A DNA stretch of 64,000 bases, from IMG/VR virus record IMGVR_UViG_3300017917_000952, positions 1 through 64,000 of that record. One strand, 5' to 3'. Below are positions 1 through 64,000 of the stretch, piece by piece; positions within the stretch are counted from its first letter, which is position 1, and every line of letters starts with the position of its first letter. A program made the position numbers and the translations under genes. The notes below the pieces were generated by a model, which was not told the origin of the DNA, did not search any database, and was given only the letters and a program-made list of their open reading frames with translations.

Positions 1-13
1 CCGACCATCCTGC

Positions 14-40
14 AATAGGCCCTTCGGGGCCTATTTTTTT
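14..40 (+). terminator. Rho-independent terminator
   Basis: AATAGGCCC-TTCG-GGGCCTATT stem with a C(UUCG)G tetraloop, followed by a T7 run. Confidence 0.9.
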
Positions 41-97
41 GGTTAAAATAATTTCAATAGTGCCATCTCCTTCTGTTTTCATGTGTTAAATATGCAC

Positions 98-1477
98 ATG
101 GCAAACTTAGGAAATTTAATCAAGCTCAATCGCAACCAATCGAAGGTCGCTATTATTGACGAAGATGCTCGCGTAACCTATAGACAATTGCATAATATGT
201 CTAACTATGCCGCATTTCATCTCAAATCAAAAGGTATTGCACCCGGTGACAGAGTAGCCATTAAAGGTGTTAATACCATAGGCTATGTAGCGGCATATTT
301 AGGAATTTTAAAACTAGGAGCCGTAGCGGTTCTCATAAATGTAAAACTTCCACAATCGCAGGTTGAGTTTATTTTAAAAGACAGCAATGTTAAATTTTTA
401 TGGGAAGATCCAAAAATCCCTAGCGATGTGTTTGTTGAATTTACTCCACACGAAGCTCAGGACAGTGACCCGGCTATTGTAATGTATACATCGGGTTCTA
501 CAAGCCAACCCAAAGGAGTCATTCTTCCGCATAGCCACAAATGGATTATTGAAAAGAAATCAAATTATCCGGCGGCTGTTCATAGGAGAGCGATTGTTGC
601 CGCACCATTATATCATATGAATGGCCTAAGCAATACCGAAACTACACTAAGCGGCCACGGTACTCTTATTCTTTTAAAAAGATTTGACCCGATACAATTC
701 TTAAAAAGAATAGCCTACCACCGAGTAAATTCTATTACATCTGTTCCTACGATGTTGGCATTGATACTTCAACATCAAGATGTAATGAAAAAATTAGATC
801 TAAAATGTGTTACACATATTGGAATGGCTTCTGCACCTGTTAGCAGACATTTATTTGAATCTCTAAAGGCTGCATTTCCAAAAGCAGTAATCAACAATGC
901 TTATGGAATAACTGAAGTTAGTCCGGGAATGTTTGGAAGGCATCCGACTCTACCCACGCCCGATATGAGTGTTGGATATCCAATACCTGGAATTGAATAT
1001 AGGCTAGTAGACGGAATTCTACAGGTAAAGAGTCCATCTATGTTCTTAAAATATAATAACCTAGCAACAAAAAACATAACCGAAGATGGGTTTTTTATCA
1101 CAAATGATTTGTTCAAAATAGACGAAAACGGGTTTTACTTTTTCTTAGGCCGCGCCGATGACATGTTTGTTAGCGGCGGGAATAATGTATACCCCCGTCA
1201 ATTAGAGTCAGTATTAGAAGAACACCCGTTAGTCAAACAAGCGGCAGTCATTGGCCTAGAAGATGATATTAAGGGGATGAAACCGTACGCATTTGTGGTA
1301 TCTACTGCCGGCGAGGACGAACTAAAAAGACATGTATTAGAATCGTTGCCGCCGAGTCATTGTCCTAGAAAAATTTGGTCGGTTATGACGATGCCACTAA
1401 CCAGCGTAAACAAAATAGATAAAAATGCACTAAAGAATCAAGCAAAAGAGTTATTAAATGTTGTTCAACAGAATTGA
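98..1477 (+). CDS. AMP-binding acyl-CoA synthetase (adenylate-forming enzyme)
   Basis: YTSGSTSQPKG AMP-binding loop, YGITE, FITNDL, GRADD and C-terminal NKIDK lysine. Start placed at ATG 98, 5 nt after TTAAATA (track start 83). Confidence 0.9.
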   Translation: MANLGNLIKLNRNQSKVAIIDEDARVTYRQLHNMSNYAAFHLKSKGIAPGDRVAIKGVNTIGYVAAYLGILKLGAVAVLINVKLPQSQVEFILKDSNVKFLWEDPKIPSDVFVEFTPHEAQDSDPAIVMYTSGSTSQPKGVILPHSHKWIIEKKSNYPAAVHRRAIVAAPLYHMNGLSNTETTLSGHGTLILLKRFDPIQFLKRIAYHRVNSITSVPTMLALILQHQDVMKKLDLKCVTHIGMASAPVSRHLFESLKAAFPKAVINNAYGITEVSPGMFGRHPTLPTPDMSVGYPIPGIEYRLVDGILQVKSPSMFLKYNNLATKNITEDGFFITNDLFKIDENGFYFFLGRADDMFVSGGNNVYPRQLESVLEEHPLVKQAAVIGLEDDIKGMKPYAFVVSTAGEDELKRHVLESLPPSHCPRKIWSVMTMPLTSVNKIDKNALKNQAKELLNVVQQN

Positions 1478-2195
1478 GAATCTTAACGGTCAGGTAGCCG
1501 TAATTACCGGAGCCAACGGCGGTGTCGGGTTTGCTGTTGCAGAAAGACTAGCAAAGTCGGGTGCTCAGATTATCGGAATAGTTAGACGCAACGTAGAAGA
1601 AATGCAGGCAAGGTTAGATCAACTAGGGCCAGGTCATAGAGCCCTATTAGCGGATGTAACTAGCAGCGAACAATTAATATCGGCGGCGGCCCAGATCACA
1701 CAGTGCGATATACTTATTAATAATGCCGGCGCTTCTACTCCTATCGATCATAAAAATTTAACCTCGCTGACGGACGAAATTTTTGAAAACGTAGTAAAGG
1801 TTAATCTAAACGGCGTATTTTACACTACTAAGGCATTTTTACCTCTCCTACGAAAGAGTCAGAATGCACTGGTTGTTAATATAAGTTCGGCTAGTAGTAT
1901 ACGAACAGGCGGCAGCAATGTTGCCTATGCAGCCGCAAAAGCAGGGGTTGACTCATTGACTAGAAATTTAGCAAAGGCCCTTGCTCCAATTAGAGTAGTA
2001 AGTTTAAATCCTACACTTATAAAAACTAATTTTACACAAATGCCAGACTCTTATTACCATAACGCAGGTCTAGGAACTCCATTAAAACGAGTAGTTACTG
2101 TAGAAGATGTTGCATCAACTGTAGAGGCACTGGCAACTACAGTGAGATTTGTAACCGGCAACAACATTGTCATTGACGGAGGAAGAACACTATGA
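1458..2195 (+). CDS. Short-chain dehydrogenase/reductase (SDR)
   Basis: TGANGGVG Rossmann motif, NNAG, catalytic S and YAAAK, IDGG C-terminus. Confidence 0.92.
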   Translation: MLFNRIENLNGQVAVITGANGGVGFAVAERLAKSGAQIIGIVRRNVEEMQARLDQLGPGHRALLADVTSSEQLISAAAQITQCDILINNAGASTPIDHKNLTSLTDEIFENVVKVNLNGVFYTTKAFLPLLRKSQNALVVNISSASSIRTGGSNVAYAAAKAGVDSLTRNLAKALAPIRVVSLNPTLIKTNFTQMPDSYYHNAGLGTPLKRVVTVEDVASTVEALATTVRFVTGNNIVIDGGRTL

Positions 2196-3064
2196 CTACA
2201 ATTATAACCTGTGCTATAACAGGAGCGGTCACTAGTAGAGATCAAACTCCGTATCTTCCAGTGACTCCTGAAGAGATTGCAATTAGCGCACTTGAAGCAG
2301 CAGAAGCCGGCGCGGCAGTAGCGCACATACATGTTCGAGATCCCGAAACAGGAAAACCGAGTATCAATGTAGAGTACTACAGAGATACAGTTGATAGAAT
2401 TCGTAAACAAAATAAAGACCTTTTGATTAACTTAACGACTGGGCCTGGCGCATTTTATTTGCCAAGTTTTGGTGTTAACCTAGCACAAGGTGCTCCAGGA
2501 ACTTTACTACTAGGCGCCGCAAAACGTGTAGAGCATATTCAGTTAATTAAACCCGATATCTGTAGTTTAGATTTTAATACCATGCATCAGGCCGGAGACG
2601 GTATCAGAATAAACCATAAACGTGTTACTAGAGAAATGCTAAGGTTAGTTCAAGAAGCAGGTACGAAACCAGAGTTAGAGATCTTTGATAGCGGAGACCT
2701 TCGCATAGCACAAGAGTTTGTTGCAGAAGGATTGGTAAAAGGTAAACCATTTTGGCAATTTGCCATGGGCGTTAAATATGGCTGGGGCGCAAGCACCAAT
2801 GCACTACAATATGCTTACAGAGAACTAACACCGGGATCGTTGTGGAGTGCCTTTGGCATAGGAAAAGAACAGATGCCATTTGTTGCACAGACAATGTTGT
2901 TAGGTGGGCATGTTAGGGTAGGCATGGAAGATAATATCTACACCAGTAAGGGAGTGTTAGCAAAAACTAATGCAGAATTGGTTAGTATGGCCGTTGACAT
3001 TATCAGACTATTAGGAGGCAAGGTTGCATCCTATCAAGAAGCAAGGGAAATTTTATTACAATGA
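2192..3064 (+). CDS. Beta-keto acid cleavage enzyme (BKACE/Kce, DUF849)
   Basis: ITCAITGA start, PVTPEEIA, AGAAVAHIHVRD zinc motif, PELEIFD, GGHVRVGMEDN. Confidence 0.9.
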   Translation: MTTIITCAITGAVTSRDQTPYLPVTPEEIAISALEAAEAGAAVAHIHVRDPETGKPSINVEYYRDTVDRIRKQNKDLLINLTTGPGAFYLPSFGVNLAQGAPGTLLLGAAKRVEHIQLIKPDICSLDFNTMHQAGDGIRINHKRVTREMLRLVQEAGTKPELEIFDSGDLRIAQEFVAEGLVKGKPFWQFAMGVKYGWGASTNALQYAYRELTPGSLWSAFGIGKEQMPFVAQTMLLGGHVRVGMEDNIYTSKGVLAKTNAELVSMAVDIIRLLGGKVASYQEAREILLQ

Positions 3065-3843
3065 CACAAGAAAGATTAGATACTAGACAGTCCTATTTCT
3101 ACAGGGATCATACCGGGATACGAAGAAGATACGGAATATACATGCCTGCTATTGATAGATTCCTGCATGTGTCAGAACAAGATTTATGGATGAGTCTCGA
3201 AACTGCTGAGATTCTAAGTTCCAAAGTACAAACTATGCTATATGTGCTGCCCCCTGGTTACATAAAAGTTCCCGAGTATACCGAACTTATTAATAATCAA
3301 AACTGTCTCAATTGGGGCATCTATGACAAGTCAAAATTAAAGATAGGTTCCGGCAGTGCGCTAGGTGCCAGACAGACTCCTATTATAGGTATGCTTTATC
3401 CTGATGATCGATTAGAAGAACATCAGTCTCTTCCAGAAGACTTTATCGAAGATAGTTCTATACTAATAGGTTTGAAAGACTATGCAGATTATGTATATCG
3501 AAGAGTTTTAGGAATTAGCATTGCAGTGAATTTTTATAATCCGTATTTCTCAAAGAAATTTATAGAAAAATATATCGACAATGATTGGGTAGAAAATAAA
3601 GAAAATTCAGCAGACCCTTCCTTTTCAAAAGGTATTGAATTTGAAATTAAGAAAATACTTTACCAGTGCAACTCTAAGGAAGAAGCCGAAGAAGCAATTA
3701 CTAATTTCTGGCTCGAAAATTATAGAAACGTAGGATTTATTATGGTAGGATATTATAAGGTAATCGGAGAAAGAATCCCAGAAAAACTAAGACCATACGC
3801 TTCAAATATTCACTATCTTAACCATTCAGTGTGGGTCATATAA
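3061..3843 (+). CDS. Hypothetical protein, coupled to the downstream PP-loop ATPase gene
   Basis: 260-aa ORF overlapping both neighbours; no motif recognised. Confidence 0.7.
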   Translation: MTQERLDTRQSYFYRDHTGIRRRYGIYMPAIDRFLHVSEQDLWMSLETAEILSSKVQTMLYVLPPGYIKVPEYTELINNQNCLNWGIYDKSKLKIGSGSALGARQTPIIGMLYPDDRLEEHQSLPEDFIEDSSILIGLKDYADYVYRRVLGISIAVNFYNPYFSKKFIEKYIDNDWVENKENSADPSFSKGIEFEIKKILYQCNSKEEAEEAITNFWLENYRNVGFIMVGYYKVIGERIPEKLRPYASNIHYLNHSVWVI

Positions 3844-5102
3844 TGCTTAATATAAACGATACACTTTATTTTTCAAGCCATGTTGTGAATTGGTATACTA
3901 GAGATACTTGGGATAAGGTATACAAAAACGTCCCTCCAGACGGTCAATGGTACCTAAAGGTGTACGAAAAGGTCTTACCTAATCGATTAATAACAAGGAA
4001 TGGGGAGTGGACTACTCCGTGGCCCCAGGAACTAATTCCTAAATTTAAGATGCCCGAGTACGATCCTTACTTTAGTAAATCGTTCGAACAGGTGACAGAT
4101 GAAAACGCTCTACGGATAAGGGATAGAATTCTCCAAGGAGAAAAGTTTGCCGTCATGTATTCGGGGGGTATTGATAGTACACTAGTTCTTTCATCGTTGA
4201 TTAAAAATCTTAGCAGTGAAGAATTAGAAAATGTAACTGTAGTTTGTAGTGGAGAAAGCATTGCCGAGAACCCTGTGTTCTATAGTAAGTTCATTCACGA
4301 AAAAATGAAAACCCTAGATTCTAAACGACACAAATATGATGACCTGATTAATCTAGGTTTGACTCCTATTATTTCAGATGAAGGAGATTGTATTTTTGGA
4401 ACACTTATCGGGCTCAATATGTACAACAGTTTTGATGCCTTAGTTGATCACGTATCGGGTCCCGTAAAAGAAAATCTAAGGCTTCTAAAAGATAAAATTA
4501 GCGATCCCAGTGTTCATTACAGTACATTTAAAGACCTAATTATTAAATTTTTGGATTTACCGCATTCACCGACATTTGGTAGAATTCTGTACGACAAATA
4601 TGATCATAATATAAGAACTGCAACAGTTCCTGTTCATAGTCTCCATGATTTTTTCTGGTGGTTAATTTTCAACGTTAAATATTACAATTGTTCCGTTAGG
4701 GGTGCAATATATATCAACGATACTATAGATATCAACACAGCCGTTCACAGAATCCATAATTGGTTTAATGATGAAGATTACCAACGATGGAGTATGGCAA
4801 ACAATAACAATGGAACAAAAATTAAAAAAAGTATCCTCAGTTATAAAACGGCGGCTAAAGAATATATCTACTCCGTTGATAACAATATTTGGTACAGAAC
4901 CTTTAAGACAAAATTAGAGTCCCTGTGGAATATAAGTAACTTGCAAAATGTACAGAATATTCCGATGGAAAAAAGGCCTGTAGCAAGGATAGCAGTTAAA
5001 AAAGAAAACTGGGAATTGGTGCATCTTACTGACCCGGGGGTGGTTGAGTATTTTACTCATCATGCATCAAATTATAAAATAGATTGGACAGACATCAAAT
5101 GA
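3831..5102 (+). CDS. PP-loop ATPase (asparagine synthase C-domain / adenine nucleotide alpha-hydrolase-like)
   Basis: MYSGGIDST PP-loop and SDEGDCIFG; no N-terminal glutaminase Cys. Confidence 0.7.
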   Translation: MGHIMLNINDTLYFSSHVVNWYTRDTWDKVYKNVPPDGQWYLKVYEKVLPNRLITRNGEWTTPWPQELIPKFKMPEYDPYFSKSFEQVTDENALRIRDRILQGEKFAVMYSGGIDSTLVLSSLIKNLSSEELENVTVVCSGESIAENPVFYSKFIHEKMKTLDSKRHKYDDLINLGLTPIISDEGDCIFGTLIGLNMYNSFDALVDHVSGPVKENLRLLKDKISDPSVHYSTFKDLIIKFLDLPHSPTFGRILYDKYDHNIRTATVPVHSLHDFFWWLIFNVKYYNCSVRGAIYINDTIDINTAVHRIHNWFNDEDYQRWSMANNNNGTKIKKSILSYKTAAKEYIYSVDNNIWYRTFKTKLESLWNISNLQNVQNIPMEKRPVARIAVKKENWELVHLTDPGVVEYFTHHASNYKIDWTDIK

Positions 5103-6004
5103 AAAAATTTTTAGCAACCTTATTATTAGCAACTACAGCATTTGTGGCACATGCTAAAGAAAATATTACAATTTTCTATGCATGGGGTCCAGGTGACTCT
5201 GTAGCAAACTATCATCGCACTATCGCTGCTGAAGCAAACAAAATTCAAGACAAATACAATTTTATCTTTGATACCAAGCCAGGCGCAGGTGGTGCAATCG
5301 CATCTAACCACGTACTTAATACTCCTAACAGTGTATTGGCACATAGCACAGCATTTTTTGTGCGTCCTGTAGTGTTCCCTAACGAAAGTTATGATTTAAC
5401 AAAATACAAAGAACAATATGTTCACTGCATGGCCCCAATGGCTGTGACTAGTACAAAGTATAAAACTGTAAAAGATGTACCTGCCAACGCTAGTGTAGGT
5501 ATTAGCGGCCTAGGTGTTACTACACACTTAGCAGCACTAGAACTAAAGAAACGTTATCCGGATTTAAATATCGTTCCTTTTAAATCTACCAACGATAGTA
5601 TGTTAAGTATGGTAAGCGGTCAAACTGATCTACATATTGGATTTATCAGCGAAGCAGAACAATGGAGTAAAGAAAACTCTAACAGTGATCGTAAGGTAAA
5701 TGTTTTAGGTATTACTGGATCAAAAGTTGTTAATGGTTACCAACCGTTGGTTCGTCAAGGCTTCGACGCTAGTTTTGCCGACATGAATGTTGGACATCAT
5801 CTCCTAGTACCAACAACAGTCAGCGAAGAAAAGCGCAAAGAGTTTCACGCCATTTTTGCTCGTGCAGCCCAGGCTCCTAGCGTTCGTGCTGCCTATGCAG
5901 TTGACTACTGCGAACCACAGGCTGTTACCTATGACGGTTTAGACAAGTTCTTCTTGTTCCATACAAACTATTGGAAGAAGTTAGCATCTGCGGTTAAACT
6001 ATGA
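5084..6004 (+). CDS. Bug/TctC-like tripartite tricarboxylate transporter substrate-binding protein
   Basis: Signal peptide (MKKFLATLLLATTAFVAHA, likely start about 5099), KPGAGGAIA, GVTTHL, VPFKS. Confidence 0.8.
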   Translation: MDRHQMKKFLATLLLATTAFVAHAKENITIFYAWGPGDSVANYHRTIAAEANKIQDKYNFIFDTKPGAGGAIASNHVLNTPNSVLAHSTAFFVRPVVFPNESYDLTKYKEQYVHCMAPMAVTSTKYKTVKDVPANASVGISGLGVTTHLAALELKKRYPDLNIVPFKSTNDSMLSMVSGQTDLHIGFISEAEQWSKENSNSDRKVNVLGITGSKVVNGYQPLVRQGFDASFADMNVGHHLLVPTTVSEEKRKEFHAIFARAAQAPSVRAAYAVDYCEPQAVTYDGLDKFFLFHTNYWKKLASAVKL

Positions 6005-6894
6005 TTAAGAAATTAATTATTGGAGTTCTAGGGGCATTGGCTATTTCGGCCAATGCTGCCGAAACTATTAAGGTATACAGTCCTTACAGTGCGAGCCACA
6101 GCGGTACTCCTGCATTGTTACGAGTGTTAGACCAAGCAAACGCAAATCAAAATATCTATAAATTCGTTCCAGAATTTAAACCGGGCGGAAATCAGATCAT
6201 CGCTGTAAAAAGTGTAGATGCAAATAGCCTGGCAATTATTGCACCTGCGTTTGTTGAGAATGTAGAATCGGGTAAACTTAATGAGTCTGACTATGTTCCA
6301 GTTTATGCACTCGGTGATGCCTGCTGGGCTGTGATCACAAACGGACCTTTAGAAGGTGCTAAGGAAGTTACAGTCGGCGGGGTTGGATTTGGCAATGCTG
6401 CACACTTAACAGCACTAGCATTAGGCGAGAAGTTTAAGTTTAACGTTCGTTATATTGTTTTTAGATCTAACAACGATGCACTGGTTAACATGACTGGAAA
6501 CAACGGTGTAGAATTTGTTGTTGAAAAATACGAAAGTTACGAAGGATTAAAAACTAAAAATCCTAATCTAAGAGTTATTGCTGCTAGTTGTCCTAAGAGA
6601 TTACCCCAGGCACCAAAAGTAAAAACACTCAAGGAAATGGGAATAGAAGCACCCTATGTCTTCAACATCATTGTATCTAACAGAGAAATGCCCAGTGGTC
6701 GTAGGTTAGCAATTTCAAAAATCTTAAATGACGCTACTCTAGCACTAGGCGAAGAAGAAATTTTTAAAATCTCTGCAATGCGTCCTCCTGTGTTCGATGG
6801 TGTCACTGCTGAAGATTTTTATGTAAAATCTACAGATCTTGTCAAAAATCTTCAGAAAAAGTATAGGTCTAAGATTGAAGAATCCAAAAAGTAA
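6001..6894 (+). CDS. Bug/TctC-like substrate-binding protein (divergent)
   Basis: Signal peptide ...AISANA, KPGG, GFGNAAHL, KRLPQAPKVKTLKEMG. Confidence 0.75.
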   Translation: MIKKLIIGVLGALAISANAAETIKVYSPYSASHSGTPALLRVLDQANANQNIYKFVPEFKPGGNQIIAVKSVDANSLAIIAPAFVENVESGKLNESDYVPVYALGDACWAVITNGPLEGAKEVTVGGVGFGNAAHLTALALGEKFKFNVRYIVFRSNNDALVNMTGNNGVEFVVEKYESYEGLKTKNPNLRVIAASCPKRLPQAPKVKTLKEMGIEAPYVFNIIVSNREMPSGRRLAISKILNDATLALGEEEIFKISAMRPPVFDGVTAEDFYVKSTDLVKNLQKKYRSKIEESKK

Positions 6895-6931
6895 CTAAAT
6901 ATATGAGCATGAAAGGTTCATGCTCATTTTT
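6895..6931 (+). terminator. Terminator hairpin directly downstream of a late-promoter-like CTAAATA
   Basis: ATGAGCATGAA-AGG-TTCATGCTCAT (6903-6927) plus T run; CTAAATA at 6895-6901. Confidence 0.75.
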
Positions 6932-6956
6932 AACGTTATAAAATGGAGCCTAAACA

Positions 6957-7904
6957 ATGACAAAAAAGCACGTAAAATGGGTTATCGCCCATGAGCCTAT
7001 TGGATTATTCCTAAAGGTAGCAGAGCGTTTTGCTAAGGAAGTAAACGAGCAGACCAACGGTATGTTCGATATCGAAGTTCTTTCTCTAAGCGATTATTCT
7101 GCAAAGTACAATGATGGTAAGAAAATTACCAAAGACGACCTAATGAAGTTAGTAGATACTGGCGCAATCGAAATGAGCCACATCTACACAACATGGTTAG
7201 CAGACTACAACAAAGATCTACACGCATTAGATCTACCTTTCTTATTCCGTGATCACGCACACGCTGACGCAGTTCTAGAAGGCGAAATCGGTGCAGAGCT
7301 TCTAGCAGGTGTTTCTAAGAACAGCAACATCAAGGCTATGAGTTTCACATATAGCGGTGGCTATCGTGTTGTTCCTGCAAACTTTGCAGCAGACACAGTA
7401 GAAGCATGGCAAGGTAAGAAAGTTCGTACCAGCCGTAGCCCAGTTGCAGTCGACACATTCAAACTGCTAGGCGCACAACCTTTTGAAGGTATTGCTTTAG
7501 AAGAAATGAATCAGGCTGCTGACCAAGGTATTATTGAAGCAGGCGAGAGCACATACGTTCGCGTATTCCCTCTAGACCAGCATAAGAGCTTCGAAGTTGT
7601 TAACGACACAGCACACAGCCTATTCTTAACAAGCATTATTGTTAACCAAGATTTCATGGCTCAGTTCAGCCAAGAAGTTCAAGAAGTTCTTGCAACAGCC
7701 GCATTCAATGCAGCACGTCAAGAGCGTCGCGAAAGTGTTGCTAACATTCCTGAAATCCTAGAACTTTGCGAAAAAGAAGGTGTTCAGGTTGTTAAGATGA
7801 GCGCAGAAGAAGAGTGCAAGTTCAAGGCAATCACAAGTCAGGTTTATGACATGTATGCCGACTATTTCACTCCCGGCTTAGTCCAGAAGATTCAGTTACA
7901 GTAA
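6957..7904 (+). CDS. dctP: TRAP transporter DctP-family substrate-binding protein lacking a signal peptide
   Basis: FAKEVNEQTNG, ALDLPFLFRD, GKKVRT with the conserved Arg, GIIEAGE; GGAG RBS at 6945-6948. Confidence 0.85.
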   Translation: MTKKHVKWVIAHEPIGLFLKVAERFAKEVNEQTNGMFDIEVLSLSDYSAKYNDGKKITKDDLMKLVDTGAIEMSHIYTTWLADYNKDLHALDLPFLFRDHAHADAVLEGEIGAELLAGVSKNSNIKAMSFTYSGGYRVVPANFAADTVEAWQGKKVRTSRSPVAVDTFKLLGAQPFEGIALEEMNQAADQGIIEAGESTYVRVFPLDQHKSFEVVNDTAHSLFLTSIIVNQDFMAQFSQEVQEVLATAAFNAARQERRESVANIPEILELCEKEGVQVVKMSAEEECKFKAITSQVYDMYADYFTPGLVQKIQLQ

Positions 7905-7921
7905 TCTGTACTTAATCAAGT

Positions 7922-7942
7922 AAAGGGCCATATGGCCCTTTT
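7922..7942 (+). terminator. Terminator / perfect 20-bp palindrome
   Basis: AAAGGGCCAT|ATGGCCCTTT just after the dctP stop. Confidence 0.8.
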
Positions 7943-7957
7943 CTTACGAGTATACCC

Positions 7958-7965
7958 TATAAATA
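7958..7965 (+). promoter_or_regulatory. T4-type late promoter TATAAATA
   Basis: Exact T4 late consensus, 4 nt before ATG 7970. Confidence 0.65.
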
Positions 7966-7969
7966 ATTC

Positions 7970-8569
7970 ATGTGGATGCCTGTTGATTTTAAAGAAATTG
8001 GAAAAATAGATCCGGAAATATTAAATCCGGTTATAGAACTATTTGATACAATAAACTGGAATGATTTTTCATACAGACGTCCAGAACCTAAACTGCGTGC
8101 CGGAAAATTACTGGCTTTGCCTTACCTGTTATACAAATATGATCATCCTGTTTATACCGAAGAGCAGCAGATGATAATTAAGGCCGTGGAACCAGTAGTA
8201 GATGAGATTATTAAACTATTCCCCGGTTATGTAAAAGTTCGCGGAGAAATTGCAACATTATTACCGGGGGTTGAATTACCTTTACATACTGATATTGTTT
8301 GGTTTCATAAGTATTGTAGGCGAATACACATTCCTATAATAACTAACAAGGACTGTTACCAACAATTTGAAAATAGAACTTCTCATTTAGAGTTTGCAAA
8401 AATATACGAGATTAATAATAGAATAATGCACGGTGCTGGTAATCTCGGAAACAGCCAACGCATACACTTAATCCTTGACTTGCTCAGTGACAACATCTAT
8501 AATATAATTGATAAAAAAGTATATCAACTTATGACGGCGCTGCCAAAAAATGAAGTCAAAATTTATTAA
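7970..8569 (+). CDS. Aspartyl/asparaginyl beta-hydroxylase-like 2OG-Fe(II) oxygenase
   Basis: LPLHTD (HxD), RRIHIPIITN, EINNRIMHGAGN, RIHLILD. Confidence 0.8.
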   Translation: MWMPVDFKEIGKIDPEILNPVIELFDTINWNDFSYRRPEPKLRAGKLLALPYLLYKYDHPVYTEEQQMIIKAVEPVVDEIIKLFPGYVKVRGEIATLLPGVELPLHTDIVWFHKYCRRIHIPIITNKDCYQQFENRTSHLEFAKIYEINNRIMHGAGNLGNSQRIHLILDLLSDNIYNIIDKKVYQLMTALPKNEVKIY

Positions 8570-9098
8570 CGCATATATGAATGTGGCAAAAGAGTTTGCC
8601 AATCTAAGCCATGCACGACGATTACACGTCGGTGCTATTGTAGTCAAAGACGACCGTATCATCAGCATCGGCTACAACGGTATGCCTGCCGGTTGGGATA
8701 ACGACTGTGAATACAAAGATTACTGCCTAAGCAAAGATCTCAATGGAAATTATTTTCCAGGGGCGGAAGAAGAATATCCGTTTGTAGAAGAAGAACACGG
8801 TCCATATTACGAGTATACTCGTCGGTACCGTCTTAAAACCAGACCAGAGGTATTACATGCAGAATCAAACGCTATTGCAAAACTGGCGAAGTCTAATGAC
8901 AGTGGTGATGGGGCTGACTTATTTGTTACTCACAGTCCTTGTATCGAGTGTGCCAAACTCATTTATCAGTCAGGCATTCGTCGTGTTTATTTTGGTGAAC
9001 ACTATCGCGACGATGCTGGGATTGAATTCCTCAAGAAGTCGGGCGTGGAGGTAGTACAACCCCAACTAGGTGAATCCGAGGAACCTCAGAGCAATTAA
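8550..9098 (+). CDS. dCMP deaminase
   Basis: VGAIVVKD, GYNG, HAESNAI and SPCIECAK zinc motifs. Confidence 0.93.
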   Translation: MKSKFINAYMNVAKEFANLSHARRLHVGAIVVKDDRIISIGYNGMPAGWDNDCEYKDYCLSKDLNGNYFPGAEEEYPFVEEEHGPYYEYTRRYRLKTRPEVLHAESNAIAKLAKSNDSGDGADLFVTHSPCIECAKLIYQSGIRRVYFGEHYRDDAGIEFLKKSGVEVVQPQLGESEEPQSN

Positions 9099-9570
9099 TA
9101 AATGTGTGCTTCTTTGTTGTATCTACATAGTAACTAGTGCCGTCAGCGGGCATGTGCTCTATAGAATTCTGTTCCGGAAAAATCATTAAACATTGGGGAT
9201 TAGTAATCACTGGTAAATGTATCCTAGGATACGGATCAGAATGTATGCTGTAGCAGGCCCTGGGATTCATGTACATTAATCTTGTTCTAACAATCCTATA
9301 CTCACTAAGTGATTGCAACCATTGATCAACAAAACCGCCCCGTAGTTTAGGGTGAATAAATTTATACTGGGGCTCTACTATCATTCCTCCGGTTTTTCTT
9401 ATTCTGCCGGTTGACTCGTAGAACTGCTCTATGCTATCATTGTTAGGATCTTTCACCTGCAGGCCTAACTGCATAACGTTTTCTCTAAACGGAAAATTTT
9501 TGATTAGGTCGTTTATTTCGCTAACTAAGTTATAGAAATTCTCAAACTTCTTGATAGGCGTACAGATCAT
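9031..9570 (-). CDS. Aspartyl/asparaginyl beta-hydroxylase-like 2OG-Fe(II) oxygenase
   Basis: YSIHSD, RIHLPVITN, DTTKKHTFIN, RIHLV. Start placed at 9570, 5 nt after TTAAATA on the minus strand. Confidence 0.75.
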   Translation of the reverse strand: MICTPIKKFENFYNLVSEINDLIKNFPFRENVMQLGLQVKDPNNDSIEQFYESTGRIRKTGGMIVEPQYKFIHPKLRGGFVDQWLQSLSEYRIVRTRLMYMNPRACYSIHSDPYPRIHLPVITNPQCLMIFPEQNSIEHMPADGTSYYVDTTKKHTFINCSEVPRIHLVGVVLPPRPTS

Positions 9571-9609
9571 ATCAATATTTAATAACATTCTAACATAAGG
9601 AAAAAATAG

Positions 9610-10536
9610 ATGAACTTAAAACCCCTAGTTGCAGCACTAGTTACTGCATTTACACTTCAAGTCGGCATTGCTAATGCAGAATTTAATCCTGTAGGTAAAC
9701 AGGTTAATGTTATCATTCCGTTTGCGCCAGGCGGCGGAGTAGATCAGACATTTAGACATCTTCAGACTTATGCTTCAAAGAAAGGCGTTAATCTTGTCGC
9801 AATTTATAAACCGGGTGCAGAAGGGCTGATCGCAATGAGCGAATTAGTTACCAAACCTGCAGACGGAATGACCGTTAGTGTTACTACAGCAGGCGTTATT
9901 GCCAATTACCGATTAAAGAATCCGTCTACAGATGTAGTTGCTATCTCTGGTATTCGAGACAGTATCATGGCCTTGGTTGTTAGTAATAAGAGCCAAATTG
10001 AAAGTCTAGACCAATTAGACAAAGATCTTAAAGAAGGTAAAAAACTAAATGTAGGATATGGTGCACCAGGGCAGCAGATGTTCTTAGAGCAGTTCTTTGA
10101 ATTAGCAAAGGCAAAGAAAGGCGTTGCCATGGTTCCTTATAAGGGCGGCGGGCCGGTTGTTACTGACCTACTAGGCGGGCATATTGATGTTGCAGCAGTA
10201 CCGTTATCAATTGTTAAGGCACATATCGATTCTGGAAAAGTAAAATTAGTAGGATTAGCCAGCAGAGCAAAGATAGAAGGTTATGATTCTACTCCGCTAA
10301 TGAAGGCCAAGTATCCAAAATGGGAAGAGTTTGATAACTTTGCAGTTGTTGCCGAAAAAGGCACAGACAAAGAAGCCATTAATTGGTGGTCTAATTTCTT
10401 AAAAGATTATATCAATGACGAATCTGTTAAGAAGGATTTTGTCAAAGACATGACTGTACCTGTCGAGTTTGGTGCAACTAACCTAGAAAAAACAATTCAG
10501 TCTAGCATGAATAGACTTAAAAAGAATGGAAATTAA
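9610..10536 (+). CDS. Bug/TctC substrate-binding protein
   Basis: Signal peptide, IIPFAPGGGVD, KPGAEG, VPYKGGGPVVTDLLGGHID. Confidence 0.9.
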   Translation: MNLKPLVAALVTAFTLQVGIANAEFNPVGKQVNVIIPFAPGGGVDQTFRHLQTYASKKGVNLVAIYKPGAEGLIAMSELVTKPADGMTVSVTTAGVIANYRLKNPSTDVVAISGIRDSIMALVVSNKSQIESLDQLDKDLKEGKKLNVGYGAPGQQMFLEQFFELAKAKKGVAMVPYKGGGPVVTDLLGGHIDVAAVPLSIVKAHIDSGKVKLVGLASRAKIEGYDSTPLMKAKYPKWEEFDNFAVVAEKGTDKEAINWWSNFLKDYINDESVKKDFVKDMTVPVEFGATNLEKTIQSSMNRLKKNGN

Positions 10537-11290
10537 AAAATTTACAGACCGTGTAAAGTACAAGAGTTTACCCCCGGACTTTAATCATCAAAACGGGGTA
10601 AACTTTCAAAGTTCTTACGAATACACAAAAACATTCAGTAACTATCATTTTAACAAATGGGTTGTTGAAGGCGACGGCGACTGGTATCATTCATTAGGCC
10701 GATTTGAAGGCGACTGGACTGCCGACGTTGAAAAAATTATTGAAAAGAGTAAAGAACTAAGTTGGGATCAAAGCACTAAGTCAGGACTTCGACCGGGATT
10801 CAAAGGCGGACAGAGTCCCATGAAAGCGCAGGAAGAATACGATCGCGCCCAACACGGACTTGATAAGGTAGATCAAACTAATTTAGTTCTTGAGGATTTT
10901 TTAGATCAATTTCCTACTATCAAGAAAATGATAGATTACTGGGAACTAGAAAAGGTAAGTTATCGGGCACACGTTCAATGGCCTGGACAATGCTTCGGTG
11001 TTCATATTGACAAATTGTGGCATAGGTGTCCGGAAGATCCTAGCCGTATTGTAAGACTTATTCTTAATCTAGCAGACTATGAACCTGGTCAGGTAATTCT
11101 TTACGGTAACAGTGTGCTAACGCAATGGCATGCCGGAGACATTCATATTTTTGATACACTAAACGTTCCTCACGGTACATTTAATCTAAGCACTAGTCCA
11201 CGACCTAATATTACAATAACTGGTCTTAGAACTGAGGCCACTGACCGTAAATTAGCAGCAGCAAACAAAGATTCAAGATATCAAATATGA
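10526..11290 (+). CDS. 2OG-Fe(II) oxygenase / cupin-like protein
   Basis: HVQWPGQCFGVHID (HxD), QWHAGD, NVPHGTFN, ITITG. Confidence 0.6.
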   Translation: MEIKKFTDRVKYKSLPPDFNHQNGVNFQSSYEYTKTFSNYHFNKWVVEGDGDWYHSLGRFEGDWTADVEKIIEKSKELSWDQSTKSGLRPGFKGGQSPMKAQEEYDRAQHGLDKVDQTNLVLEDFLDQFPTIKKMIDYWELEKVSYRAHVQWPGQCFGVHIDKLWHRCPEDPSRIVRLILNLADYEPGQVILYGNSVLTQWHAGDIHIFDTLNVPHGTFNLSTSPRPNITITGLRTEATDRKLAAANKDSRYQI

Positions 11291-11859
11291 CTCCCTACGA
11301 GCCCTTGAATATATGGTTGCCCGAAGATCTTCCTCTATATCAAAAATATAAAGATCTAAAATATAGACAGGTAGATACTGGAGCATATGAAATAGATAAA
11401 ACTTTTGAACGGGCAGGCCTTTCTATGAAAGAGTTTGAATCTGTTCCTGCCTTACTTGATCTTATAAAAAAATATAAGATGTTGTCAAAAGTGTTTATGC
11501 TATTGCCTAACACCACGTATAATTGGCATGTTGACGCATTTAGGTACGTAGCATTTAATTGTCTACTTACTACAGACGACTCTAACTATCTTACTTTGTT
11601 TTGCGATGAATTAGAAAAATATAATCTTGTATACTTCAAAACTAAAAGATTAGTATATGAACCAAGAAGATTTTATTTGTTTAACACACAGGTTCCTCAC
11701 ATAATAACAAATTATAGCGACAAACCTAGATATCTAATTTCTATTGCACCCTACTTTGCAGAAAAAATTTCTAATGAAAACATTAAAGCCACTGATAGAA
11801 ATTTTTCTACATATCTTAAAATTGTCGAAGAATTAAAACTACAAGGCCTGATAAATTAA
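11287..11859 (+). CDS. 2OG-Fe(II) oxygenase-like protein
   Basis: YNWHVD (HxD), LFNTQVPH distal His, RYLIS. Confidence 0.6.
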   Translation: MTPYEPLNIWLPEDLPLYQKYKDLKYRQVDTGAYEIDKTFERAGLSMKEFESVPALLDLIKKYKMLSKVFMLLPNTTYNWHVDAFRYVAFNCLLTTDDSNYLTLFCDELEKYNLVYFKTKRLVYEPRRFYLFNTQVPHIITNYSDKPRYLISIAPYFAEKISNENIKATDRNFSTYLKIVEELKLQGLIN

Positions 11860-11862
11860 ATT

Positions 11863-13293
11863 ATGCAGATTGTAATTTTAACCGGCGGAACTGATAACCG
11901 AAGATTTCTAAGGTACTTAGGTCCTTATCAAATAGCATGGTGGATGCGTGAACATGGATATTCTGTTCAGGTACTAGATTTTTTATTTTTTCTTCCTAAG
12001 GTGGAGAGAATAAATCTCCTAAGAAAATTTATAACAAAAGAAACAAAAGTAGTTTCAGTTGCCCCCTTTGCATACTTGGACTGGCATCACGACAGTGCTC
12101 TGGCTCCTATTATAAGTTTATTCCAAGACATAAAATACGAATTTCCTTGGGTCAAAATATCTGTAGGCGGGCAGTTTGCTACTAATTTTTTAAAGAAAAA
12201 AGTTTATACAAGACTAAAGTATAAGGTTGATGCAGTATTCCAAGGACCAGGAGAACATTCTTATCTAGACTATTGTAACTACATTTTTGGAAAGTCAGAT
12301 AAACACCCGGCATTCAAACTTATAGATGACCATAAAGTATTCGAATCCTCAGTAGAGTATGATGTACAAAACTGTAGAATGAGATTTTCTACTCAAGATT
12401 TTATTCTACCCGGAGAAGCATTACCAATCGAATTAAGTCGTGGATGTATTTTCAAATGTGCATTCTGTCAGTATCCTAACTTAGGCAAAGACAAAGACGA
12501 CTTCAACAGGAAGATTGAGAATATCCGAGATACCATGATTCATAATTATGAAAATTTCGGGACCACAGAATATTACATAGCAGACGATACAATTAACTCA
12601 CATAGGCAACGGACTAAAGATCTGCACGAAATGTCTAAAACATTACCTTTCAAATTAAATTACATAGGGTATGTAAGATTAGACCTGTTAGACATTTGGC
12701 CCGAGCAGCAAGAGATATTGCCAGAGTCGGGACTGGTTAGTTGCCACTTTGGAATAGAATCACTAGATCCTTACTCTTGCAAACAGATAGGCAAAGGTTG
12801 GGGAGCGAAGAATCACAAAATATGGATTCCTAAGATCGCAGAAATGTGGAAAGATACTGTGTCAATAAGATGTTCATTAATTGCAGGCCTTGGGAAAGAA
12901 ACAGAAAAAGACTGGAATGAAACAATGGAGTGGTTTAAAACTACCGGTGTAAAAGATTGGTTCTATAACCTACTGGTCCTAAGGAAAGAAATTGACCTAA
13001 GTCTTTTTGAAAAGAATCCCGAAAAGTACGGTTACAAATTTGATAGCAAAGGTAATTGGTATACAGATACAATGACCTATTATAGAGCAAAGGAATGGCA
13101 AACACTTAACTACTATAGTAATCTGTCTTTAAGATATGCTACCACATGGGATTACATAGGACTAAGAAACTTAGGATTCAGCAAAGAACAACTTAATACT
13201 GAAAAGTTTGGGTCCATGATTAAAGCCGTTGCAGCAAGAACTCAAGCCCGAGACTTTGCTAAACGTTACTACCAACTGGCAATGAGTTATTAA
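11863..13293 (+). CDS. B12-binding radical SAM protein
   Basis: SRGCIFKCAFC CxxxCxxC motif, N-terminal cobalamin-binding-like domain (ISVGG), DDT, GIES, LIAGL. Confidence 0.85.
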   Translation: MQIVILTGGTDNRRFLRYLGPYQIAWWMREHGYSVQVLDFLFFLPKVERINLLRKFITKETKVVSVAPFAYLDWHHDSALAPIISLFQDIKYEFPWVKISVGGQFATNFLKKKVYTRLKYKVDAVFQGPGEHSYLDYCNYIFGKSDKHPAFKLIDDHKVFESSVEYDVQNCRMRFSTQDFILPGEALPIELSRGCIFKCAFCQYPNLGKDKDDFNRKIENIRDTMIHNYENFGTTEYYIADDTINSHRQRTKDLHEMSKTLPFKLNYIGYVRLDLLDIWPEQQEILPESGLVSCHFGIESLDPYSCKQIGKGWGAKNHKIWIPKIAEMWKDTVSIRCSLIAGLGKETEKDWNETMEWFKTTGVKDWFYNLLVLRKEIDLSLFEKNPEKYGYKFDSKGNWYTDTMTYYRAKEWQTLNYYSNLSLRYATTWDYIGLRNLGFSKEQLNTEKFGSMIKAVAARTQARDFAKRYYQLAMSY

Positions 13294-14210
13294 GGCAGTT
13301 TGCCGTCTTTTAGATATTTAGAAAAGCACAATCTATTAGATCCTGTTCCTCGATTGTACTCTGTAAACTTATCTGTAGAAGTTGCGAAAAATACACACTT
13401 AGTCGGATTCACTCCTAACTGATCACTAAACATTTCCTGAGTATTTCTATAGGTATTATAGTTGTAATCGGGACTGTATTTTTCAATTAGTTTTTCACCA
13501 ACAGCGGCTCCTAAACGATTTACATATTTGTTTTTGTTGTAAACAAACAAAGGATCATCATTATCTAGTCGTGTTAACCTCATTCCTATTCTAAGATGTT
13601 GTACAGGAAAGTTTTTGCTTAGACTAAAAACTATTTCTTCAATACATTGATAATTAAAATCAAATTTTACATTACCGCATACACCAAAATAGCAACAGTC
13701 TACTAATACAGGAACATTTAGTTTTTCACAGACAGATAAAATATCTTCCATTAAGGGATTTTCTGCTCCGTTATCGGCGAAAGGTAAACTAAAAATTACA
13801 ACATCGTCTGCACGGATAGCATCGTCTTCGATAACTGCAACTCTATCAAAGTATGCTTTACCTGATGCAATGTGATACATGTACTCGCCTTTGAAATAAC
13901 GAAGGCGACGTTCTTTATGTTTTAGATAAAATTTATCAAATGCTTCCGTTGTTCCGTTACTGAAAGCAAAGGCATTGAAATTTTCTAGTCCTGCAATTTG
14001 ATTGTTCTTTGTTGATAAGATCCATTCTTTATATTTTCTGCAGAACCGATCGTGAACTTCAACATCATTTAAGCAACCTTCGGCAACAACAGTATTAATA
14101 ATACCTGCAACTTCTTGTTCTAGTTCTTCGTTTTTTACACAATGTACGCTACCGAAGGGTAGGCTTTTTAATTTTAACAGTGCATTCCACTGTTCTTCTT
14201 TTTGAGTCAT
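13290..14210 (-). CDS. PLP-dependent fold-type I enzyme (aminotransferase/decarboxylase-like)
   Basis: GTTEAFD, VLVDCCY (PLP Asp), FSLSKNF (Schiff-base Lys), LRIGMR. Confidence 0.65.
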   Translation of the reverse strand: MTQKEEQWNALLKLKSLPFGSVHCVKNEELEQEVAGIINTVVAEGCLNDVEVHDRFCRKYKEWILSTKNNQIAGLENFNAFAFSNGTTEAFDKFYLKHKERRLRYFKGEYMYHIASGKAYFDRVAVIEDDAIRADDVVIFSLPFADNGAENPLMEDILSVCEKLNVPVLVDCCYFGVCGNVKFDFNYQCIEEIVFSLSKNFPVQHLRIGMRLTRLDNDDPLFVYNKNKYVNRLGAAVGEKLIEKYSPDYNYNTYRNTQEMFSDQLGVNPTKCVFFATSTDKFTEYNRGTGSNRLCFSKYLKDGKLP

Positions 14211-15337
14211 TATTCGCTCACAAATATTTTCTTGGTAGGAATTAATCTATAACCTTTGTTCCACCACATTAGGTTAGGACGCAACTGCGACAGATGCTCT
14301 GCGGCCATATATTCGTATCTGTCTTTAAACTCTTTTAGTTCAGGGTACTGCCATAACCAGAAGTGTTTATCAGATCTATTAAGTCTAAGAGGTTTCTCTG
14401 CCTGGAATCTATCTGTCCAATTAGTATATAGAACATGGCGTAAAAACTTTTGTTGTTCTTTTTGTTTGAAGTAAAACATTTCAAGACTGTTCTTTACATC
14501 TCTTGTAAATGCTAATTCTGATAATTCTTTTTCTCTCTTGAATACTTTAATTGCTGCATTGGCCATTTCAAACGCAAGAATAGGAAATTTCGGTGTCCAG
14601 TAAAAATATTCCGTGCCGTAGATATTACCAGGATAAGGTGTTCCCATTGTAACAGCAGAGTCACAGAACCACATATAATTTTTATTGTCTTCGAAATAGG
14701 TCTTAGGTTTGTCAACACCGTATATCGATGCTACTTTCTTACCTTGCTCAGACAATTTAATTTCATTTGGACTCCATACTGCTAAAGAAGTAACTTCTAC
14801 ATCGTGCCAGTGATTAACTAGGCCAAATATTTCTTCTTGACCGATGGATGTTCTATCTTTAAACCAATCAACAATTTCAATTTTTATGTTAGGGTGTTTT
14901 TGAGCGACTTCTTCCAGGACCGGTTTGATAGCGTAGTCCCATTCACTCAAATAATTTACCGCGGTTTTTTCTTCTGTATTAGGTACGTAGATACCTCGGT
15001 CAATAACATCCGACGCCCATTTTACACAAATTTCATCTAGATGTATTCCGTTATCTAAAAATGAACGTAATACATTATAACTGTCAGCGCCGCCCGAGAA
15101 GTATAAAATAAGATAATCGTAACTGTCTCGCAACTGCTGAGCACGTTGTTTATATAGTTCATTGAGACTAAATTTACCAATCAATGATCTATCAAAATTT
15201 TGCCACACATCATCAAAAAATCTATACTGAACAGTGTTGTTTGTTTTAGTTGCATAGAGCAAAGCCTGATATTTGTTTATAAACTTTTGATCAGCGACTT
15301 CCCAATATCCTTGAGGGTAATTTTCTATAAATTGCAT
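14210..15337 (-). CDS. PP-loop ATPase (asparagine synthase-like)
   Basis: LYFSGGADS PP-loop, GVDKP, EYFYW; TATAAATA 8 nt upstream on the minus strand. Confidence 0.7.
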   Translation of the reverse strand: MQFIENYPQGYWEVADQKFINKYQALLYATKTNNTVQYRFFDDVWQNFDRSLIGKFSLNELYKQRAQQLRDSYDYLILYFSGGADSYNVLRSFLDNGIHLDEICVKWASDVIDRGIYVPNTEEKTAVNYLSEWDYAIKPVLEEVAQKHPNIKIEIVDWFKDRTSIGQEEIFGLVNHWHDVEVTSLAVWSPNEIKLSEQGKKVASIYGVDKPKTYFEDNKNYMWFCDSAVTMGTPYPGNIYGTEYFYWTPKFPILAFEMANAAIKVFKREKELSELAFTRDVKNSLEMFYFKQKEQQKFLRHVLYTNWTDRFQAEKPLRLNRSDKHFWLWQYPELKEFKDRYEYMAAEHLSQLRPNLMWWNKGYRLIPTKKIFVSE

Positions 15338-15397
15338 AGCAGTGATATTTATAGGCGGGTGTTTTGTAAAAGCATAAATATTGAAAAGGGGAACACC

Positions 15398-15769
15398 ATG
15401 CCATATATGATGTTAAAAGGAACATTTACACGACCAAACACAGATGTAGAATTTTTCGATGGGTCGGTTAATAGACCTGTCATGGAAGATATGCAGCAAA
15501 AGGGATTGATTATCGATCGCGGCAGTTATCTGTCAGAGGATCAATTGACCAAGACCCATTATTTCACTTCACAGATCGAAACGGCGTCAGATATTAATAT
15601 TGTTACCTCTGCTCTCAGAACTGATCCAAACTTCTATGAAATGCACATTGCATTTCAAGAGTACTGCGATCAACACGGAATTACCAGAGGACCGATTGTT
15701 ATTGAAGTTTACACTTCTGACTGGATTCTTATGAACACCATGAACTTTATGGTTGCTGATCTTTTCTAA
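15398..15769 (+). CDS. Hypothetical protein
   Basis: ATG 15398 with AAGGGG RBS and CATAAATA at 15373; the track start at 15200 overlaps the opposite-strand gene. Confidence 0.65.
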   Translation: MPYMMLKGTFTRPNTDVEFFDGSVNRPVMEDMQQKGLIIDRGSYLSEDQLTKTHYFTSQIETASDINIVTSALRTDPNFYEMHIAFQEYCDQHGITRGPIVIEVYTSDWILMNTMNFMVADLF

Positions 15770-16373
15770 TAAGTTCTTCCCTGAATTCCGGTTTAAGTGT
15801 TAGTAAAGAAATTAAGGTATCTCGTTTTACCTTATTATCGGGCCTAAAGAAAAATTCATGCGGCTCAAGTATTTCAACATCACCTTTCTTATAGATCTTA
15901 TCTAGCATATATATATACCTAATATCAGCAGAAGTATACACATTTTTTTCAACTAGCCTTTTATAATATCGGGCCATTGCGAGCCCTTCAGATAGTTCTC
16001 TAGCCATGTACATTTGGAATATTCCCAAAGACTCGGCCTGTGTAGTAAGCAACCTGAGGATATTATAGAAAACTTCTGCATATAAAGAAAAATGGTTGAA
16101 GCCGTTATACTCAATATTGAAACACTGACCATGACTACATGCCGCCATCTTGTTCCGAAAATAACGAGCTGCGCTAACAGCAACTAGTCGATCTTCTAAA
16201 AAACAACCGGATACTCGATAGTCGGGTTGGAAGAATAACCAAGCAAGGCGGTCAATGTATTCCTTCTTATCTGCCTCAGTCAAGGGATGATTCATAAACG
16301 TATTTTTCGTCTTATGCAATTTAATAAACTGCGAAAAGTCGCCTGCCTCTAAAAATCTGTAAGTGTAATTCAT
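15747..16373 (-). CDS. Hypothetical protein, possibly GNAT-like
   Basis: Starts YTYRFLEAGDF and has a VSGCFLEDRLVAV beta-hairpin reminiscent of N-acyltransferases; weak. Confidence 0.5.
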   Translation of the reverse strand: MNYTYRFLEAGDFSQFIKLHKTKNTFMNHPLTEADKKEYIDRLAWLFFQPDYRVSGCFLEDRLVAVSAARYFRNKMAACSHGQCFNIEYNGFNHFSLYAEVFYNILRLLTTQAESLGIFQMYMARELSEGLAMARYYKRLVEKNVYTSADIRYIYMLDKIYKKGDVEILEPHEFFFRPDNKVKRDTLISLLTLKPEFREELIRKDQQP

Positions 16374-16406
16374 GTCCGTAGTATTTTTCGAAGTATTTAG
16401 TACCAC

Positions 16407-16414
16407 TATAAATA
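16407..16414 (+). promoter_or_regulatory. T4-type late promoter TATAAATA
   Basis: Exact consensus, 7 nt before ATG 16422. Confidence 0.65.
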
Positions 16415-16421
16415 GCAGACT

Positions 16422-16529
16422 ATGAATATTTTTAAAAGAATCATTAACTGGTACAAATTAAGAAAGCAGCGCAAAGAACTAGAAAAACGCCTGGCCGAAC
16501 TTAGAAAACGAGATCCATTCATCTATTAA
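16422..16529 (+). CDS. 35-aa basic peptide upstream of the carbamoyltransferase (absent from the ORF track)
   Basis: MNIFKRIINWYKLRKQRKELEKRLAELRKRDPFIY; fills the gap between the promoter and ATG 16531. Confidence 0.7.
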   Translation: MNIFKRIINWYKLRKQRKELEKRLAELRKRDPFIY

Positions 16530-16530
16530 C

Positions 16531-17985
16531 ATGATACTAGGTATTAACGGTCAGAATCATGATGCAAGCATGGCCTTGGTAGATCAAGAATCTATCTTAT
16601 GGGCTGCACACGCAGAACGGTATTCTAGAACTAAAAACGATAAACTCCTTAATACTGATATGATTAAGGAAATGTACGAGTACGGTGCTCCAAAGGTTGC
16701 GGTATGGTTTGAAAAACCTTTCTCAAAGTCTATGAGAAAACTTTACAGCGGAGAACGACCCTGGTGGTGCAATCCTAAGGAAGAACTAAAGCGTGTCGGT
16801 CTAGGTCATCTAAGCCTAGAAAAAGTAGGACACCACGAAAGTCATGCAGCCGCAGGATTCTATACAAGTAAGTTTCAAGATGCGGCAATTCTTGTAGTAG
16901 ATGCAATAGGAGAATGGGACTCTGCCAGTATGTGGCACGGAACAGCCTACGGTCTTAATAAAATCTGGGATATGAAATATCCAGACAGCATGGGGTTATT
17001 CTACACAGCATTTACACAGTTCTTAGGACTGAAACCCAACGAAGAAGAATATATCTTAATGGGTATGGCTGCACTAGGCAAGCCTATAGTTGTAGAACAA
17101 ATTAAAAAAGATTTCTTTGATAGTTTTGGTCCACCGTTTATTAAATTAAAACACAATTTACATAGAGGTTGTCGTTGGTGGGAAGCACCTAAGGGCGTGA
17201 CTAATTTTGATATTGCAGCCAGTGTTCAATACATAATGGAAGAATATCTCTTAGATACCGTTGCTGCCCTAAGATCAAATGTAGCCAGTGATAATTTAGT
17301 ATTCATGGGCGGTGTTGCTCTTAACTGTGTTGCAAATAGTATCATTGCAAAACAAAAATATTTTAAAAATATTTGGGTAATGCCTAATCCTGGCGATGCA
17401 GGCAGTTCTATTGGTGCGGTTGCAGCGTTAGAAAGAAAGCACCTCGACTGGCGACATCCTTATCTAGGCACCTCTATTAATCGTGTATTAGATATAGAAG
17501 GCGTTGTTAAAGAACTTATGGCAGGTAATGTTGTTGCAGTCGCTAATGGTCGGGCAGAATTTGGGCCAAGGGCATTGGGTAATAGAAGTTTACTCTGCGA
17601 TCCTCGTGGCCCGGACGCTAAGGCCAGAATGAATAGGTTAAAGCGAAGGGAAGAATTTAGACCCTTTGCTCCTGCTATCCTAGAGGAACATGCACATTAT
17701 TATTTTGATATGGTTGTACCTACTAGTCCATACATGCAGTTTGTTATGCGGTGCAAGGATCCTAAGAATTTCCCGGGTATTTGCCACTACGACAATACCA
17801 GTAGGGTGCAGACAGTTAACCACGCAGATAATCCAAATTTTAGGGCTATTTTGGAATTATGGTACGAAAAAACCGGTTGTCCGATGCTTATGAATACTAG
17901 TCTAAATGTAAAAGGCGAGCCCTTGGTAAATAGTTTAAGCGATGCTGTACGTTGGGAAAAGTTAAATGGCGTAAAAGTATTTTGA
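16531..17985 (+). CDS. O-carbamoyltransferase (NodU/CmcH/TobZ family)
   Basis: HDAS, ERYSR, HHESHAAAGF, GGVALNC, GDAG, GRAEFGPRALGNRS, KRREEFRPFAP, LMNTSLN. Confidence 0.95.
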   Translation: MILGINGQNHDASMALVDQESILWAAHAERYSRTKNDKLLNTDMIKEMYEYGAPKVAVWFEKPFSKSMRKLYSGERPWWCNPKEELKRVGLGHLSLEKVGHHESHAAAGFYTSKFQDAAILVVDAIGEWDSASMWHGTAYGLNKIWDMKYPDSMGLFYTAFTQFLGLKPNEEEYILMGMAALGKPIVVEQIKKDFFDSFGPPFIKLKHNLHRGCRWWEAPKGVTNFDIAASVQYIMEEYLLDTVAALRSNVASDNLVFMGGVALNCVANSIIAKQKYFKNIWVMPNPGDAGSSIGAVAALERKHLDWRHPYLGTSINRVLDIEGVVKELMAGNVVAVANGRAEFGPRALGNRSLLCDPRGPDAKARMNRLKRREEFRPFAPAILEEHAHYYFDMVVPTSPYMQFVMRCKDPKNFPGICHYDNTSRVQTVNHADNPNFRAILELWYEKTGCPMLMNTSLNVKGEPLVNSLSDAVRWEKLNGVKVF

Positions 17986-18011
17986 CTTTGCCCAAAATTG
18001 AGTTTTACAAT
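17982..18011 (+). promoter_or_regulatory. Sigma70-like promoter
   Basis: TTGACT-18-TACAAT; the -35 box overlaps the upstream TGA stop. Confidence 0.55.
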
Positions 18012-18034
18012 TTAACTATTGTAGAGGAGCAAAA

Positions 18035-18769
18035 ATGGGTACATCTGGATCAAAATTTAATTGGTCAATATTAGACCGAGAAGGTCTGATTGAGTATTTT
18101 TACTCGTTGTACCCCGAAGTCTGCGATAAAAGAATGACTATTACTCAGTTACACAACAAAATCGCTAGACACATTAAAAAGCAACTACCAGTTAGAATTA
18201 CAAAAAAACGAGATCCGAAAGTAGATGAAGGATGGATTTGGGTCGGCGGTACCTATTATAGCGACTGGGACCAAGAAAAGAAAAAGTGCATTGAGTTAGA
18301 TCTAGTCTATGAACTATTTCACGACACTATAACTCTAACTAAACGCAGGTATCAACGTGTTTGTTACAGTCTTGCAGACACCCTGCTGCATGAAATAATG
18401 CACATGAGGCAATATCGCAGGAGGAAATTTAAAAACCTACCCGATTATGCTAGCAATGCATCTAGAGAAGAAAAAAGACAAGAACAAGAATATCTAGGTA
18501 ACAGTGACGAGATTGATGCCTACAGTTTTAATATTGCTTGTGAACTTCTAGACAAGTTCGATTACAACACAAAGAAGGTAATAAATTACCTGAACGAAAA
18601 CCAAAAAGGAAAACATCGTAGGCACAACTGTTGGAGGATGTACTTAAAAGCGTTTGATCACGATCATAACCACCCAGTCATCCAAAAAGTAAAAACCAAA
18701 GTTATTCGATATATCCCACATGCAATGAACGGCAAGCCTTATAGAAATAAAGATTGGATAGGCCGTTGA
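18035..18769 (+). CDS. Hypothetical protein with an HExxH metallopeptidase-like motif
   Basis: LLHEIMHMRQ followed by a downstream EIDA glutamate. Confidence 0.6.
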   Translation: MGTSGSKFNWSILDREGLIEYFYSLYPEVCDKRMTITQLHNKIARHIKKQLPVRITKKRDPKVDEGWIWVGGTYYSDWDQEKKKCIELDLVYELFHDTITLTKRRYQRVCYSLADTLLHEIMHMRQYRRRKFKNLPDYASNASREEKRQEQEYLGNSDEIDAYSFNIACELLDKFDYNTKKVINYLNENQKGKHRRHNCWRMYLKAFDHDHNHPVIQKVKTKVIRYIPHAMNGKPYRNKDWIGR

Positions 18770-18794
18770 CATAAAACAACATACCTGCTATCAT
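18766..18794 (+). promoter_or_regulatory. Sigma70-like promoter
   Basis: TTGACA-17-TATCAT. Confidence 0.75.
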
Positions 18795-18800
18795 GTAGGT

Positions 18801-19028
18801 ATGATTTTCACAGAACATAAAAGCCAAGTACACTCAATTCGTCAAGACGATCCAGAGTTTAAGATCGTAGACGGCTTTGCCGTACACCCCCGAGCAATGG
18901 TACATATTTTACCAGAATGTCCCTGGGAACTTAGAGACCAAATTAATTTTGCCATTGCCAAGGGCTATCTAAAATTGGTCGCCAACATTACGGAGCGTGA
19001 ACGTATTTTTATGGGCCTGACAAAATGA
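18801..19028 (+). CDS. Hypothetical protein
   Basis: 75-aa ORF directly after the promoter, ATGA-coupled to the next gene. Confidence 0.65.
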   Translation: MIFTEHKSQVHSIRQDDPEFKIVDGFAVHPRAMVHILPECPWELRDQINFAIAKGYLKLVANITERERIFMGLTK

Positions 19029-19879
19029 TATTAAATATGCCAGGGACAGCCGGAAGTGCAAAGATTACTATGAGACCACTATTAACAGAAAAAAAATTAG
19101 GCATTATTGGATTAGGATTCGTCGGAGGTGCAATTAAAGCATCACTTGACTGGGGTGACGAAATTTGGGTTGTTATTGATCCTGCTAAAGGATTTAATGC
19201 AACCTATCAAGAACTAGCAGAAAAAACAGACGGCGTGTTTGTCTGTGTGCCTACTCCTATGGGAGATGACGGCGTCTGCGATACCAGTTATTTAGAAGAT
19301 GTTCTTAAAAATCTAAAGTCTGTGAACTATGAAGGCGTTATTATCAGCAAATGTACAGCACCTCCTTCTGTTTACGAACGGTTAAACAAGGATCATCCCA
19401 ACCTTGTACATGCACCAGAATTTTTAACTGCCGCAAACGCAAACAGAGACTACGTTAATGGGCAATTTGCAATCATTGGCGGTCGAGTGAATGCCTACAT
19501 CCGAGAAGCAGAACGCATTATTAAAATTACTCAAACTAATTTAAAAGATGTTATGCACTGCACCATTGGCGAAGCCGCATTAGCAAAATATACTATCAAT
19601 AGTTTCCTGGCTACCAAAGTTGCGTTTATGAACGAAGTTTATGAAATTGCACAGGCAGCAAACATGGACTATGATAAGATCGCGCATATGGTAACTTTAG
19701 ATCCTCGCATTGGACGCACCCACATGCAGGTCCCAGGACCCGACGGGCAGTTTGGGTTTGGCGGGGCCTGTTTTCCTAAGGATACCAGTGCATTGCTGAA
19801 ATATGCAGAAAGTCTAAACCAAACACCTATGGTATTAGATGCCGCTGTGAAAAAGAATACCCTACTACGCTTAAAGTGA
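19025..19879 (+). CDS. UDP-glucose/GDP-mannose dehydrogenase family protein (short form)
   Basis: GLGFVG, VCVPTP, PEFL, AKYTINSFLATKVAFMNE, GFGGACFPKD; lacks the C-terminal UDP-binding domain. Confidence 0.88.
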   Translation: MILNMPGTAGSAKITMRPLLTEKKLGIIGLGFVGGAIKASLDWGDEIWVVIDPAKGFNATYQELAEKTDGVFVCVPTPMGDDGVCDTSYLEDVLKNLKSVNYEGVIISKCTAPPSVYERLNKDHPNLVHAPEFLTAANANRDYVNGQFAIIGGRVNAYIREAERIIKITQTNLKDVMHCTIGEAALAKYTINSFLATKVAFMNEVYEIAQAANMDYDKIAHMVTLDPRIGRTHMQVPGPDGQFGFGGACFPKDTSALLKYAESLNQTPMVLDAAVKKNTLLRLK

Positions 19880-19884
19880 GAAAT

Positions 19885-20145
19885 ATGGAAAAAGAAATCC
19901 TTGATGAAGTTATTCGTTTAGTTGGAAAGATTAAAAAAGATCTTCCAAAAGAAAAAATTGTACCAACTGCTGAATTTGTTAAAGATTTAGAATTTGACAG
20001 TCTGGATATTACAGAACTTGTTATCGATCTTGAAGACGAGTTTCATTTCGACTTAGCAGAAAAGAACGCTAAGGGCGTGGTTACAATTCAAGATTTGGTT
20101 AATACAATTCTAAAATTAGTTGACAAATCTAAAGTTAGTAACTAA
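19885..20145 (+). CDS. acpP: Acyl carrier protein
   Basis: DLEFDSLDITELVIDLEDEF with the phosphopantetheine Ser, and TIQDLV. Confidence 0.88.
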   Translation: MEKEILDEVIRLVGKIKKDLPKEKIVPTAEFVKDLEFDSLDITELVIDLEDEFHFDLAEKNAKGVVTIQDLVNTILKLVDKSKVSN

Positions 20146-20148
20146 AAT
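20120..20148 (+). promoter_or_regulatory. Sigma70-like promoter for folE-guaC
   Basis: TTGACA-17-TAAAAT. Confidence 0.7.
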
Positions 20149-20190
20149 TATTACGGCAATCCTCTGCCTTAACATCGGAGAACAAAAATA

Positions 20191-20937
20191 ATGACAGATA
20201 AGAAAGAAACGGCACTAGATGCCATGGCCGGAGACGGCGGATACGAAGAAGCGTACCTCGGCGACCATCTTCGCTTTAAAATGAAACGTGATAAAAAACG
20301 TTTTTGGGCCGGAGATAACATCAGCGATTATCTCAAAGAGGGAGACAAAGAACGTCTAATCGACGAAGCAACAGAAGCATTTGAACTAGTGCTCGATCGG
20401 TTGCTGATTGATCGAGAAGACGATCCTAACAGCAAAGGTACAGCCCGCAGGCTTGCTAAAATGTACTTTAACGAAATAATGGCAGGAAGATATGACCCAG
20501 CACCAGACGCAACCAGTTTCCCAAACGACTCGGCGGACCGTTACGAAGGTATGCTTGTTGTTCGCAGTGAGCTTCGCAGTATGTGTAGCCATCATCACCA
20601 ACCTGTGGTTGGCGTTGCTTATATTGGTATTATTGCCGCTCAACATCTTATTGGCCTATCGAAATATACAAGAATCGCCCAGTGGTGTGCCCGACGTGGT
20701 ACTCTCCAGGAGGAGTTGGCTAATGACATTGCTAGGGAAATCGCCAAAGCAACAGGAGCCAAGGACCTAGGTGTGTATATTCAAGCCACGCATGGGTGCT
20801 GTGAGAATCGCGGCATTATGGCACACTCTAGTCTAACACAGACCACAGTGTTAAAGGGTGCGTTTAGAGACGACATGGGCACAAAGAAAGAATTCTTTGA
20901 CAACATTAAAATGCAACAGGAATTTTCTCCGCGATGA
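20191..20937 (+). CDS. folE: GTP cyclohydrolase I
   Basis: [31 protein letters not shown]. Confidence 0.93.
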
Positions 20938-21953
20938 GAATCGAAGACGAAATTAAATTAGACTTTAAGGATGTGTTAATTCGTCCTAAGCGCAGTACAT
21001 TGTCTAGCCGTAAAGAAGTTGATCTAAAAAGAACTTATAGATTCAAACATAGCGGATCTAACTGGACTGGTATTCCTATTATGGCTGCAAACATGGACGG
21101 AGTCGGAACCATTGCTGTGGCTAAAGAACTCTATGAATATCGATTGTTTACATGTCTAACAAAGTCGTACACTGAAGATCAGTTTGAAGATCTAGTAGAC
21201 GAAGTTGGCGGAAATTACTTTGCTGTAAGTACTGGTACAAGCGACAGTGATTTTCAAAGATTGAATAGAATTATCAACGCTTATCCGGAGATACATTTTA
21301 TTTGCATCGACGTGGCTAACGGATATCAAGAACGATTTGGCGACTATGTTGCAAAAGTTCGACAGACTTTCCCGCACTGTACTATCATTGCAGGAAATGT
21401 TGTTACAGCAGATATGACACAGGAGTTAATTTTACGTGGTGCTGATATTGTTAAAGTGGGTATTGGCCCTGGTAGTGTTTGTACTACTCGTATTCAAACT
21501 GGTGTGGGTTATCCGCAACTCTCCGCGATCATTGAGTGTGCAGATGCGGCCCATGGTTTGGGTGGTCATATTATCGCTGATGGTGGATGCACTTGTCCTG
21601 GCGATGTTGCTAAGGCTTTTGGTGCAGGTGCGGACTTTGTTATGCTAGGCGGTATGCTGGCAGGACACGACGAAGGTGGCGGAACTGTTGAAAACGGTAT
21701 GGTTACTTTCTACGGTATGAGTTCAGATACCGCTATGGAAAAACATCACGGCGGTGTTGCCGAATATCGCAGTAGCGAAGGAAGAACTGTGACTATTCCA
21801 TACAAAGGCGCTATTAAAAATACAGTTCTAGATATTCTAGGCGGCTTAAGAAGTACCTGTACCTACGTCGGTGCTTCTACACTTAAACAATTAAGTAAGT
21901 GTACCACATTTATTAGGGTTAATCGTCAAATTAATGACGTCTTTCTAAAATAA
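20934..21953 (+). CDS. guaC: GMP reductase
   Basis: [57 protein letters not shown]. Confidence 0.95.
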
Positions 21954-21968
21954 TGGCAAAATCAACTA

Positions 21969-21997
21969 TTGACTTTTTCCATTTACTACATTACAAT
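21969..21997 (+). promoter_or_regulatory. Sigma70-like promoter
   Basis: TTGACT-17-TACAAT upstream of 22015. Confidence 0.6.
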
Positions 21998-22014
21998 AAA
22001 CTATAAGGTAACTC

Positions 22015-22734
22015 ATGAAAAAACCAAAGCTCAATATTCCTAACAGACAACAGTTTGCACAGCGTCCTACAGCACAGCCTGCTCCTGCACCTCAGGCTGG
22101 AGGCAAACCTCCTAGCGTTATGATCGCCGTTCCTGCAATGGAAATGGTTAACGCAGAATTTGCACAACATCTAGCAATGGCCGCAGCCAATATGGTTGCA
22201 CACGGCATTCGAATCAATTGTGCTTTTAATATCGGTAGTGTTATTACTATTGCTCGACGCAATCTTGTCGAAATCTTTTTAAAGAGCGATTTTGATTATA
22301 TGTTCTGGGTCGATAGCGATATGAAGTTTCCTATCGATGCCCCTGTTCGATTACTGCAACGAAACAAAGATATTGTAGGTTGTAACTACCGTCGTCGTCG
22401 TTTCCCTAACCCTAACTTCACAGGAATGATGGGTACCAGCGGAAACTTCACTGAATTCCAAACTACGGACAATAGTCCCGCAATGGAAAAGATCGACGTT
22501 CTTCCACATGGACTTGTAATGGTTAAACGACATGTCTATGAAACTATTCCTCACCCGCATTATCTACAGGAATTCTTACCAGAGAAAAACTTAGAAATCG
22601 GTGAAGATATCTACTTCTGTCAGCAGGCATACAAGGCAGGCTTTGAAGTATGGTGTGACCAGGAACTTAGCCGAGAAATAGCACATATTGGTATTTTCCA
22701 CTACAACTATAATCTCAGTGTTCCTAAATCTTAA
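22015..22734 (+). CDS. GT-A fold glycosyltransferase-like protein
   Basis: ARRNLV, FWVDSD (DxD), DIVG, GEDIYFC, IAHIG. Confidence 0.7.
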   Translation: MKKPKLNIPNRQQFAQRPTAQPAPAPQAGGKPPSVMIAVPAMEMVNAEFAQHLAMAAANMVAHGIRINCAFNIGSVITIARRNLVEIFLKSDFDYMFWVDSDMKFPIDAPVRLLQRNKDIVGCNYRRRRFPNPNFTGMMGTSGNFTEFQTTDNSPAMEKIDVLPHGLVMVKRHVYETIPHPHYLQEFLPEKNLEIGEDIYFCQQAYKAGFEVWCDQELSREIAHIGIFHYNYNLSVPKS

Positions 22735-22749
22735 AAAGAAAGGCAACCT

Positions 22750-22923
22750 ATGTTATTTGAAAGCATAGAAATTCGCAAAGTGTGTAACGGTGTAATCGTC
22801 ACACTGCGAAGCGACGAAGATGAAGATCAAGAATATGTATATGATAGCGACCGAAAGGCTATCAAATTCGTAAAAGATCTTCTCGAAAGCAAAGGGAAAG
22901 TCTCAGTCGCAGAGACTGAATAA
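22750..22923 (+). CDS. 57-aa hypothetical protein (absent from the ORF track)
   Basis: MLFESIEIRKVCNGVIVTLRSDEDEDQEYVYD..., AAGG RBS, fills the gap exactly. Confidence 0.6.
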   Translation: MLFESIEIRKVCNGVIVTLRSDEDEDQEYVYDSDRKAIKFVKDLLESKGKVSVAETE

Positions 22924-22926
22924 TCT

Positions 22927-23388
22927 ATGACAGTTAAGAAAAAATATAAGGTAGGTGATACCGTATGGATCTACGGTATTGGCAGAAGTAATGTTAAGCC
23001 TACTCAAGGTAAAGTTATTAAAGTCGTTGACCTAAGCGATGCGGGATATTCTATCGGTGATCATTACATTATCGAAGTTCCTACACATATCGAGCCTCTT
23101 TTAGAAGTTCGAACATGGCACAATATCAGCCAAGACGAAAAAGGCCCCATTGGATCTTTCAGAGAAATGGGCAATGTAGAATCTACAATTAAATTTGCTT
23201 CTACTATTGGATTTGCATTTGATGATAATCCAGAATTAGATCCTAGTGCCGACGAAGACGACGAAATTGATCCTAACATTATCCATGCCGCTCTTGAGAA
23301 AAGTCAAAAGGACGTTACACACGCACCGTTGAATCTCAAAACCGAAAAGCCTCGGCGCAGAAATTTTAGAAAAAAATCTAAAGAATGA
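22927..23388 (+). CDS. Hypothetical protein (N-terminal SH3/KOW-like barrel)
   Basis: YKVGDTVWI...QGKVIKV; basic tail. Confidence 0.6.
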   Translation: MTVKKKYKVGDTVWIYGIGRSNVKPTQGKVIKVVDLSDAGYSIGDHYIIEVPTHIEPLLEVRTWHNISQDEKGPIGSFREMGNVESTIKFASTIGFAFDDNPELDPSADEDDEIDPNIIHAALEKSQKDVTHAPLNLKTEKPRRRNFRKKSKE

Positions 23389-23729
23389 ACACTGCAAGCG
23401 CCGAGCGTTGGACGCAGATTCTGACAGGCATCACTCCTGATTATTTTAAATGGAAAGATATATTGGATAACGGTCCCGATATTGTTGTAGATATTAGTCG
23501 GAAGGGCAGATTCTGGCGAGTAACTCTACAGGATCGACACCATTCGGGAGAATGGACTCCGGTATGGATAGATCCCGGAGCCGTTGACGAACGAGTAAAC
23601 TGGACAGATGAACAACTTTTACATTGGTCCGGAGTTAAACGTATGGCATACGATATGTGGTACTTTCAACACAAACGCGATGCTGAAAAATTTCAAACAC
23701 TATATAATTTAAAATGGGGCTCGGCGTAA
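23385..23729 (+). CDS. Hypothetical phage protein
   Basis: ATGA-coupled ORF in a tiled run; ends KFQTLYNLKWG. Confidence 0.65.
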   Translation: MNTASAERWTQILTGITPDYFKWKDILDNGPDIVVDISRKGRFWRVTLQDRHHSGEWTPVWIDPGAVDERVNWTDEQLLHWSGVKRMAYDMWYFQHKRDAEKFQTLYNLKWGSA

Positions 23730-24028
23730 GATTTCGTGTTGTCCACGAAAATGGTGAAGACCGTGTTGAAGAAATTCACAAGGTTGTTGTACATAGATTT
23801 AGGCTAAGTGATGTCGACGATCCTGATATCTATGCGGCTCAGCCTATATGGGAATGGCAACAAACTGACGCTGGAAAGTTTGTTATGGAGCACGCCATAG
23901 AGACTCCCTCATACCATCAACATTTAGATGCTTCTACCTACAGTTACCAATATGCAATAACAGCAAAGTTAGAAAAGAAAAAACTATCAGAATTCTATTT
24001 AAGATGGGGCAAACCACAATGGAAATAA
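23714..24028 (+). CDS. Hypothetical phage protein
   Basis: Tiled ORF; ends EFYLRWG, similar to the upstream neighbour's ending. Confidence 0.65.
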   Translation: MGLGVRFRVVHENGEDRVEEIHKVVVHRFRLSDVDDPDIYAAQPIWEWQQTDAGKFVMEHAIETPSYHQHLDASTYSYQYAITAKLEKKKLSEFYLRWGKPQWK

Positions 24029-24249
24029 CAAGACATGAAGATCACTGCGAAGTAAAGCAGGCCAATAATTCTAAAAGTGTACGGGCAGAAATTTTAGAAT
24101 TTAAAGAGCACGATAGACTGATTGCAGTCTTAAACAAAAGCGTAAAATTGCCAATGAAATGGAACGGCCGTGTGTACGAAGGCCGTATGGCAGGTATGGA
24201 CTTTACTACTACCGGACCGAAGGTAACAAAAACATCAACAGGAAGATAA
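24019..24249 (+). CDS. Hypothetical phage protein
   Basis: Tiled ORF, start placed at ATG 24019. Confidence 0.6.
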   Translation: MEITRHEDHCEVKQANNSKSVRAEILEFKEHDRLIAVLNKSVKLPMKWNGRVYEGRMAGMDFTTTGPKVTKTSTGR

Positions 24250-24250
24250 C

Positions 24251-24655
24251 ATGACAAACCCTTTTAGAGACCAAGAAAAATTTATGCGGGCCTGCGACCA
24301 ATCAGTTGACGGTTCAGACCATGATCAATTTAAGATGTACCTAAAACTTATCAAAGAAGAATTTGATGAGTTACAAGAAGCACACGGAATTGATCTAGAA
24401 ACTGGAGAACAGGTTAGACCTTCTGATCCAGTTGAAACACTAGACGCACTGCTAGACATGTTGGTTGTTACTATTGGCGCTATCCATTCAGCAGGTTTCA
24501 ACGGCGAAGGTGGCTGGAAAGAAGTTATGCGTACAAACTTTGCCAAAATTGATAAAGAAACGGGCAAGGTTAGAAAAAGAGAGGACGGAAAGGTGCTAAA
24601 ACCAGTAGGTTGGACTCCTCCCGATTTAAATAGTTTTATAACCAAAGGAGATTAA
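24251..24655 (+). CDS. MazG-like / PRA-PH nucleotide pyrophosphohydrolase
   Basis: LIKEEFDEL, LDALLDMLVV, EVMRTNFAK, REDGKVLKP. Confidence 0.85.
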   Translation: MTNPFRDQEKFMRACDQSVDGSDHDQFKMYLKLIKEEFDELQEAHGIDLETGEQVRPSDPVETLDALLDMLVVTIGAIHSAGFNGEGGWKEVMRTNFAKIDKETGKVRKREDGKVLKPVGWTPPDLNSFITKGD

Positions 24656-24656
24656 C

Positions 24657-25349
24657 ATGGTTGATACTACATATGATTCAGTTTCTTATAGATCTGCAGG
24701 CGAGATCAACACCGCAATGGGCAGAGTCTATGCTAACATGGGTCTCGCAGTTCTTACATCTATGCTGATTAGTTATTTGGTAGGTAGTAGTCCTGCACTG
24801 TTGGCATTCTTTTTTACAGGTTTCCTAAAGTGGGTTGTAATTTTTGCACCACTAGTTGCTGTATTTGGAATTGGATTTGTTCTAGAAAACGAGAAACTAC
24901 CCAAATCGGTTTATCATTTATGTCTACACGGGTTTGCTGGACTGATGGGCCTAAGTTTTGCAACAATCTTTGCCGTTTTCCAAATGGGTAGCATTGTTAG
25001 TGCCTTCGTAGGAGCAGGAGTTCTATTTGGGGTAATGAGCTTTTACGGGTACTTTACCAAAAAAAGTCTAGATAGTTTAGGAAAATGGTTACTTGTTGGC
25101 TTGATTTCTATCGTGATTGCTAGTATAATTAACTTGTTCGTTGGTAGTTCTGTATTTCAAATGGTTATTTCGACATTAGCCATTGTAATTTTTACAGCAC
25201 TAACAGCATATGATACACAACAGATTAGGGAAGAATTAAGCGTTAGTACCAGCGAGGCTGCAGAAGTCCGTGGCGCTCTAAGATTGTACTTAGACTTTAT
25301 TAACCTATTCATCCATCTTTTACAACTTTTTGGTAGTAAGAAAGAATAA
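24657..25349 (+). CDS. yccA: Bax inhibitor-1/YccA family membrane protein
   Basis: About 7 hydrophobic segments, YGYFTKKSL, AYDTQQIR, ALRLYLDFINLF. Confidence 0.9.
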   Translation: MVDTTYDSVSYRSAGEINTAMGRVYANMGLAVLTSMLISYLVGSSPALLAFFFTGFLKWVVIFAPLVAVFGIGFVLENEKLPKSVYHLCLHGFAGLMGLSFATIFAVFQMGSIVSAFVGAGVLFGVMSFYGYFTKKSLDSLGKWLLVGLISIVIASIINLFVGSSVFQMVISTLAIVIFTALTAYDTQQIREELSVSTSEAAEVRGALRLYLDFINLFIHLLQLFGSKKE

Positions 25350-26177
25350 ATGAACCACTACTGGACATGCTCAAAGTTTGCAGACTGGCTTCGCGGAACG
25401 CCAAAAGGCGAAGCCAAGACTGGACGTGGATGGTGGGAATGGGAAAAGGCTGCAAAAGAGTCTCATCCCATTCGTTACTGGATTGCTGAAGAAGGTCTTG
25501 ACTATGTCCAAAAAGTAGTTTATTTCATTCCCGATAAACTCCATGCAGTCAAATACTATATTAACAATCGTTGGGTTACCCGCACTCATGCTCTTACTGC
25601 CCATCCTAGGGACCTTAAGCGCGGTGAATGGTGTGATGTAGGAAATCGCTTTCTTCCTTGTCTTTTTAACGAGCTCGTGGACTTTGTTGAAATAGAGCTT
25701 GCATGGTGGCACCTTGCCTGGAACAGCGAAGAACGACACAAGTATGACGCACCTTGGTGGGCGTTTGGATGGTTCCGTTGGAGAACATGGCGTTGTCCGC
25801 AAGCAGGACTTGACAACCTCAAGTGGCAAAGCGAACTTGTCTGGAAAGAAGATGAATGCGAGCCAGGAAGTCCAAACATTGGCAAGCCAACATACCAAGC
25901 AGAAAAGGCTCTGGAAATCCTTGCGCTCTACAAGTGGTGGACTGACGTTTATCGTAATAGACCAGATCCTCACGATGCCAGCGGTTGGTCCGAATTCTGT
26001 GACCGCAGGCGCAACGATGATCGACACTTTCTAGACTTTGAAAGCGAGACCGCAGAAGAAAAGGCAGAAAGTCGTAGAATTCTTGATCTGTGCCACAGCA
26101 TCGAACAGGAATATGAAAAGGAAGATGAAGAAATGATGATTCGTCTTATTAAAATCCGTAACTCACTCTGGACTTAA
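25350..26177 (+). CDS. Hypothetical Trp-rich phage protein
   Basis: 275-aa ORF tiled between neighbours. Confidence 0.7.
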   Translation: MNHYWTCSKFADWLRGTPKGEAKTGRGWWEWEKAAKESHPIRYWIAEEGLDYVQKVVYFIPDKLHAVKYYINNRWVTRTHALTAHPRDLKRGEWCDVGNRFLPCLFNELVDFVEIELAWWHLAWNSEERHKYDAPWWAFGWFRWRTWRCPQAGLDNLKWQSELVWKEDECEPGSPNIGKPTYQAEKALEILALYKWWTDVYRNRPDPHDASGWSEFCDRRRNDDRHFLDFESETAEEKAESRRILDLCHSIEQEYEKEDEEMMIRLIKIRNSLWT

Positions 26178-26178
26178 A

Positions 26179-26469
26179 ATGGCAAAGAAAAAACCTGAAG
26201 ATATGACTCCCGAAGAACGCAAAGAACTTAAAATTGAATTTGCACCTGGGTGCTTTGACAGTTTCGATGGAACTCAAGAAGAACTCGACCAGATGGTTGC
26301 AGAGATTCAAAAAATGATTCTCGACGGTAGCCTGTTTGAAAAGTCAAAAGAAATTGATCTCGACGAACTGATCGAAAGTGACGATCCAGACGATCAAGCA
26401 CTGGCTACAAAGATCCTACGATCCATTGATCGAGACCTCAACGGCGACAACGACCGAAACCTACAATGA
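26179..26469 (+). CDS. Hypothetical acidic protein
   Basis: Tiled ORF. Confidence 0.65.
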   Translation: MAKKKPEDMTPEERKELKIEFAPGCFDSFDGTQEELDQMVAEIQKMILDGSLFEKSKEIDLDELIESDDPDDQALATKILRSIDRDLNGDNDRNLQ

Positions 26470-27023
26470 GCGTGTCGAAAAGCCCGCAGAGGCATACCTT
26501 CCAAAAGGAAGGTTACTTAGAGCGCATGAAAGAAAAAGGCGAAGAGCCTAGCCAAGATTATCTTGACATGTTTGAGAAAATTTTGGAACAGCACAACCAC
26601 AAGTTTGACGATCCTGCCAGCCGTGTGGATAATATGGAATGGGATTTACTTACAACTGATTGGATTTTGGAAAAGGCCCGAGCCAGTAAAGACTATGCCC
26701 AAAATATCTATGCGGCATTATGCAACAACGGGTTTATCAAATTGGATGTTATTCCAATTCTAACCGAAAAGGAATGGAGTTGCAGTTGGCGCTATGCCGG
26801 AGGTATTGTTGCAGATATGCGACAAGAGGGCGACTACATTGATTGGTACTGTAGCGGTATTCGAAATGATTACGGAGATGACGCAGTTGAATCTCCAACT
26901 GGCTATGTGCCAGAGGGTCGTATAACTAACGAAATTCGAGAAGACTTCAAGAAATTAGGCTGGGCAGTTGCGCCTGGTGGTGATTGGGAAAACTTCGATG
27001 AGCAAACCGATAATTCTGTCTGA
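26466..27023 (+). CDS. Hypothetical phage protein
   Basis: Tiled ORF with WSCSWRYAGG and YIDWYCSG. Confidence 0.7.
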   Translation: MSVSKSPQRHTFQKEGYLERMKEKGEEPSQDYLDMFEKILEQHNHKFDDPASRVDNMEWDLLTTDWILEKARASKDYAQNIYAALCNNGFIKLDVIPILTEKEWSCSWRYAGGIVADMRQEGDYIDWYCSGIRNDYGDDAVESPTGYVPEGRITNEIREDFKKLGWAVAPGGDWENFDEQTDNSV

Positions 27024-27279
27024 AGAAGCCTGGGCTAAACTGCATACACGGCTGTCTCAAGACAACCATTCGAGTGTTATGCTAATTAGGACCAAGATGC
27101 GGGCAGTTTTGGGCTTTACTGTCAGACGCCATAGAGAGTGGCGTCACGATATGGGCGGTGTACAGCCCATAGATCTAATCCATTTGGATTTTTATAACGA
27201 GCCAAAACGTACAATGTTCATGCTCAAATATTCGGAATTTTTGGATAAATCTGGTAAAATTGATCTACGGGACAGTTGA
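26998..27279 (+). CDS. Hypothetical phage protein
   Basis: Start placed at ATG 26998 (MSKPIIL). Confidence 0.6.
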   Translation: MSKPIILSEEAWAKLHTRLSQDNHSSVMLIRTKMRAVLGFTVRRHREWRHDMGGVQPIDLIHLDFYNEPKRTMFMLKYSEFLDKSGKIDLRDS

Positions 27280-27304
27280 CATCTTGGTAAAAATGCTCTA
27301 TAAT
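27276..27304 (+). promoter_or_regulatory. Perfect-consensus sigma70 promoter
   Basis: TTGACA-17-TATAAT upstream of 27336. Confidence 0.85.
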
Positions 27305-27335
27305 ATAACTATACTGAAACGCAAAGGAGCACAAA

Positions 27336-28523
27336 ATGGCTACCAAACTTAAACAAGCAAGCATCGCACTTCGTCAAAACAAGGGCCGTGACATGAGCCC
27401 GAAGTGGGACGGTGCTGACGAATGGACTGGCGATCAGTTTACTAACCATTTCCGTCGGTCGATGGAATGGTATCGTTTGGAAAGTTCCGTTAAGGACCTC
27501 AAACCCAAACTCGTTGAATGGATGCACGGTGCAGGTTACGACCGCAGTGATATTAATGCCATTCGAAAGACCAAAGACAAATATTTTAGCGGCACTATGG
27601 TCGGTGTTGCCGCTTGCCTTGTTAAGGGTATGCCCGAAATTCACGAAGGCTTTAACAGTGGCAAGGATTCTGGCGCTTGGCTTCGCAACGAGATTGAAAA
27701 CGTGCTTAAAGCAGGTGCTAACGATCTTGAAGAAGACGAGGATGCACCCAAGGTTAAAGAAGAAAAGCCGGTTGTGGTTCAACCTAGTATTCAAGATCGT
27801 CTGCGTGAAGCCGCAGGTGACATGAGTGAAGAACTAGATTACGCTATTGACAGTTTTATCACTGACCCGGATGCCTTTGATCCCAAGGCTTTCAAGATCC
27901 TTAACCTGCTTCGCGGCAAGGGTGCCAAGGCTGCTCACACTCGTTTTATTAAGAACTACTTTTCTTTCAGTCATGGTCTGTTGCAAGAGCTCGCTAGTGG
28001 CAACGCAGACGAACAACTGCGAGAAGCATACAAACACCTACCCCGTAAGAACGTTAAGAAGTTGATTGAGTTCTACGATAGCATTATGGCCGCTTGTGAC
28101 CAAATTGCCGCAGAACAAAAAGTTCTCAAGAAGCCTCGTGCTAAGAAAGTTAAGCCTGCAGAGCAACTGGTTTCTAAACTCAAGTTCTGTATCAAGGACG
28201 ATAAGTTGGGCATTGTGTCAGTGCCGCCGGCGGGCATCATCGGTGCTCAGGGTGTCGTAGTCTACAACGTCAAGACTCGCAAGATCGGCTACTATGTTAG
28301 TAAGACTTCGGCAGGCTTGGGCGTCAAAGGTACTAGCCTAACTGACTTTACTGACAAGAGTACTCAAAAAACTCTGCGTAAACCTCCTGAACAACTCAAA
28401 GAGTTTAAGGAACAGAATACGCAGAAGCGTGTTGAAACCTGGTTCAAGGCAATCAAGACTACTGAGGTTGCTCTCAACGGTCGATTCAACGAAGATACTG
28501 TTATTCTCAAGGTGTTTAAATGA
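27336..28523 (+). CDS. Hypothetical 395-aa early protein, Lys-rich C-terminal half
   Basis: AGGAG RBS, long ORF, C-biased codons; no motif recognised. Confidence 0.8.
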   Translation: MATKLKQASIALRQNKGRDMSPKWDGADEWTGDQFTNHFRRSMEWYRLESSVKDLKPKLVEWMHGAGYDRSDINAIRKTKDKYFSGTMVGVAACLVKGMPEIHEGFNSGKDSGAWLRNEIENVLKAGANDLEEDEDAPKVKEEKPVVVQPSIQDRLREAAGDMSEELDYAIDSFITDPDAFDPKAFKILNLLRGKGAKAAHTRFIKNYFSFSHGLLQELASGNADEQLREAYKHLPRKNVKKLIEFYDSIMAACDQIAAEQKVLKKPRAKKVKPAEQLVSKLKFCIKDDKLGIVSVPPAGIIGAQGVVVYNVKTRKIGYYVSKTSAGLGVKGTSLTDFTDKSTQKTLRKPPEQLKEFKEQNTQKRVETWFKAIKTTEVALNGRFNEDTVILKVFK

Positions 28524-28741
28524 TTACAGGTGTACGTTGGTTTACTAGTCAACACTGTATGGGCATTGTACAAATCGTACAGGACCATCAGAAAGAAGAA
28601 TATCGTCAAACAGGCACTGCCGACTTCAAATACTATATTGGAGTAGGTTGGGGCGAGGATGAAAAAACTGATACCAGTTATATTGCAGAACATGGTGCGC
28701 CGTTTCCAAAAGAGGCAGGCGATGCCCTGTTTAATATATGA
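28520..28741 (+). CDS. Hypothetical protein
   Basis: ATGA-coupled 73-aa ORF. Confidence 0.65.
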   Translation: MITGVRWFTSQHCMGIVQIVQDHQKEEYRQTGTADFKYYIGVGWGEDEKTDTSYIAEHGAPFPKEAGDALFNI

Positions 28742-28917
28742 AGTGGTTATCGATAATATTCTTGCAAATTCTTTTGCTCTGTGCTACAATGTTCGTTATA
28801 CTAACATATTATCCACGAACCGGAACTGTCAGGTATGATTGCACATTGGCTGAAATCTCTCCTGACATTCCATTAAAAGCAAAAGAAGAATGTAGGAATG
28901 CGAAAAAGAATCAATGA
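28738..28917 (+). CDS. 59-aa membrane-anchored protein (absent from the ORF track)
   Basis: MKWLSIIFLQILLLCATMFVILTY hydrophobic helix, then YDCTLAEISPDIPLKAKEECR; ATGA-coupled. Confidence 0.6.
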   Translation: MKWLSIIFLQILLLCATMFVILTYYPRTGTVRYDCTLAEISPDIPLKAKEECRNAKKNQ

Positions 28918-29119
28918 ACTAGCAAAAGAAGCAGGTTATGCGGCGCCTGAACTTGCATTAAGAATGCAAAAAATGGTCGACCTTGTACTCAACGAAGTTA
29001 TTGTTGCAATTGAAAAAACACCGACTCACTGTGCATTTACGACACACGACCTCGGGGCTGTTCGATGCACAATTCAAAAGACTGTTGAAACTGTAAAAAA
29101 CCACTTTAAAGAGGAATAA
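28898..29119 (+). CDS. Hypothetical protein
   Basis: Tiled ORF with AGGA RBS. Confidence 0.6.
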   Translation: MRKRINELAKEAGYAAPELALRMQKMVDLVLNEVIVAIEKTPTHCAFTTHDLGAVRCTIQKTVETVKNHFKEE

Positions 29120-29120
29120 T

Positions 29121-29699
29121 ATGATCACGCTAAAGCAATGGATGGAAGTTGTTAACTATCGTATCACTGAAGGTGATGCATGGCATTCACAAGCATTTGG
29201 ACATAATGCACACTGTCTAAGTGCGTGGAACGGTGTTCACGGCACGGGCGGGTGGAGTCTTAACATTGTGTTTGACACAGAGACTCAACTGGTCTATCAG
29301 GTCGAAGCCTGTGATTATTCTAACGATCGTGCCTATCGTATGATCAATCCTCTTTACAAAGAGGCACACGATAAGGAAGCCAAAGGCGACAACTATGCTA
29401 ACCAAGCATGGGACGATGTTGACTATACTGATCTCGAAGTTGACGAGGATTGGCTTAACAAGGCCACTGCTATTGTTGACGGTGAAGAGTACGACACTCG
29501 TGTCAGTATTCCGCTCGACTTTACAGACGAAGAATTGCTCAAGTACATGACAATGGCACATGAGCGAGACATGACCTTCAATCAATTTGTTGAAGAAGCA
29601 CTTAAGGCGGCTATCGAAGAACATAAGCGAGATCCCGAAGGCTTTAAGGCCCGCGCTCAGGTATTTCTTAAAAAAGAATCAGAACCTCACGGTTATTAA
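29121..29699 (+). CDS. Hypothetical protein, possible C-terminal ribbon-helix-helix segment
   Basis: GAGGA RBS; ERDMTFNQFVEEAL resembles HicB/RHH-type motifs (weak). Confidence 0.65.
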   Translation: MITLKQWMEVVNYRITEGDAWHSQAFGHNAHCLSAWNGVHGTGGWSLNIVFDTETQLVYQVEACDYSNDRAYRMINPLYKEAHDKEAKGDNYANQAWDDVDYTDLEVDEDWLNKATAIVDGEEYDTRVSIPLDFTDEELLKYMTMAHERDMTFNQFVEEALKAAIEEHKRDPEGFKARAQVFLKKESEPHGY

Positions 29700-29700
29700 A

Positions 29701-29958
29701 ATGACTCTACCCGACGAAAGATATCGTGCTGTAATGTGGGCTAGTAGATTCCTTCAGGATATTGCCCACGATACTAAAAAGTACCCTAGGATTCCAAAGA
29801 CAGTACGGCGAGAAGCCTATAGTATCTTACGACACTTTCCTAGTAGTTGGGATATGCAACGTGCCTCTAACGGTGCGCCGGAGGTATTCCAAGAACGAAT
29901 GGAACCGTTATACAGAATGGTAAAAGCCTACGAACAGGACAAGAAAGATGAGAACTGA
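29701..29958 (+). CDS. Hypothetical phage protein
   Basis: Start placed at 29701 (MTLPDERYRAV); LRHFPSSWDM. Confidence 0.65.
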   Translation: MTLPDERYRAVMWASRFLQDIAHDTKKYPRIPKTVRREAYSILRHFPSSWDMQRASNGAPEVFQERMEPLYRMVKAYEQDKKDEN

Positions 29959-30382
29959 AGAGCAATACGAAGAATTTGCCAAACGAATGGAAGAAAAGTT
30001 TCCAAAGATGTTTGCACGGCCCTACGGAGGTTTCTGTGTTGATGCAGGATGGTGGCCTATTCTCGAAAGCCTGTGCAGTCAAATACAACATCACATCGAC
30101 TGGAAAAATAAACAGAAAGAAGAATACAACAAGGGCGACGGGTGCGCTCAAGTAGTTGTAGAACAAATTAAAGAAAAGTTTGGCGGACTACGTTTCTATT
30201 ACCAAGGCGGTGATGATATGATTCATGGCATGGTCTATATGGCAGAAAGTTGGGCATCTAGGCACTGTGAAGTTTGCGGCAAGCCCGGAGAAAGCCGTAG
30301 CAAAGGTTGGATCAAAACACTTTGTGACGAACATCACGAAGAACGAGAAGCACTTTATAAGAAAAGGTTCGGCAATGAATAA
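29948..30382 (+). CDS. Hypothetical protein with a Cys motif
   Basis: QIKEKFGGLRFY, CEVCG and TLC putative zinc ligands. Confidence 0.7.
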   Translation: MRTEEQYEEFAKRMEEKFPKMFARPYGGFCVDAGWWPILESLCSQIQHHIDWKNKQKEEYNKGDGCAQVVVEQIKEKFGGLRFYYQGGDDMIHGMVYMAESWASRHCEVCGKPGESRSKGWIKTLCDEHHEEREALYKKRFGNE

Positions 30383-30854
30383 ACTATTCAGAATCACTCC
30401 TTTGGAAAAGAAAAGTGTTGAGTACTTTGTAGATGTCTACGAAACATTGCCAGACGGCTCTATTCGAGGCTTTGATGTTACTGAAACGTGGCGTTGGGGA
30501 TTTGGATTTAAAGAACTAGACGACCCAGTATACGAGTACGAAACTAAGAGTGGAGTACATTGTAATCCGCAGGTAGGTTGGGGCTGCGATCTTGACGACC
30601 TATGCAGTGTTTTTGTAAACTTTACAGACGGATTTACTGAAGAAGAAAAAGCAGAAATTGAAGCAATTCTTCGTGGCGAAAAGGAAGATGAAGACGGTCG
30701 CTGGGGTACTGCTTGGATCTATGATGGAGACCACAATTGGGAAGTGGAAGACGATCATCTAAGAATCTTACCTCCATTTAAAATTGATTTAGTAGACGAA
30801 AGCGGTTACGGAGATTCTGCCGTTCTAGAAGAAAACGTGCAACCGGAAAAATAA
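30375..30854 (+). CDS. Hypothetical acidic protein
   Basis: Start placed at 30375 (MNKLFRITP). Confidence 0.65.
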   Translation: MNKLFRITPLEKKSVEYFVDVYETLPDGSIRGFDVTETWRWGFGFKELDDPVYEYETKSGVHCNPQVGWGCDLDDLCSVFVNFTDGFTEEEKAEIEAILRGEKEDEDGRWGTAWIYDGDHNWEVEDDHLRILPPFKIDLVDESGYGDSAVLEENVQPEK

Positions 30855-30864
30855 AAGGTTATAT

Positions 30865-31302
30865 ATGAAAATTGGACTTAGTTACAGTCGATGTATTAGA
30901 GACATCGTCGAAGGCAAAGTAGACATTCAGGATGTCCTTGTGATTATTGCTCGAACGGATTTCGATCCGCGAGACAATGAACAATGGGAAAGTATTTGGC
31001 GTGGCTACGGTGGCGGCAATGGCGGGAGAGGTAGCATTTGGAGCCGTCCGGAATGGGCAGACTACGAAGCAGAAGATGAGGACCGTTTCCGCAGTGTCAG
31101 TATCGAACTTTGGGAAAGCGGTAAACTGCATCAGCCTCGACAGTTCGGATCAAATCCAGGTCGCTTGCCCTACTACTGGTTAGAAGCAAGTTTGCCCGCC
31201 GAAGAACTCGAATCAAACCCTGCTGTAAAAAAGGCTTGGGAACAATTTCAGATTGTTGCAGGTCTGAGCAAATCTACAAAAATTTTAAAGGATGATTTCT
31301 AA
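30865..31302 (+). CDS. Hypothetical phage protein
   Basis: [17 protein letters not shown]; AAGG RBS. Confidence 0.7.
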
Positions 31303-31303
31303 T

Positions 31304-31888
31304 ATGTTAGTACCAATGGTTATTGAAAAGACTGGTCAAGGCGAGCGAGCATTTGACATTTACAGTCGACTGCTCAACGAGCGTATTGTGTTCCTTAACG
31401 GACCAGTTGACGATACCAGTTCAAATTTAATCGTAGCACAGATGCTACATCTCGAAAGCCAAGATAGCGAAAAGGACATTAACTTTTATATCAATAGCCC
31501 CGGCGGTGTTATTACTAGCGGAATGGCCATCTACGATGTAATGCAATTTGTTAAACCGGATGTTGCTACTTACGTTCTCGGTCAGGCTTGTTCTATGGGG
31601 TCATTTCTAGCACAGGCAGGCACCCCGGGTAAACGCTTTATGCTACCACATGCCCGCCATATGATTCATCAACCTAGCGGTGGTGCTCGTGGTATGCAGA
31701 GCGATATCGAGATCCAATACAAGGAAATCACGCAAATGAAAACCATGCTGACTAAGTTGTATGTCGAGCATAACACGGCAGGAAAAACGTATGCCGACTT
31801 TGAAAAGGACATGGATCGAGATACTTTTATGAGTGCAGACGAAGCACTTACATACGGTCTCTGTGATCGAATCGTAACAAAGCGATAA
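31304..31888 (+). CDS. clpP: ATP-dependent Clp protease proteolytic subunit
   Basis: [26 protein letters not shown] (catalytic Ser), MIHQP (His), DRDTFM. Confidence 0.96.
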
Positions 31889-31899
31889 ACTACTGACTA

Positions 31900-31945
31900 A
31901 AATCTCCCATCGAGCAGTGTAAATATTACTGCTTATGGGAGATTT
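31900..31945 (+). promoter_or_regulatory. Stem-loop with a late-promoter-like GTAAATA in the loop and the RBS in the 3' arm
   Basis: AAATCTCCCAT..AGCAGT-GTAAATATT-ACTGCT.ATGGGAGATTT, ATG at 31949. Confidence 0.7.
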
Positions 31946-31948
31946 ATT

Positions 31949-32167
31949 ATGGCACTAATTAGAATAATACTTTTATCATCTTTATTTTTTACAACACTAC
32001 TGTGGCTGATGTTTCTAGGTAAACTTGCTCTGGACAATTTTAGAAAAGAACGAGAACTTCTTGTTTCTCTAAACAAAGAAATGGTGGGGCTAAGATCGGA
32101 ACTTAATCTTTTTAAGGAAGATATTGATGATCTTAAGAAAAAAATAGTTGACAAGTCAGACAGTTAA
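31949..32167 (+). CDS. Small membrane-anchored coiled-coil protein
   Basis: N-terminal hydrophobic helix plus heptad tail; GGAG RBS. Confidence 0.65.
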   Translation: MALIRIILLSSLFFTTLLWLMFLGKLALDNFRKERELLVSLNKEMVGLRSELNLFKEDIDDLKKKIVDKSDS

Positions 32168-32177
32168 ATACTATACT
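32148..32177 (+). promoter_or_regulatory. Sigma70-like promoter for queD, with an internal TTAAATA
   Basis: TTGACA-18-TATACT. Confidence 0.55.
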
Positions 32178-32258
32178 TTGTTAGTGGACTGCGACATTCA
32201 CCCCACTTTAAATACTCTGCGTGTCATCAAACTTGCTACTTTTTAAAGGAGACTAGAG

Positions 32259-32765
32259 ATGGCAAATCTACAACCAATCACATACAAATGGACTAGTACT
32301 AAGGAATATGTTGATGCATTTCCTTGTGCTTATCGTCAATGGCGTGCTGATTCTCACTGTAATCTAATTCACGGTTACAGTTTTTCAATGAAGTTCTATT
32401 TTGGAACCAACGACTTAGACGTTCGTAACTGGGCTGCTGACTACGGTGGTCTAAAAGAACTTAAAAAACAACTAGAAGCTCAATTCGATCATACATTGAT
32501 TGTAGCACAAGACGATCCAGAAATGGAAACATTCAAATTGCTACAAGAAAAGAATATGGCCAAGATCGTAGTTCTACCTCGCCTAGGCTGTGAAGGTCTA
32601 GCCGACATGCTTTACAAGTATGTTAACGGTGTTTATATCCCCGAAATGTGGGGGCCAGGAGAAGCAGAACGTCTCTGGTGCTATCGTGTAGAAGTCCGCG
32701 AAACACAGGCTAACATGGCTTTCCGTGAAGGTCATCGTGAGTGGAATGAGGACCTGTTTGCATGA
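32259..32765 (+). CDS. queD: 6-pyruvoyl-tetrahydropterin synthase / QueD family
   Basis: HCNLIHGYS zinc His motif, DYGGLK, FDHTL, VEVRET. Confidence 0.88.
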   Translation: MANLQPITYKWTSTKEYVDAFPCAYRQWRADSHCNLIHGYSFSMKFYFGTNDLDVRNWAADYGGLKELKKQLEAQFDHTLIVAQDDPEMETFKLLQEKNMAKIVVLPRLGCEGLADMLYKYVNGVYIPEMWGPGEAERLWCYRVEVRETQANMAFREGHREWNEDLFA

Positions 32766-33094
32766 GATTGAATATCAATGACGTGGGCGGAGAGGTTGTT
32801 AAAGACAACGAGACCTATGTTCTCAAAGACAATAAAACTTTGAAGAATCTAGTTCTAAGCTCTACAGATCTAAAACCCGGACAGCAGACTAGAGGACACT
32901 CACATCCCGGTCAAGAAGAAGTCTACCATTTTATCTCCGGAAAGGGTTCTATACAGATCGACAATGATTTGTACAATGCGTCTGCCGGAGATATTTTCCT
33001 AATTCCGGATGGTGCATTTCATAAAGTCTTTAACGGATCAGAATCTGAAAATCTGTACTTTATCTGCGTATTTGATGGAAAGAGAAATCACTAA
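32762..33094 (+). CDS. Cupin-domain protein
   Basis: GHSHPGQEEVYHFISGKG and IPDGAFHKVFN. Confidence 0.88.
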   Translation: MRLNINDVGGEVVKDNETYVLKDNKTLKNLVLSSTDLKPGQQTRGHSHPGQEEVYHFISGKGSIQIDNDLYNASAGDIFLIPDGAFHKVFNGSESENLYFICVFDGKRNH

Positions 33095-33717
33095 TGTTAG
33101 AAACTATCTGCGAAACATTAGTCGAAGCATACCGCCGCAATTGGATTACCAGTCGCGACGGTAATGTTAGCATACGACACCACGATCGCGATCACTTTTA
33201 CATTACACCAAGCGGTGTACGTAAGCAGACAATGCAGCCCGATCAGTTTAAGAAGATTGGAATTGACGGGAATAATTGGGTAGACTTACCATATACTGAT
33301 ATCAGTTCTAATCTTAAGCCTAGCGGAGAAATTCCACTACACTTTGGCCTACAAAAGAATATGGGACAACACAGCAACGATGTTCGTGTAGTAGTACACC
33401 TGCATCCTACTTACTGTGTTGCGGCTATGCACGCCGGTATCGAATTAGGTTCCATTGCAAAGCAGTTCCCAGAACTTAGTCGTTATACCAAGGTAGCCTA
33501 CAATGTAGGTGATGTTCCTCCTATCAGTCAAGAACTGGCAGATCAGTGTCATCATCATCTTGAGTTAGACGATCGGGGCAATATCGCATACGATATCGTT
33601 GGTATCAAAGGGCACGGTGTTGTAGCCATTGACACTAGCCCCTGGCGTGCTTTTGAACACATCGAACGTCTGGAACATATCTGTAAAATTGTGCTTTCAA
33701 GTAAGGGGCATCAATGA
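33094..33717 (+). CDS. Class II aldolase/adducin family protein
   Basis: DGNVS, TPSG, PSGEIPLH, VHLHP, GHG. Confidence 0.88.
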   Translation: MLETICETLVEAYRRNWITSRDGNVSIRHHDRDHFYITPSGVRKQTMQPDQFKKIGIDGNNWVDLPYTDISSNLKPSGEIPLHFGLQKNMGQHSNDVRVVVHLHPTYCVAAMHAGIELGSIAKQFPELSRYTKVAYNVGDVPPISQELADQCHHHLELDDRGNIAYDIVGIKGHGVVAIDTSPWRAFEHIERLEHICKIVLSSKGHQ

Positions 33718-34904
33718 AACAGGTGGCAGTTATCGGAGCAGGTATTACTGGACTCATGTCTGCATATTATCTTGCTAAATCGGGATACAAAGTTGTTGTG
33801 TTCGAACAAGAACACTATCCTGCTATGAGAACTAGTTTTGCTAACGGAGGACAGATTAGCGTCAGCAACAGCGAGGTCTGGACTACTTGGAGTAATGTCA
33901 AAAAAGGCATCAAATGGATGTTTCAAAAAGACGCTCCATTATTAATTCGACCAAGTTTTTCTCTTTCAAAAATTGCATGGTTAACGAAATTTCTTTTTCA
34001 TACTATTTCTAATGCCTATGCAAAGAACACATCAGAAACTATCTGTCTAGGTTTAGAATCTAGAAAACTCTATAAACAAATTATAGAAGAAGAAAATTTA
34101 GAATTTGATCAAAGTTTCTGCGGTATCCTACATTTTTACAAAGATTCACAATACATGAATAATGCGGTTTCGGCAAAGGAACTGTATAACACTAACGGTT
34201 GCGAATGGGATATACTCAGTGCTAACGAAACTCTTAAAAAAGATCCTGCACTCGAAGACATAGAATTTGTTATCGGAGGCGCTTGGACTGGAGGAGATTG
34301 GACTGGAGACATTCATAAATTCTGTAAAGAACTGTCTAAAGTACTAGTACAGAAATACGGCGTGGATTTTGTGTTTGATTTTAAAATTCAAAAACAAGAT
34401 ATTTCTTCTATTTTTGAAGAGTTCGATTATGTCGTAGTATCAGCAGGTGTTGGTTCTATAAAACTTGCAAAACTTTTAGGTGACTCGCTGCCTATCTATC
34501 CTGTAAAAGGTTACAGCATTACTATTAATGTTAAAGAAGAGGATATGAAATATATTCCTAAAATTAGTCTACTCGATGACCAGGCTAAGATTGTAACCAG
34601 CACATTGGGTAATAGATTTAGAGTAGCAGGCACAGCCGAGTTAGACGGGGAAAATTACGATATTAGACGAGATAGAATCGAGCCGTTGTTAAATTGGGTG
34701 CATGATAACTTTCCAAAAATTGATACAAGCAATTATTCAAGTTGGGCTTGCCTAAGGCCAATGACTCCAAATATGATGCCTATTGTCCGCAAAGGTAAAA
34801 ATAAGAAAGTATTCTATCATGCAGGGCACGGACACCTAGGTTGGACATTGAGCCCGGCAACGGCTAAAAAACTAACGGAGTTGATTCAAAATGCAGATGA
34901 CTGA
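33714..34904 (+). CDS. dadA: D-amino acid dehydrogenase (FAD)
   Basis: GAGITG, TSFANGG, YPVKGYSIT, RVAGTAE, WACLRPMTP, GHGHLGWT. Confidence 0.88.
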   Translation: MKQVAVIGAGITGLMSAYYLAKSGYKVVVFEQEHYPAMRTSFANGGQISVSNSEVWTTWSNVKKGIKWMFQKDAPLLIRPSFSLSKIAWLTKFLFHTISNAYAKNTSETICLGLESRKLYKQIIEEENLEFDQSFCGILHFYKDSQYMNNAVSAKELYNTNGCEWDILSANETLKKDPALEDIEFVIGGAWTGGDWTGDIHKFCKELSKVLVQKYGVDFVFDFKIQKQDISSIFEEFDYVVVSAGVGSIKLAKLLGDSLPIYPVKGYSITINVKEEDMKYIPKISLLDDQAKIVTSTLGNRFRVAGTAELDGENYDIRRDRIEPLLNWVHDNFPKIDTSNYSSWACLRPMTPNMMPIVRKGKNKKVFYHAGHGHLGWTLSPATAKKLTELIQNADD

Positions 34905-35031
34905 TAAAGATTGGTTAGAAAGAATTAAAATTGCATATAAAGCATATCCATTCCCTAATAAGGATATTGAATCGTTTATTAGTTGGATGTATAAACAGTA
35001 TGGCATTGTAGAAAAAAAGGATAAAGAATGA
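34897..35031 (+). CDS. 44-aa hypothetical protein (absent from the ORF track)
   Basis: [18 protein letters not shown]..., overlaps both neighbours. Confidence 0.5.
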
Positions 35032-35966
35032 AAAAGATTTTAGTAACCGGCGGCGCTGGATTTTTAGGTAGTCACTTGTGTGAAAGACTTGTAGACCAAG
35101 GTCACCACGTTCTGTGTGTAGACAACTATTTTACAGGCAGTAAAAATAATATTGCACACCTACTAGATAACAAAAATTTTGAAGTCATTCGACAGGATGT
35201 CTGCTTTCCATTGTATGTAGAAGTAGATGAGATTTATAATCTTGCCTGCCCGGCAAGTCCTTATTACTATCAATGGGATCCTATTCAAACAATGAAGACC
35301 AGTGTGATTGGTACCTACAATATGCTAGGTCTAGCCAAGCGCACTGGTGCTAAGATCCTACAGGCCAGTACTAGCGAAGTATACGGTGATCCCACAGTAC
35401 ACCCGCAGCCAGAAGAATATTGGGGAAATGTAAACCCAATTGGAATCCGTAGTTGCTACGACGAAGGTAAACGTGCTGCCGAAACACTCTGCATGGATTA
35501 CTTCCGTATGCACAATGTTGATGTGCGTATCATTCGTATTTTTAATACCTACGGTCCTCGTATGGCACAGAATGACGGGCGTGTAGTCAGTAACTTTATT
35601 GTACAGGCTTTACAAGGCAAGGATATCACAGTCTATGGTAGCGGAGAACAAACTCGCAGTTTCTGCTATGTAGACGACCTCATTGATGGTATGATTGCTT
35701 ACATGGCCTTAGATGCCGCAGACGGTATGCCCGGTCCTATTAACCTAGGCAATCCCGGAGAATTTACCATGAATGAATTGGCCGAAAAAGTTATTGCCCT
35801 AACTGGTACTAAGAGCCAGGTGCTACATCCACCATTACCGCAGGACGATCCAAAACAGCGTAAACCCAATATCAGCCGCGCTAAGAGTATTTTAGGTTGG
35901 GAGCCAAAAATTCCTCTAGAAGAAGGACTCAAGAAGACCATTGACTATTTCCGCAAAATAGTGTAA
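35028..35966 (+). CDS. UDP-glucuronate decarboxylase (UXS-like NAD-dependent SDR)
   Basis: [63 protein letters not shown]. Confidence 0.93.
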
Positions 35967-35969
35967 AAT
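35941..35969 (+). promoter_or_regulatory. Sigma70-like promoter
   Basis: TTGACT-17-TAAAAT with TG just upstream of the -10 box. Confidence 0.55.
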
Positions 35970-35990
35970 ATTACATTATAGGAGTTAATT

Positions 35991-36167
35991 ATGGAATCTT
36001 TTCGTAACTGGTATGTTTGTAACCAAGACGCAATTACCTGGTTTCTTATTGGTTGGCTTACCTTTGCCGGGTTTGATAGTCTAGCAACGGGTAGTTATAT
36101 TTGGGCGGCTGTGAGTTTTATTCTTGCCTACTTTAATTACAAACTAACTGCTGTGAGACTGCAATGA
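35991..36167 (+). CDS. 58-aa two-helix membrane protein (absent from the ORF track)
   Basis: AGGAG RBS; ITWFLIGWLTFAGF and YIWAAVSFILAYF. Confidence 0.65.
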   Translation: MESFRNWYVCNQDAITWFLIGWLTFAGFDSLATGSYIWAAVSFILAYFNYKLTAVRLQ

Positions 36168-36328
36168 CCAAGTGGACCATCACTGTAGAAGAAGATCCAG
36201 AAACAGGAGAGCTTATCTTGCCTTTACCAGAAGATATGCTCAAAATGCAAGGGTGGGTTGAAGGCGACACACTCGAGTGGATTGATAACAACGATGGTTC
36301 ATGGAGCCTTCAAAAGGTAGACAAATGA
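36164..36328 (+). CDS. AbrB/MazE/SpoVT-like 54-aa protein (absent from the ORF track)
   Basis: GELILPLPEDMLKMQGWVEGDTLEW; ATGA-coupled on both sides. Confidence 0.7.
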   Translation: MTKWTITVEEDPETGELILPLPEDMLKMQGWVEGDTLEWIDNNDGSWSLQKVDK

Positions 36329-36933
36329 AAACCTTTATTCAAGTAGGAGCAGGCGCAGGTGATCGAGATCCTAGCGCCAACTTTGTAGACGGGTTTACAC
36401 GAATGGTCAAGGCTCTAGATCCTGCTACTGTAGGTAGGGTTTTACTTGTCGAACCAAATCCAATAAACATACCCTTTTTGCAAGAGTGTTGGAAAGATTA
36501 TCCGCAGGCAGAAATTTACAATATTGGTATTGTTCCTAGTTCTTACACAGAGCGTACTATTACTTTTTATTATGCCTTGTCAGATGGTCCACATTTTCAA
36601 TGCACAAGCATTAAAAAAGAACATACTCGACAGAGCAATTTGGGCCAGTTCATTGCACCCTGCGAGACTCTAACAGAGTTTTTAACCAGAACAGTTGACA
36701 AAACCTATATCGATGTGTTAGCATTAGATATTGAAGGTATTGACGGCGACGTTATTATTGACACTAATTGGGACTCTTTCAACATCGATCAACTGAGTTT
36801 TGAGTATACAAACCTCGGCGGTCAGACAGAGCTTGTGAAACAACATCTAGAAAAATATAACTTTGAGTACATGGGTGTCGGACTTGACCGAGACGGACTC
36901 GACTGGATGTATCAAAAAAGAAAGACACTATGA
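36325..36933 (+). CDS. FkbM-family methyltransferase
   Basis: FIQVGAGAG, VEPNP, LALDIEGID. Confidence 0.8.
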   Translation: MKTFIQVGAGAGDRDPSANFVDGFTRMVKALDPATVGRVLLVEPNPINIPFLQECWKDYPQAEIYNIGIVPSSYTERTITFYYALSDGPHFQCTSIKKEHTRQSNLGQFIAPCETLTEFLTRTVDKTYIDVLALDIEGIDGDVIIDTNWDSFNIDQLSFEYTNLGGQTELVKQHLEKYNFEYMGVGLDRDGLDWMYQKRKTL

Positions 36934-37958
36934 CTAAGCGTATTGGCTTTGCCTGCAAGTGGATTGATCATGCAGGCCAAGTTGACGGCATCAAACCCAA
37001 AGATGATGCTAAAAAATACAACACCGGCGCTACAACTGTTGCTTGGCTAAATAGACAAAGTCAGCATGTAGCCGAAGAAAAACTATGGGACCTAGTTAAA
37101 GGTAACATCGAGGCTACTCGACTTCTAGTTAAAAGAGTAGGGGAACTTGATGAAAATCGTAGAATGGTTCGACTCAGTAGCGATATCCTTCCTGTGTACA
37201 CTGAGCCAGTATGGGGCAAGTTTTACAGGCTATCCGATGTGCGAGACTATTGCGAAAGAGGATTTGGGCAAATCGGAGATCTGGCTCGCGAGAATAATGT
37301 GCGCCTCAGTTTTCATCCTGGCCAGTTTACTGTCTTGGCATCTGATAACCCAGATATTGTAAATCGCAGTATTGAGGAGTTTGAGTATCATGCAGATATG
37401 GCCCGTTGGATGGGATACGGTAAATCGTTTCAGGACTTTAAGATCAACGTCCACATTTCGGGTCGAGCCGGTACAGAAGGTATCCGACAAGCCTATAAGA
37501 GACTCAGTCCAGAAGCCCGTAACACACTTACCATCGAAAACGAAGAAATAAGTTACGGTCTTAACGACTGTCTTGAACTAGCAGATATTCTTCCGATTGT
37601 TCTCGATATCCACCACCATTGGATTCGCGAAGGTGAGTATATTTCTGCCAATGACTGCCGTGTTCAACAGGTAGTAGATTCATGGCGAGGTGTACGTCCA
37701 GTTTTGCACTATTCGGTGAGTCGAGAAGATATCCTTGTAGGCCACGATCCTATGGTTCCTCCTGATCATGCTCAACTGCTAACCGAAGGACACAAAAAGC
37801 AAAAGCTCAGAGCACATTCTGATTTCTACTGGAATTCAGCAGTTAACGAATGGGCACTGAGCTTCTTAGGTACACATGATATCATGTGCGAGTCTAAGGC
37901 TAAGAATCTTGCAAGCGAAAAACTTGCAGAGCAGGCACGTAAATTACGCCTTCTTTGA
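36930..37958 (+). CDS. uvsE: UV damage endonuclease
   Basis: RIGFACK, RLSSDILP, RLSFHPGQF, LTIENE, VLDIHHH, HYS, MCESKAK. Confidence 0.92.
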   Translation: MTKRIGFACKWIDHAGQVDGIKPKDDAKKYNTGATTVAWLNRQSQHVAEEKLWDLVKGNIEATRLLVKRVGELDENRRMVRLSSDILPVYTEPVWGKFYRLSDVRDYCERGFGQIGDLARENNVRLSFHPGQFTVLASDNPDIVNRSIEEFEYHADMARWMGYGKSFQDFKINVHISGRAGTEGIRQAYKRLSPEARNTLTIENEEISYGLNDCLELADILPIVLDIHHHWIREGEYISANDCRVQQVVDSWRGVRPVLHYSVSREDILVGHDPMVPPDHAQLLTEGHKKQKLRAHSDFYWNSAVNEWALSFLGTHDIMCESKAKNLASEKLAEQARKLRLL

Positions 37959-38285
37959 TTTCTTAGTTGCTTTCATAGCCGCTGCCTTTTTAGGTGCGGC
38001 TTTTTTTGCGGCTGGCTTTTCTGCTTTAGGAGCACGAGGTTTGCGTGTCTTTTTAGCAGGTGCTTCCTCTGCTACAGGAGCAGGAGGAATTTCAACAACA
38101 CCGGCGCCTTCTACAACTGCAACAGGTGTAGGCTCGGGTTGAGGTGCAACATCACCAGCAGGTACAGGTGCATCAACCTTATAAGGTGCGTCAGATGTTT
38201 CTGTAACAACTGGCTCATCCTTCTTGCGGAAGAATACAAAGTAGCCAACTACGGCAATGACTAATAGTCCAATAATTAATTCCAT
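37944..38285 (-). CDS. Membrane-anchored protein with a Pro/Ala/Lys-rich histone-H1-like tail
   Basis: MELIIGLLVIAVVGYFVFF anchor; KPAAKKAAPKKAAAMKATKK tail; AAGGA RBS and GTAAATA upstream on the minus strand. Confidence 0.7.
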   Translation of the reverse strand: MELIIGLLVIAVVGYFVFFRKKDEPVVTETSDAPYKVDAPVPAGDVAPQPEPTPVAVVEGAGVVEIPPAPVAEEAPAKKTRKPRAPKAEKPAAKKAAPKKAAAMKATKKSKKA

Positions 38286-38418
38286 GATATGGATTCCTTT
38301 ACGTAAATTGTGATTATATTTACTATTCACTAAATATCTATGAAACAAAAAATGGAGGGCAATCTAACCATATTAAGTAGGTAGATATCTACCAAAAATT
38401 TTTATTTGGAGTAACATA

Positions 38419-38643
38419 ATGCCCAACAGCATCCAATCTACAGATGTACTCATCGACGAGTACGAAGAAACAAACGAAGACGCCACAGAAGATTTTACCT
38501 TTGTTCTACATTCAGACGGTAGTTTAAAATCATTTTCTGTACCACAACATCTAATGGATGAGATTCCCGAAGAAGTTCAACTAATACTAGGGCTTTTTGG
38601 AATAGAAGATATACACCAACTTAACGATAGAACTATCCATTGA
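38419..38643 (+). CDS. Hypothetical acidic protein
   Basis: GGAG RBS, 74 aa. Confidence 0.65.
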   Translation: MPNSIQSTDVLIDEYEETNEDATEDFTFVLHSDGSLKSFSVPQHLMDEIPEEVQLILGLFGIEDIHQLNDRTIH

Positions 38644-38694
38644 CTTCAGTAAAACCACTTTTTGGTAAATACACTACAAAGTGGTTTATTGAGG
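38644..38694 (+). promoter_or_regulatory. Stem-loop with GTAAATA in the loop and the GAGG RBS in the 3' arm, upstream of the giant fibre gene
   Basis: AAACCACTTT (38652-61) pairs with AAAGTGGTTT (38678-87); the stem extends as CTTCAG/TTGAGG. Confidence 0.65.
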
Positions 38695-38701
38695 AAAATC
38701 A

Positions 38702-41700
38702 ATGTCTTTACAACTAATTAATTTAGGAGAAGGTGCGAACAGCGGCACCGGGGATAGCATCCTAACTGCGTTTCAAAAGGTAAACGATAACTTCGTTCAA
38801 ATTTACGGAACCGTAAATCCTTCGGAACTAAACTATGATGCCCTGGCTTCTATAATTTTAAACAACACATCGAGCTTTGTCTCACTGTTTTCTAGTCTCG
38901 GAATTACCGCAGATAATGTAAATTACGATTCCTTATTAGATCTACTTGAACTAAATTCCTCTACATTCGCAACATTTTTATCCGGGTTAGGCATTACCGG
39001 CACAACAATTTCTACTGCAACCTCTTTGAGTTCTGGACAATTAACACAGGTCCAGGGATTAATTGCAACTAGCACAGGTAGTATTGCCTTAAGATTTAAC
39101 CAGTTAGAAACCACATTTAACAATTCGTTAACCAACCTCAATAATGCAATTAATACCAAGGCTAGCATAAGCGACGTTAGCATTGCGATCAGTAACAGTA
39201 CAGCAAGTCTAGCCACACGAATCAGTGGACTACAAACCAACTTTACTCAACTACAAGGTTCATTAACTAACTTAACATCTGTTGTTAACACTAAGGCCAG
39301 CATCACTGATGTTCAGACCGCTGTAAGCAATAGCACAGCAAGTTTGGCAACAAGAATTAGTGGCCTACAAACTAACTTTACTCAATTACAAGGCTCGTTA
39401 ACTAACCTAACCTCTGTAATTAACAGTAAGGCCAGTATCACTGATGTGCAGACCGCTATCAGTAATGCAACCGCTAGTATTGCAATTAGAGTCAGTGGAC
39501 TCGAAACAAATTATACCAACGTCAACAATAGTTTAACCAACGTCGGTAACTGGATTAATATTGGTAGCAATGCTGCTATCGTAAATCTACAAAGTGCTAT
39601 CAGTAATAGCACAGCAAGTATTGCCACACAGATCAGTGGATTACAAACTAATTTTACACAAATACAAGGCTCATTAACTGGATTAACTTCAGTTATCAAC
39701 AGCAAAGCCAGCATTTCGGACGTACAAACTGCTATCAGTAATGCGACCGCAAGTATCGCAACTCGTGTTACAGGTCTTGAAACTAATTTCAGTGCTGTCA
39801 ACAACAGTTTAACCAATGTCGGCGTATGGGCCAACTTGACCAGCAACGCTGCGATTACCAATTTACAAACTGCAATTAGCAATAGCACAGCAAGTATTGC
39901 CACTCAGATCAGTGGGCTACAGACTAATTTCAATGCAGTCAGTAACAGCCTAACAAACGCAGGAACCTGGATTAATCTAACCAGCAACGCTGCGATTACC
40001 AATTTACAAAGTGCTATCAGTAATAGCACAGCAAGTATCGCCACACAGGTTAGTGGACTACAGACAAACTTCACCCAACTCGAAGGATCGTTAACTGGCC
40101 TAACATCTGTTGTTAACAGCAAGGCCAACATTACAGATGTTCAAACTGCTATCAGTAATGCGACTGCAAGTATCGCAACTCGAGTTAGCGGACTAGAAAC
40201 AAACTATACAAACGTATCTAACAGTCTAACTAATGCAGGCAGTTGGATCGATATCGGTAGCAACGCTGCTATCACCAATTTACAAAATTCTATTAGTAGT
40301 AGTACAGGTAGTTTTGCCACACAGATTAGTGGATTACAGACCAACTTCACCCAGCTCGAAGGGTCTCTAACAGGATTAACCTCTGTCGTTAACAGCAAGG
40401 CTAACATTACAGATGTTCAAACTGCTATCAGCAACGCAACCGCAAGTATTGCAACTAGGGTATCTGGTCTAGAGACCAATTACACCAGTGTTGATAACAG
40501 TCTAACTAATGCAGGAAATTGGATTAACTTAACTAGCAATGCTGCAATTACCAATTTACAAAATTCTATTAGTAGTAGTACAGGTAGTTTTGCTACACAG
40601 ATTAGTGGATTACAGACTAACTTTACTCAGTTAGAAGGATCTCTAACAGGATTAACTTCTGTTGTCAGTACTAAGGCCAGCATAACAGATGTTCAAACTG
40701 CTATCAGCAATAGCACAGCAAGTTTGGCGTCAAGGACATCTAGCCTAGAGACTAACTTTACAAATGTTAATAACAGTTTGACCAACGTCGGCGATTGGGC
40801 TAATATCAGTACCAACGCTGCAATTACAAACCTACAAACTGCAATCAGCAATAGTACTGGTAGTTTGGCAACACAGGTAAGCGGCCTACAGACCCAATAT
40901 AATGACCTGGCTAATTCTGTTACTACGTTCTCGACTTACACTCAAGAAGTTATCAGCATCAGCAACAGTTTTACCAGTGTTCTAACCAGTATCAACAATC
41001 TGCAGACTGCGTTTAATACGTTATCGACCGGTACAGGTGCAACTGTAGAATATGTTGACACCGCAATTAGTAATAGCACAGGTAGTTTTGCTAGTACGCT
41101 GAATACTCTTCAGACTAACTTTAATACCGTACAGAACACACTGACTAATATTAACAATAGTCTAACAAACATTGGCAATTGGTCGAATCTTGCTAACAAT
41201 TCTGCAATTACAGGTATTAACAACAGTTTGACCAATGTTGGCACATGGGCAGATATTCAAAACAACCTTGCTATTTTAGGCATTAACAACAGTTTAACCA
41301 ATGTCGGTAACTGGGTCAATTTAAGTAGCAATGCTGCGATTACAAACCTACAAACTGCAATCAGCAACAGTACTGGTAGTTTAGCCAGCAGTGTTAACGC
41401 TTTACAGACAAGTTTCAGTTCACAACAGAGCACAATTAATGACCTAAACAATACATTAACCAATGTTAATAACAGTCTAACTAATTTGAATAATAGTTTG
41501 ACTAATGTAGCAACATGGGTCAATTTAAGTAGCAATGCTGCGATCACAAACCTACAAACTGCAATCAGCAACAGCACCGCAAGTATCGCATCAACTGTTA
41601 ACACACTACAGACAAACTATACCAGCCAACAGACTACTATTAATGCAATTAATAACACCCTGACAAACGTTAATAACAGTCTAACTAATTTGAATAATAG

Positions 41701-44700
41701 TTTGACTAACGTAGCAACATGGGTTAACCTCAGTAGTAATGCTGCGATTACTAATTTACAGAACGCGATTAGTGCAAGCACAGGTAGTTTGGCTACAACT
41801 GTTAACACCCTACAGACTAACTTCTCAACCCAACAGGGAACCATTACTGGTCTTCAAGGTAGTTTAACCAATGTTCTAAATACTCTAACTGACATCAACA
41901 ACAGTTTGACCAACGTTGGTACCTGGGCTAACCTATCGACCAATGCTGCTATTACTAATCTGCAGACTTCTATTAGTAACAGCACAGGCAGTTTAGCATC
42001 TTCTGTTAATACACTACAGACAAATTATAACAGTCAACAGGCAACAATAACCAATATCAACAACAGTTTGACCAACGTTGGTACCTGGGCTAACCTATCG
42101 ACCAATGCTGCTATTACTAATCTGCAGACTGCAATCAGCAATAGCACTGGTAGTTTGGCTACCAGAACTTCTGCCCTTGAAACAAACTTTACAAATGTTA
42201 ACAACAGTTTAACCACGGTTGGTACTTGGGCTAACTTGAGTAATAACGCTGCGATCACAAACTTACAGACTGCTATCAGTAACAGCACCGCAAGTTTAGC
42301 CAGCAGTGTAAGCACTCTACAGACAAACTTCACAAGTCAACAGAGCTCGTTAACCAATATCAACAATAGTTTGACTAACGTGGGCGCATGGACTGGTATT
42401 AACGGCTCTATTACAAACATTAACAACAGTTTAACTAACGTCGGTTCGTGGGCTAACTTGAGCACCAACGCTGCAATTACTAACCTACAGACTGCTATCA
42501 GTAATAGCACTGCAAGTTTAGCGACAAGAGTAACTGGTCTTGAAACTAGTGCAACTTCTTTCAACGGGTCTATTGTAAACATCAACAACAGTCTAACTGG
42601 TATTGTAAGTTTAACAACTACCAAGGCTTCTATTAGTTACGTTGATACAGCAATTAGCAATAGTACTGCGAGCCTTGCAACAAGCGTAAGTACCCTACAG
42701 ACAAATTATACAAGTCAGCAGAGTTCGTTAACTAATATCAACAATAGTTTAACCAACGTTGGTAACTGGGCTAACTTGAGCAATAATGCTGCAATTACGA
42801 ACCTACAGACTGCAATTAGTAACAGTACTGCAAGTTTGGCCAGCAGTGTGAGCACACTACAGACTCAGTATACAAATCAACAGAGCTCGTTGACTAATAT
42901 CAACAATAGTTTAACCAACGTTGGTAACTGGGCTAACCTGAGCAATAATGCTGCAATCACAAACCTACAGACTGCAATTAGTAACAGTACTGCAAGTTTG
43001 GCAACAAGAACATCAAGTCTAGAAACTAACTTTACTAACTTGAACAGTTCGTTGACCAACGTGGGCGTATGGACTGGTATTAACAACAGCCTAACATCCA
43101 TTGTTAACCTAACTACAACTAAGGCTACGATCAGTTACGTTGACAATGCGGTAAGTGGCAGCACTTCGAGTTTAGCATCTAGTGTAAGTACCTTACAGAC
43201 AAACTATACAAATCAACAGACTTCTATTACCAACATCAGTGGTAGTTTAACTAACATTGTCAGTAACATTGCAACCAATTATGCAACTATTACTACAATG
43301 AACACTGCTATCAGTAATAGTACTGCGAGCTTGGCATCTAGAGCATCTACTCTAGAAACAAACTATACTAACCTGAATAGTTCGTTAACCAACGTAGGTG
43401 TATGGACTGGTATTAATAATAGTTTAACATCTATTGTTGCCATAACAACTTCTAAGGCCACGATCAGTTACGTCGATACTGCTGTAAGCAATAGCACTGC
43501 TTCTTTTGCAACCAGAATCAGCAATATCGAAACTGTTAATACTAACCAAGCGAACTCGTTAACCAACGTGGGCGTATGGAGTGGTATCAACAACAGTTTA
43601 ACATCTATTGTTTCGCTAACTACAACCAAGGCAAGTATCAGTTATGTTGACACTGCTGTAAGCAATAGCACCGGTAGTTTTGCAACTCGTGTTTCAAATA
43701 TTGAAAGTAGTGCAACAACATTTAACACTGCTATTGGTAATATCAATAACTCTTTAACAAACTTTAATACTTCCTTGAATACCAAGGCAAGTATTACCTA
43801 TGTGGACACTGCTGTAAGTAACAGCACTGCGTCTTTTGCTACTCGAGTTACAAACATCGAAACTGTTAATACTAACCAAGCCAGTTCTCTAACTAACTTC
43901 GGTAATAGTTTAACTAACGTAGGTGTTTGGACTGGTATTAACAACAGTTTAACATCTATTGTTGCTCTAACTACAACCAAGGCAAGTATCAGTTATGTTG
44001 ACACTGCTGTAAGCAATAGCACCGGCAGTTTTGCTACTCGTATCAGTAACATCGAAACTGTTAATACTAACCAAGCGAACTCGTTAACCAACGTGGGTGT
44101 TTGGACCGGTATTAATAACTCGTTGACTTCGATTGTTGCAATAACAACAACAAAGGCTACCATCAGTTATGTTGACACTGCTGTAAGTAATAGCACAGGA
44201 TCGTTTGCTACTCGTATTAGCAATATTGAAACAGTTAATACTAATCAGGCAAGTTCGTTAACCAACATCAATAACACCCTAGGTACCAAGGCATCTATTA
44301 CCTATGTTGATACTGCTGTAAGTAGTAGTACCGCTAGCCTGGCAACCAGTGTTCAAACACTAACCAGCAACTACAATGGTCTAAGTGCTACAATCCAAAC
44401 ACAGCAAAGTACTATTAACGGATTAACTGCTACCTATAGTGTAACTGTTAATAGCAACGGTGCAGTAAGCGGATTTAAGTTAAACAGCAACGGAACAACA
44501 TCTTCGTTTATTGTTCAAGCCGACCAGTTTAAGATTTACACATCAACCGGCGCGGCCGCACCGTTCAGTGTAAGCGGTAATACTGTCACAATGTCTAACG
44601 TAAACATCACCGGTGGTGTTAGTGCTAGTGCTATTCAGGCTGGTACCATTAGCGTCGGAGTTAAGATTCAATCTTCAGACGGTAAATTCGTCATTGACTT

Positions 44701-44731
44701 TGCTAATAAATACATCCAAATTAGTGTCTAA
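38702..44731 (+). CDS. 2009-aa repeat-rich tail fibre with a C-terminal gpJ/DUF1983-like segment
   Basis: N-terminal LINLGEGANSGTGDSILTAFQKVNDNF fibre-anchor motif; dozens of 45/47-aa repeats; C-terminal TYSVTVNSNGAVSGF...FIVQADQFKI resembles lambda J DUF1983. Confidence 0.85.
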   Translation: MSLQLINLGEGANSGTGDSILTAFQKVNDNFVQIYGTVNPSELNYDALASIILNNTSSFVSLFSSLGITADNVNYDSLLDLLELNSSTFATFLSGLGITGTTISTATSLSSGQLTQVQGLIATSTGSIALRFNQLETTFNNSLTNLNNAINTKASISDVSIAISNSTASLATRISGLQTNFTQLQGSLTNLTSVVNTKASITDVQTAVSNSTASLATRISGLQTNFTQLQGSLTNLTSVINSKASITDVQTAISNATASIAIRVSGLETNYTNVNNSLTNVGNWINIGSNAAIVNLQSAISNSTASIATQISGLQTNFTQIQGSLTGLTSVINSKASISDVQTAISNATASIATRVTGLETNFSAVNNSLTNVGVWANLTSNAAITNLQTAISNSTASIATQISGLQTNFNAVSNSLTNAGTWINLTSNAAITNLQSAISNSTASIATQVSGLQTNFTQLEGSLTGLTSVVNSKANITDVQTAISNATASIATRVSGLETNYTNVSNSLTNAGSWIDIGSNAAITNLQNSISSSTGSFATQISGLQTNFTQLEGSLTGLTSVVNSKANITDVQTAISNATASIATRVSGLETNYTSVDNSLTNAGNWINLTSNAAITNLQNSISSSTGSFATQISGLQTNFTQLEGSLTGLTSVVSTKASITDVQTAISNSTASLASRTSSLETNFTNVNNSLTNVGDWANISTNAAITNLQTAISNSTGSLATQVSGLQTQYNDLANSVTTFSTYTQEVISISNSFTSVLTSINNLQTAFNTLSTGTGATVEYVDTAISNSTGSFASTLNTLQTNFNTVQNTLTNINNSLTNIGNWSNLANNSAITGINNSLTNVGTWADIQNNLAILGINNSLTNVGNWVNLSSNAAITNLQTAISNSTGSLASSVNALQTSFSSQQSTINDLNNTLTNVNNSLTNLNNSLTNVATWVNLSSNAAITNLQTAISNSTASIASTVNTLQTNYTSQQTTINAINNTLTNVNNSLTNLNNSLTNVATWVNLSSNAAITNLQNAISASTGSLATTVNTLQTNFSTQQGTITGLQGSLTNVLNTLTDINNSLTNVGTWANLSTNAAITNLQTSISNSTGSLASSVNTLQTNYNSQQATITNINNSLTNVGTWANLSTNAAITNLQTAISNSTGSLATRTSALETNFTNVNNSLTTVGTWANLSNNAAITNLQTAISNSTASLASSVSTLQTNFTSQQSSLTNINNSLTNVGAWTGINGSITNINNSLTNVGSWANLSTNAAITNLQTAISNSTASLATRVTGLETSATSFNGSIVNINNSLTGIVSLTTTKASISYVDTAISNSTASLATSVSTLQTNYTSQQSSLTNINNSLTNVGNWANLSNNAAITNLQTAISNSTASLASSVSTLQTQYTNQQSSLTNINNSLTNVGNWANLSNNAAITNLQTAISNSTASLATRTSSLETNFTNLNSSLTNVGVWTGINNSLTSIVNLTTTKATISYVDNAVSGSTSSLASSVSTLQTNYTNQQTSITNISGSLTNIVSNIATNYATITTMNTAISNSTASLASRASTLETNYTNLNSSLTNVGVWTGINNSLTSIVAITTSKATISYVDTAVSNSTASFATRISNIETVNTNQANSLTNVGVWSGINNSLTSIVSLTTTKASISYVDTAVSNSTGSFATRVSNIESSATTFNTAIGNINNSLTNFNTSLNTKASITYVDTAVSNSTASFATRVTNIETVNTNQASSLTNFGNSLTNVGVWTGINNSLTSIVALTTTKASISYVDTAVSNSTGSFATRISNIETVNTNQANSLTNVGVWTGINNSLTSIVAITTTKATISYVDTAVSNSTGSFATRISNIETVNTNQASSLTNINNTLGTKASITYVDTAVSSSTASLATSVQTLTSNYNGLSATIQTQQSTINGLTATYSVTVNSNGAVSGFKLNSNGTTSSFIVQADQFKIYTSTGAAAPFSVSGNTVTMSNVNITGGVSASAIQAGTISVGVKIQSSDGKFVIDFANKYIQISV
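39120..44400 (+). repeat. Coding tandem repeat array (135/141-nt units)
   Basis: Recurring AISNSTAS(L/I)A..SGL(Q/E)TN(F/Y)T..NNSLTN units; 135-nt spacing checked at 39191 and 39326; boundaries approximate. Confidence 0.85.
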
Positions 44732-44742
44732 TAAGGAATAAA

Positions 44743-45384
44743 ATGTTCGGAATCGAAATACCAACTATAATCAGAGATGCCTGTGCCGCTAACGGTAATC
44801 AGGGTTATCTTGTAAACAACTTCGGAAAGATAGGGTTTTCACCAACTTTTACCGAAAACAAGACCGTGGCCATTATCAAAACTAATCACAACGATATGTC
44901 TATACCAGATGACATTCGTGCAGAGATGAACGAAAGAAATTTAATTTACACTATCATCGGAGAAAACAAAGATAACAGTAAAAGTTACCTTCCAGATAGA
45001 TATCTAGAAAAAGTTGGTTACGAAAATAGACTTTACATCTATGGAGTAAATGATTGCTACACGTTGTTAAGAGATTATTTCAGAGACAAGTACAACGCCT
45101 ACTTACCGTCAAACATTGACCGATCTTTCGGATGGTGGTTTATGGGACAAAGTTTGTATGTAGACAACTACTCCGAGTTCGGATTTAAAGAGACTAAAGA
45201 CTTTATTCGAAAAGACGATGTCCTATTGTTTAAATTTGAATCTGGTACTCCTAGCCATACTGCTATCTATATGGGCGACGGAATGATGTTGCACCACATG
45301 TTAGGTCGCTTCAGTTGTATAGAGCCCTACGACGGTACCTATAAAATGAACTTAGTTGGGGTCTTTAGGCATGGGTCAGTCTAA
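44743..45384 (+). CDS. NlpC/P60 tail assembly protein (lambda gpK-like)
   Basis: YGVNDCYTLLRDYF (catalytic Cys), SHTAIYMGDGMMLHH. Confidence 0.85.
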   Translation: MFGIEIPTIIRDACAANGNQGYLVNNFGKIGFSPTFTENKTVAIIKTNHNDMSIPDDIRAEMNERNLIYTIIGENKDNSKSYLPDRYLEKVGYENRLYIYGVNDCYTLLRDYFRDKYNAYLPSNIDRSFGWWFMGQSLYVDNYSEFGFKETKDFIRKDDVLLFKFESGTPSHTAIYMGDGMMLHHMLGRFSCIEPYDGTYKMNLVGVFRHGSV

Positions 45385-46408
45385 TCTCGTTAATTTAGAC
45401 ACTACAACTCTTGCAACAGGCTCAACTGCGTCTGCAAAAAAGAGTTTGTATGTAGGTAATTACGGAGGAACTACACCTGCGGTGGCTATCTACGGTGGCG
45501 AAGATGCTAGTGTCGTCGCTAATCCTACAGCAAACTTTGATAAACTGTTCTTCCATACTAACTTCGATTATCTTAGAATTAAGTCTGCGATAAGTTTTAA
45601 CATTTCGCTACCAACAAGATCAACTAGATCGTCTGGGGGAGGAAAGAAGGGTGGTTCTCAATTAACTAGTTATAATGGTTATTCTGATCGGTACATCCAT
45701 CAACACAACTACGGTTCGCCGCCGCCGGCATTTAGTATTGTGCTAGACAACGATCCGGCTAACGGATCGTACGCAGGTATGGCCTTAGCAGGTAGCGTTC
45801 CTATTCAGTATCTAAGCAATAACAGTTTTAGATTGGCTGTTGCATATTCAACCGATACTTACCTTGTTATTAGAGAACGCTATCAAGTTTATCAACAAGA
45901 ATTGGCCGCAATAACATTAAAGGCCACTGCTTACTTCTATAATAATCCAACTAACGTACAGGCTCTTAATGCTATGTCTGTACTTCATAGTCCGTTAACG
46001 TTTAACGATGTTGTTCCTTATAATGGTCAGCGAGGCAATGTCTATACCAATAGTGTAACTTTTACAAGCCAACAGGGCTCAACATTTAATCAGGTAGAGG
46101 TGTTAAGATTTGGGGGCGGAGTACCAGGAGACCCGGCAAAAAATCCTTTTAAGATTAAAACAATCAATGGTAGTGCAGTAACTCCATTTGATCCGTACTT
46201 TACATGGACAACTTATTCTTTTGGTTCTCAACAGACAAGTTTTAGTATGGGTATAGAGATTAAAGACATAGCAAGCAGTGTGGCTATTGGAAAGAACAAA
46301 TATGTGTACTATACACCTCGTTGGTACGCTAGATTTACAAATACCGTAACAGGTCAAACATTTACAGATTCTTGGGGAGGAGTGGTAAGTTTCTACATCT
46401 TACCTTAA
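45371..46408 (+). CDS. Putative tail-tip/fibre-associated structural protein
   Basis: Beta-rich G/S/T/Y composition, located in the tail module. Confidence 0.6.
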   Translation: MGQSNLVNLDTTTLATGSTASAKKSLYVGNYGGTTPAVAIYGGEDASVVANPTANFDKLFFHTNFDYLRIKSAISFNISLPTRSTRSSGGGKKGGSQLTSYNGYSDRYIHQHNYGSPPPAFSIVLDNDPANGSYAGMALAGSVPIQYLSNNSFRLAVAYSTDTYLVIRERYQVYQQELAAITLKATAYFYNNPTNVQALNAMSVLHSPLTFNDVVPYNGQRGNVYTNSVTFTSQQGSTFNQVEVLRFGGGVPGDPAKNPFKIKTINGSAVTPFDPYFTWTTYSFGSQQTSFSMGIEIKDIASSVAIGKNKYVYYTPRWYARFTNTVTGQTFTDSWGGVVSFYILP

Positions 46409-46414
46409 AAAATT

Positions 46415-46756
46415 ATGGCAGATACATTTCAACTTCGCATTGAACCAGGAGTGTTCAGTGTTACTCGAGTTTCAAACGGTGAGAAAATATTCAGCACCGA
46501 CTACAACTATCTCTATTACGACCCAACAGGCGCAATTAAATTTCCAGTAGGCCAGACTATGAAAGGTGCAGGCGGGAATCTAACTTGGCAATTTAACGGC
46601 GTTCAGCATACAATTGCAAATACCTACTACCCCGCTGGGGCGCAAGATTTTAACACATACCTAATTCCTCTAACGGCACTAAACCCAGGAATTACAGCAA
46701 GCACATTTACACCTGTAGAAGTTACAAACGTCGAAGGAAGCTCAGCAGGGGTATAA
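46415..46756 (+). CDS. Putative tail structural protein
   Basis: Tail module context; KIFSTDYNYL motif shared with neighbours. Confidence 0.55.
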   Translation: MADTFQLRIEPGVFSVTRVSNGEKIFSTDYNYLYYDPTGAIKFPVGQTMKGAGGNLTWQFNGVQHTIANTYYPAGAQDFNTYLIPLTALNPGITASTFTPVEVTNVEGSSAGV

Positions 46757-46759
46757 TCA

Positions 46760-47287
46760 ATGGCAAATACTTTTTACGCTAATAATAACAGCATCGAAAT
46801 TAACAATGCTACGCAGACTATCTTCAGTACTAACAGAAGAATGCCGCACATTGTCAGCGCTGTCTCTGGCACATTTAACTCCACTGATGCTGCAATAACA
46901 TCAAGCTCTAGCGGAGTATTTGTTAATACAACGACAGATACTTATGTTGCTAACAGTGCAAATTATAAATTTGCAGATTCTTTCGTATGGGCTTGGATGA
47001 AGATAACTACAAACGCAAACAGAACAGACTTAGACATAGGTAATCCAATTTTCTTAACAGGTTCTGTTCTGCTAAGATTTTATATCGGTAATAGTTCGTT
47101 GCGAGGAAGTTATATTCTAACACCTATGATATTCAATGGTAGTATTGGATTTAGAGAAGAATGGAACTTTGCAAATAACAATATTACAAACCCACCGGGT
47201 GGTCTATACGCAACGGACCTGGCAGAAACAAACGGTAACTTAGGTCTTACCTATAGTTACACTATATACTATGGAAGATTCATATGA
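46760..47287 (+). CDS. Putative tail structural protein
   Basis: Tail module context; TIFSTN motif; N/S/T-rich. Confidence 0.55.
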   Translation: MANTFYANNNSIEINNATQTIFSTNRRMPHIVSAVSGTFNSTDAAITSSSSGVFVNTTTDTYVANSANYKFADSFVWAWMKITTNANRTDLDIGNPIFLTGSVLLRFYIGNSSLRGSYILTPMIFNGSIGFREEWNFANNNITNPPGGLYATDLAETNGNLGLTYSYTIYYGRFI

Positions 47288-47529
47288 AAACAATTAACAT
47301 TCAAACTATTGCTGTAGAGTTTCCTAATCAGGTAACCAAAGTAACTTTGCAAGTTGTAGAGACTACAGGTATTATTACAAAGGTAACTGATACATTAACA
47401 TTAAACGTTCCCGGAATTTATCAAAGTTTAAATTCTGAACTTTACAATATTGTACTAACAGAACTAGTAAATGCCGGTTACGACATACAAGCAGGTGTCC
47501 CGGGCGACCAGCCGACCCAGACACAATAA
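47284..47529 (+). CDS. Small tail-associated protein, possibly a chaperone
   Basis: ATGA-coupled 81-aa ORF ending the fibre operon. Confidence 0.5.
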   Translation: MKTINIQTIAVEFPNQVTKVTLQVVETTGIITKVTDTLTLNVPGIYQSLNSELYNIVLTELVNAGYDIQAGVPGDQPTQTQ

Positions 47530-47539
47530 ATAGTATGTT

Positions 47540-49519
47540 ATGGCAATATCATGGGTAACCCCTGAAGGTACACTTTTTACTTGCACAGCCGGTGCTGTGA
47601 TAAGCAGTTCGGTGCAGGCAAACAATGCATCGTCATATTCTCTCCTATGCGGAAAGTTACCCAGCGGACTAAGTTTGAGTACCGCAGGAAATATTACAGG
47701 AACCCCAGATCCTGTTAATTATACTACTACTTCGAGATTTGTAATTAGAGCAACTGATGCAACAACATCAAAAGACCGAACATTTAGTATTTCAGTATGG
47801 GATGCTACTCCAGTATTATGGAACGACGACGAGTTCAACGTTAGCAGTGGTGTTTTTAGAAAACTGTTAATCAACAAAGACTATGTAGAAATACAACTGT
47901 CCGTTAACAACGAACTTCCCTCAACCTTTACAATAGACAAAACTACTGGGAATTTACCGTTTGGAATGAAAATGGACTCCAATGGATTGATTACTGGAAG
48001 TCCGAAATTAATCCTTGCTCCTGGTATCGTAGAGGATTTTACTTTCGATGTTGTAGCATTTGACGGTGTCAATGAATACAGACAAACATTTAGTTTTTCA
48101 GTATTAGACAGTTTTACATTCACTGTAGATAATACAACCCTGTTTCTAGGAACAAATACTACTTCGTTAATTAATCTCGGTAACACGGGTACAGTTACCT
48201 TATCGAATTTACAGCCTGCAGAATTTGTCACCGATGGTAACCTAGGAATAGCACTTGCCGACGATCGACAATATCTTTCTGTTCGTGCATATGATCCAAA
48301 CCCCGGTATGGGCCCGTTAGTGTATACCGCACTAACTCCCTTACCCCCAGGATTATCGCTAGACAGAGGTATAGGGTATCTATATGGTAACCTAAGCCCA
48401 CAAGCGGATTTCTCTCACATTTATAATTTTTCGATAGAAGCGAAAAAATCAAATATCAGGTCAGGCGAGTTTGTTCTAAGTACTGGAACATTTTATCTAA
48501 CAGTAGTAAATCAATACTACAATAATGTAGTATGGCCTGAATCAAATTTAGGTAATATCTTAGAAGGTACAGTTAGTGAACTAGCCGTAACTGCTAAACA
48601 AAAGGATGCAACTTGGGACTTAAACTATTATCTAGTTCCGGATAGTCAACTACCAGACGGTCTTACATTATCTACTAGCACAGGCAATATTATCGGAAAC
48701 GCTACTACCAGCGGAAACTTTACATTTAGAATTGCTGCTTCTACCTCTACATACCAACCACACGAATTGTTGTGGCCTGTATTATCGAGCCCTGTTTCGT
48801 TCAATACATTTAATTTGACTGTAAGTCCTATCTCGGGAGAATTTACCAGTATTTGGGCTAAGCCATTCTTAATTCCTTCCCAACGAGCAGTGTGGGAAAC
48901 ATTTATCAATAATGAAAATGTATTCTTACCTGATATACTATATCGTGCAGATGACCCTATTTTTGGTGTTCAAAAGGACTTAAGAGTATTTTTAGAATTT
49001 GGCATAGAACGTGTAGAAATAGGTGAGTACGCTTCTGCACTATATCAAAATCTATACGAAAGAAGATTAACCTTTGGTAAAGTTAAGTCTGCTATAGCCA
49101 AGGACAAGAAAGGCAATCACGTTTATGATGCTATCTATGTTGATGTAGTTGACGAACTGGAGGGATCAAAAACGTCTATAGAAATAAACGGTGTCACGTA
49201 TTACCCAGGTAGCGTTGATAATATAAGAAATTCTTTACAATCTGTTGTTCTAGACGACGGCGGCGAGATTAAAGTCGACGGAAGATTTTTACCAAAATTT
49301 ATGACTACTGTTGCACCAGATCAGCCATATGGCTATATTCGTGCAGCCGTATTATGTTATACTAAGCCAGGAGAATCTAACAAAATCCTTAACAGGATAC
49401 GTGCATCCAAGTTTAACTTCAACAACTTGAGCTTCTTTATAGACCGCTTGATTGTGCAAAACAGTTTAGATCAAACAGGCACAACCTACATAGCATTTAA
49501 TAGACAGCCCATCGGTTAA
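47540..49519 (+). CDS. Ig-like (He_PIG/cadherin) repeat structural protein, baseplate-wedge-like
   Basis: Repeated LPSGLSLSTAGNITGTP / LPPGLSLD / LPDGLTLSTSTGNIIG motifs; AATAAATA 7 nt upstream. Confidence 0.75.
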   Translation: MAISWVTPEGTLFTCTAGAVISSSVQANNASSYSLLCGKLPSGLSLSTAGNITGTPDPVNYTTTSRFVIRATDATTSKDRTFSISVWDATPVLWNDDEFNVSSGVFRKLLINKDYVEIQLSVNNELPSTFTIDKTTGNLPFGMKMDSNGLITGSPKLILAPGIVEDFTFDVVAFDGVNEYRQTFSFSVLDSFTFTVDNTTLFLGTNTTSLINLGNTGTVTLSNLQPAEFVTDGNLGIALADDRQYLSVRAYDPNPGMGPLVYTALTPLPPGLSLDRGIGYLYGNLSPQADFSHIYNFSIEAKKSNIRSGEFVLSTGTFYLTVVNQYYNNVVWPESNLGNILEGTVSELAVTAKQKDATWDLNYYLVPDSQLPDGLTLSTSTGNIIGNATTSGNFTFRIAASTSTYQPHELLWPVLSSPVSFNTFNLTVSPISGEFTSIWAKPFLIPSQRAVWETFINNENVFLPDILYRADDPIFGVQKDLRVFLEFGIERVEIGEYASALYQNLYERRLTFGKVKSAIAKDKKGNHVYDAIYVDVVDELEGSKTSIEINGVTYYPGSVDNIRNSLQSVVLDDGGEIKVDGRFLPKFMTTVAPDQPYGYIRAAVLCYTKPGESNKILNRIRASKFNFNNLSFFIDRLIVQNSLDQTGTTYIAFNRQPIG

Positions 49520-49575
49520 AATATAAGTAGTTAATATATCGAATAAATAAAGAAAGCAAGTTACGGAGTCCATTA

Positions 49576-50535
49576 ATGGCATCTACTATTACAAATTTAA
49601 TTAACACAATTGACGTCAATTTCCCGGTTGCAGGTCAGGACAATGACAGTCAAGGTTTCAGGAATAATTTCAGCATTATTCAGCAGTCTCTCCTAGCACA
49701 GGAAGGTGAGATCGAACAGATTAACAATACAATTAGCACACTAGGCGGTAGTGTATATGTTACAGCAACACACATTGTTGCACTACAAGATGTAACTATC
49801 GGTACAACAAATACGGCGGTCTTGAGCGTAACTGACAGCGGTATTGTTGCCCAAGTGAACACCGGCTCAATGGTTTTACTAGGATTGAGTCAAACAATTG
49901 ATGCGTCTGTTGCATTTGCTATTACTGATTCTGTTACTGACTCAACTGCAACAACATTTGCAGTTCTCGATTCAACAGATATTATTGTCGGAGCACGGGT
50001 TGTAATCGGCGGAACGAATCGAACTGTTACAAACATCGATAGGAACACTAACTACATTACCGTAACTCCCGCTTTCACAGTTCCTTCTTTTAATGTAGGC
50101 GATGTTTTAACATTCAACAATCCGTACACTAGCCCAGTTGGTAATTTATTCTTAGACGGCGACATCGTTGCTACAGGTAATATTACTGCGTTTGCAGGTA
50201 GCCCGTCTGATGCAAGATTAAAAGAAAATGTATCAACAATCACTAACGCACTATCAATGGTAAACACCATGAGAGGTGTGATGTATGATTGGACTGATGC
50301 ATACCTAGAAAACATTAACTTTTCTCCCTTCTTAACTAAACACGATACTGGTGTTATTGCTCAAGAGATGCAAGAAGTATTTCCAGAGATTGTGTTTATG
50401 AAACCTAATGGCGACCTAAGTGTCAAATACGAAAAACTTGCCGGTGTATTCATCGAAGCAATCAAAGAATTGTCTAACAAGGTTGCATCGTTAGAAGCAC
50501 AAGTAAGTGCTCTAACAACCTCAACGAATGTTTAA
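49576..50535 (+). CDS. Tail fibre/spike with a C-terminal intramolecular chaperone (Peptidase S74)
   Basis: SDARLKENV auto-cleavage motif, GVIAQE, VKYEKL, AIKEL coiled coil. Confidence 0.85.
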   Translation: MASTITNLINTIDVNFPVAGQDNDSQGFRNNFSIIQQSLLAQEGEIEQINNTISTLGGSVYVTATHIVALQDVTIGTTNTAVLSVTDSGIVAQVNTGSMVLLGLSQTIDASVAFAITDSVTDSTATTFAVLDSTDIIVGARVVIGGTNRTVTNIDRNTNYITVTPAFTVPSFNVGDVLTFNNPYTSPVGNLFLDGDIVATGNITAFAGSPSDARLKENVSTITNALSMVNTMRGVMYDWTDAYLENINFSPFLTKHDTGVIAQEMQEVFPEIVFMKPNGDLSVKYEKLAGVFIEAIKELSNKVASLEAQVSALTTSTNV

Positions 50536-50773
50536 TCCGTTAATTGAAGATACACGAAAATTAAAAGACTTGGATCTAGAAAAGAAAATTTTAGATCTAA
50601 GTCAAAAATATAATGTTGCTCTTAGATTAGGCCAAGGTAGCCTTGCACATCAAATTGCAGTCGCTCTAGAACAGTATAAAAGCGAGTATAGAGATCGACA
50701 GGTTGCTGCCCTAAAGAAAATAGAAGAAAAACAAAAAGAGCAAGGTTTAGATGATTTAATAAATGTCGATTGA
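50528..50773 (+). CDS. Hypothetical coiled-coil protein
   Basis: Tiled ORF. Confidence 0.65.
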   Translation: MFNPLIEDTRKLKDLDLEKKILDLSQKYNVALRLGQGSLAHQIAVALEQYKSEYRDRQVAALKKIEEKQKEQGLDDLINVD

Positions 50774-51320
50774 AAGTTCTCAAATAGTTTGGCCAGTTAG
50801 TTTTGTATGCACACTAGTAACTGAGAATAGAATTTTACCAAACTCATATACCCTAAATATTAGTATAGTTCCGATAGATGCTGCACCGGGTAGCATCACA
50901 ATAGGATATAAAAAGATCAGATATTTTGTTGACGAATATCTGCACAACAGTATATTCATTTCAAAAGAAAATCCGCTAGCCGAAAGTCTAGCAAAGACAA
51001 CAAACAATTTGGTTCTATTTCCAACTGAACCATATGACTTGTTTGTTGGGCACGTTCTCTATTCAAAATTTTTATCAATTTCTGAAAAATATTTCCACAT
51101 TGACATGATTAATATTGACAGCGTAGTCGGTGATAATATATGCTATAACATAGCAGACACAGACGGCTGCAATTTAGATCTTGAAGGTGAACATTGGTGG
51201 AACTCGGACTCAACTCACACAGGACATGGTCCTGCAGAAGGTTGGGGAAACATTACAGAAGAGTCATCACCAAAGTTTGAGCCTAAGATCATCAAAGGCG
51301 GAAAAAAGAGTGATAATTGA
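50763..51320 (+). CDS. Hypothetical protein
   Basis: Tiled ORF. Confidence 0.65.
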   Translation: MSIESSQIVWPVSFVCTLVTENRILPNSYTLNISIVPIDAAPGSITIGYKKIRYFVDEYLHNSIFISKENPLAESLAKTTNNLVLFPTEPYDLFVGHVLYSKFLSISEKYFHIDMINIDSVVGDNICYNIADTDGCNLDLEGEHWWNSDSTHTGHGPAEGWGNITEESSPKFEPKIIKGGKKSDN

Positions 51321-51831
51321 CAGATACGGCAGAGTATCTCTAACAGAACAAGAAGCATTTGAAGGACTATACACTGGTAAACTAAAAAGTTTAGACAGTG
51401 TCTTTATCAATGGCCCCATTAACCAATACAATCAGGCCCGTCGAACAAATGCTGATAAAATTCCAGAACTAGCTCTACTAGAAGATCTAGAAGATGTTAG
51501 CATAGAATTTTTTGACGAGTCAAATCAATGCGATTGGTTCATGCCCGAAGATTACTGTCCAAATCTCGTAGAAATGCTCTACGGATTGTGCGAAACAGAT
51601 GAACAAAAAGACAGGGTAACTAAAGAACTAGAACTTTTTATACAACACGGAATGTTTGATCTGTTGTTTTATCTAAAGTATCTAGTAGACACTATGCGGG
51701 CTAATAACATAGTATGGGGTGTAGGACGAGGGTCCAGTGTAGCCAGTTTTGTGCTATATTTAATTGGCGTTCACAAGATTAACAGTATTAAATACAATCT
51801 CGACATACACGAATTTCTAAAGGAGAAATAA
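51310..51831 (+). CDS. dnaE: DNA polymerase III alpha-subunit fragment
   Basis: RVTKELELF, YLVDTMRANNIVWGVGRGSSVASFVLYLIGVHKIN matches the DnaE GRGS region. Likely GTG start at 51310. Confidence 0.8.
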   Translation: MIIDRYGRVSLTEQEAFEGLYTGKLKSLDSVFINGPINQYNQARRTNADKIPELALLEDLEDVSIEFFDESNQCDWFMPEDYCPNLVEMLYGLCETDEQKDRVTKELELFIQHGMFDLLFYLKYLVDTMRANNIVWGVGRGSSVASFVLYLIGVHKINSIKYNLDIHEFLKEK

Positions 51832-52125
51832 ATGGTCTACAGAACAATGCAAGGTAAAATTATCGACATGGACAAACTAATGCAGAAGAACGAGTTGACT
51901 CCTGCTGTTGGTAATGCTAAAATGAATGCAAGGGGCGATAAATTAGGCCCAGGCGGAAAAATTATTAAAACTAGAGAAGAAGTAGTTGCTGAATACTACG
52001 AAAGTAACCCAAAGGCTAAAAAAAGAGCACCAGGGGCTACTATCGTAGAAGACTCTGCTCCTGCACAGTCTACTCCGGCTCCTGCATCTACAGGTAAAAC
52101 AAGAAAAACACAATCAGAGGAATAA
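51832..52125 (+). CDS. Hypothetical phage protein
   Basis: AGGAG RBS; NARGDKLGPGGKIIK. Confidence 0.7.
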   Translation: MVYRTMQGKIIDMDKLMQKNELTPAVGNAKMNARGDKLGPGGKIIKTREEVVAEYYESNPKAKKRAPGATIVEDSAPAQSTPAPASTGKTRKTQSEE

Positions 52126-52467
52126 ATGAAAGTTGAAGGCAAAATTGTTCCGTTACGCGACATGATTATTGGTAGCGATATGGAATTTGGAATGGAAAAA
52201 CTAGCGTCCGGTATTATCTTGCATAGTGACAACGGCAAGACTACCGGAATCCATCCTAGGTGGTGCAGAGTATACGCAGTTGGCCCTGAACAAAAAGATG
52301 TTACAGTAGGACAATGGATTTGCGTAGAACACGGCCGATGGGGTAGAACTATTGAGCTAGAACAACAAAACGGTGAGAAGATCGAACTACGTGCGATCGA
52401 TCCAAAGTGTGTTATGTTAGTATCCGACGAAAAACCCGAAGGTACTACTATGAGAAACGTGGCATAA
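52126..52467 (+). CDS. groES: GroES-like co-chaperonin
   Basis: VPLRDMII, SGIIL mobile loop, VYAVGP, VTVGQWI. Confidence 0.75.
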   Translation: MKVEGKIVPLRDMIIGSDMEFGMEKLASGIILHSDNGKTTGIHPRWCRVYAVGPEQKDVTVGQWICVEHGRWGRTIELEQQNGEKIELRAIDPKCVMLVSDEKPEGTTMRNVA

Positions 52468-52468
52468 A

Positions 52469-52708
52469 ATGGGACACAAGTATCAACTAGACATGGCCAG
52501 TATTGCTGCACAGATTAATGCAGCAGCCTATGAAACCAATAGTCCATATAACGATGGATTTATTGGCTGGGGTTACAAACAAGACCTTTATAGACTTAAA
52601 TGGCTTCTAGATGATGCACTAAAACGCTGCCCGCCTTTTTCAGGAGAAGAAGAGTGGTTACGCGAACAAGAAAAGAAACAGGTAATTAAAATCCTTTCTG
52701 AGAAATAA
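52469..52708 (+). CDS. Hypothetical protein
   Basis: Tiled ORF. Confidence 0.65.
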   Translation: MGHKYQLDMASIAAQINAAAYETNSPYNDGFIGWGYKQDLYRLKWLLDDALKRCPPFSGEEEWLREQEKKQVIKILSEK

Positions 52709-52709
52709 A

Positions 52710-52877
52710 ATGACGCTGATCTACGACGAGTACGCCGAGGTATGGGTGTGGGTTGAAGAAAACAATCACGACATCGAACTCAGTCCACAGTTCGATTATG
52801 AAGAAGCAGCCAGACTGTGGAAAACTAGGATGATTAATATCCTGTGTAAGGGCAAGCATGATATTCAACAAAGTTAA
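52710..52877 (+). CDS. 55-aa hypothetical protein (absent from the ORF track)
   Basis: MTLIYDEYAEVWVWVEENNHDIELSPQFDYEE...; fills the gap. Confidence 0.55.
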   Translation: MTLIYDEYAEVWVWVEENNHDIELSPQFDYEEAARLWKTRMINILCKGKHDIQQS

Positions 52878-53322
52878 AGAATTAAAAGCCAAGGGCTTAA
52901 AAATTGGAATAACATTTAGTACATTTGACCTGCTCCACGCAGGTCATATTGCTATGTTAGCCGAAGTTAAGAATCACTGCGATTATCTAATTGCCGCAGT
53001 TCAAACTGATCCTACTATTGACAGACCTGATACAAAAAACAAGCCTGTTCAAAGTATTGTAGAAAGACAGATACAGGTTAGCGCCTGCAGATTTGTGGAC
53101 GAAATAGTTGTTTACCAAACAGAAAAAGATCTCGAAGACATCTTGCTTACACTGCCTATTGATGTTAGAATTTTAGGTGTAGAGTATAAAGACAAAGAAT
53201 TCACAGGCAAGAAAATCTGTGAACAGCGAGGAATTGAAATTGTCTACAACGGTAGAGATCACAGTTTCAGTTCTAGCAGTCTACGCAAACGTGTGGCGGA
53301 AGCCGAGAAAGGTAAAAAATAA
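52858..53322 (+). CDS. Cytidylyltransferase (TagD/glycerol-3-phosphate type)
   Basis: FSTFDLLHAGH (HxGH), RDHSFSSSSLR. Confidence 0.9.
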   Translation: MIFNKVKELKAKGLKIGITFSTFDLLHAGHIAMLAEVKNHCDYLIAAVQTDPTIDRPDTKNKPVQSIVERQIQVSACRFVDEIVVYQTEKDLEDILLTLPIDVRILGVEYKDKEFTGKKICEQRGIEIVYNGRDHSFSSSSLRKRVAEAEKGKK

Positions 53323-53702
53323 TGGAAACAGCATACGCAGTAGAGTCAGATCATCGTCCGATGGCTGTGGCAACAAAGAAAAAGAAAATTGGATTTATTA
53401 AGCGTTGGCTACTAAATTCTGTAAAAGAAGCAGTTGACCAAGAGCGGGGTCAAGTTATTAGTAAAGAACGAGACTACCCATTAAGTAGTAGCGGCCAAAT
53501 TGGCATTCAGCGAGGTGGTATTGATCAACCCGAACGTGCTATTCATTTTACTGTACATGTGGCCAACGGGGGTCGTGTTGTTGAAACTCGGCGTATGGAT
53601 AGAAAGACTGAACGATCCACTAACGGTCTGTATGTTATTACAAATGATCAAGATTTCGGTAAAGAAATTGACAAGATCATTACCATGGAAGCACTGCGAT
53701 GA
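53322..53702 (+). CDS. Hypothetical phage protein
   Basis: Tiled ORF. Confidence 0.65.
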   Translation: METAYAVESDHRPMAVATKKKKIGFIKRWLLNSVKEAVDQERGQVISKERDYPLSSSGQIGIQRGGIDQPERAIHFTVHVANGGRVVETRRMDRKTERSTNGLYVITNDQDFGKEIDKIITMEALR

Positions 53703-53947
53703 CCTGTTCTACCTGCGGTAAAGAATATACTGCATCTTGTGATTATAATCAAGGCAGGTGTCCACATCATCCGCCTATGTTAAACATTCAGCCTAAAGAC
53801 ACAAGCAAAGGACATTTCTATGTTAGCCTTGTAAAAAGCGGATTGAGAATTCTTGCAGGGGCTGTTCTTATTTCAGGTAGTCTATACTGGGCGGGTGCTC
53901 TAATCATCACCGCAGAAATTTTAGGCATTGTTGAGGAATTAGTATGA
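53699..53947 (+). CDS. Small protein with an N-terminal Cys motif and a C-terminal membrane hairpin
   Basis: CSTCG..C...CPHH; two hydrophobic helices. Confidence 0.6.
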   Translation: MTCSTCGKEYTASCDYNQGRCPHHPPMLNIQPKDTSKGHFYVSLVKSGLRILAGAVLISGSLYWAGALIITAEILGIVEELV

Positions 53948-54091
53948 AATTATTGCTCATTAAGATTTACTTGCAGATTATTGTAATGCTACAATATACT
54001 TTGCTAAAAATTTCAAAAGCGGCTATGTTCATGTATGGACCATTGCCTGCCTGTGCTTTGCAGGCTAGACTATTAATTGAGGATATTAAGA

Positions 54092-55006
54092 ATGAAAGAA
54101 CTGTGGACAGAAAAATATCGTCCTAAAACTGTAAGCGACTATGTATTTCGTGATGAGGCGCAACGCCGTCAAGTAGACTCATGGATCAAAGAGGGAAGCA
54201 TCCCTCACTTACTGTTAAGTGGCGCTGCTGGCATCGGAAAGACCACCTTAGCAAAAGTTCTATGCCACGAACTAGGTATCGAGGACTATGATATTCTTGA
54301 AATCAACGCTAGCCGTGATAACAATGTTGACACAGTTCGTGATAAAATTGTGAACTTTGTTCAGATGATTCCGTTTGGTCCATTTAAGGTTGTATTGTTA
54401 GACGAGGCTGATTATCTAACACCTAATGCACAGGCTATCTTGCGTGGTGTTATGGAACAATATTCTAGCACTGCTCGATTTATTCTAACTTGCAATTATC
54501 CTAACAGAATCATTCCTGCTATTCACAGCCGGTGCCAGGGTTATCATGTCGAGAAGACTGACCAAACTGAATTCACTGCTAGAGTAGCAACAATTCTAGT
54601 TACCGAGGGAGTTGACTTCGATCTAGATACGCTTGACACTTATGTTAAGGCTGCTTACCCAGATTTGCGTAAGTGTATTAATATGGTTCAACAAAATGTG
54701 CAAGGTGATAAACTGTCTGCTCCGACAGCAGAAGCAGACGGCGGTGATTATCGAATTGAAATGGTTGAACTGTTTAAGAAAGGTAAGATCCCCGAAGCAC
54801 GTAAACTAGTATGCTCAAAGGCTCGTCCTGAAGAGATCGAGGATATTTTCCGCTGGCTGTACGATAATCTTGATCTATTCGGAGACTCTGAAGAGAAGAA
54901 AGATAGTGCCTTGCTTATTATCAAACAAGGTCTAGTAGATCATACGCTTATCGCGGATCCAGAAATAAATTTATCAGCCACTTTAGTTAAATTAGCAAGG
55001 CTATAA
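54092..55006 (+). CDS. Clamp loader small subunit (RFC/gp44-like AAA+ ATPase)
   Basis: LWTEKYRP, GAAGIGKTT Walker A, EINAS, LLDEAD Walker B, SRC motif. Confidence 0.93.
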   Translation: MKELWTEKYRPKTVSDYVFRDEAQRRQVDSWIKEGSIPHLLLSGAAGIGKTTLAKVLCHELGIEDYDILEINASRDNNVDTVRDKIVNFVQMIPFGPFKVVLLDEADYLTPNAQAILRGVMEQYSSTARFILTCNYPNRIIPAIHSRCQGYHVEKTDQTEFTARVATILVTEGVDFDLDTLDTYVKAAYPDLRKCINMVQQNVQGDKLSAPTAEADGGDYRIEMVELFKKGKIPEARKLVCSKARPEEIEDIFRWLYDNLDLFGDSEEKKDSALLIIKQGLVDHTLIADPEINLSATLVKLARL

Positions 55007-55024
55007 TAGACAATAAATACCTAA

Positions 55025-55780
55025 ATGAAGCATATATTTAGGTTAACTGAAAAATCAGTCCTGATCAACAGATATATTCTGTTATCAGGATTTCTCTTAT
55101 TGCTGTATTACGGAACACTAATTCACTGGCTCGTTGTTTTAGGTGTTTATCTAGTCAAGGGACTTATGGGTACTGCGGTTATTCACAGAGGACTTTCTCA
55201 CAGAGCCTTCAAAATGAATAAATTGGTTGAGAGATTGTTTGGAGGATTTTCTCTGTTAGGGACAAATTCTACTCCTATTTCATGGGTAGCAGTTCATCGA
55301 CAGCACCATAGATTTTCTGATCACCAAGGAGATTTACATAGTCCGCAAATATACCCTTATTGGGATGTTCAATTAATGAAGTTCCACGATCCTATAGATC
55401 TAACTTATGCTCCGGATTTAGTTCGTCAACCTTACTATACATGGCTTTTTAGATACCACTGGGCAATCAGTTATAGTATTGCCTTACTATTATTAATAAT
55501 TGATCCTATGCTACTTTTATGTGCGTGGCTTGCTCCAAATTTTATACAATCATATGCAGGAACTACTGTAAACGCACTTAACCATATTAATTTTGGTTAC
55601 AGAAATTTTGCTACCAAAGATAACAGCCATAACAACTGGATTACAGGAATCTTCTGTTTAGGTGAAGGATGGCATAACAATCACCACCACGACCCTGCAA
55701 ATCCAAACTTCGGAGTTAAATGGTGGGAGTTTGATTTAGGATATCAATTTGTAAAACTAATTCAACAAAAAACCGCATAG
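55025..55780 (+). CDS. Membrane fatty-acid (acyl-CoA delta-9 type) desaturase
   Basis: His boxes HRGLSH, HRQHH, GEGWHNNHH; WWEFD; hydrophobic helices. Confidence 0.92.
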   Translation: MKHIFRLTEKSVLINRYILLSGFLLLLYYGTLIHWLVVLGVYLVKGLMGTAVIHRGLSHRAFKMNKLVERLFGGFSLLGTNSTPISWVAVHRQHHRFSDHQGDLHSPQIYPYWDVQLMKFHDPIDLTYAPDLVRQPYYTWLFRYHWAISYSIALLLLIIDPMLLLCAWLAPNFIQSYAGTTVNALNHINFGYRNFATKDNSHNNWITGIFCLGEGWHNNHHHDPANPNFGVKWWEFDLGYQFVKLIQQKTA

Positions 55781-55810
55781 TCGTTTGCAGGTCGAATTCT
55801 ATGCGGTTTT
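55769..55810. terminator. Bidirectional terminator between convergent genes
   Basis: AAAACCGCATAG-N18-CTATGCGGTTTT. Confidence 0.7.
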
Positions 55811-55830
55811 CTTATGGGTATTAGTAGGCC

Positions 55831-56589
55831 TTACTCGATACTCGTCTCCTTATATATGCTCAAGATCTCTTTTACCACAGGATGACGTTCAACATCCTTA
55901 GACTCAAATCTTGCCATAGCAATCATACGATAGTCACCTCCTTCTCCGTACAATGTGCAAAATTCTAGCAGACCGTTTTCCCTTGGCCGGTCAGCCTGAT
56001 TCAAGTCTCCAGTTACTACCATTCTAGAATTTTCTCCTAGTCTAGTTAGTAACATTTTCATCTGCGACGGAGTTGCGTTCTGCATCTCGTCGGCAATAAT
56101 GAAAGCATTTTTAAAAGTTCTACCACGCATGTATGCTAGTGGACTGATTTCAATTACACCATCTTCTAGCATGTCCTGGATCTCTCGCGGGTGGTAATAC
56201 TCTTCGAACACATCAAAAATCGGTCGTGTCCAAGGTTCCATTTTTTGATTTAATGTGCCCGGAAGAAATCCATGTTCCTCATCAACACTAACAGCAGGTC
56301 TTGTTACAATAATTTTACTTATTGCACCTTCTTTGAATAACTTGATGGCCATTTGAACGGCCAGCATAGTTTTACCCGTCCCTGCTGGGCCTATAGCAAA
56401 AGTGATGAATTTACGGGGATTTTTTAGCAATTCTAAATAGTTTTCTTGCGCCACATTGCGTGGAACGATTAAAACTTGTTGCTTTCTTTTTAGGTAAGGC
56501 TTGATCTGAATCAAGTTACTTCCATTCTGTAGAGAGCGAGGATCATGGTGAACCTGCTCTTTGATGTTACGTCGTTTGGCTCTAGGCAA
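55831..56589 (-). CDS. phoH: PhoH-like ATPase
   Basis: GPAGTGKT, GFLPG, LAYMRGRT, DEMQN, GDLNQAD; TTG start at 56589 with AGGAGG RBS. Confidence 0.95.
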   Translation of the reverse strand: MPRAKRRNIKEQVHHDPRSLQNGSNLIQIKPYLKRKQQVLIVPRNVAQENYLELLKNPRKFITFAIGPAGTGKTMLAVQMAIKLFKEGAISKIIVTRPAVSVDEEHGFLPGTLNQKMEPWTRPIFDVFEEYYHPREIQDMLEDGVIEISPLAYMRGRTFKNAFIIADEMQNATPSQMKMLLTRLGENSRMVVTGDLNQADRPRENGLLEFCTLYGEGGDYRMIAMARFESKDVERHPVVKEILSIYKETSIE

Positions 56590-56684
56590 TTTTACCTCCT
56601 TGGTAATCTCGACCTGCACAGATATTTACACTCTTAAGAAAAAAACCGCCTCAAATTAACGAATTTTTTCCCATGGTAATTCTG

Positions 56685-56692
56685 TATAAATA
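56685..56692 (+). promoter_or_regulatory. T4-type late promoter TATAAATA
   Basis: Exact consensus in the divergent intergenic region; GTAAATA faces the other way at 56623-56629. Confidence 0.65.
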
Positions 56693-56712
56693 AAACAATA
56701 ACGAGACCTACT

Positions 56713-57252
56713 ATGCACGATATTATCGACGTAATTAAAAATGTTCAAACCCTAAGCGAGAACAACAATGCTTTCAAGGTATTAAAAGACTTTGAGCGTG
56801 TTCTCGACGAACTAGATATCTATGTATTTAAAAACTGGGAAGATGGTGAACTCATTGCAGGTCCTGAAGTAAACAGATATACCGTAACCTGTTCCTTTAT
56901 GTGGGACAGAGATGAAATGCCCGACCCCGAAGGCGGAGAACGTCTAAGCGATTACGGGTGTAAAGTAATTTACAAAAAGACAAACATATTGATTCCTAGA
57001 AAAATTAAGAGTCCCGGTGATTATCGTCCTGGTACGAAAAAAGGAAAGATTGATGCACATCCTATTTGGGTAGTTGAAATTTCAATGCCTAAGAAACTAA
57101 TGCAGGATGTATACATAGGTAAAGAAAACCAAGAGAACAACCAGATGGCCGAATTCATGAAGTATCGTTCAGATGCTAGCGCAGCAGCACAGGCCGACGA
57201 AGTTGCTCAGGAGAATCCAGAAAATGCAGAACCAGAAACACCAACGGCTTGA
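56713..57252 (+). CDS. Hypothetical phage protein
   Basis: 179-aa ORF after a late promoter. Confidence 0.75.
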   Translation: MHDIIDVIKNVQTLSENNNAFKVLKDFERVLDELDIYVFKNWEDGELIAGPEVNRYTVTCSFMWDRDEMPDPEGGERLSDYGCKVIYKKTNILIPRKIKSPGDYRPGTKKGKIDAHPIWVVEISMPKKLMQDVYIGKENQENNQMAEFMKYRSDASAAAQADEVAQENPENAEPETPTA

Positions 57253-57979
57253 TGAAGGTCTACGCTCGAAAGATCTAAAAGATTACGTAAGTGATCTTTT
57301 TACTGTTGACCAATATCGTAGCAAGATGGGGGAAGACCGAGACATCGTTGTCTTAGGATTTCGCGTAAACGAAAAACACCCTGCTGCTGACCTAATGGAA
57401 TTCATGGAACGCGGATACAATTTTATTTTAGATGCTGATATGAGTGCAGGAGAAGAGCACGACGGAAAATATCAAGTGTTTGTTGAGATCGAAAGAACTG
57501 AAGAATTTCCGGAACAACTAGAATCACTGTTAAGGGGTATCGGACAATTAACAGACATTAGAGAATGGCGATATCGCTATCAGAAGTCTAGCAATAGTGT
57601 TGAGTATAAGAAAGAAACTATTAAAGAACACATTCCTTTAACTCCCCAAGAATACGAACAAAAAGTTTTAGAATTTAAGACTACTGATGTTAAAGAGTTT
57701 TTTGACCAGGGTAGTGTAGATGTAGAGTTAGATGAGGATAATAATTTAACTTTCAAGAAGCCTTACGCAGGTGATGTAACTGCAAAATTTATTTCTATCG
57801 GTGACTACGAAGATGTAAAACATACTGTCCCTGGCGGAATAAACCTAGATGAAAGTAGTCAAGGACAAGTTCTATTCCTAAACAAATTCTTAGGTAACTA
57901 CGACATCAATAAGATAGGTAATAAATTTTTAATTCGTAATAAAGATAAGGCAATTGTAATAGAAAAAGGTAGGTGGTAA
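57224..57979 (+). CDS. Hypothetical acidic phage protein
   Basis: GGAG RBS at about 57210, ATG 57224. Confidence 0.7.
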   Translation: MQNQKHQRLDEGLRSKDLKDYVSDLFTVDQYRSKMGEDRDIVVLGFRVNEKHPAADLMEFMERGYNFILDADMSAGEEHDGKYQVFVEIERTEEFPEQLESLLRGIGQLTDIREWRYRYQKSSNSVEYKKETIKEHIPLTPQEYEQKVLEFKTTDVKEFFDQGSVDVELDEDNNLTFKKPYAGDVTAKFISIGDYEDVKHTVPGGINLDESSQGQVLFLNKFLGNYDINKIGNKFLIRNKDKAIVIEKGRW

Positions 57980-57980
57980 A

Positions 57981-58454
57981 GTGTGGCAACTGTCATGGAT
58001 GCTTAGTTTTATTCCGACTGCATTATGGTCTATATTGCTTTGGGGTAGCCTAGCAACTTTTGCTGCAACTTATTTTCTTACATTCATCAAGCCTCTTGCA
58101 ATCTACGCACATATCATTAGACCGATTGCACTTGTAATTGCTTTCTTTTCCGTATATTGGTTAGGCGGCGCCGACGTTGAAGAACGTTGGCAAGCAAAGG
58201 TAAAGGACCTTGAAAATAAAGTTGCAGTGGCTGAAGAACAGGCTCGTACTGCAAATGCAAAGATTGAAACAAAAGTAATAACCAAGACTAAGGTAGTAAA
58301 AGAAAAGGGCGATCAAATTGTTCAATATGTTGATCGTGTTGTAACACAAGATAAGGAAGTTGTTAAGTTTGTTGAACGCTGTCCTATACCTCCTGCTGTT
58401 GTTAACACTATCAATGCCGCAGCAAAAAATCAACCAATAGAGGAAAAGAAATGA
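57981..58454 (+). CDS. Inner-membrane spanin candidate (Rz-like)
   Basis: N-terminal TM helices, then an Ala/Lys coiled coil and CPIPP, in the lysis region. Confidence 0.65.
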   Translation: MWQLSWMLSFIPTALWSILLWGSLATFAATYFLTFIKPLAIYAHIIRPIALVIAFFSVYWLGGADVEERWQAKVKDLENKVAVAEEQARTANAKIETKVITKTKVVKEKGDQIVQYVDRVVTQDKEVVKFVERCPIPPAVVNTINAAAKNQPIEEKK

Positions 58455-58723
58455 AGCACATTGCATTTCTATTAGTTCCTATGTTACTAGTTGGGTGTGG
58501 AACTACTGCACCTGTTACAGTTAAATTTCCAGAGGCACCGTCAGTTCTTTTAGAAAAGTGTCCGCCTTTACAAACTATCGAGAAAGAAGAAGTAAGCATT
58601 ATAGACATTACAAAAAATGTAACAGTAAACTATACCACTTATCACGAATGTGGAATAAAGGTAGAAAATTGGATCGAATGGTATAACGATCAAAAGAAGA
58701 TTTTTGAAAAGATTAAACGATGA
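58451..58723 (+). CDS. Outer-membrane lipoprotein spanin candidate (Rz1-like)
   Basis: Lipobox LVGC, Pro-rich segment, YHEC. Confidence 0.65.
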   Translation: MKHIAFLLVPMLLVGCGTTAPVTVKFPEAPSVLLEKCPPLQTIEKEEVSIIDITKNVTVNYTTYHECGIKVENWIEWYNDQKKIFEKIKR

Positions 58724-59124
58724 AAAAATTACTTTTAATCCTAGTCGCATTATCATTAAGTGGGTGTGCCGTAGTTGATGCTTTTCTAATGACCAAATAT
58801 GATCCTAACGAATATCAACTAATTACCAATGTTCGCTTGCAAGCACAGCAGGCAAAAGAACAGTGTGGTGATGCCGCTGTAAGCAAACAGAACGCCGTTA
58901 GGATCAATTCCGACACACAGATGTTCATGTTATATAGCGAACATATTCCACGCAACAAAGACATGATTGATGCTTCTAAAAGTTTATATGAAATTGCCAA
59001 AGGACTTAATGATCAATACATTAAATCAGACAAAGTAAGTCCTGCGTTTTGCCGAATAAAATTTCAAAACATAGAAACCTCGGCAGATAAAATTCAAACT
59101 GTTATATCAGGGAGGCCGAGATGA
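58720..59124 (+). CDS. Second lipoprotein of the lysis region
   Basis: Lipobox LSGC; two further Cys. Confidence 0.7.
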   Translation: MKKLLLILVALSLSGCAVVDAFLMTKYDPNEYQLITNVRLQAQQAKEQCGDAAVSKQNAVRINSDTQMFMLYSEHIPRNKDMIDASKSLYEIAKGLNDQYIKSDKVSPAFCRIKFQNIETSADKIQTVISGRPR

Positions 59125-59381
59125 GTGTAGAGCAACATCAACAAGAACTATTAACTTGTTATCAAAACACCGCAGATCCAAAGATGCAGAGTGCTGCTGA
59201 ACAAGCAAATAGTTACACAGAATTACTAAAGGCCGGACAAATTAGTCGAGATGAATATATAGAACTAATGGAAGATATTAAGCGTCAGGCTAACATAGAT
59301 CAACGTGTAGAACATCAACAACTGTTAATACACATGAACACTGCAATTAACGGACTAATCAGTCTAGCAAAACTAGTTTAA
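59121..59381 (+). CDS. Hypothetical helical protein
   Basis: ATGA-coupled to the lipoprotein gene. Confidence 0.65.
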   Translation: MSVEQHQQELLTCYQNTADPKMQSAAEQANSYTELLKAGQISRDEYIELMEDIKRQANIDQRVEHQQLLIHMNTAINGLISLAKLV

Positions 59382-59392
59382 AGGAAATACCA

Positions 59393-60016
59393 ATGTCAGC
59401 ATTTATTTTACCAAAAGAGCAATTCGCACAGATTTTAAAAGGAAACCCATACGTAGATTATTGGTATCATGCACTTGAACAGTGCTTGCCTGATTACGAT
59501 ATTAATAGTCCGCAGCGTGTTTCTGCATTCTTAGCACAGTGTATGCATGAAAGCGGTAACTTTAAATTTCTAAAAGAAAATTTAAACTATCGTGCAGAAA
59601 GTCTAATGCGTGTATGGCCTCGCTATTTTCCTAACATCGAAATTGCACGTCAATATGCACAGAAACCGGAAATGATTGCAAATCGAGCCTACGGTGGGCG
59701 TATGGGCAATGGTCCAGAAGAAACTGGTGACGGTTGGAAGTTCTGTGGACGAGGTCTTATTCAGTTAACTGGCCGTAATAACTATCAAGCATTTGCCGAC
59801 AGCATTGAAACACCCATTGACGATATTCCCGAGTATCTTCAGACCTTCGAAGGCGCTGTACAGAGCGCCTGTTGGTTCTGGGAAACAAATAATCTAAATC
59901 AATGGGCAGACCGCGGAGATATGGTTACACTGACCAAACGAATCAATGGCGGCACACTAGGTCTCGAAGACCGTATTAAACACTATCAACACATCTTACA
60001 TATTTTAGGAGCATAA
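59393..60016 (+). CDS. Glycoside hydrolase family 19 endolysin
   Basis: AFLAQCMHES, ENLNY, GRGLIQLTGRNNY, SACWFW, TKRINGG..GLEDR. Confidence 0.93.
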   Translation: MSAFILPKEQFAQILKGNPYVDYWYHALEQCLPDYDINSPQRVSAFLAQCMHESGNFKFLKENLNYRAESLMRVWPRYFPNIEIARQYAQKPEMIANRAYGGRMGNGPEETGDGWKFCGRGLIQLTGRNNYQAFADSIETPIDDIPEYLQTFEGAVQSACWFWETNNLNQWADRGDMVTLTKRINGGTLGLEDRIKHYQHILHILGA

Positions 60017-60017
60017 C

Positions 60018-60584
60018 ATGGCAGGATTAGTAGATTCAGTATTAGGATTACTTCGTAAAGAACCGAAGGACCCAGACGCACCAAAGCCGCCGGTGGGCAG
60101 TCGTAGCGAGCGAGAAGCAAAGATTAAAGATAAAGCAGGTCTAGTTATCAACGTCTTTGCATTATTGTTAGCCATTAACTCCTGGTATGGGGGTAAACTA
60201 TCGAGCACGGTATTAAACAATACTATTGCTGCAAACAATCAATGGTCTTGGTACCAGGCAAAGAACGTCCGAGAAGTTCTATACACAACTAGCGCCCTAG
60301 AAGCAAAGGTTCCTGAGAACAAAGCAAAGTTTGAGGCAGAAGCCGCACGTATGAATGCCGATAAGAAAGAAATCTTAGAAAAGGCTACCAAACTAGAAAA
60401 AGAACGCGACGAAGCAAAACTACGTAGCCCGTGGATTGGTTATGCTAATACTGCATATCAATTAGCGATTGTGTTACTGTCTGCGAGTATTCTTGCTGTC
60501 AGTATGCCTTTATTCTGGGGCAGTTTTGTAGTTGCTGGAATTGGCTTATTATTAAGCAGCCAAGGACTATTTCTCTGGCTTTAA
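60018..60584 (+). CDS. DUF4337-like membrane protein
   Basis: TM helix, ANNQWSWYQAK, coiled coil, two C-terminal TM helices. Confidence 0.7.
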   Translation: MAGLVDSVLGLLRKEPKDPDAPKPPVGSRSEREAKIKDKAGLVINVFALLLAINSWYGGKLSSTVLNNTIAANNQWSWYQAKNVREVLYTTSALEAKVPENKAKFEAEAARMNADKKEILEKATKLEKERDEAKLRSPWIGYANTAYQLAIVLLSASILAVSMPLFWGSFVVAGIGLLLSSQGLFLWL

Positions 60585-61456
60585 TTTATACCAAACTGGC
60601 TTTTAATTAGTCGCACAGGAACATTCCTAGAAACTACTTCCCCTAATTTTTGTCTTCGGGGAACAATGTAGTTTAGAGCTAGGTCTGTTCCTGTTATCTT
60701 TTCGAAGCCGTCATATTTCATCCTACGTGGCATTTCTGGCCAGTACTTATGATATACAGTTAGTTTTTCGGGGCTAGTTGTTGGCCACACTGTAACAAAA
60801 TATTCAGGATCAGTTAACATAAAATTTATTAACCCTTGGCTAAAGTAGGAAGCCATAATTTCAGAATTTTGCCAATAGAAATATGGAAAGTGTTTTTGGT
60901 TATTATTCTTTAACCAATCAAGACACATAAACTCATCTATTTTAAAATTCAAACATATTTCACCGTCTACAGTAAAGAACGGCGACGGGCCGCCGCCGAG
61001 TACCGCAGTATATCCTAAAGATTCTGCAAGTTCAAAAAGATACAACTGTTGAAATCTAAAAGTTCTCCAAGTAACATAACCCTGTTCGATATATTTAGGA
61101 ATTTTGTTAATAACAAAATCTTCAAAGTCAAAGTCGATAACAATGTGTTTTAAATTCCTGTCTCGGCAAAATTTTATTGCCCAATCTACATCGTGATTGT
61201 TTGTTCCTTTTATGTGCCTTAAACTTAATGCAGTGAATTCAATATTGTTTTCTATAAATGCACGAGCAACTACTTCGCTATCGATGCCTCCGCTCATACA
61301 CAGTAATAAAGGTCTATCAGTTAGAGAACGTATTTGTTTGGCCGTTTCATATACTTCTTGTTTCCAGCCTAATAAAGGTCGAGTTACTGGCTTGAACTTA
61401 ATATCAAAAGTTCCATCAGCAGTATATGAATAATCAAAATTCACAATATCTTTCAT
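60581..61456 (-). CDS. PP-loop ATPase (asparagine synthase-like), paralogue A
   Basis: CMSGGIDSE PP-loop; clearly similar to 61458-62330. Confidence 0.7.
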   Translation of the reverse strand: MKDIVNFDYSYTADGTFDIKFKPVTRPLLGWKQEVYETAKQIRSLTDRPLLLCMSGGIDSEVVARAFIENNIEFTALSLRHIKGTNNHDVDWAIKFCRDRNLKHIVIDFDFEDFVINKIPKYIEQGYVTWRTFRFQQLYLFELAESLGYTAVLGGGPSPFFTVDGEICLNFKIDEFMCLDWLKNNNQKHFPYFYWQNSEIMASYFSQGLINFMLTDPEYFVTVWPTTSPEKLTVYHKYWPEMPRRMKYDGFEKITGTDLALNYIVPRRQKLGEVVSRNVPVRLIKSQFGIN

Positions 61457-61457
61457 T

Positions 61458-62330
61458 TTAAATTCCTAGTTGTTCTCTAATTAAAGATACAGGTATATAT
61501 TGAGATACCGGATCTCCTAATTCTTTCCTTCGTGGATGTACATAGTTAATAGTGAAATCGGCTGTTTTTAAATTTTCAAAGCCGTTAAACTTTTTTCGTC
61601 GTTTCATCTCGGGCCAATTTTTATGATACACAAACATTTTATCATAACTAGTATCATTGCCCCAAACGTTAACAAAATAAGAAGGATCTTTATGCATATA
61701 CTGTATTAACTTATCGTTTAGATAAGATGCATAAAGTTCAGAATTCTGCATATGAAAGAATGGAAAATGTAGTTTTTTGTTATTTTTCAACCATTCCACA
61801 CACATAAAAAAATCACTTTTAAAGTTTATACATATCTCGTTATTCTTAGTTATGTATGTCTGTTCTCCGCCACCTAAAACTGTGGTTCCTCCAAGAGATT
61901 CTGCTAGTTCAAAAAGGTATATCTGTTGAAATCTAAATGTGCGCCACGACCGATATCCTTGTTCTATATAGAAGGGAATATTATTTCTAATAAAGAAAGA
62001 AATATCAAAATCTACAATCTTATGAGGAATATTGTAGGCCTTACAAAATTCTCTAGCATAAACTATGTCGTGTTCATTAGTTCCAGCATTATGTCTGAGA
62101 GTTAATGCTGTAAATTCTATACCTGCTTTAATAAAACTTCTAGCAGCAACTTCACCGTCTATCCCGCCGCTTAGACATAGGAATAAAGGCTTGTCAGTAA
62201 GAGCTCTAATATTTTTTGCTGTTTGAATTAATTCACTTTTCCAATCTAACAGCGGGCGGCTTATGGGATTGAAATTTATCTTAAAGGTGCCGTCCTGGTT
62301 AAGTAGATAAGTAAAGTTTACATTATTCAT
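61458..62330 (-). CDS. PP-loop ATPase (asparagine synthase-like), paralogue B
   Basis: CLSGGIDGE; shares IEQGY.(S/T)WRTFRFQQ.YLFELAESLG with paralogue A. Confidence 0.7.
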   Translation of the reverse strand: MNNVNFTYLLNQDGTFKINFNPISRPLLDWKSELIQTAKNIRALTDKPLFLCLSGGIDGEVAARSFIKAGIEFTALTLRHNAGTNEHDIVYAREFCKAYNIPHKIVDFDISFFIRNNIPFYIEQGYRSWRTFRFQQIYLFELAESLGGTTVLGGGEQTYITKNNEICINFKSDFFMCVEWLKNNKKLHFPFFHMQNSELYASYLNDKLIQYMHKDPSYFVNVWGNDTSYDKMFVYHKNWPEMKRRKKFNGFENLKTADFTINYVHPRRKELGDPVSQYIPVSLIREQLGI

Positions 62331-62344
62331 GGGTAGAGGTATTT

Positions 62345-62716
62345 ATGTTAAATTTAATGGTTAAATCAAAAATTCACAGGGCAACAGTTACAGATGGAAA
62401 TCTTGCATACAAGGGAAGTATAACAGTAGATAGGAAGTTAATGAAGGCAGCAAATTTGCGACCTTTTGAATTCGTTCATGTTAACAATCTAAGCAATGCC
62501 CAACACTGGGAAACTTATGTAATTCCTGGAAACGACGGAGAGATTATCCTAAACGGGCCACCTGCAAGATTATTTCAAAAGGGCGACAAAGTTGTTATAT
62601 TAGGGTTCAGTTATCTATCAAACGACGAATTATCTACATTTGAGCACGTAGATGTAATGGTTACAGAAACTAACGAAATCACTAACGTGATCGTTTCAAA
62701 AAGCGATTTTGAATAA
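62345..62716 (+). CDS. panD: Aspartate 1-decarboxylase
   Basis: KSKIHRATVT, YKG|SITVD self-cleavage site, ETYVI (Tyr58), GDKVVI; GAGGT RBS. Confidence 0.9.
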   Translation: MLNLMVKSKIHRATVTDGNLAYKGSITVDRKLMKAANLRPFEFVHVNNLSNAQHWETYVIPGNDGEIILNGPPARLFQKGDKVVILGFSYLSNDELSTFEHVDVMVTETNEITNVIVSKSDFE

Positions 62717-62736
62717 ATAAATTAACACTACACAAA

Positions 62737-63270
62737 ATGGAGCAACACATGTCCGAAGAAAAAATGAGCGAAAGCCAAAAGAAAAAAGAAGATTGGATGA
62801 ACGCTAAATGGCGTCCTATGATGGGATGGATGTACATGGTCGTCTGTATGATGGACATGGTAATCTTTCCTGTTCTTTGGAGTCTATTGCAAACATTCGC
62901 AAAAGTACCTCTAACCCAGTGGAACCCATTAACTCTACAGGGTGCTGGACTATTCCATATCGCTATGGGTGCAGTTCTAGGTATTGCAGCATTTGGAAGA
63001 ACACAAGAAAAATTAAACGGAGCAAACAATGGCGGCGCACAATTACCATCAAGCGGGTTTGCAGCATCTAGCGTACCTGCGTCAGGCGGTTTCGGAACAC
63101 CAGTTGCAGCAAGCGGCTTTGGGGCAGTCGGTAGCACAGTACCCGCGTATGGCGGAGGTGGCTTTGGAAGCGTATCTAGTACACCAACAGCGGACACAGG
63201 CTTCGGACAAGTTACCACAGGTTTCGGAGGAAAGCCTGCACCAATCCAACCTCCACAACCGTTAATTTAA
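62737..63270 (+). CDS. Holin-like membrane protein with a Gly/Ser-rich tail
   Basis: KWRPMMGWMY, WNPLTL, LGIAAFGRTQEK (3TM holin-like); low-complexity GFG repeats. Confidence 0.65.
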   Translation: MEQHMSEEKMSESQKKKEDWMNAKWRPMMGWMYMVVCMMDMVIFPVLWSLLQTFAKVPLTQWNPLTLQGAGLFHIAMGAVLGIAAFGRTQEKLNGANNGGAQLPSSGFAASSVPASGGFGTPVAASGFGAVGSTVPAYGGGGFGSVSSTPTADTGFGQVTTGFGGKPAPIQPPQPLI

Positions 63271-63280
63271 GGAAACACTT

Positions 63281-63508
63281 ATGAAGAAAATTATTTTTGT
63301 TGCAGGTCTTGCCCTAAGCCTAGCATTCCCAACATTTGCAGCAGACGAAGGTCCGGGCAAAGGTGAAATGAAAACTGTTTGCCATCCAAAAAAAGATAAG
63401 GCCGGCAAAGAGGTAAAAGGTAAAGACGGAAAAGTTGTAGAAGAATGCAAGCAGATCAAGGTTCGCAAGAAACTAGAAGGAACAGAAATTCCTCCTGCTA
63501 AGAAGTAA
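63281..63508 (+). CDS. Small exported basic protein with two Cys
   Basis: Signal peptide MKKIIFVAGLALSLAFPTFA; KTVCH...EECKQ; AAGGA RBS. Confidence 0.7.
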   Translation: MKKIIFVAGLALSLAFPTFAADEGPGKGEMKTVCHPKKDKAGKEVKGKDGKVVEECKQIKVRKKLEGTEIPPAKK

Positions 63509-63512
63509 CTAC

Positions 63513-63556
63513 TTGACAAATCCAAAAAGGTATAGTAAAATTTACTATACCTTTTT
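63513..63556 (+). promoter_or_regulatory. Sigma70-like promoter overlapped by a perfect 33-bp palindrome
   Basis: TTGACA-17-TAAAAT; AAAAAGGTATAGTAAA-A-TTTACTATACCTTTTT at 63524-63556. Confidence 0.7.
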
Positions 63557-63561
63557 CTATT

Positions 63562-64000
63562 ATGGCTGACCATTATCAAACACTCGGCGTAGACCGAACT
63601 GCCTCACAAGATGATATCAAAAAAGCGTTCCGCAAACTTGCGGCACAGCATCATCCTGACCGCGGCGGGGACACGGCCAAATTTCAAGAAATACAGGCTG
63701 CGTATGCTACACTTAGCGATCCAGAAAAACGGGCGCAGTACGACAACCCTACTCCACAATTTGAAGGCTTCCGACAATATGGCGGTATGCCTCCCGGGTT
63801 TGAAGATGTTATAAATCAAATGTTTGGAGGTAATCATCCGTTTAATGATATTTTTGGAAGACCGCATCCGACTCAACCTAAAAACAGAATATTAAACATC
63901 CAGACTACAATTACATTGGAAGAAGCATTCTCTGGTAAGGAGATGGTGGCGAACATCACTCTGCCCAGCGGCCGTGATCAAATTTTACAAATTAAAATTC
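63562..64000 (+). CDS. dnaJ: DnaJ/CbpA-like co-chaperone (truncated by the window end; absent from the ORF track)
   Basis: [36 protein letters not shown] (HPD motif), G/F-rich linker, ITLEEAFSG. Confidence 0.92.

What the first reader, a model, noticed from the sequence alone, without database searches (positions are those of the whole stretch)
31900..31948. RBS-occluding hairpin with a late promoter in its loop (small membrane gene)
Seen: an 11-bp outer stem and a 6-bp inner stem enclose GTAAATA (31919-25), and the 3' arm contains the GGAG RBS of the 31949 gene. Known: T4 silences genes such as e, soc and I-TevI on early read-through RNA with this architecture. Late transcripts lack the 5' arm and are translated. 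Inference: this 72-aa membrane protein is harmful if made early (a lysis regulator or exclusion factor), even though it sits among early genes.
Basis: partly seen in the sequence, partly recalled or inferred. Interest (0 to 1): 0.6.

Follow-up and report, generated by a model that had tools for sequence, protein, structure and literature searches.

The report
Late-promoter hairpin gating a small membrane gene
A strong, evolutionarily conserved RNA hairpin in an uncultured jumbo phage hides the ribosome-binding site of a small membrane-protein gene and carries a T4-type late-promoter box in its loop. This is the known phage T4 way of restricting translation to late infection, found here in a distant phage lineage.

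Summary
An 11-bp outer stem (31900-31910 / 31935-31945) and an 8-bp inner stem enclose TAAATAT. The fold is -26.5 kcal/mol, z = -6.3. GGGAG (31937-31941) lies in the 3' arm, 7 nt before the ATG at 31949.

The genome is a 206.8-kb fragment of a Rak2-like jumbo myovirus. It encodes a gp55-type late sigma factor. TAAATA behaves as its late-promoter box: it is the rarest permutation of its composition, and 25 of 110 copies sit 4-9 nt before a gene's ATG.

In 23 of 23 distinct related contigs that carry a small membrane ORF after ClpP, TAAATA lies within 45 nt upstream of that ORF. In most of them it sits in a hairpin loop whose 3' arm holds the Shine-Dalgarno sequence, and the arms covary. The hairpin is 96-100% identical in relatives where synonymous sites are near saturation. 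No U-tract is conserved, so it is not a classic terminator.

The best explanation is T4 e/soc/I-TevI-style temporal gating of translation. No transcript ends could be examined. The protein's function is open, and "toxic if made early" is untested. This is a new member of a known kind.

The parts
31292..31888 (+). ClpP-like protease gene. It is the last gene of a tightly packed + strand run that starts after a 12/12 sigma70-like promoter at 27276. Its transcript would read into the hairpin.
   Evidence: Pfam CLP_protease 2e-77. Promoter at 27276 and no + strand terminator-like site up to 31900.
31900..31945 (+). RNA hairpin. Outer stem 31900-31910 / 31935-31945 (11 bp), bulge C31911, inner stem 31912-31919 / 31927-31934 (8 bp including 2 G.U), loop 31920-31926.
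   Evidence: -26.5 kcal/mol, z -6.3. Covariation in relatives. 45-47 of 47 nt identical in close relatives where dS is about 0.9-1.0.
31920..31925 (+). TAAATA, the predicted gp55-type late-promoter box, in the hairpin loop. By the T4 rule the predicted late start is near G31931, inside the inner 3' arm.
   Evidence: Genome-wide behaviour of TAAATA. Present in 23 of 23 relatives chosen without reference to the motif. T4 box lies about one helical turn upstream of the start (PMC2988020). Start site not mapped.
31937..31941 (+). Shine-Dalgarno GGGAG of the 72-aa gene, fully paired within the outer 3' arm, 7 nt before the ATG.
   Evidence: Predicted unpaired probability of the initiation region in relatives is 0.29 (read-through RNA) versus 0.52 (late-start RNA). 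RNA starting at 31931 is essentially unstructured.
31949..32167 (+). 72-aa gene: hydrophobic N-terminal helix (about residues 4-24), basic residues after it, then a charged C-terminal amphipathic or coiled-coil helix. Function unknown.
   Evidence: dN/dS about 0.11. Homologues 66-82% identical. Divergent 54-115-aa family in relatives. No Pfam or PHROG match. Only weak atlas leads: PspB-like, BhlA/UviB holin-like.
32148..32177 (+). Sigma70-like promoter TTGACA-18-TATACT (11/12). It overlaps the 3' end of the small gene and precedes the QueD leader. It marks the surrounding genes as probably transcribed by host RNA polymerase.
   Evidence: TTGACA-N17-TAnnnT is conserved at the same place in several relatives.
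38638..38704 (+). Second example in the same window. This hairpin has TAAATA (38666-38671) in its apical part. Its 3' side pairs the GAGG Shine-Dalgarno sequence (38691-38694) and the AUG (38702-38704) of a 2009-aa tail-like gene.
   Evidence: (-26 kcal/mol, z -5.5). phrog_2589 tail protein on the C-terminus.

Best explanation
The hairpin is a temporal translation gate of the T4 e/soc/I-TevI type. Transcripts that start upstream, probably at the sigma70-like promoter at 27276, read through ClpP and contain both arms. They fold into the -26.5 kcal/mol hairpin, which buries GGGAG, so the 72-aa gene is not translated from them. Late in infection, host RNA polymerase carrying the phage's gp55-like sigma recognises TAAATA (31920-31925) in the DNA and starts near 31931. 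That RNA lacks the whole 5' arm, is unstructured, and exposes a Shine-Dalgarno sequence 7 nt before the AUG, so the small membrane protein is made late only. Shown: the structure; its conservation and covariation; the strand asymmetry expected of an RNA; the invariance of TAAATA; the presence of a gp55 homologue; and the promoter-like genome-wide behaviour of TAAATA. Inferred: the start site, the timing of the upstream transcripts, and the actual block of translation. The protein is probably a late-acting inner-membrane factor. A holin-like or lysis-timing role is a weak guess.
For: Structure: z -6.3; top ~12 genome-wide. Late machinery: the gp55-like sigma at genome 122255-123172 matches phrog_12791 at 4.5e-85 and phrog_234 at 4e-26. 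The related phage CBB has a gp55-like sigma and a predicted ATAAATA late motif (PMC5259590). TAAATA as promoter box: it is the rarest of 15 same-composition hexamers (110 copies), and 25 of 110 are followed within 3-9 nt by an ATG opening an ORF of at least 45 aa, against 1-10% for the other permutations. These sites include the terminase and virion genes. 28 of 72 + strand copies lie in the ~3% of the genome left non-coding by my crude gene calls. Comparative: 23 of 23 distinct loci chosen only for a small membrane ORF after ClpP have TAAATA within 45 nt upstream. Cognate arms fold at -16.2 versus -10.3 kcal/mol for swapped arms, with 0 of 20,000 permutations as good. 15 of 19 pairs show compensatory double changes. 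G.U outnumbers A.C 54 to 22, and the + strand fold beats the - strand fold in 19 of 25 sequences, so the structure acts as sense RNA. Close relatives keep 45-47 of 47 hairpin bases while dS is 0.87-1.04, and their few changes fall in the bulge or preserve pairing. Initiation-region accessibility is 0.29 versus 0.52, rising in 20 of 22 sequences, p = 3e-6. RNA starting at 31931 is unstructured. Context: sigma70-like promoters dot 17-36 kb, and no start-proximal TAAATA site lies there. A second case sits at 38638-38704 before a tail-like gene. T4 precedent: PMC3014915 and PMC2988022.
Against: The box is a 6-mer, not T4's 8-mer TATAAATA. The relative CBB is reported to lack gp33 and gp45 homologues, so late initiation may differ from T4. 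Two relatives (L041, L047) have lost most of the stem yet keep the gene and the box. Some relatives without the small gene still have a short hairpin with ATAAATA in its loop right after ClpP, where there is no initiation region to hide. In the window's own sub-clade the stem is followed by a fairly U-rich tail, so a partial terminator role cannot be excluded.
Confidence: 0.7

Rival explanations
1. The hairpin is mainly a transcription terminator or 3'-end stabiliser for the ClpP operon. The TAAATA box and the Shine-Dalgarno overlap are secondary.
For: The hairpin starts 12 nt after the ClpP stop. In the window the GC-rich core is followed by AUUUAUUAU. Cultured relatives Atu_ph07 and Phosso have a true terminator after ClpP, followed by a TAAATA box.
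Against: The consensus scan did not call it a terminator. Across 23 relatives the 8 nt after the stem hold a median of 3 T, and only 2 reach 5. Real terminators in this genome have short GC stems, tetraloops and 5-7 U. What is conserved is the loop box and the Shine-Dalgarno sequence in the arm, not a U-tract.
Confidence: 0.12
2. The inverted repeat acts in DNA. Extruded as a cruciform or hairpin, it presents TAAATA single-stranded to the gp55-type holoenzyme and so strengthens the late promoter.
For: Several other TAAATA boxes in this genome are flanked by inverted repeats. Stems of at least 8 bp occur at 5.5% of TAAATA sites versus 0-3.4% for control hexamers. Relatives without the small gene keep a small hairpin with the box in its loop. 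The relative CBB is reported to lack gp33 and gp45.
Against: Stem positions favour G.U over A.C 54 to 22, and the sense strand folds better than the antisense in 19 of 25 sequences. That asymmetry is expected for RNA, not DNA. Most strong late boxes (terminase, virion genes) have no flanking repeat. The 3' arm consistently covers the Shine-Dalgarno sequence or the AUG, which a DNA role does not explain.
Confidence: 0.06
3. The hairpin is a processing site (for example an RNase III target of about 20 bp) or a protein operator that separates or regulates the ClpP and downstream messages.
For: In the window the stem has 19 pairs with one bulge, long enough for RNase III. The near-perfect nucleotide conservation in close relatives would also fit a protein-binding site.
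Against: Stem length is not conserved, ranging from about 8 to 23 enclosing pairs. The sequence is free to covary in wider relatives. No Rfam family matches.
Confidence: 0.05

Closest known systems
Phage T4 late-promoter / translation-initiation hairpins of genes e, soc, I-TevI, I-TevII, I-TevIII and segB (and mobE of phage Aeh1)
   Same: A gp55-type late box lies within or next to the 5' part of a stable hairpin whose 3' arm sequesters the Shine-Dalgarno sequence. The gene is embedded downstream of earlier transcription units. Late transcripts lack the 5' arm (PMC3014915, PMC2988022). Like the T4 endonuclease genes, the hairpin plus gene here behaves as an insertion/deletion cassette among relatives.
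   Different: The lineage is different: a Rak2-like uncultured jumbo phage (major capsid protein 68-72% identical to that group). The box is the 6-mer TAAATA and sits in the apical loop. The gated gene is a small membrane protein of unknown function. Nothing has been mapped experimentally.
Predicted ATAAATA late promoters of Rak2-like jumbo phages (CBB, GAP32)
   Same: The core motif is the same, it is associated with structural genes, and a gp55-like sigma is present (PMC5259590).
   Different: That paper does not describe boxes inside hairpins that hide initiation regions. It also does not describe the placement 4-7 nt before the ATG that implies leaderless late mRNAs here.
Rho-independent terminators
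   Same: A stable stem-loop lies immediately after a stop codon.
   Different: No conserved U-tract. The stem is long and bulged with a 7-nt loop. The loop sequence is conserved.
Small bitopic membrane proteins with a C-terminal coiled coil (BhlA/UviB holin-like peptides, PspB)
   Same: Size (54-72 aa), one N-terminal transmembrane helix and a charged helical C-terminus. These are the nearest language-model neighbours, at 0.77-0.88.
   Different: All scores are below the 0.9 reliability line. No Pfam or PHROG model matches. No endolysin lies next to the gene.

Membership tests
T4-type late-promoter/TIR-sequestering hairpin (e, soc, I-TevI class) | The phage encodes a gp55-type late sigma and uses a TATAAATA-like -10 box | tested here: met
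   gp55-like gene: phrog_12791 4.5e-85, phrog_234 4e-26. TAAATA is depleted overall, and 23% of copies sit 3-9 nt before an ATG opening an ORF of at least 45 aa. The box is a 6-mer, not the 8-mer.
T4-type late-promoter/TIR-sequestering hairpin (e, soc, I-TevI class) | A stable hairpin pairs the Shine-Dalgarno sequence and/or start codon in transcripts that start upstream | tested here: met
   -26.5 kcal/mol, z -6.3, GGGAG fully paired. Conserved with covariation. RNA-type strand asymmetry.
T4-type late-promoter/TIR-sequestering hairpin (e, soc, I-TevI class) | The late start lies downstream of the 5' arm, so late RNA cannot form the hairpin | not testable with these tools
   By the T4 spacing rule the start is predicted near 31931. 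RNA starting there is unstructured.
T4-type late-promoter/TIR-sequestering hairpin (e, soc, I-TevI class) | The gene lies on read-through transcripts from early or middle promoters | tested here: inconclusive
   A 12/12 sigma70-like promoter lies at 27276. There is no + strand terminator-like site before 31900, the genes are tightly packed, and no start-proximal late box lies between 16 and 47 kb. This is motif evidence only.
T4-type late-promoter/TIR-sequestering hairpin (e, soc, I-TevI class) | The protein is made only late | not testable with these tools
   No expression data.
Rho-independent terminator | A GC-rich stem is followed directly by a U-tract | tested here: not met
   Not called by the scan. 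Median 3 T in the 8 nt after the stem in 23 relatives. The window's own tail is moderately U-rich only if the basal A-U pairs are opened.
Holin (for the 72-aa protein) | Match to a holin family model, or a position next to an endolysin | tested here: not met
   No Pfam or PHROG match. The neighbours are ClpP and QueD. The general holin look (transmembrane helix plus charged C-terminus) is present, but it is not specific.
Known RNA families (Rfam 15) | Score at or above a family's gathering threshold | tested here: not met
   Only generic hairpin matches at 16-20 bits against thresholds of 50-90. No match in the whole window or in 12 relatives.

The most novel reading that the evidence does not exclude
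The hairpin and the small gene may form a self-contained 'late-expression cassette' that moves between genomes of this phage clade. The inverted repeat may also work at the DNA level. Extruded, it would present the TAAATA box single-stranded to a gp55-type polymerase in phages reported to lack the T4 co-activators gp33 and gp45. That would be a structure-dependent late promoter, comparable in logic to the phage N4 hairpin promoters (my own knowledge, not checked here).
Probability: 0.07. Interest if true: 0.7.

Novelty: new member of a known kind. Interest (0 to 1): 0.42.

Why it matters
The T4 trick of placing a late promoter inside a hairpin that hides a ribosome-binding site appears to be used, and kept by selection, in a very distant branch of the T4 superfamily: uncultured Rak2-like jumbo phages. 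This gives 20-odd natural variants with compensatory changes that could serve as a ready-made mutational series.

It also supports TAAATA as the late-promoter box of these phages. It marks a fast-evolving family of small membrane proteins as late-expressed, which makes them reasonable candidates for lysis-timing or membrane functions in phages whose lysis genes are poorly known.

The side observation may be of wider interest than the hairpin itself. Most late boxes sit 4-7 nt before the ATG, implying leaderless late mRNAs.

Tried and rejected
- Megablast of the locus against the phage collection found no match.
- tblastn of the 72-aa protein against phages, and a pattern scan of viral contigs, found nothing. 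Relatives were reached through ClpP instead and through the word search.
- RNAalifold on a MAFFT alignment gave no structure because the stems are out of register. I replaced it with an arm-swap test and a covariance-model alignment. That alignment is fitted to the model, so it leans towards the structure.
- The covariance model found only one copy in this genome, so the hairpin is not a dispersed repeat.
- Rfam gave nothing, including for the QueD leader.
- From the sequence I suspected an FtsB/DivIC-like or LapA-like protein. There was no DivIC hit, and LapA_dom scored only E = 0.49 in one relative. Idea dropped.
- The atlas search gave only sub-threshold leads.
- I did not run the large representative protein search, structure prediction or complex prediction. 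No claim here rests on them.
- The TAAATA copies at 32165 and 32209 were considered as further late promoters. They more likely belong to the sigma70-like promoter and the conserved QueD leader.

Full report
**1. The observation**

- The outer stem is a perfect 11-bp helix, 31900-31910 with 31935-31945.
- C31911 is a single bulge.
- The inner stem is 31912-31919 with 31927-31934.
- The loop is TAAATAT (31920-31926).
- GGGAG (31937-31941) lies wholly in the 3' arm, 7 nt before the ATG at 31949. That ATG opens a 72-aa ORF.

As RNA the region folds at -26.5 kcal/mol, against -10.3 +/- 2.6 for dinucleotide shuffles (z = -6.3, none of 200 as good). It is about the twelfth most stable 60-nt + strand window in the whole 206.7-kb record. 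The hairpin starts 12 nt after the stop codon of a ClpP-like gene (31292-31888; Pfam 2e-77).

**2. The genome**

- The window is the first 64 kb of an IMG/VR virus record of 206,751 bp, estimated 58% complete.
- Megablast finds no close relative among isolated phages.
- The major capsid protein is 68-72% identical to those of Rak2-like jumbo myoviruses: 121Q, PBECO4, Vibrio phage 2.275.O and Sinorhizobium phage Phosso.
- The terminase, tail sheath, family-B DNA polymerase and DnaB-like helicase are recognisable.
- At 122255-123172 the genome encodes a gp55-type late sigma factor (phrog_12791 4.5e-85; phrog_234 4e-26). It lies next to an SbcD/gp47-like gene and has its own sigma70-like promoter.
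- For the related phage CBB, a gp55-like sigma and a predicted late motif ATAAATA before structural genes have been published. The same paper reports that gp33 and gp45 homologues were not found (PMC5259590).

**3. TAAATA behaves as the late-promoter box**

- The full T4 octamer TATAAATA is rare here: 7 copies on the + strand and 3 on the - strand.
- TAAATA is the rarest of the 15 hexamers of its composition, with 110 copies on both strands against 137-396 for the others.
- 25 of the 110 copies (23%) are followed within 3-9 nt by an ATG that opens an ORF of at least 45 aa. The figure is 1-10% for the other permutations.
- These sites precede the terminase large subunit (box at 173980), a virion protein (175570) and many genes of the structural region.
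- 28 of the 72 + strand copies lie in the roughly 3% of the genome that my crude gene calls leave non-coding.
- The commonest spacings between box and ATG are 5 and 7 nt. T4 late boxes lie about one helical turn upstream of the start (PMC2988020). These spacings therefore predict mRNAs that begin at, or 1-2 nt before, the AUG.
- The base before the box is A, G or C. GTAAATA, as in the finding, also precedes the terminase gene.

**4. Comparative evidence**

Sampling. ClpP brought in 80 related viral contigs, 65-94% identical in protein. I then selected loci only by the presence of a small membrane ORF (45-125 aa) starting within 140 nt after the ClpP stop. All 23 distinct loci have TAAATA within 45 nt upstream of that ORF.

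Architecture. In most of these loci the box sits in a hairpin loop. The 3' arm carries the Shine-Dalgarno sequence (GGGAG, GGAG or AAGGA), and the ATG follows 18-24 nt after the box. In one relative (L059) the ATG itself lies in the 3' arm, 7 nt after the box. That is a leaderless version of the same design.

Covariation.
- The arms change together. Examples are CTCCCAT/ATGGGAG, CTTCCAT/ATGGAAG, ATCAACCATT/AATGGTTGAT and a completely different 17-bp stem in L048.
- In an alignment-free test, each 5' half joined to its own 3' half folds at a mean of -16.2 kcal/mol, against -10.3 for swapped halves. None of 20,000 permutations did as well.
- In a covariance-model alignment, 15 of 19 pairs show at least one compensatory double change. 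80% of cells are canonical pairs, against 69 +/- 1.3% after shuffling partners. This alignment is fitted to the structure and so leans towards it.

RNA rather than DNA. G.U pairs outnumber A.C 54 to 22. The sense strand folds better than the antisense in 19 of 25 sequences (p = 5e-4). So the structure is selected in the sense RNA, not as a symmetrical DNA element.

Strength of constraint.
- Three closer relatives encode the same 72-aa protein at 66-82% identity.
- For L090 and L092, synonymous divergence in that gene is 0.87-1.04 and dN/dS is about 0.11.
- The hairpin is 45-47 of 47 bases identical in those two, and one change away in L095 by the alignment.
- The few changes are in the bulge or keep pairing: G-C to G.U, and G.U to A-U.
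- The hairpin is therefore far more constrained than synonymous sites, and the ORF is a real gene.

**5. Predicted consequence**

With the late start placed six nucleotides after the box, at G31931, the RNA has no stable structure. Its minimum free energy is -3.6 kcal/mol, the centroid is unpaired and z = 0.16.

Across 22 sequences (the window and 21 relatives), the mean unpaired probability of the initiation region is 0.29 in read-through RNA and 0.52 in late-start RNA. It rises in 20 of 22 (Wilcoxon p = 3e-6).

**6. Context**

- No start-proximal TAAATA site lies between about 16 and 47 kb.
- That stretch is dotted with sigma70-like promoters placed before genes: 17982, 20120, 21969, 27276 (12/12), 32148 (11/12) and 35941.
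- From 27276 to the hairpin the genes are tightly packed, and no + strand terminator-like site is found. Read-through of a host-polymerase transcript into the hairpin is plausible but not shown.
- The hairpin plus small gene is missing in several relatives. In those, ClpP is followed directly by the QueD leader. The unit therefore behaves as an insertion/deletion cassette, as the T4 endonuclease genes regulated this way do (PMC2988022).

**7. Not a one-off in this genome**

- At 38638-38704 a second hairpin (-26 kcal/mol, z = -5.5) holds TAAATA in its apical part. It pairs both the GAGG Shine-Dalgarno sequence and the AUG of a 2009-aa gene with a tail-protein-like C-terminus.
- At 196365 a 9-bp stem puts AAGGGAG in the 3' arm.
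- At positions 87, 139885, 194180 and 198496 (- strand), short stems around the box cover the AUG of leaderless-type genes.
- Stems of at least 8 bp enclose 5.5% of TAAATA sites, against 0-3.4% for control hexamers. The design is recurrent but not general.

**8. Rival explanations**

Terminator. A classic terminator is unlikely to be the conserved function. The scan does not call one. The 8 nt after the stem hold a median of 3 T in 23 sequences (the window and relatives). This genome's evident terminators look different, with short GC stems, tetraloops and U runs. In the window's own sub-clade the tail is moderately U-rich, so some attenuation cannot be excluded. The cultured relatives Atu_ph07 and Phosso have a separate true terminator after ClpP, followed by a TAAATA box. 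In Phosso the box lies at the edge of a 10-bp hairpin that abuts the Shine-Dalgarno sequence.

DNA-level element. A cruciform role is disfavoured by the strand asymmetry.

Processing site. An RNase III-type site is disfavoured by the variable stem length.

Known RNA families. No Rfam family matches.

**9. The protein**

- It has a hydrophobic helix at about residues 4-24, basic residues just after it, and a charged amphipathic C-terminal helix.
- Relatives are either 54-62 aa with the same plan, or 99-115 aa with extra hydrophobic helices. All end in the same E..E.K..K.DI..LK-like helix.
- No Pfam or PHROG family matches.
- The language-model neighbours (PspB-like, BhlA/UviB holin-like) score below the reliability line.
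- A late membrane role such as a holin-like or lysis-timing function is a reasonable guess only.
T4 soc is harmless, and removing the I-TevI hairpin did not reduce viability.

**10. Verdict**

- The functional inference about the protein is open.
- The case is a new member of a known kind, in a lineage where it had not been described, with unusually rich natural covariation.
- What is missing is any transcript mapping.

Noticed in passing
whole genome G000; in the window e.g. 87, 7960, 47527, 55014 (+) and 9581, 15351, 62345 (-): 25 TAAATA boxes lie 4-9 nt (mostly 5 or 7) before the ATG of an ORF of at least 45 aa, often with no Shine-Dalgarno sequence and directly after a terminator. Examples are the terminase, a virion protein and sheath-region genes. 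By the T4 spacing rule this predicts leaderless or near-leaderless late mRNAs. I did not find this described for Rak2-like phages.
   Followed up: partly
window 38638-38704: A second strong hairpin (-26 kcal/mol, z -5.5) has TAAATA (38666-38671) in its apical part. Its 3' side pairs the GAGG Shine-Dalgarno sequence and the AUG of a 2009-aa tail-like gene.
   Followed up: partly
window 32178-32258: The leader of the PTPS/QueD-like gene holds a hairpin (AGTGG...CCACT) and a conserved tail (TTTAAATACTCTGC...). In relatives the stem covaries (GCGG/CCGC, CCGG/CCGG). The region is 90-93% identical where flanking genes are 70-88%. It looks like a cis-regulatory or riboswitch-like leader for the phage queuosine-precursor genes, but no Rfam family, preQ1 included, matches.
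   Followed up: partly
window 32148-32177: A near-consensus sigma70-type promoter (TTGACA-18-TATACT) overlaps the last codons of the 72-aa gene. TTGACA-N17-TAnnnT is kept at the same place in several relatives.
   Followed up: partly
related loci L014-L017, L019, L021, L022, L060 (just after the ClpP stop): These relatives lack the hairpin plus small gene. Instead they have a short 5-6-bp hairpin (GCCTA...TAGGC) with ATAAATA or TAAATA in its loop, directly before the QueD leader. The small gene with its hairpin thus behaves as an insertion/deletion cassette.
   Followed up: no
L059:3105-3164 and L059:3142-3444: In this relative the ORF's ATG lies inside the 3' arm, 7 nt after the box, with no Shine-Dalgarno sequence. 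It is a leaderless version of the same gate, and the ORF is a 101-aa form with extra hydrophobic helices.
   Followed up: no
L097 (Sinorhizobium phage Phosso) about 1843-1880; L096 (Agrobacterium phage Atu_ph07) about 1830-1945: Both cultured jumbo phages have a true terminator after ClpP, then a TAAATA box before the next gene. In Phosso the box sits at the edge of a perfect 10-bp hairpin that abuts the GAGG Shine-Dalgarno sequence. Phosso could serve as an experimental model.
   Followed up: no
genome 163817/163823 and 194174/194180 (loci L006, L008): These are back-to-back TAAATA boxes on opposite strands within palindromic sequence, each 5-7 nt before a divergent gene's ATG. They appear to be compact divergent late promoters.
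   Followed up: no
genome 64908-67178 (L002:908-3178) and window 31292-31888: The phage carries both a ClpP-like protease and a 756-aa Clp/AAA+ ATPase (phrog_4871, 5e-248). It also has a separate T4 gp21-like prohead protease at 136085-136717. ClpP is therefore an auxiliary protease, not the head-maturation enzyme it is labelled as in one RefSeq relative.
   Followed up: no
L095:790-820: In this relative one extra T puts the ATG inside the 3' arm (equivalent to window 31935) in frame with the main ORF, so the gene caller adds 5 residues (MGDFI). In the window that ATG opens only a 7-codon out-of-frame ORF.
   Followed up: no

What the first reader, a model, noticed from the sequence alone, without database searches (positions are those of the whole stretch)
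38702..44731. Giant Asn/Ser/Thr fibre saturated with N-glycosylation sequons
Seen: about 1750 residues of two interleaved repeat types (45 aa ending TKASITDVQT; 47 aa containing VG.W.NL..NAAITNLQT). By eye there is no Cys or His, only two Pro, and very few charged residues. Nearly every unit carries several N-X-S/T sites (NST, NAT, NFT, NYT, NNS, NLS), and some are in the extended E-T-N-(F/Y)-T form. If mostly helical at 1.5 A per residue, the shaft could approach 250 nm. Known: HMW1C-type cytoplasmic enzymes glycosylate N-X-S/T in adhesins. Inference: an extremely long, uncharged fibre that needs glycosylation or hydroxylation for solubility or for crossing capsule or S-layer, and a plausible target for the late modification enzymes. 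Caveat: N/S/T richness yields sequons by chance.
Basis: partly seen in the sequence, partly recalled or inferred. Interest (0 to 1): 0.78.

Follow-up and report, generated by a model that had tools for sequence, protein, structure and literature searches.

The report
Giant uncharged coiled-coil phage tail fibre
This is a real 2009-residue tail fibre gene of an uncultured freshwater jumbo phage, built as a very long, almost charge-free coiled coil between a T4-type baseplate anchor and a lambda-J-type fibre tip; its many N-X-S/T "glycosylation sites" are simply what its Asn/Ser/Thr-rich composition gives by chance.

Summary
The ORF (38702-44731, +) is real: 2009 aa, 48% Asn+Ser+Thr, no Cys or His, two Pro, 4.6% charged residues. 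About 1750 residues are repeats, in 32 units anchored on A(I/V)SNST. The strict 45/47-aa alternation covers only residues 162-713.

There are 106 N-X-S/T sequons against 99.2 +/- 7.7 in composition-preserving shuffles (observed/expected 1.07). Relatives pool at 0.98. No GT41/HMW1C or OST gene was found in the part of the genome examined.

What it is:
- The N-terminal ~45 residues are homologous to the T4 gp10/gp9 baseplate-docking N-terminus (family profile against T4 gp10, E 8e-13).
- The C-terminus is a Pfam PF09327 "tail tip fibre" module (37.8 bits, cutoff 22; family profile against solved J-type and F-pyocin fibres, E 1e-18 to 1e-20), followed by a conserved 39-aa cap.
- The shaft has 3/4 hydrophobic spacing interrupted by hendecads, hexads and nonads. 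These are the registers that form beta-layers in alpha/beta coiled coils. About 47 candidate layers and a length of roughly 250 nm are predicted.

Relatives with the same two ends run from 411 to 2042 aa. This is an extreme-length variant of a known kind of fibre, of moderate interest.

The parts
38702..44731 (+). Giant fibre gene, 2009 codons plus stop
   Evidence: ORF list and translation. A GAGG Shine-Dalgarno lies 8 nt upstream of the ATG.
38702..38836 (+). N-terminal anchor motif (residues 1-45, MSLQLINLGEGANSGTGDSILTAFQKVNDNFVQIY...), T4 gp10/gp9-like
   Evidence: A profile of 29 such N-termini (alignment A3) hits T4 gp10 residues 2-47 at E 8.2e-13 and gp9 at E 2.1e-6. Pfam PF07880 scores 19.4 bits for this protein alone, below the cutoff of 25. 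57% identical over 35 aa to the 'baseplate wedge subunit' of Methylophilales phage Melnitz.
38837..39088 (+). Non-repeat N-terminal region (residues 46-129), short predicted helices
   Evidence: Residues 1-140 align with P0001 at 49% identity. The AF2 model is low-confidence and helical.
39089..40840 (+). Proximal shaft (residues 130-713): regular alternation of 45-aa units (hendecad, heptads, hexad VNT|KAS|I) and 47-aa units (extra nonad LTN|VGx|WxN followed by hexad LST|NAA|I)
   Evidence: Unit table; hydrophobic gap spectrum; Fourier peak near 3.4-3.55 residues, 6.2 against 0.73 +/- 0.25 shuffled; DNA repeats 76-81% identical.
40841..41062 (+). Non-repeat 'landmark' unit 13 (residues 714-787, ...TYTQEVISISNSFTSV...STGTGATVEYVDT), a candidate hinge or knee
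   Evidence: 62% identical to P0001 residues 538-611, so it is orthologous rather than a repeat copy.
41063..44314 (+). Distal shaft (residues 788-1871): irregular units of 45-98 aa with NNSLTNx heptad inserts, NVGxW nonads and TKA(S/T)ISYVD motifs
   Evidence: DNA repeats 74-93% identical.
44390..44674 (+). Tail-tip fibre domain (about residues 1897-1991), Pfam PF09327 Phage_Tail_Tip, with the FIVQADQFKIY motif
   Evidence: PF09327 at E 1.9e-9, 37.8 bits against a cutoff of 22, when the C-terminus is scanned alone. The family profile A2 hits PDB 9ze4_N at E 2.8e-20, an F2-pyocin tail fibre at 5.5e-18 and 7z4b_EA at 6.8e-14. 1213 representative proteins share the domain.
44612..44728 (+). C-terminal 39-aa cap (GGVSASAIQAGTISVGVKIQSSDGKFVIDFANKYIQISV)
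   Evidence: 72% identical to the last 39 aa of P0001 although about 1050 aa are inserted before it there. Also present in P0008, P0009 and P0023.
38419..38643 (+). Context: 74-aa acidic ORF directly upstream, function unknown
   Evidence: 69% identical and syntenic in L001. No family hit.
44743..45384 (+). Context: NlpC/P60 peptidase starting 11 nt downstream (lambda gpK-like 'minor tail protein' family)
   Evidence: PF00877 at E 9.8e-10; phrog_30 at 1.3e-38; same position in L001.

Best explanation
The gene encodes a homotrimeric tail fibre of an uncultured freshwater jumbo phage, probably a myovirus. The contig is 206,751 bp.

Shown by homology:
- The first ~45 residues belong to the T4 gp10/gp9 N-terminal family. 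[quoted passage not shown]
- The last ~115 residues are a PF09327 'tail tip fibre' module of the kind found in lambda-J-type central fibres and F-pyocin fibres. A conserved 39-aa cap follows it.

Shown by sequence statistics:
- The ~1750 residues between are a continuous 3/4-spaced hydrophobic pattern, i.e. a coiled coil.
- Each unit is broken by one hendecad (ISNSTASLxxx), by hexads (VNT|KAS|I and LST|NAA|I) and by nonads (LTN|VGx|WxN).

Inferred:
- The hexads and nonads form beta-layers, as in alpha/beta coiled coils, giving about 47 layers. Each would rotate the downstream helices by about 120 degrees.
- The shaft is about 250 nm long, with a possible knee at residues 714-787.
- Six trimers sit on the baseplate rim, as gp9 and gp10 do in T4.
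- The fibre widens the capture radius in dilute water and makes the first, reversible contact with the host through its tip or through proteins docked there. That contact is passed to the baseplate through the gp9/gp10-like joint.
- Asn, Ser, Thr and Gln replace the usual salt-bridging residues on the helix surface. The high sequon count is a by-product of that composition and of repeat amplification, not a glycosylation signal.
For: - ORF and composition.
- N-terminus: the A3 profile hits T4 gp10 residues 2-47 at E 8.2e-13, a gp10 homologue of another phage at 2.2e-9, a 'baseplate wedge tail fiber connector' at 1.7e-7 and gp9 at 2.1e-6. The Melnitz intermediate passes the Pfam PF07880 cutoff. 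The role of the gp9 N-terminus in binding gp7 is from PMC3004832.
- C-terminus: PF09327 at 37.8 bits against a cutoff of 22. The A2 profile hits solved J-type and F-pyocin fibres at E 1e-9 to 1e-20. tblastn hits are annotated 'central tail fiber J' or 'host specificity protein'.
- Shaft: hydrophobic gaps of 3 (171 against 68 shuffled), 4 (137 against 50) and 7 (52 against 19), none of 5 (0 against 36) and none above 8. There are 28 gaps of 6, nearly all in x(S/T)(K/N)A(S/A)I contexts, and 22 N(V/A)GxW nonads.
- The registers match the rules a-b-c-b1-b2-b3-e-f-g and e-f-g/c-b1-b2-b3-e-f-g and the consensus [aliphatic]-A-T-K-[polar]-[DE] of PMC4786415. That paper also lists a prophage tail fibre (2C3F...AATKAYVDKAIS...) resembling the TKATISYVDTAVS motif here.
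- The low-confidence AF2 monomer is helical, with breaks at TKAS 152-155, NTK 196-198 and SNAA 289-292.
- Family: P0009 (411 aa) and P0001 (2042 aa) share both ends with very different middles.
- Synteny with an NlpC/P60 gene and a Peptidase_S74 tail fibre gene is conserved in L001.
- Myovirus or jumbo affinity: a 395-aa protein has homologues in PA5oct, Cr30 and phiN3.
- Sequons are at expectation.
Against: - No trimer model or experimental structure exists. AF2 on a monomer gave pLDDT 42 for the N-terminal part and 68.6 for the tip.
- Foldseek and VIA-align found no significant structural match.
- The window protein alone is below the Pfam cutoff for PF07880 (19.4 against 25). Only about 35-45 residues of the gp9/gp10 family are present; the gp9/gp10 beta domains are absent.
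- No baseplate wedge, sheath or tube gene was identified in the 73 kb examined, so the myovirus assignment is indirect.
- The beta2 position of the TKA-type hexad is Asn rather than the small hydrophobic residue preferred in known beta-layers.
- In the distal units the TKA motif sits in a 7-residue gap (LTTTKASI), which could be a plain heptad.
- Logan contigs of four metagenomes break inside the gene, so the exact number and order of repeats is not independently confirmed.
- The receptor and host are unknown.
Confidence: 0.75

Rival explanations
1. The fibre is a substrate for cytoplasmic N-glycosylation (HMW1C/NGT type) or another modification by phage 'late modification enzymes', and needs this for solubility or to cross a capsule or S-layer.
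For: - The absolute sequon density is high: 5.3 per 100 aa, 106 sites.
- Eleven sites fit D/E-x-N-x-S/T against 2.75 expected.
- The window carries a GT-A (GT2/Anp1-like) glycosyltransferase and nucleotide-sugar enzymes: UDP-glucose dehydrogenase, an epimerase/dehydratase, a cytidylyltransferase, a carbamoyltransferase and an FkbM methyltransferase.
- Virion glycosylation exists in mycobacteriophages (Freeman et al. 2023, as cited in PMC12619734).
Against: - Sequon observed/expected is 1.07 (z 0.88). It is 1.02 in P0001 and 0.98 pooled over the fetched proteins, so there is no selection for sequons.
- The extended sequons are copies of one repeat column.
- Sequon columns are lost in 5 and 13 of 32 units.
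- In the proposed register the Thr of the conserved N-S-T anchor lies in a core position (hendecad e).
- No GT41 or OST family hit among the ORFs scanned.
- The only other ORFs of 600 aa or more within 73 kb are an Ig-repeat protein, a ClpA-like ATPase and an unknown 1316-aa protein.
- The PglB route is periplasmic.
- Much of the enzyme set fits DNA or nucleotide modification: FolE, QueD, Vut_1 and an IMPDH/GMP-reductase-like protein.
Confidence: 0.07
2. The shaft is not a coiled coil but a beta-structured fibre (triple beta-helix or beta-spiral), as in many Asn/Ser/Thr/Gly-rich phage fibres. It would then be much shorter or differently shaped.
For: - Asn/Ser/Thr-rich repeats in phage fibres are often beta-structured (general knowledge).
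- The AF2 confidence for the helical model is low (pLDDT 42).
- The G-x-W and TKA motifs are predicted beta elements even in the favoured model.
Against: - The hydrophobic spacing is 3/4/7 with no gap of 5 and none above 8.
- The Fourier peak is near 3.4-3.6 residues.
- Gly is only 5.1% and the shaft has no Pro.
- All weak Pfam and Atlas look-alikes are coiled-coil families.
- The AF2 secondary structure is helical.
Confidence: 0.08
3. The protein is another long helical virion component: a tape measure protein, or a head or neck whisker like T4 fibritin. It would then not be a baseplate fibre.
For: - Length and helicity fit.
- There is a weak phrog_167 'tape measure' hit at E 0.0017.
- No baseplate genes were identified beside it.
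Against: - The N-terminus is of the gp10/gp9 baseplate family.
- The C-terminus is a tail-tip fibre domain.
- The neighbours are an NlpC/P60 tail-type peptidase and a Peptidase_S74 tail fibre.
- Short relatives of 411-700 aa with the same ends are far too short for tape measures.
- The tape-measure hit is at the level of coiled-coil noise.
Confidence: 0.04
4. The extreme length is partly an assembly artefact: repeats were mis-joined or over-expanded in a short-read metagenome assembly.
For: - Logan contigs of all four runs break repeatedly inside the gene, and 10 of 34 pieces in the best run fit two places.
- No record spans the gene.
- Two low-depth alternative joints were seen in other samples.
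Against: - The DNA repeats are only 74-93% identical.
- In the best run all 34 pieces are at least 99% identical to the window. Depth is 112-126 over most of the gene, though one bin falls to 91 and about a dozen bins rise to 160-234.
- The frame stays open for 6 kb.
- An independent homologue of 2042 aa exists on another assembly.
- Pieces 90-100% identical occur in at least 3 other studies.
Confidence: 0.12

Closest known systems
Bacteriophage T4 gp10 and gp9 (baseplate wedge proteins; Pfam PF07880 T4_gp9_10_N)
   Same: The first ~45 residues carry the same motif (x-I-N-I-G-x-x-x-N-D-G-T-G-D-x-x-R-x-x-x-x-K-x-N-x-N-F-x-E-L-Y). The family profile hits gp10 at E 8e-13 and gp9 at 2e-6. In T4 these trimers sit at the wedge periphery and carry the short and long fibres.
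   Different: Only the N-terminal motif is shared. The gp9/gp10 beta-sandwich (XD) domains are absent. Here the anchor is fused directly to a fibre instead of acting as an adaptor for separate fibre proteins. The window protein alone scores below the Pfam cutoff.
Lambda-J-type central tail fibres and the F2-pyocin tail fibre (Pfam PF09327 Phage_Tail_Tip; PDB 9ze4_N, 25vf_A, 7z4b_EA, 8jvm_F)
   Same: The distal module (coiled coil, then ...NGL.A.Y.V....NG.v.Gf.l......S.F.v.AD.F.I...) is homologous.
   Different: There are no J-type N-terminal tip-attachment or hub domains. The fibre is predicted to be peripheral (six per baseplate) rather than the single central fibre of a siphovirus. Only about 70 residues follow the domain, so there is no large receptor-binding domain, unlike P0001 with about 1050 aa there.
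Alpha/beta coiled coils: Thermosinus Tcar0761 (14 MATKDDIAN nonads), Actinobacillus OMP100, and the S. pyogenes prophage tail fibre HylP1 (2C3F) (PMC4786415)
   Same: Hexad and nonad interruptions of a heptad pattern, with the motifs V-N-T-K-A-S and L-T-N-V-G-x-W-x-N. Two layers in hexad spacing occur in the 47-aa unit, as in 2C3F. The TKA..YVD..A(I/V)S motif is shared with HylP1.
   Different: The array here is much larger, about 47 candidate layers spread over 1750 residues. The surface is almost uncharged. The beta2 residue is often Asn, Ser or Gly. No structure is available.
Stalks of trimeric autotransporter adhesins (e.g. Hia, SadA)
   Same: Long trimeric coiled coils rich in Asn, Thr and Ser, with non-heptad periodicities and beta-layer connectors (PMC4786415).
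   Different: There is no autotransporter anchor, head or neck domain, and no homology was detected. The Hia hit in Foldseek was not significant.
HMW1 adhesin with the HMW1C N-glycosyltransferase (GT41)
   Same: Both are long extracellular adhesive proteins with many N-X-S/T sites.
   Different: There is no sequon enrichment over composition, no GT41 gene was found, and there is no homology.

Membership tests
T4 gp9/gp10 N-terminal family (PF07880) | Sequence match to the family at the extreme N-terminus | tested here: met
   A profile of 29 homologous N-termini, including this one, hits T4 gp10 residues 2-47 at E 8.2e-13 and gp9 residues 7-62 at E 2.1e-6. The match starts at residue 3-4.
T4 gp9/gp10 N-terminal family (PF07880) | Pfam gathering score reached by this protein on its own | tested here: not met
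   19.4 bits against a cutoff of 25, E 0.0012, covering profile positions 2-36 of 175. The Melnitz relative reaches 25.7 bits.
T4 gp9/gp10 N-terminal family (PF07880) | gp9/gp10 middle beta-sandwich (XD) domains after the N-terminal motif | tested here: not met
   Only profile positions 2-36 match. Residues 46-160 are predicted helical. The protein is therefore a fusion that uses the anchor motif, not a gp9 or gp10 orthologue.
T4 gp9/gp10 N-terminal family (PF07880) | Binds a gp7-like wedge protein at the baseplate periphery as a trimer | not testable with these tools
   No gp7-like gene was identified in the 73 kb read. This needs cryo-EM or pull-downs.
PF09327 Phage_Tail_Tip (J-type tail tip fibre module) | Pfam gathering score | tested here: met
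   37.8 bits against a cutoff of 22, E 1.9e-9, for residues 1827-2009 scanned alone. 28 of 35 aligned relatives also match. The hit was not reported in the whole-protein scan.
PF09327 Phage_Tail_Tip (J-type tail tip fibre module) | Homology to solved J-type fibre structures | tested here: met
   The A2 profile hits 9ze4_N at 2.8e-20, 25vf_A at 5.5e-18, 7z4b_EA at 6.8e-14, 9l9p_S at 4e-10, 23gd_D at 6.9e-9 and 8jvm_F at 1.7e-3.
PF09327 Phage_Tail_Tip (J-type tail tip fibre module) | Same three-dimensional fold | tested here: inconclusive
   The AF2 monomer has pLDDT 68.6. The best Foldseek hit has E 3.1 and the best VIA-align Z is 2.5. A monomer of an intertwined trimer is a poor query.
Lambda gpJ orthologue (tip attachment protein J) | N-terminal tail-tip hub and FN3 domains, with position after the tape measure gene | tested here: not met
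   No such domains were found. The gene follows UvdE and a 74-aa ORF, not a tape measure gene. By contrast P0002 does sit after a tape measure gene.
Alpha/beta coiled coil (beta-layer fibres, Hartmann et al. 2016) | Heptad-based coiled-coil periodicity | tested here: met
   Gap spectrum of 3/4/7 with no gap of 5. Fourier peak of 6.2 against 0.73 +/- 0.25.
Alpha/beta coiled coil (beta-layer fibres, Hartmann et al. 2016) | Insertions of 6 or 2 residues (hexads, nonads) with beta1-3 followed by e-f-g | tested here: met
   There are 28 gaps of 6, of which 25 lie in h-x-(S/T/N)-(K/N)-(A/S)-x-I contexts, and 22 N(V/A)GxW nonads with 3-3-3 spacing. The registers follow the rules quoted.
Alpha/beta coiled coil (beta-layer fibres, Hartmann et al. 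2016) | Trimeric structure with actual beta-layers | not testable with these tools
   Only monomer prediction was available. Helix breaks at three of the predicted sites in a model of pLDDT 42 are weak support.
N-glycosylated adhesin (HMW1/HMW1C-type system) | Sequons in excess of what composition gives, or conserved as sequons | tested here: not met
   Observed/expected is 1.07, z 0.88; pooled over the fetched proteins it is 0.98. Sequon columns are lost in 5 and 13 of 32 units.
N-glycosylated adhesin (HMW1/HMW1C-type system) | A GT41/HMW1C-type (or OST-type) transferase encoded with the substrate | tested here: not met
   No such family appeared among about 60 window ORFs scanned with Pfam or PHROGs. 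The only glycosyltransferase is a 239-aa GT-A type. The remaining 134 kb of the contig and the host were not examined.
N-glycosylated adhesin (HMW1/HMW1C-type system) | Glycan actually attached to the protein | not testable with these tools
   Needs mass spectrometry of virions.

The most novel reading that the evidence does not exclude
The fibre is nevertheless decorated in the cytoplasm with sugars, O-linked on its 33% Ser/Thr or N-linked. The enzymes would be phage-encoded: the GT-A glycosyltransferase at 22015-22734 fed by the phage's own nucleotide-sugar genes. The result would be a glycan-coated fibre about 250 nm long, a case of tail-fibre glycosylation outside the mycobacteriophage capsid and tail-tube examples.
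Probability: 0.06. Interest if true: 0.75.

Novelty: new variant of a known kind. Interest (0 to 1): 0.36.

Why it matters
**What is new**
- The fibre joins a myovirus-type baseplate anchor (T4 gp10/gp9 N-terminus) directly to a siphovirus or pyocin-type fibre tip (PF09327).
- The shaft of this module family can be stretched about five-fold, from 411 to about 2000 aa, purely by repeat amplification.
- If the register analysis is right, this is by far the largest natural array of beta-layers in a coiled coil. It would also be a rare example of a coiled coil that is soluble with under 5% charged residues. That makes it useful to protein designers and to anyone modelling phage fibres.

**Ecology**
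A reach of about 250 nm would enlarge the capture radius of a freshwater jumbo phage. The phage is found in pond, estuary, wastewater and aquaculture metagenomes from several studies.

**Caution for genome scans**
Raw sequon counts in Asn/Ser/Thr-rich repeat proteins carry no information unless they are compared with composition and corrected for repeat homology.

Tried and rejected
- **Megablast of 12 kb against GenBank phages:** no match.
- **Whole-protein Pfam scan:** only scattered coiled-coil families, regarded as composition noise (HEF_HK, Baculo_PEP_C, DUF1664, EzrA and others). The real PF09327 and PF07880 signals appeared only when the ends were scanned alone.
- **phmmer of the whole protein against PDB:** one marginal hit. 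Family profiles were needed.
- **AF2 of residues 1-299 with a 2-sequence alignment:** pLDDT 42, used only for secondary-structure breaks.
- **ESM Atlas on the shaft:** only coiled-coil-like leads, all below 0.9.
- **Close relatives in IMG/VR by the C-terminus:** only the contig itself and one distant locus.
- **The look-up of encoding contigs for a window protein:** not on record, so the rest of the genome could not be walked that way. One search for related loci step reached 73 kb and showed a ClpA-like ATPase and an unknown 1316-aa protein.
- **T4 late promoter TATAAATA:** not enriched, and absent upstream of the gene.
- **TGGTAAATA, shared between the two upstream regions:** not enriched.
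- **Promoter and terminator scans:** at shuffle level.
- **Tape-measure reading:** rejected on its domain ends and on the short relatives.
- **P0001 distal 1100 aa:** no Pfam or PDB match.

Full report
**1. Observation**

The region holds one ATG ORF, 38702..44731 on the + strand, encoding 2009 aa. A GAGG ribosome-binding site lies 8 nt upstream.

Composition:
- T 17.0%, S 16.2%, N 14.9%, together 48%.
- No Cys and no His. Two Pro, at residues 40 and 1954.
- 93 charged residues (4.6%), net charge -17.

Splitting the protein at the conserved anchor A(I/V)S(N)ST gives 32 units. The remaining 20 units are 45 to 98 aa. They reuse the same sub-modules, with added 7-residue NNSLTNx heptads, and unit 13 (74 aa) is not a repeat.

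At the DNA level the repeats are 74-93% identical, so they are old enough to be assembled.

In the metagenome that best holds the sequence, all 34 contig pieces are at least 99% identical to the window. Depth is 112-126 over most of the gene. It rises to as much as 234 in bins that hold repeats, consistent with shared words (10 of the 34 pieces fit two places). Pieces 90-100% identical occur in three other studies. No record spans the gene, however, so the exact unit order is not independently verified.

**2. Sequons**

| Measure | Value |
|---|---|
| N-X(not P)-S/T sites observed | 106 |
| Expected from 2000 residue shuffles | 99.2 +/- 7.7 (z 0.88; 427 shuffles reach 106) |
| Observed/expected, this protein (analytic) | 1.07 |
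| Observed/expected, P0001 | 1.02 |
| Observed/expected, all 155 fetched proteins pooled (nearly all tip-domain relatives) | 0.98 |
| Observed/expected, median of the 131 with expectation above 5 | 0.95 |
| Observed/expected, 14 other window ORFs | 1.18 |

- The reverse pattern (S/T)-x-N is three-fold depleted, 35 against about 99. The tripeptide statistics therefore reflect the repeat consensus and not selection for sequons.
- The extended form D/E-x-N-x-S/T numbers 11 against 2.75 +/- 1.55. Eight of the 11 are copies of one column, LETN(F/Y)(T/S), which reads LQTN... in most other units.
- The Asn of the anchor is S, G or A in 5 of 32 units. The second sequon column is lost in 13 of 32 units.

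**3. The two ends identify the protein**

N-terminus:
- Residues 1-35 are 57% identical to the start of a 294-aa 'baseplate wedge subunit' of Methylophilales phage Melnitz. The same motif starts proteins at 34 other IMG/VR loci.
- Alone, the window protein scores 19.4 bits on Pfam PF07880 (T4_gp9_10_N; cutoff 25). The Melnitz protein scores 25.7 bits.
- A profile of 29 of these N-termini hits T4 gp10 residues 2-47 at E 8.2e-13, a 'baseplate wedge tail fiber connector' at 1.7e-7 and T4 gp9 at 2.1e-6.
- In T4, six gp9 trimers are the sockets of the long fibres. The gp9 N-terminal domain binds a gp7 domain and lets the fibre swivel. The N-terminal parts of gp9 and gp10 are homologous (PMC3004832).

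C-terminus:
- Scanned alone, residues 1827-2009 match Pfam PF09327 (Phage_Tail_Tip) at 37.8 bits against a cutoff of 22.
- The family profile hits solved fibres. These are 9ze4_N, a 'Tip attachment protein J central straight fiber domain' protein (2.8e-20), an F2-pyocin tail fibre (5.5e-18), 7z4b_EA, a 'putative tail tip fiber protein' (6.8e-14), two further J-like proteins, and lambda J.
- tblastn hits in GenBank phages are annotated 'central tail fiber J' or 'host specificity protein'.

**4. The shaft**

Between residues 130 and 1880, the gaps between successive strong hydrophobic residues compare with shuffles as follows:

| Gap (residues) | Observed | Shuffled mean |
|---|---|---|
| 3 | 171 | 68 |
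| 4 | 137 | 50 |
| 5 | 0 | 36 |
| 6 | 28 | 27 |
| 7 | 52 | 19 |
| above 8 | 0 | present |

The Fourier signal in the regular zone peaks near 3.4-3.55 residues, at 6.2 against 0.73 +/- 0.25. This is a continuous coiled-coil pattern.

The exceptions fall at fixed places:
- The 7-gap ISNSTAS(L/I/F), followed by a 4-gap, is a hendecad with a=I, d=S, e=T, h=L.
- The 6-gaps are V-N-T-K-A-S-I or L-(S/T)-(S/T/N)-N-A-A-I.
- The 3-3-3 runs are L-T-N-V-G-x-W-x-N-L.

These are exactly the registers that Hartmann et al. showed to form beta-layers in trimeric coiled coils. Nonads follow a-b-c-b1-b2-b3-e-f-g and hexads follow e-f-g/c-b1-b2-b3-e-f-g. The consensus is [aliphatic]-A-T-K-[polar]-[DE], and the segment after a beta-layer is rotated by about 120 degrees (PMC4786415).

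The paper's table also lists a Streptococcus prophage tail fibre (2C3F) whose motif AATKAYVDKAIS resembles the TKATISYVDTAVS of the distal units here.

By this reading:
- the 45-aa unit is a hendecad, three heptads, a hexad and a heptad;
- the 47-aa unit carries two beta-layers in hexad spacing (VGx|WxN|LST|NAA);
- the whole shaft has about 25 hexads and 22 nonads, roughly 47 candidate layers.

A low-confidence AF2 monomer (pLDDT 42) is helical throughout. Its breaks fall at TKAS 152-155, NTK 196-198 and SNAA 289-292, which are three of the predicted sites.

At 1.45-1.5 A per residue the shaft would be 254-263 nm long.

Unit 13 (residues 714-787) is 62% identical to P0001 residues 538-611. It separates the regular proximal part from the irregular distal part, so it is a candidate knee.

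**5. Family and genome context**

- In 5.8 billion proteins the only strong full-length relative is P0001: 2042 aa, E 6.9e-182, from an ENA contig with the same gene order.
- P0001 has the same N-terminal 140 aa (49% identity) and a shaft of about 750 aa. The PF09327 module follows, then about 1050 aa of beta-rich domains with no Pfam or PDB match, and finally the same last 39 aa at 72% identity.
- P0009 (411 aa) is a miniature with the same N-motif, a short Asn/Ser/Thr-rich coiled coil, the PF09327-type tip module and the same cap. P0014, P0025, P0030 and P0042 (437-700 aa) share the N-motif and the tip.
- The window protein is therefore the long-shaft, bare-tip extreme of a modular family. 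It is also the compositional extreme, with Asn+Ser+Thr at 0.48 against a maximum of 0.45 among the 155 fetched proteins.
- The window is the first 64 kb of IMGVR_UViG_3300017917_000952, which is 206,751 bp.
- The sequence occurs in pond, freshwater, estuary, wastewater and aquaculture metagenomes of several studies.
- A 395-aa protein of the window has its nearest GenBank homologues in Pseudomonas phage PA5oct, Caulobacter phage Cr30 and Sinorhizobium phage phiN3.
- The gene is preceded by an epimerase, an FkbM methyltransferase, UvdE and a conserved acidic 74-aa ORF. It is followed, 11 nt later, by an NlpC/P60 peptidase of the lambda-K-like phrog_30 family. After that come unknown ORFs, a 659-aa Ig-repeat (He_PIG) protein and a 319-aa tail fibre with a Peptidase_S74 chaperone domain.

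**6. Modification enzymes**

Scans of about 60 ORFs found the following:
- Nucleotide-sugar enzymes: UDP-glucose dehydrogenase, an epimerase/dehydratase and a cytidylyltransferase.
- Other modifying enzymes: a carbamoyltransferase, an FkbM methyltransferase, a radical SAM protein, an AMP-binding enzyme and a DAO oxidoreductase.
- 7-deazaguanine and nucleotide genes: FolE, QueD, a Vut_1-like protein (inferred from the syntenic gene of L001) and an IMPDH/GMP-reductase-like protein.
- One 239-aa GT-A glycosyltransferase (GT2/Anp1-like; Atlas score 0.98).

No GT41/HMW1C, OST/PglB or protein hydroxylase family appeared. The only other ORFs of 600 aa or more within the 73 kb read are the Ig-repeat protein, a ClpA-like ATPase and an unknown 1316-aa protein. 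The remaining 134 kb and the host genome were not examined.

**7. Mechanism (best estimate, confidence 0.75)**

Shown:
- a virion fibre with a gp10/gp9-type N-terminal anchor;
- a coiled-coil shaft with regular non-heptad insertions;
- a J-type tip module;
- no sequon excess.

Inferred:
- a homotrimer, six per baseplate, docked on a gp7-like wedge protein;
- beta-layers at the hexads and nonads;
- a length of about 250 nm with a knee;
- long-range reversible adsorption through the tip, or through proteins docked to it, with the signal passed to the baseplate through the swivelling anchor;
- a polar, uncharged surface as the solubility solution itself, with no need for glycans.

**8. Verdict**

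The glycosylation interpretation is unsupported.

The object is an extreme, compositionally unusual variant of a known kind of phage fibre. It is of moderate structural interest as a possibly record-size alpha/beta coiled coil. It is not evidence of a new modification system.

Noticed in passing
window 38640-38704: A strong RNA hairpin lies immediately upstream of the fibre start codon (-21.9 kcal/mol, z -5.6 against shuffles) and partly pairs the GAGG Shine-Dalgarno. The relative L001 has a different sequence there, sharing only TTTGGTAAATAC.
   Followed up: partly
window 38419-38643: A 74-aa, very acidic ORF directly upstream of the fibre is conserved at 69% identity in the same position in L001. 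It has no family hit. It could be an assembly factor.
   Followed up: partly
window 40841-41062 (fibre residues 714-787): A non-repeat 'landmark' unit with a TGTGAT loop is 62% identical to P0001 residues 538-611. It divides a regular proximal shaft from an irregular distal shaft and may be a hinge.
   Followed up: partly
L001 10001-16129 (P0001): The homologue has almost the same total length (2042 against 2009 aa). About 1000 aa of shaft are replaced by about 1050 aa of unannotated beta-rich distal domains, inserted between the PF09327 module and the shared 39-aa cap. Why the total length is kept is unexplained.
   Followed up: partly
window 22015-22734: A 239-aa GT-A (GT2/Anp1-like) glycosyltransferase typical of phages. 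Its substrate is unknown.
   Followed up: partly
window 16531-21953 and 32259-33717: A cluster of carbamoyltransferase, UDP-glucose dehydrogenase, GTP cyclohydrolase (FolE) and an IMPDH/GMP-reductase-like protein, plus QueD and a Vut_1-like transporter further on. This is suggestive of 7-deazaguanine or other DNA hypermodification rather than protein modification.
   Followed up: no
window 83-13293: An unusual metabolic block for a phage: an AMP-binding enzyme, a beta-keto acid cleavage enzyme (BKACE), TctC-type and DctP-type solute-binding proteins, and a radical SAM protein. The TctC/DctP types hint at a betaproteobacterial or alphaproteobacterial host.
   Followed up: no
window 24657-25349: A Bax1-I (BI-1/YccA-like) membrane protein encoded by the phage (PF01027, E 3e-50).
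   Followed up: no
window 44743-45384: An NlpC/P60 peptidase of the lambda gpK-like 'minor tail protein' PHROG lies directly after a fibre with a J-type tip. This may be a remnant of a siphovirus K-I-J-type tail-tip module inside a jumbo phage.
   Followed up: no
L043 12172-19894 (contig 64.9-72.6 kb, beyond the window): A ClpA-like ATPase (756 aa, about 41-44% identical to those of jumbo phages Atu_ph07, PA5oct and Phosso). It is followed by an unknown 1316-aa protein with weak relatives in ~190-200-kb Xanthomonas and Vibrio phages and in Stenotrophomonas and Campylobacter phages.
   Followed up: partly
window 38000-44000: GC skew turns negative (about -0.10) only across the fibre gene. This is explained by its codon content (ACN, AGC and AAC codons), not by a strand switch.
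   Followed up: partly
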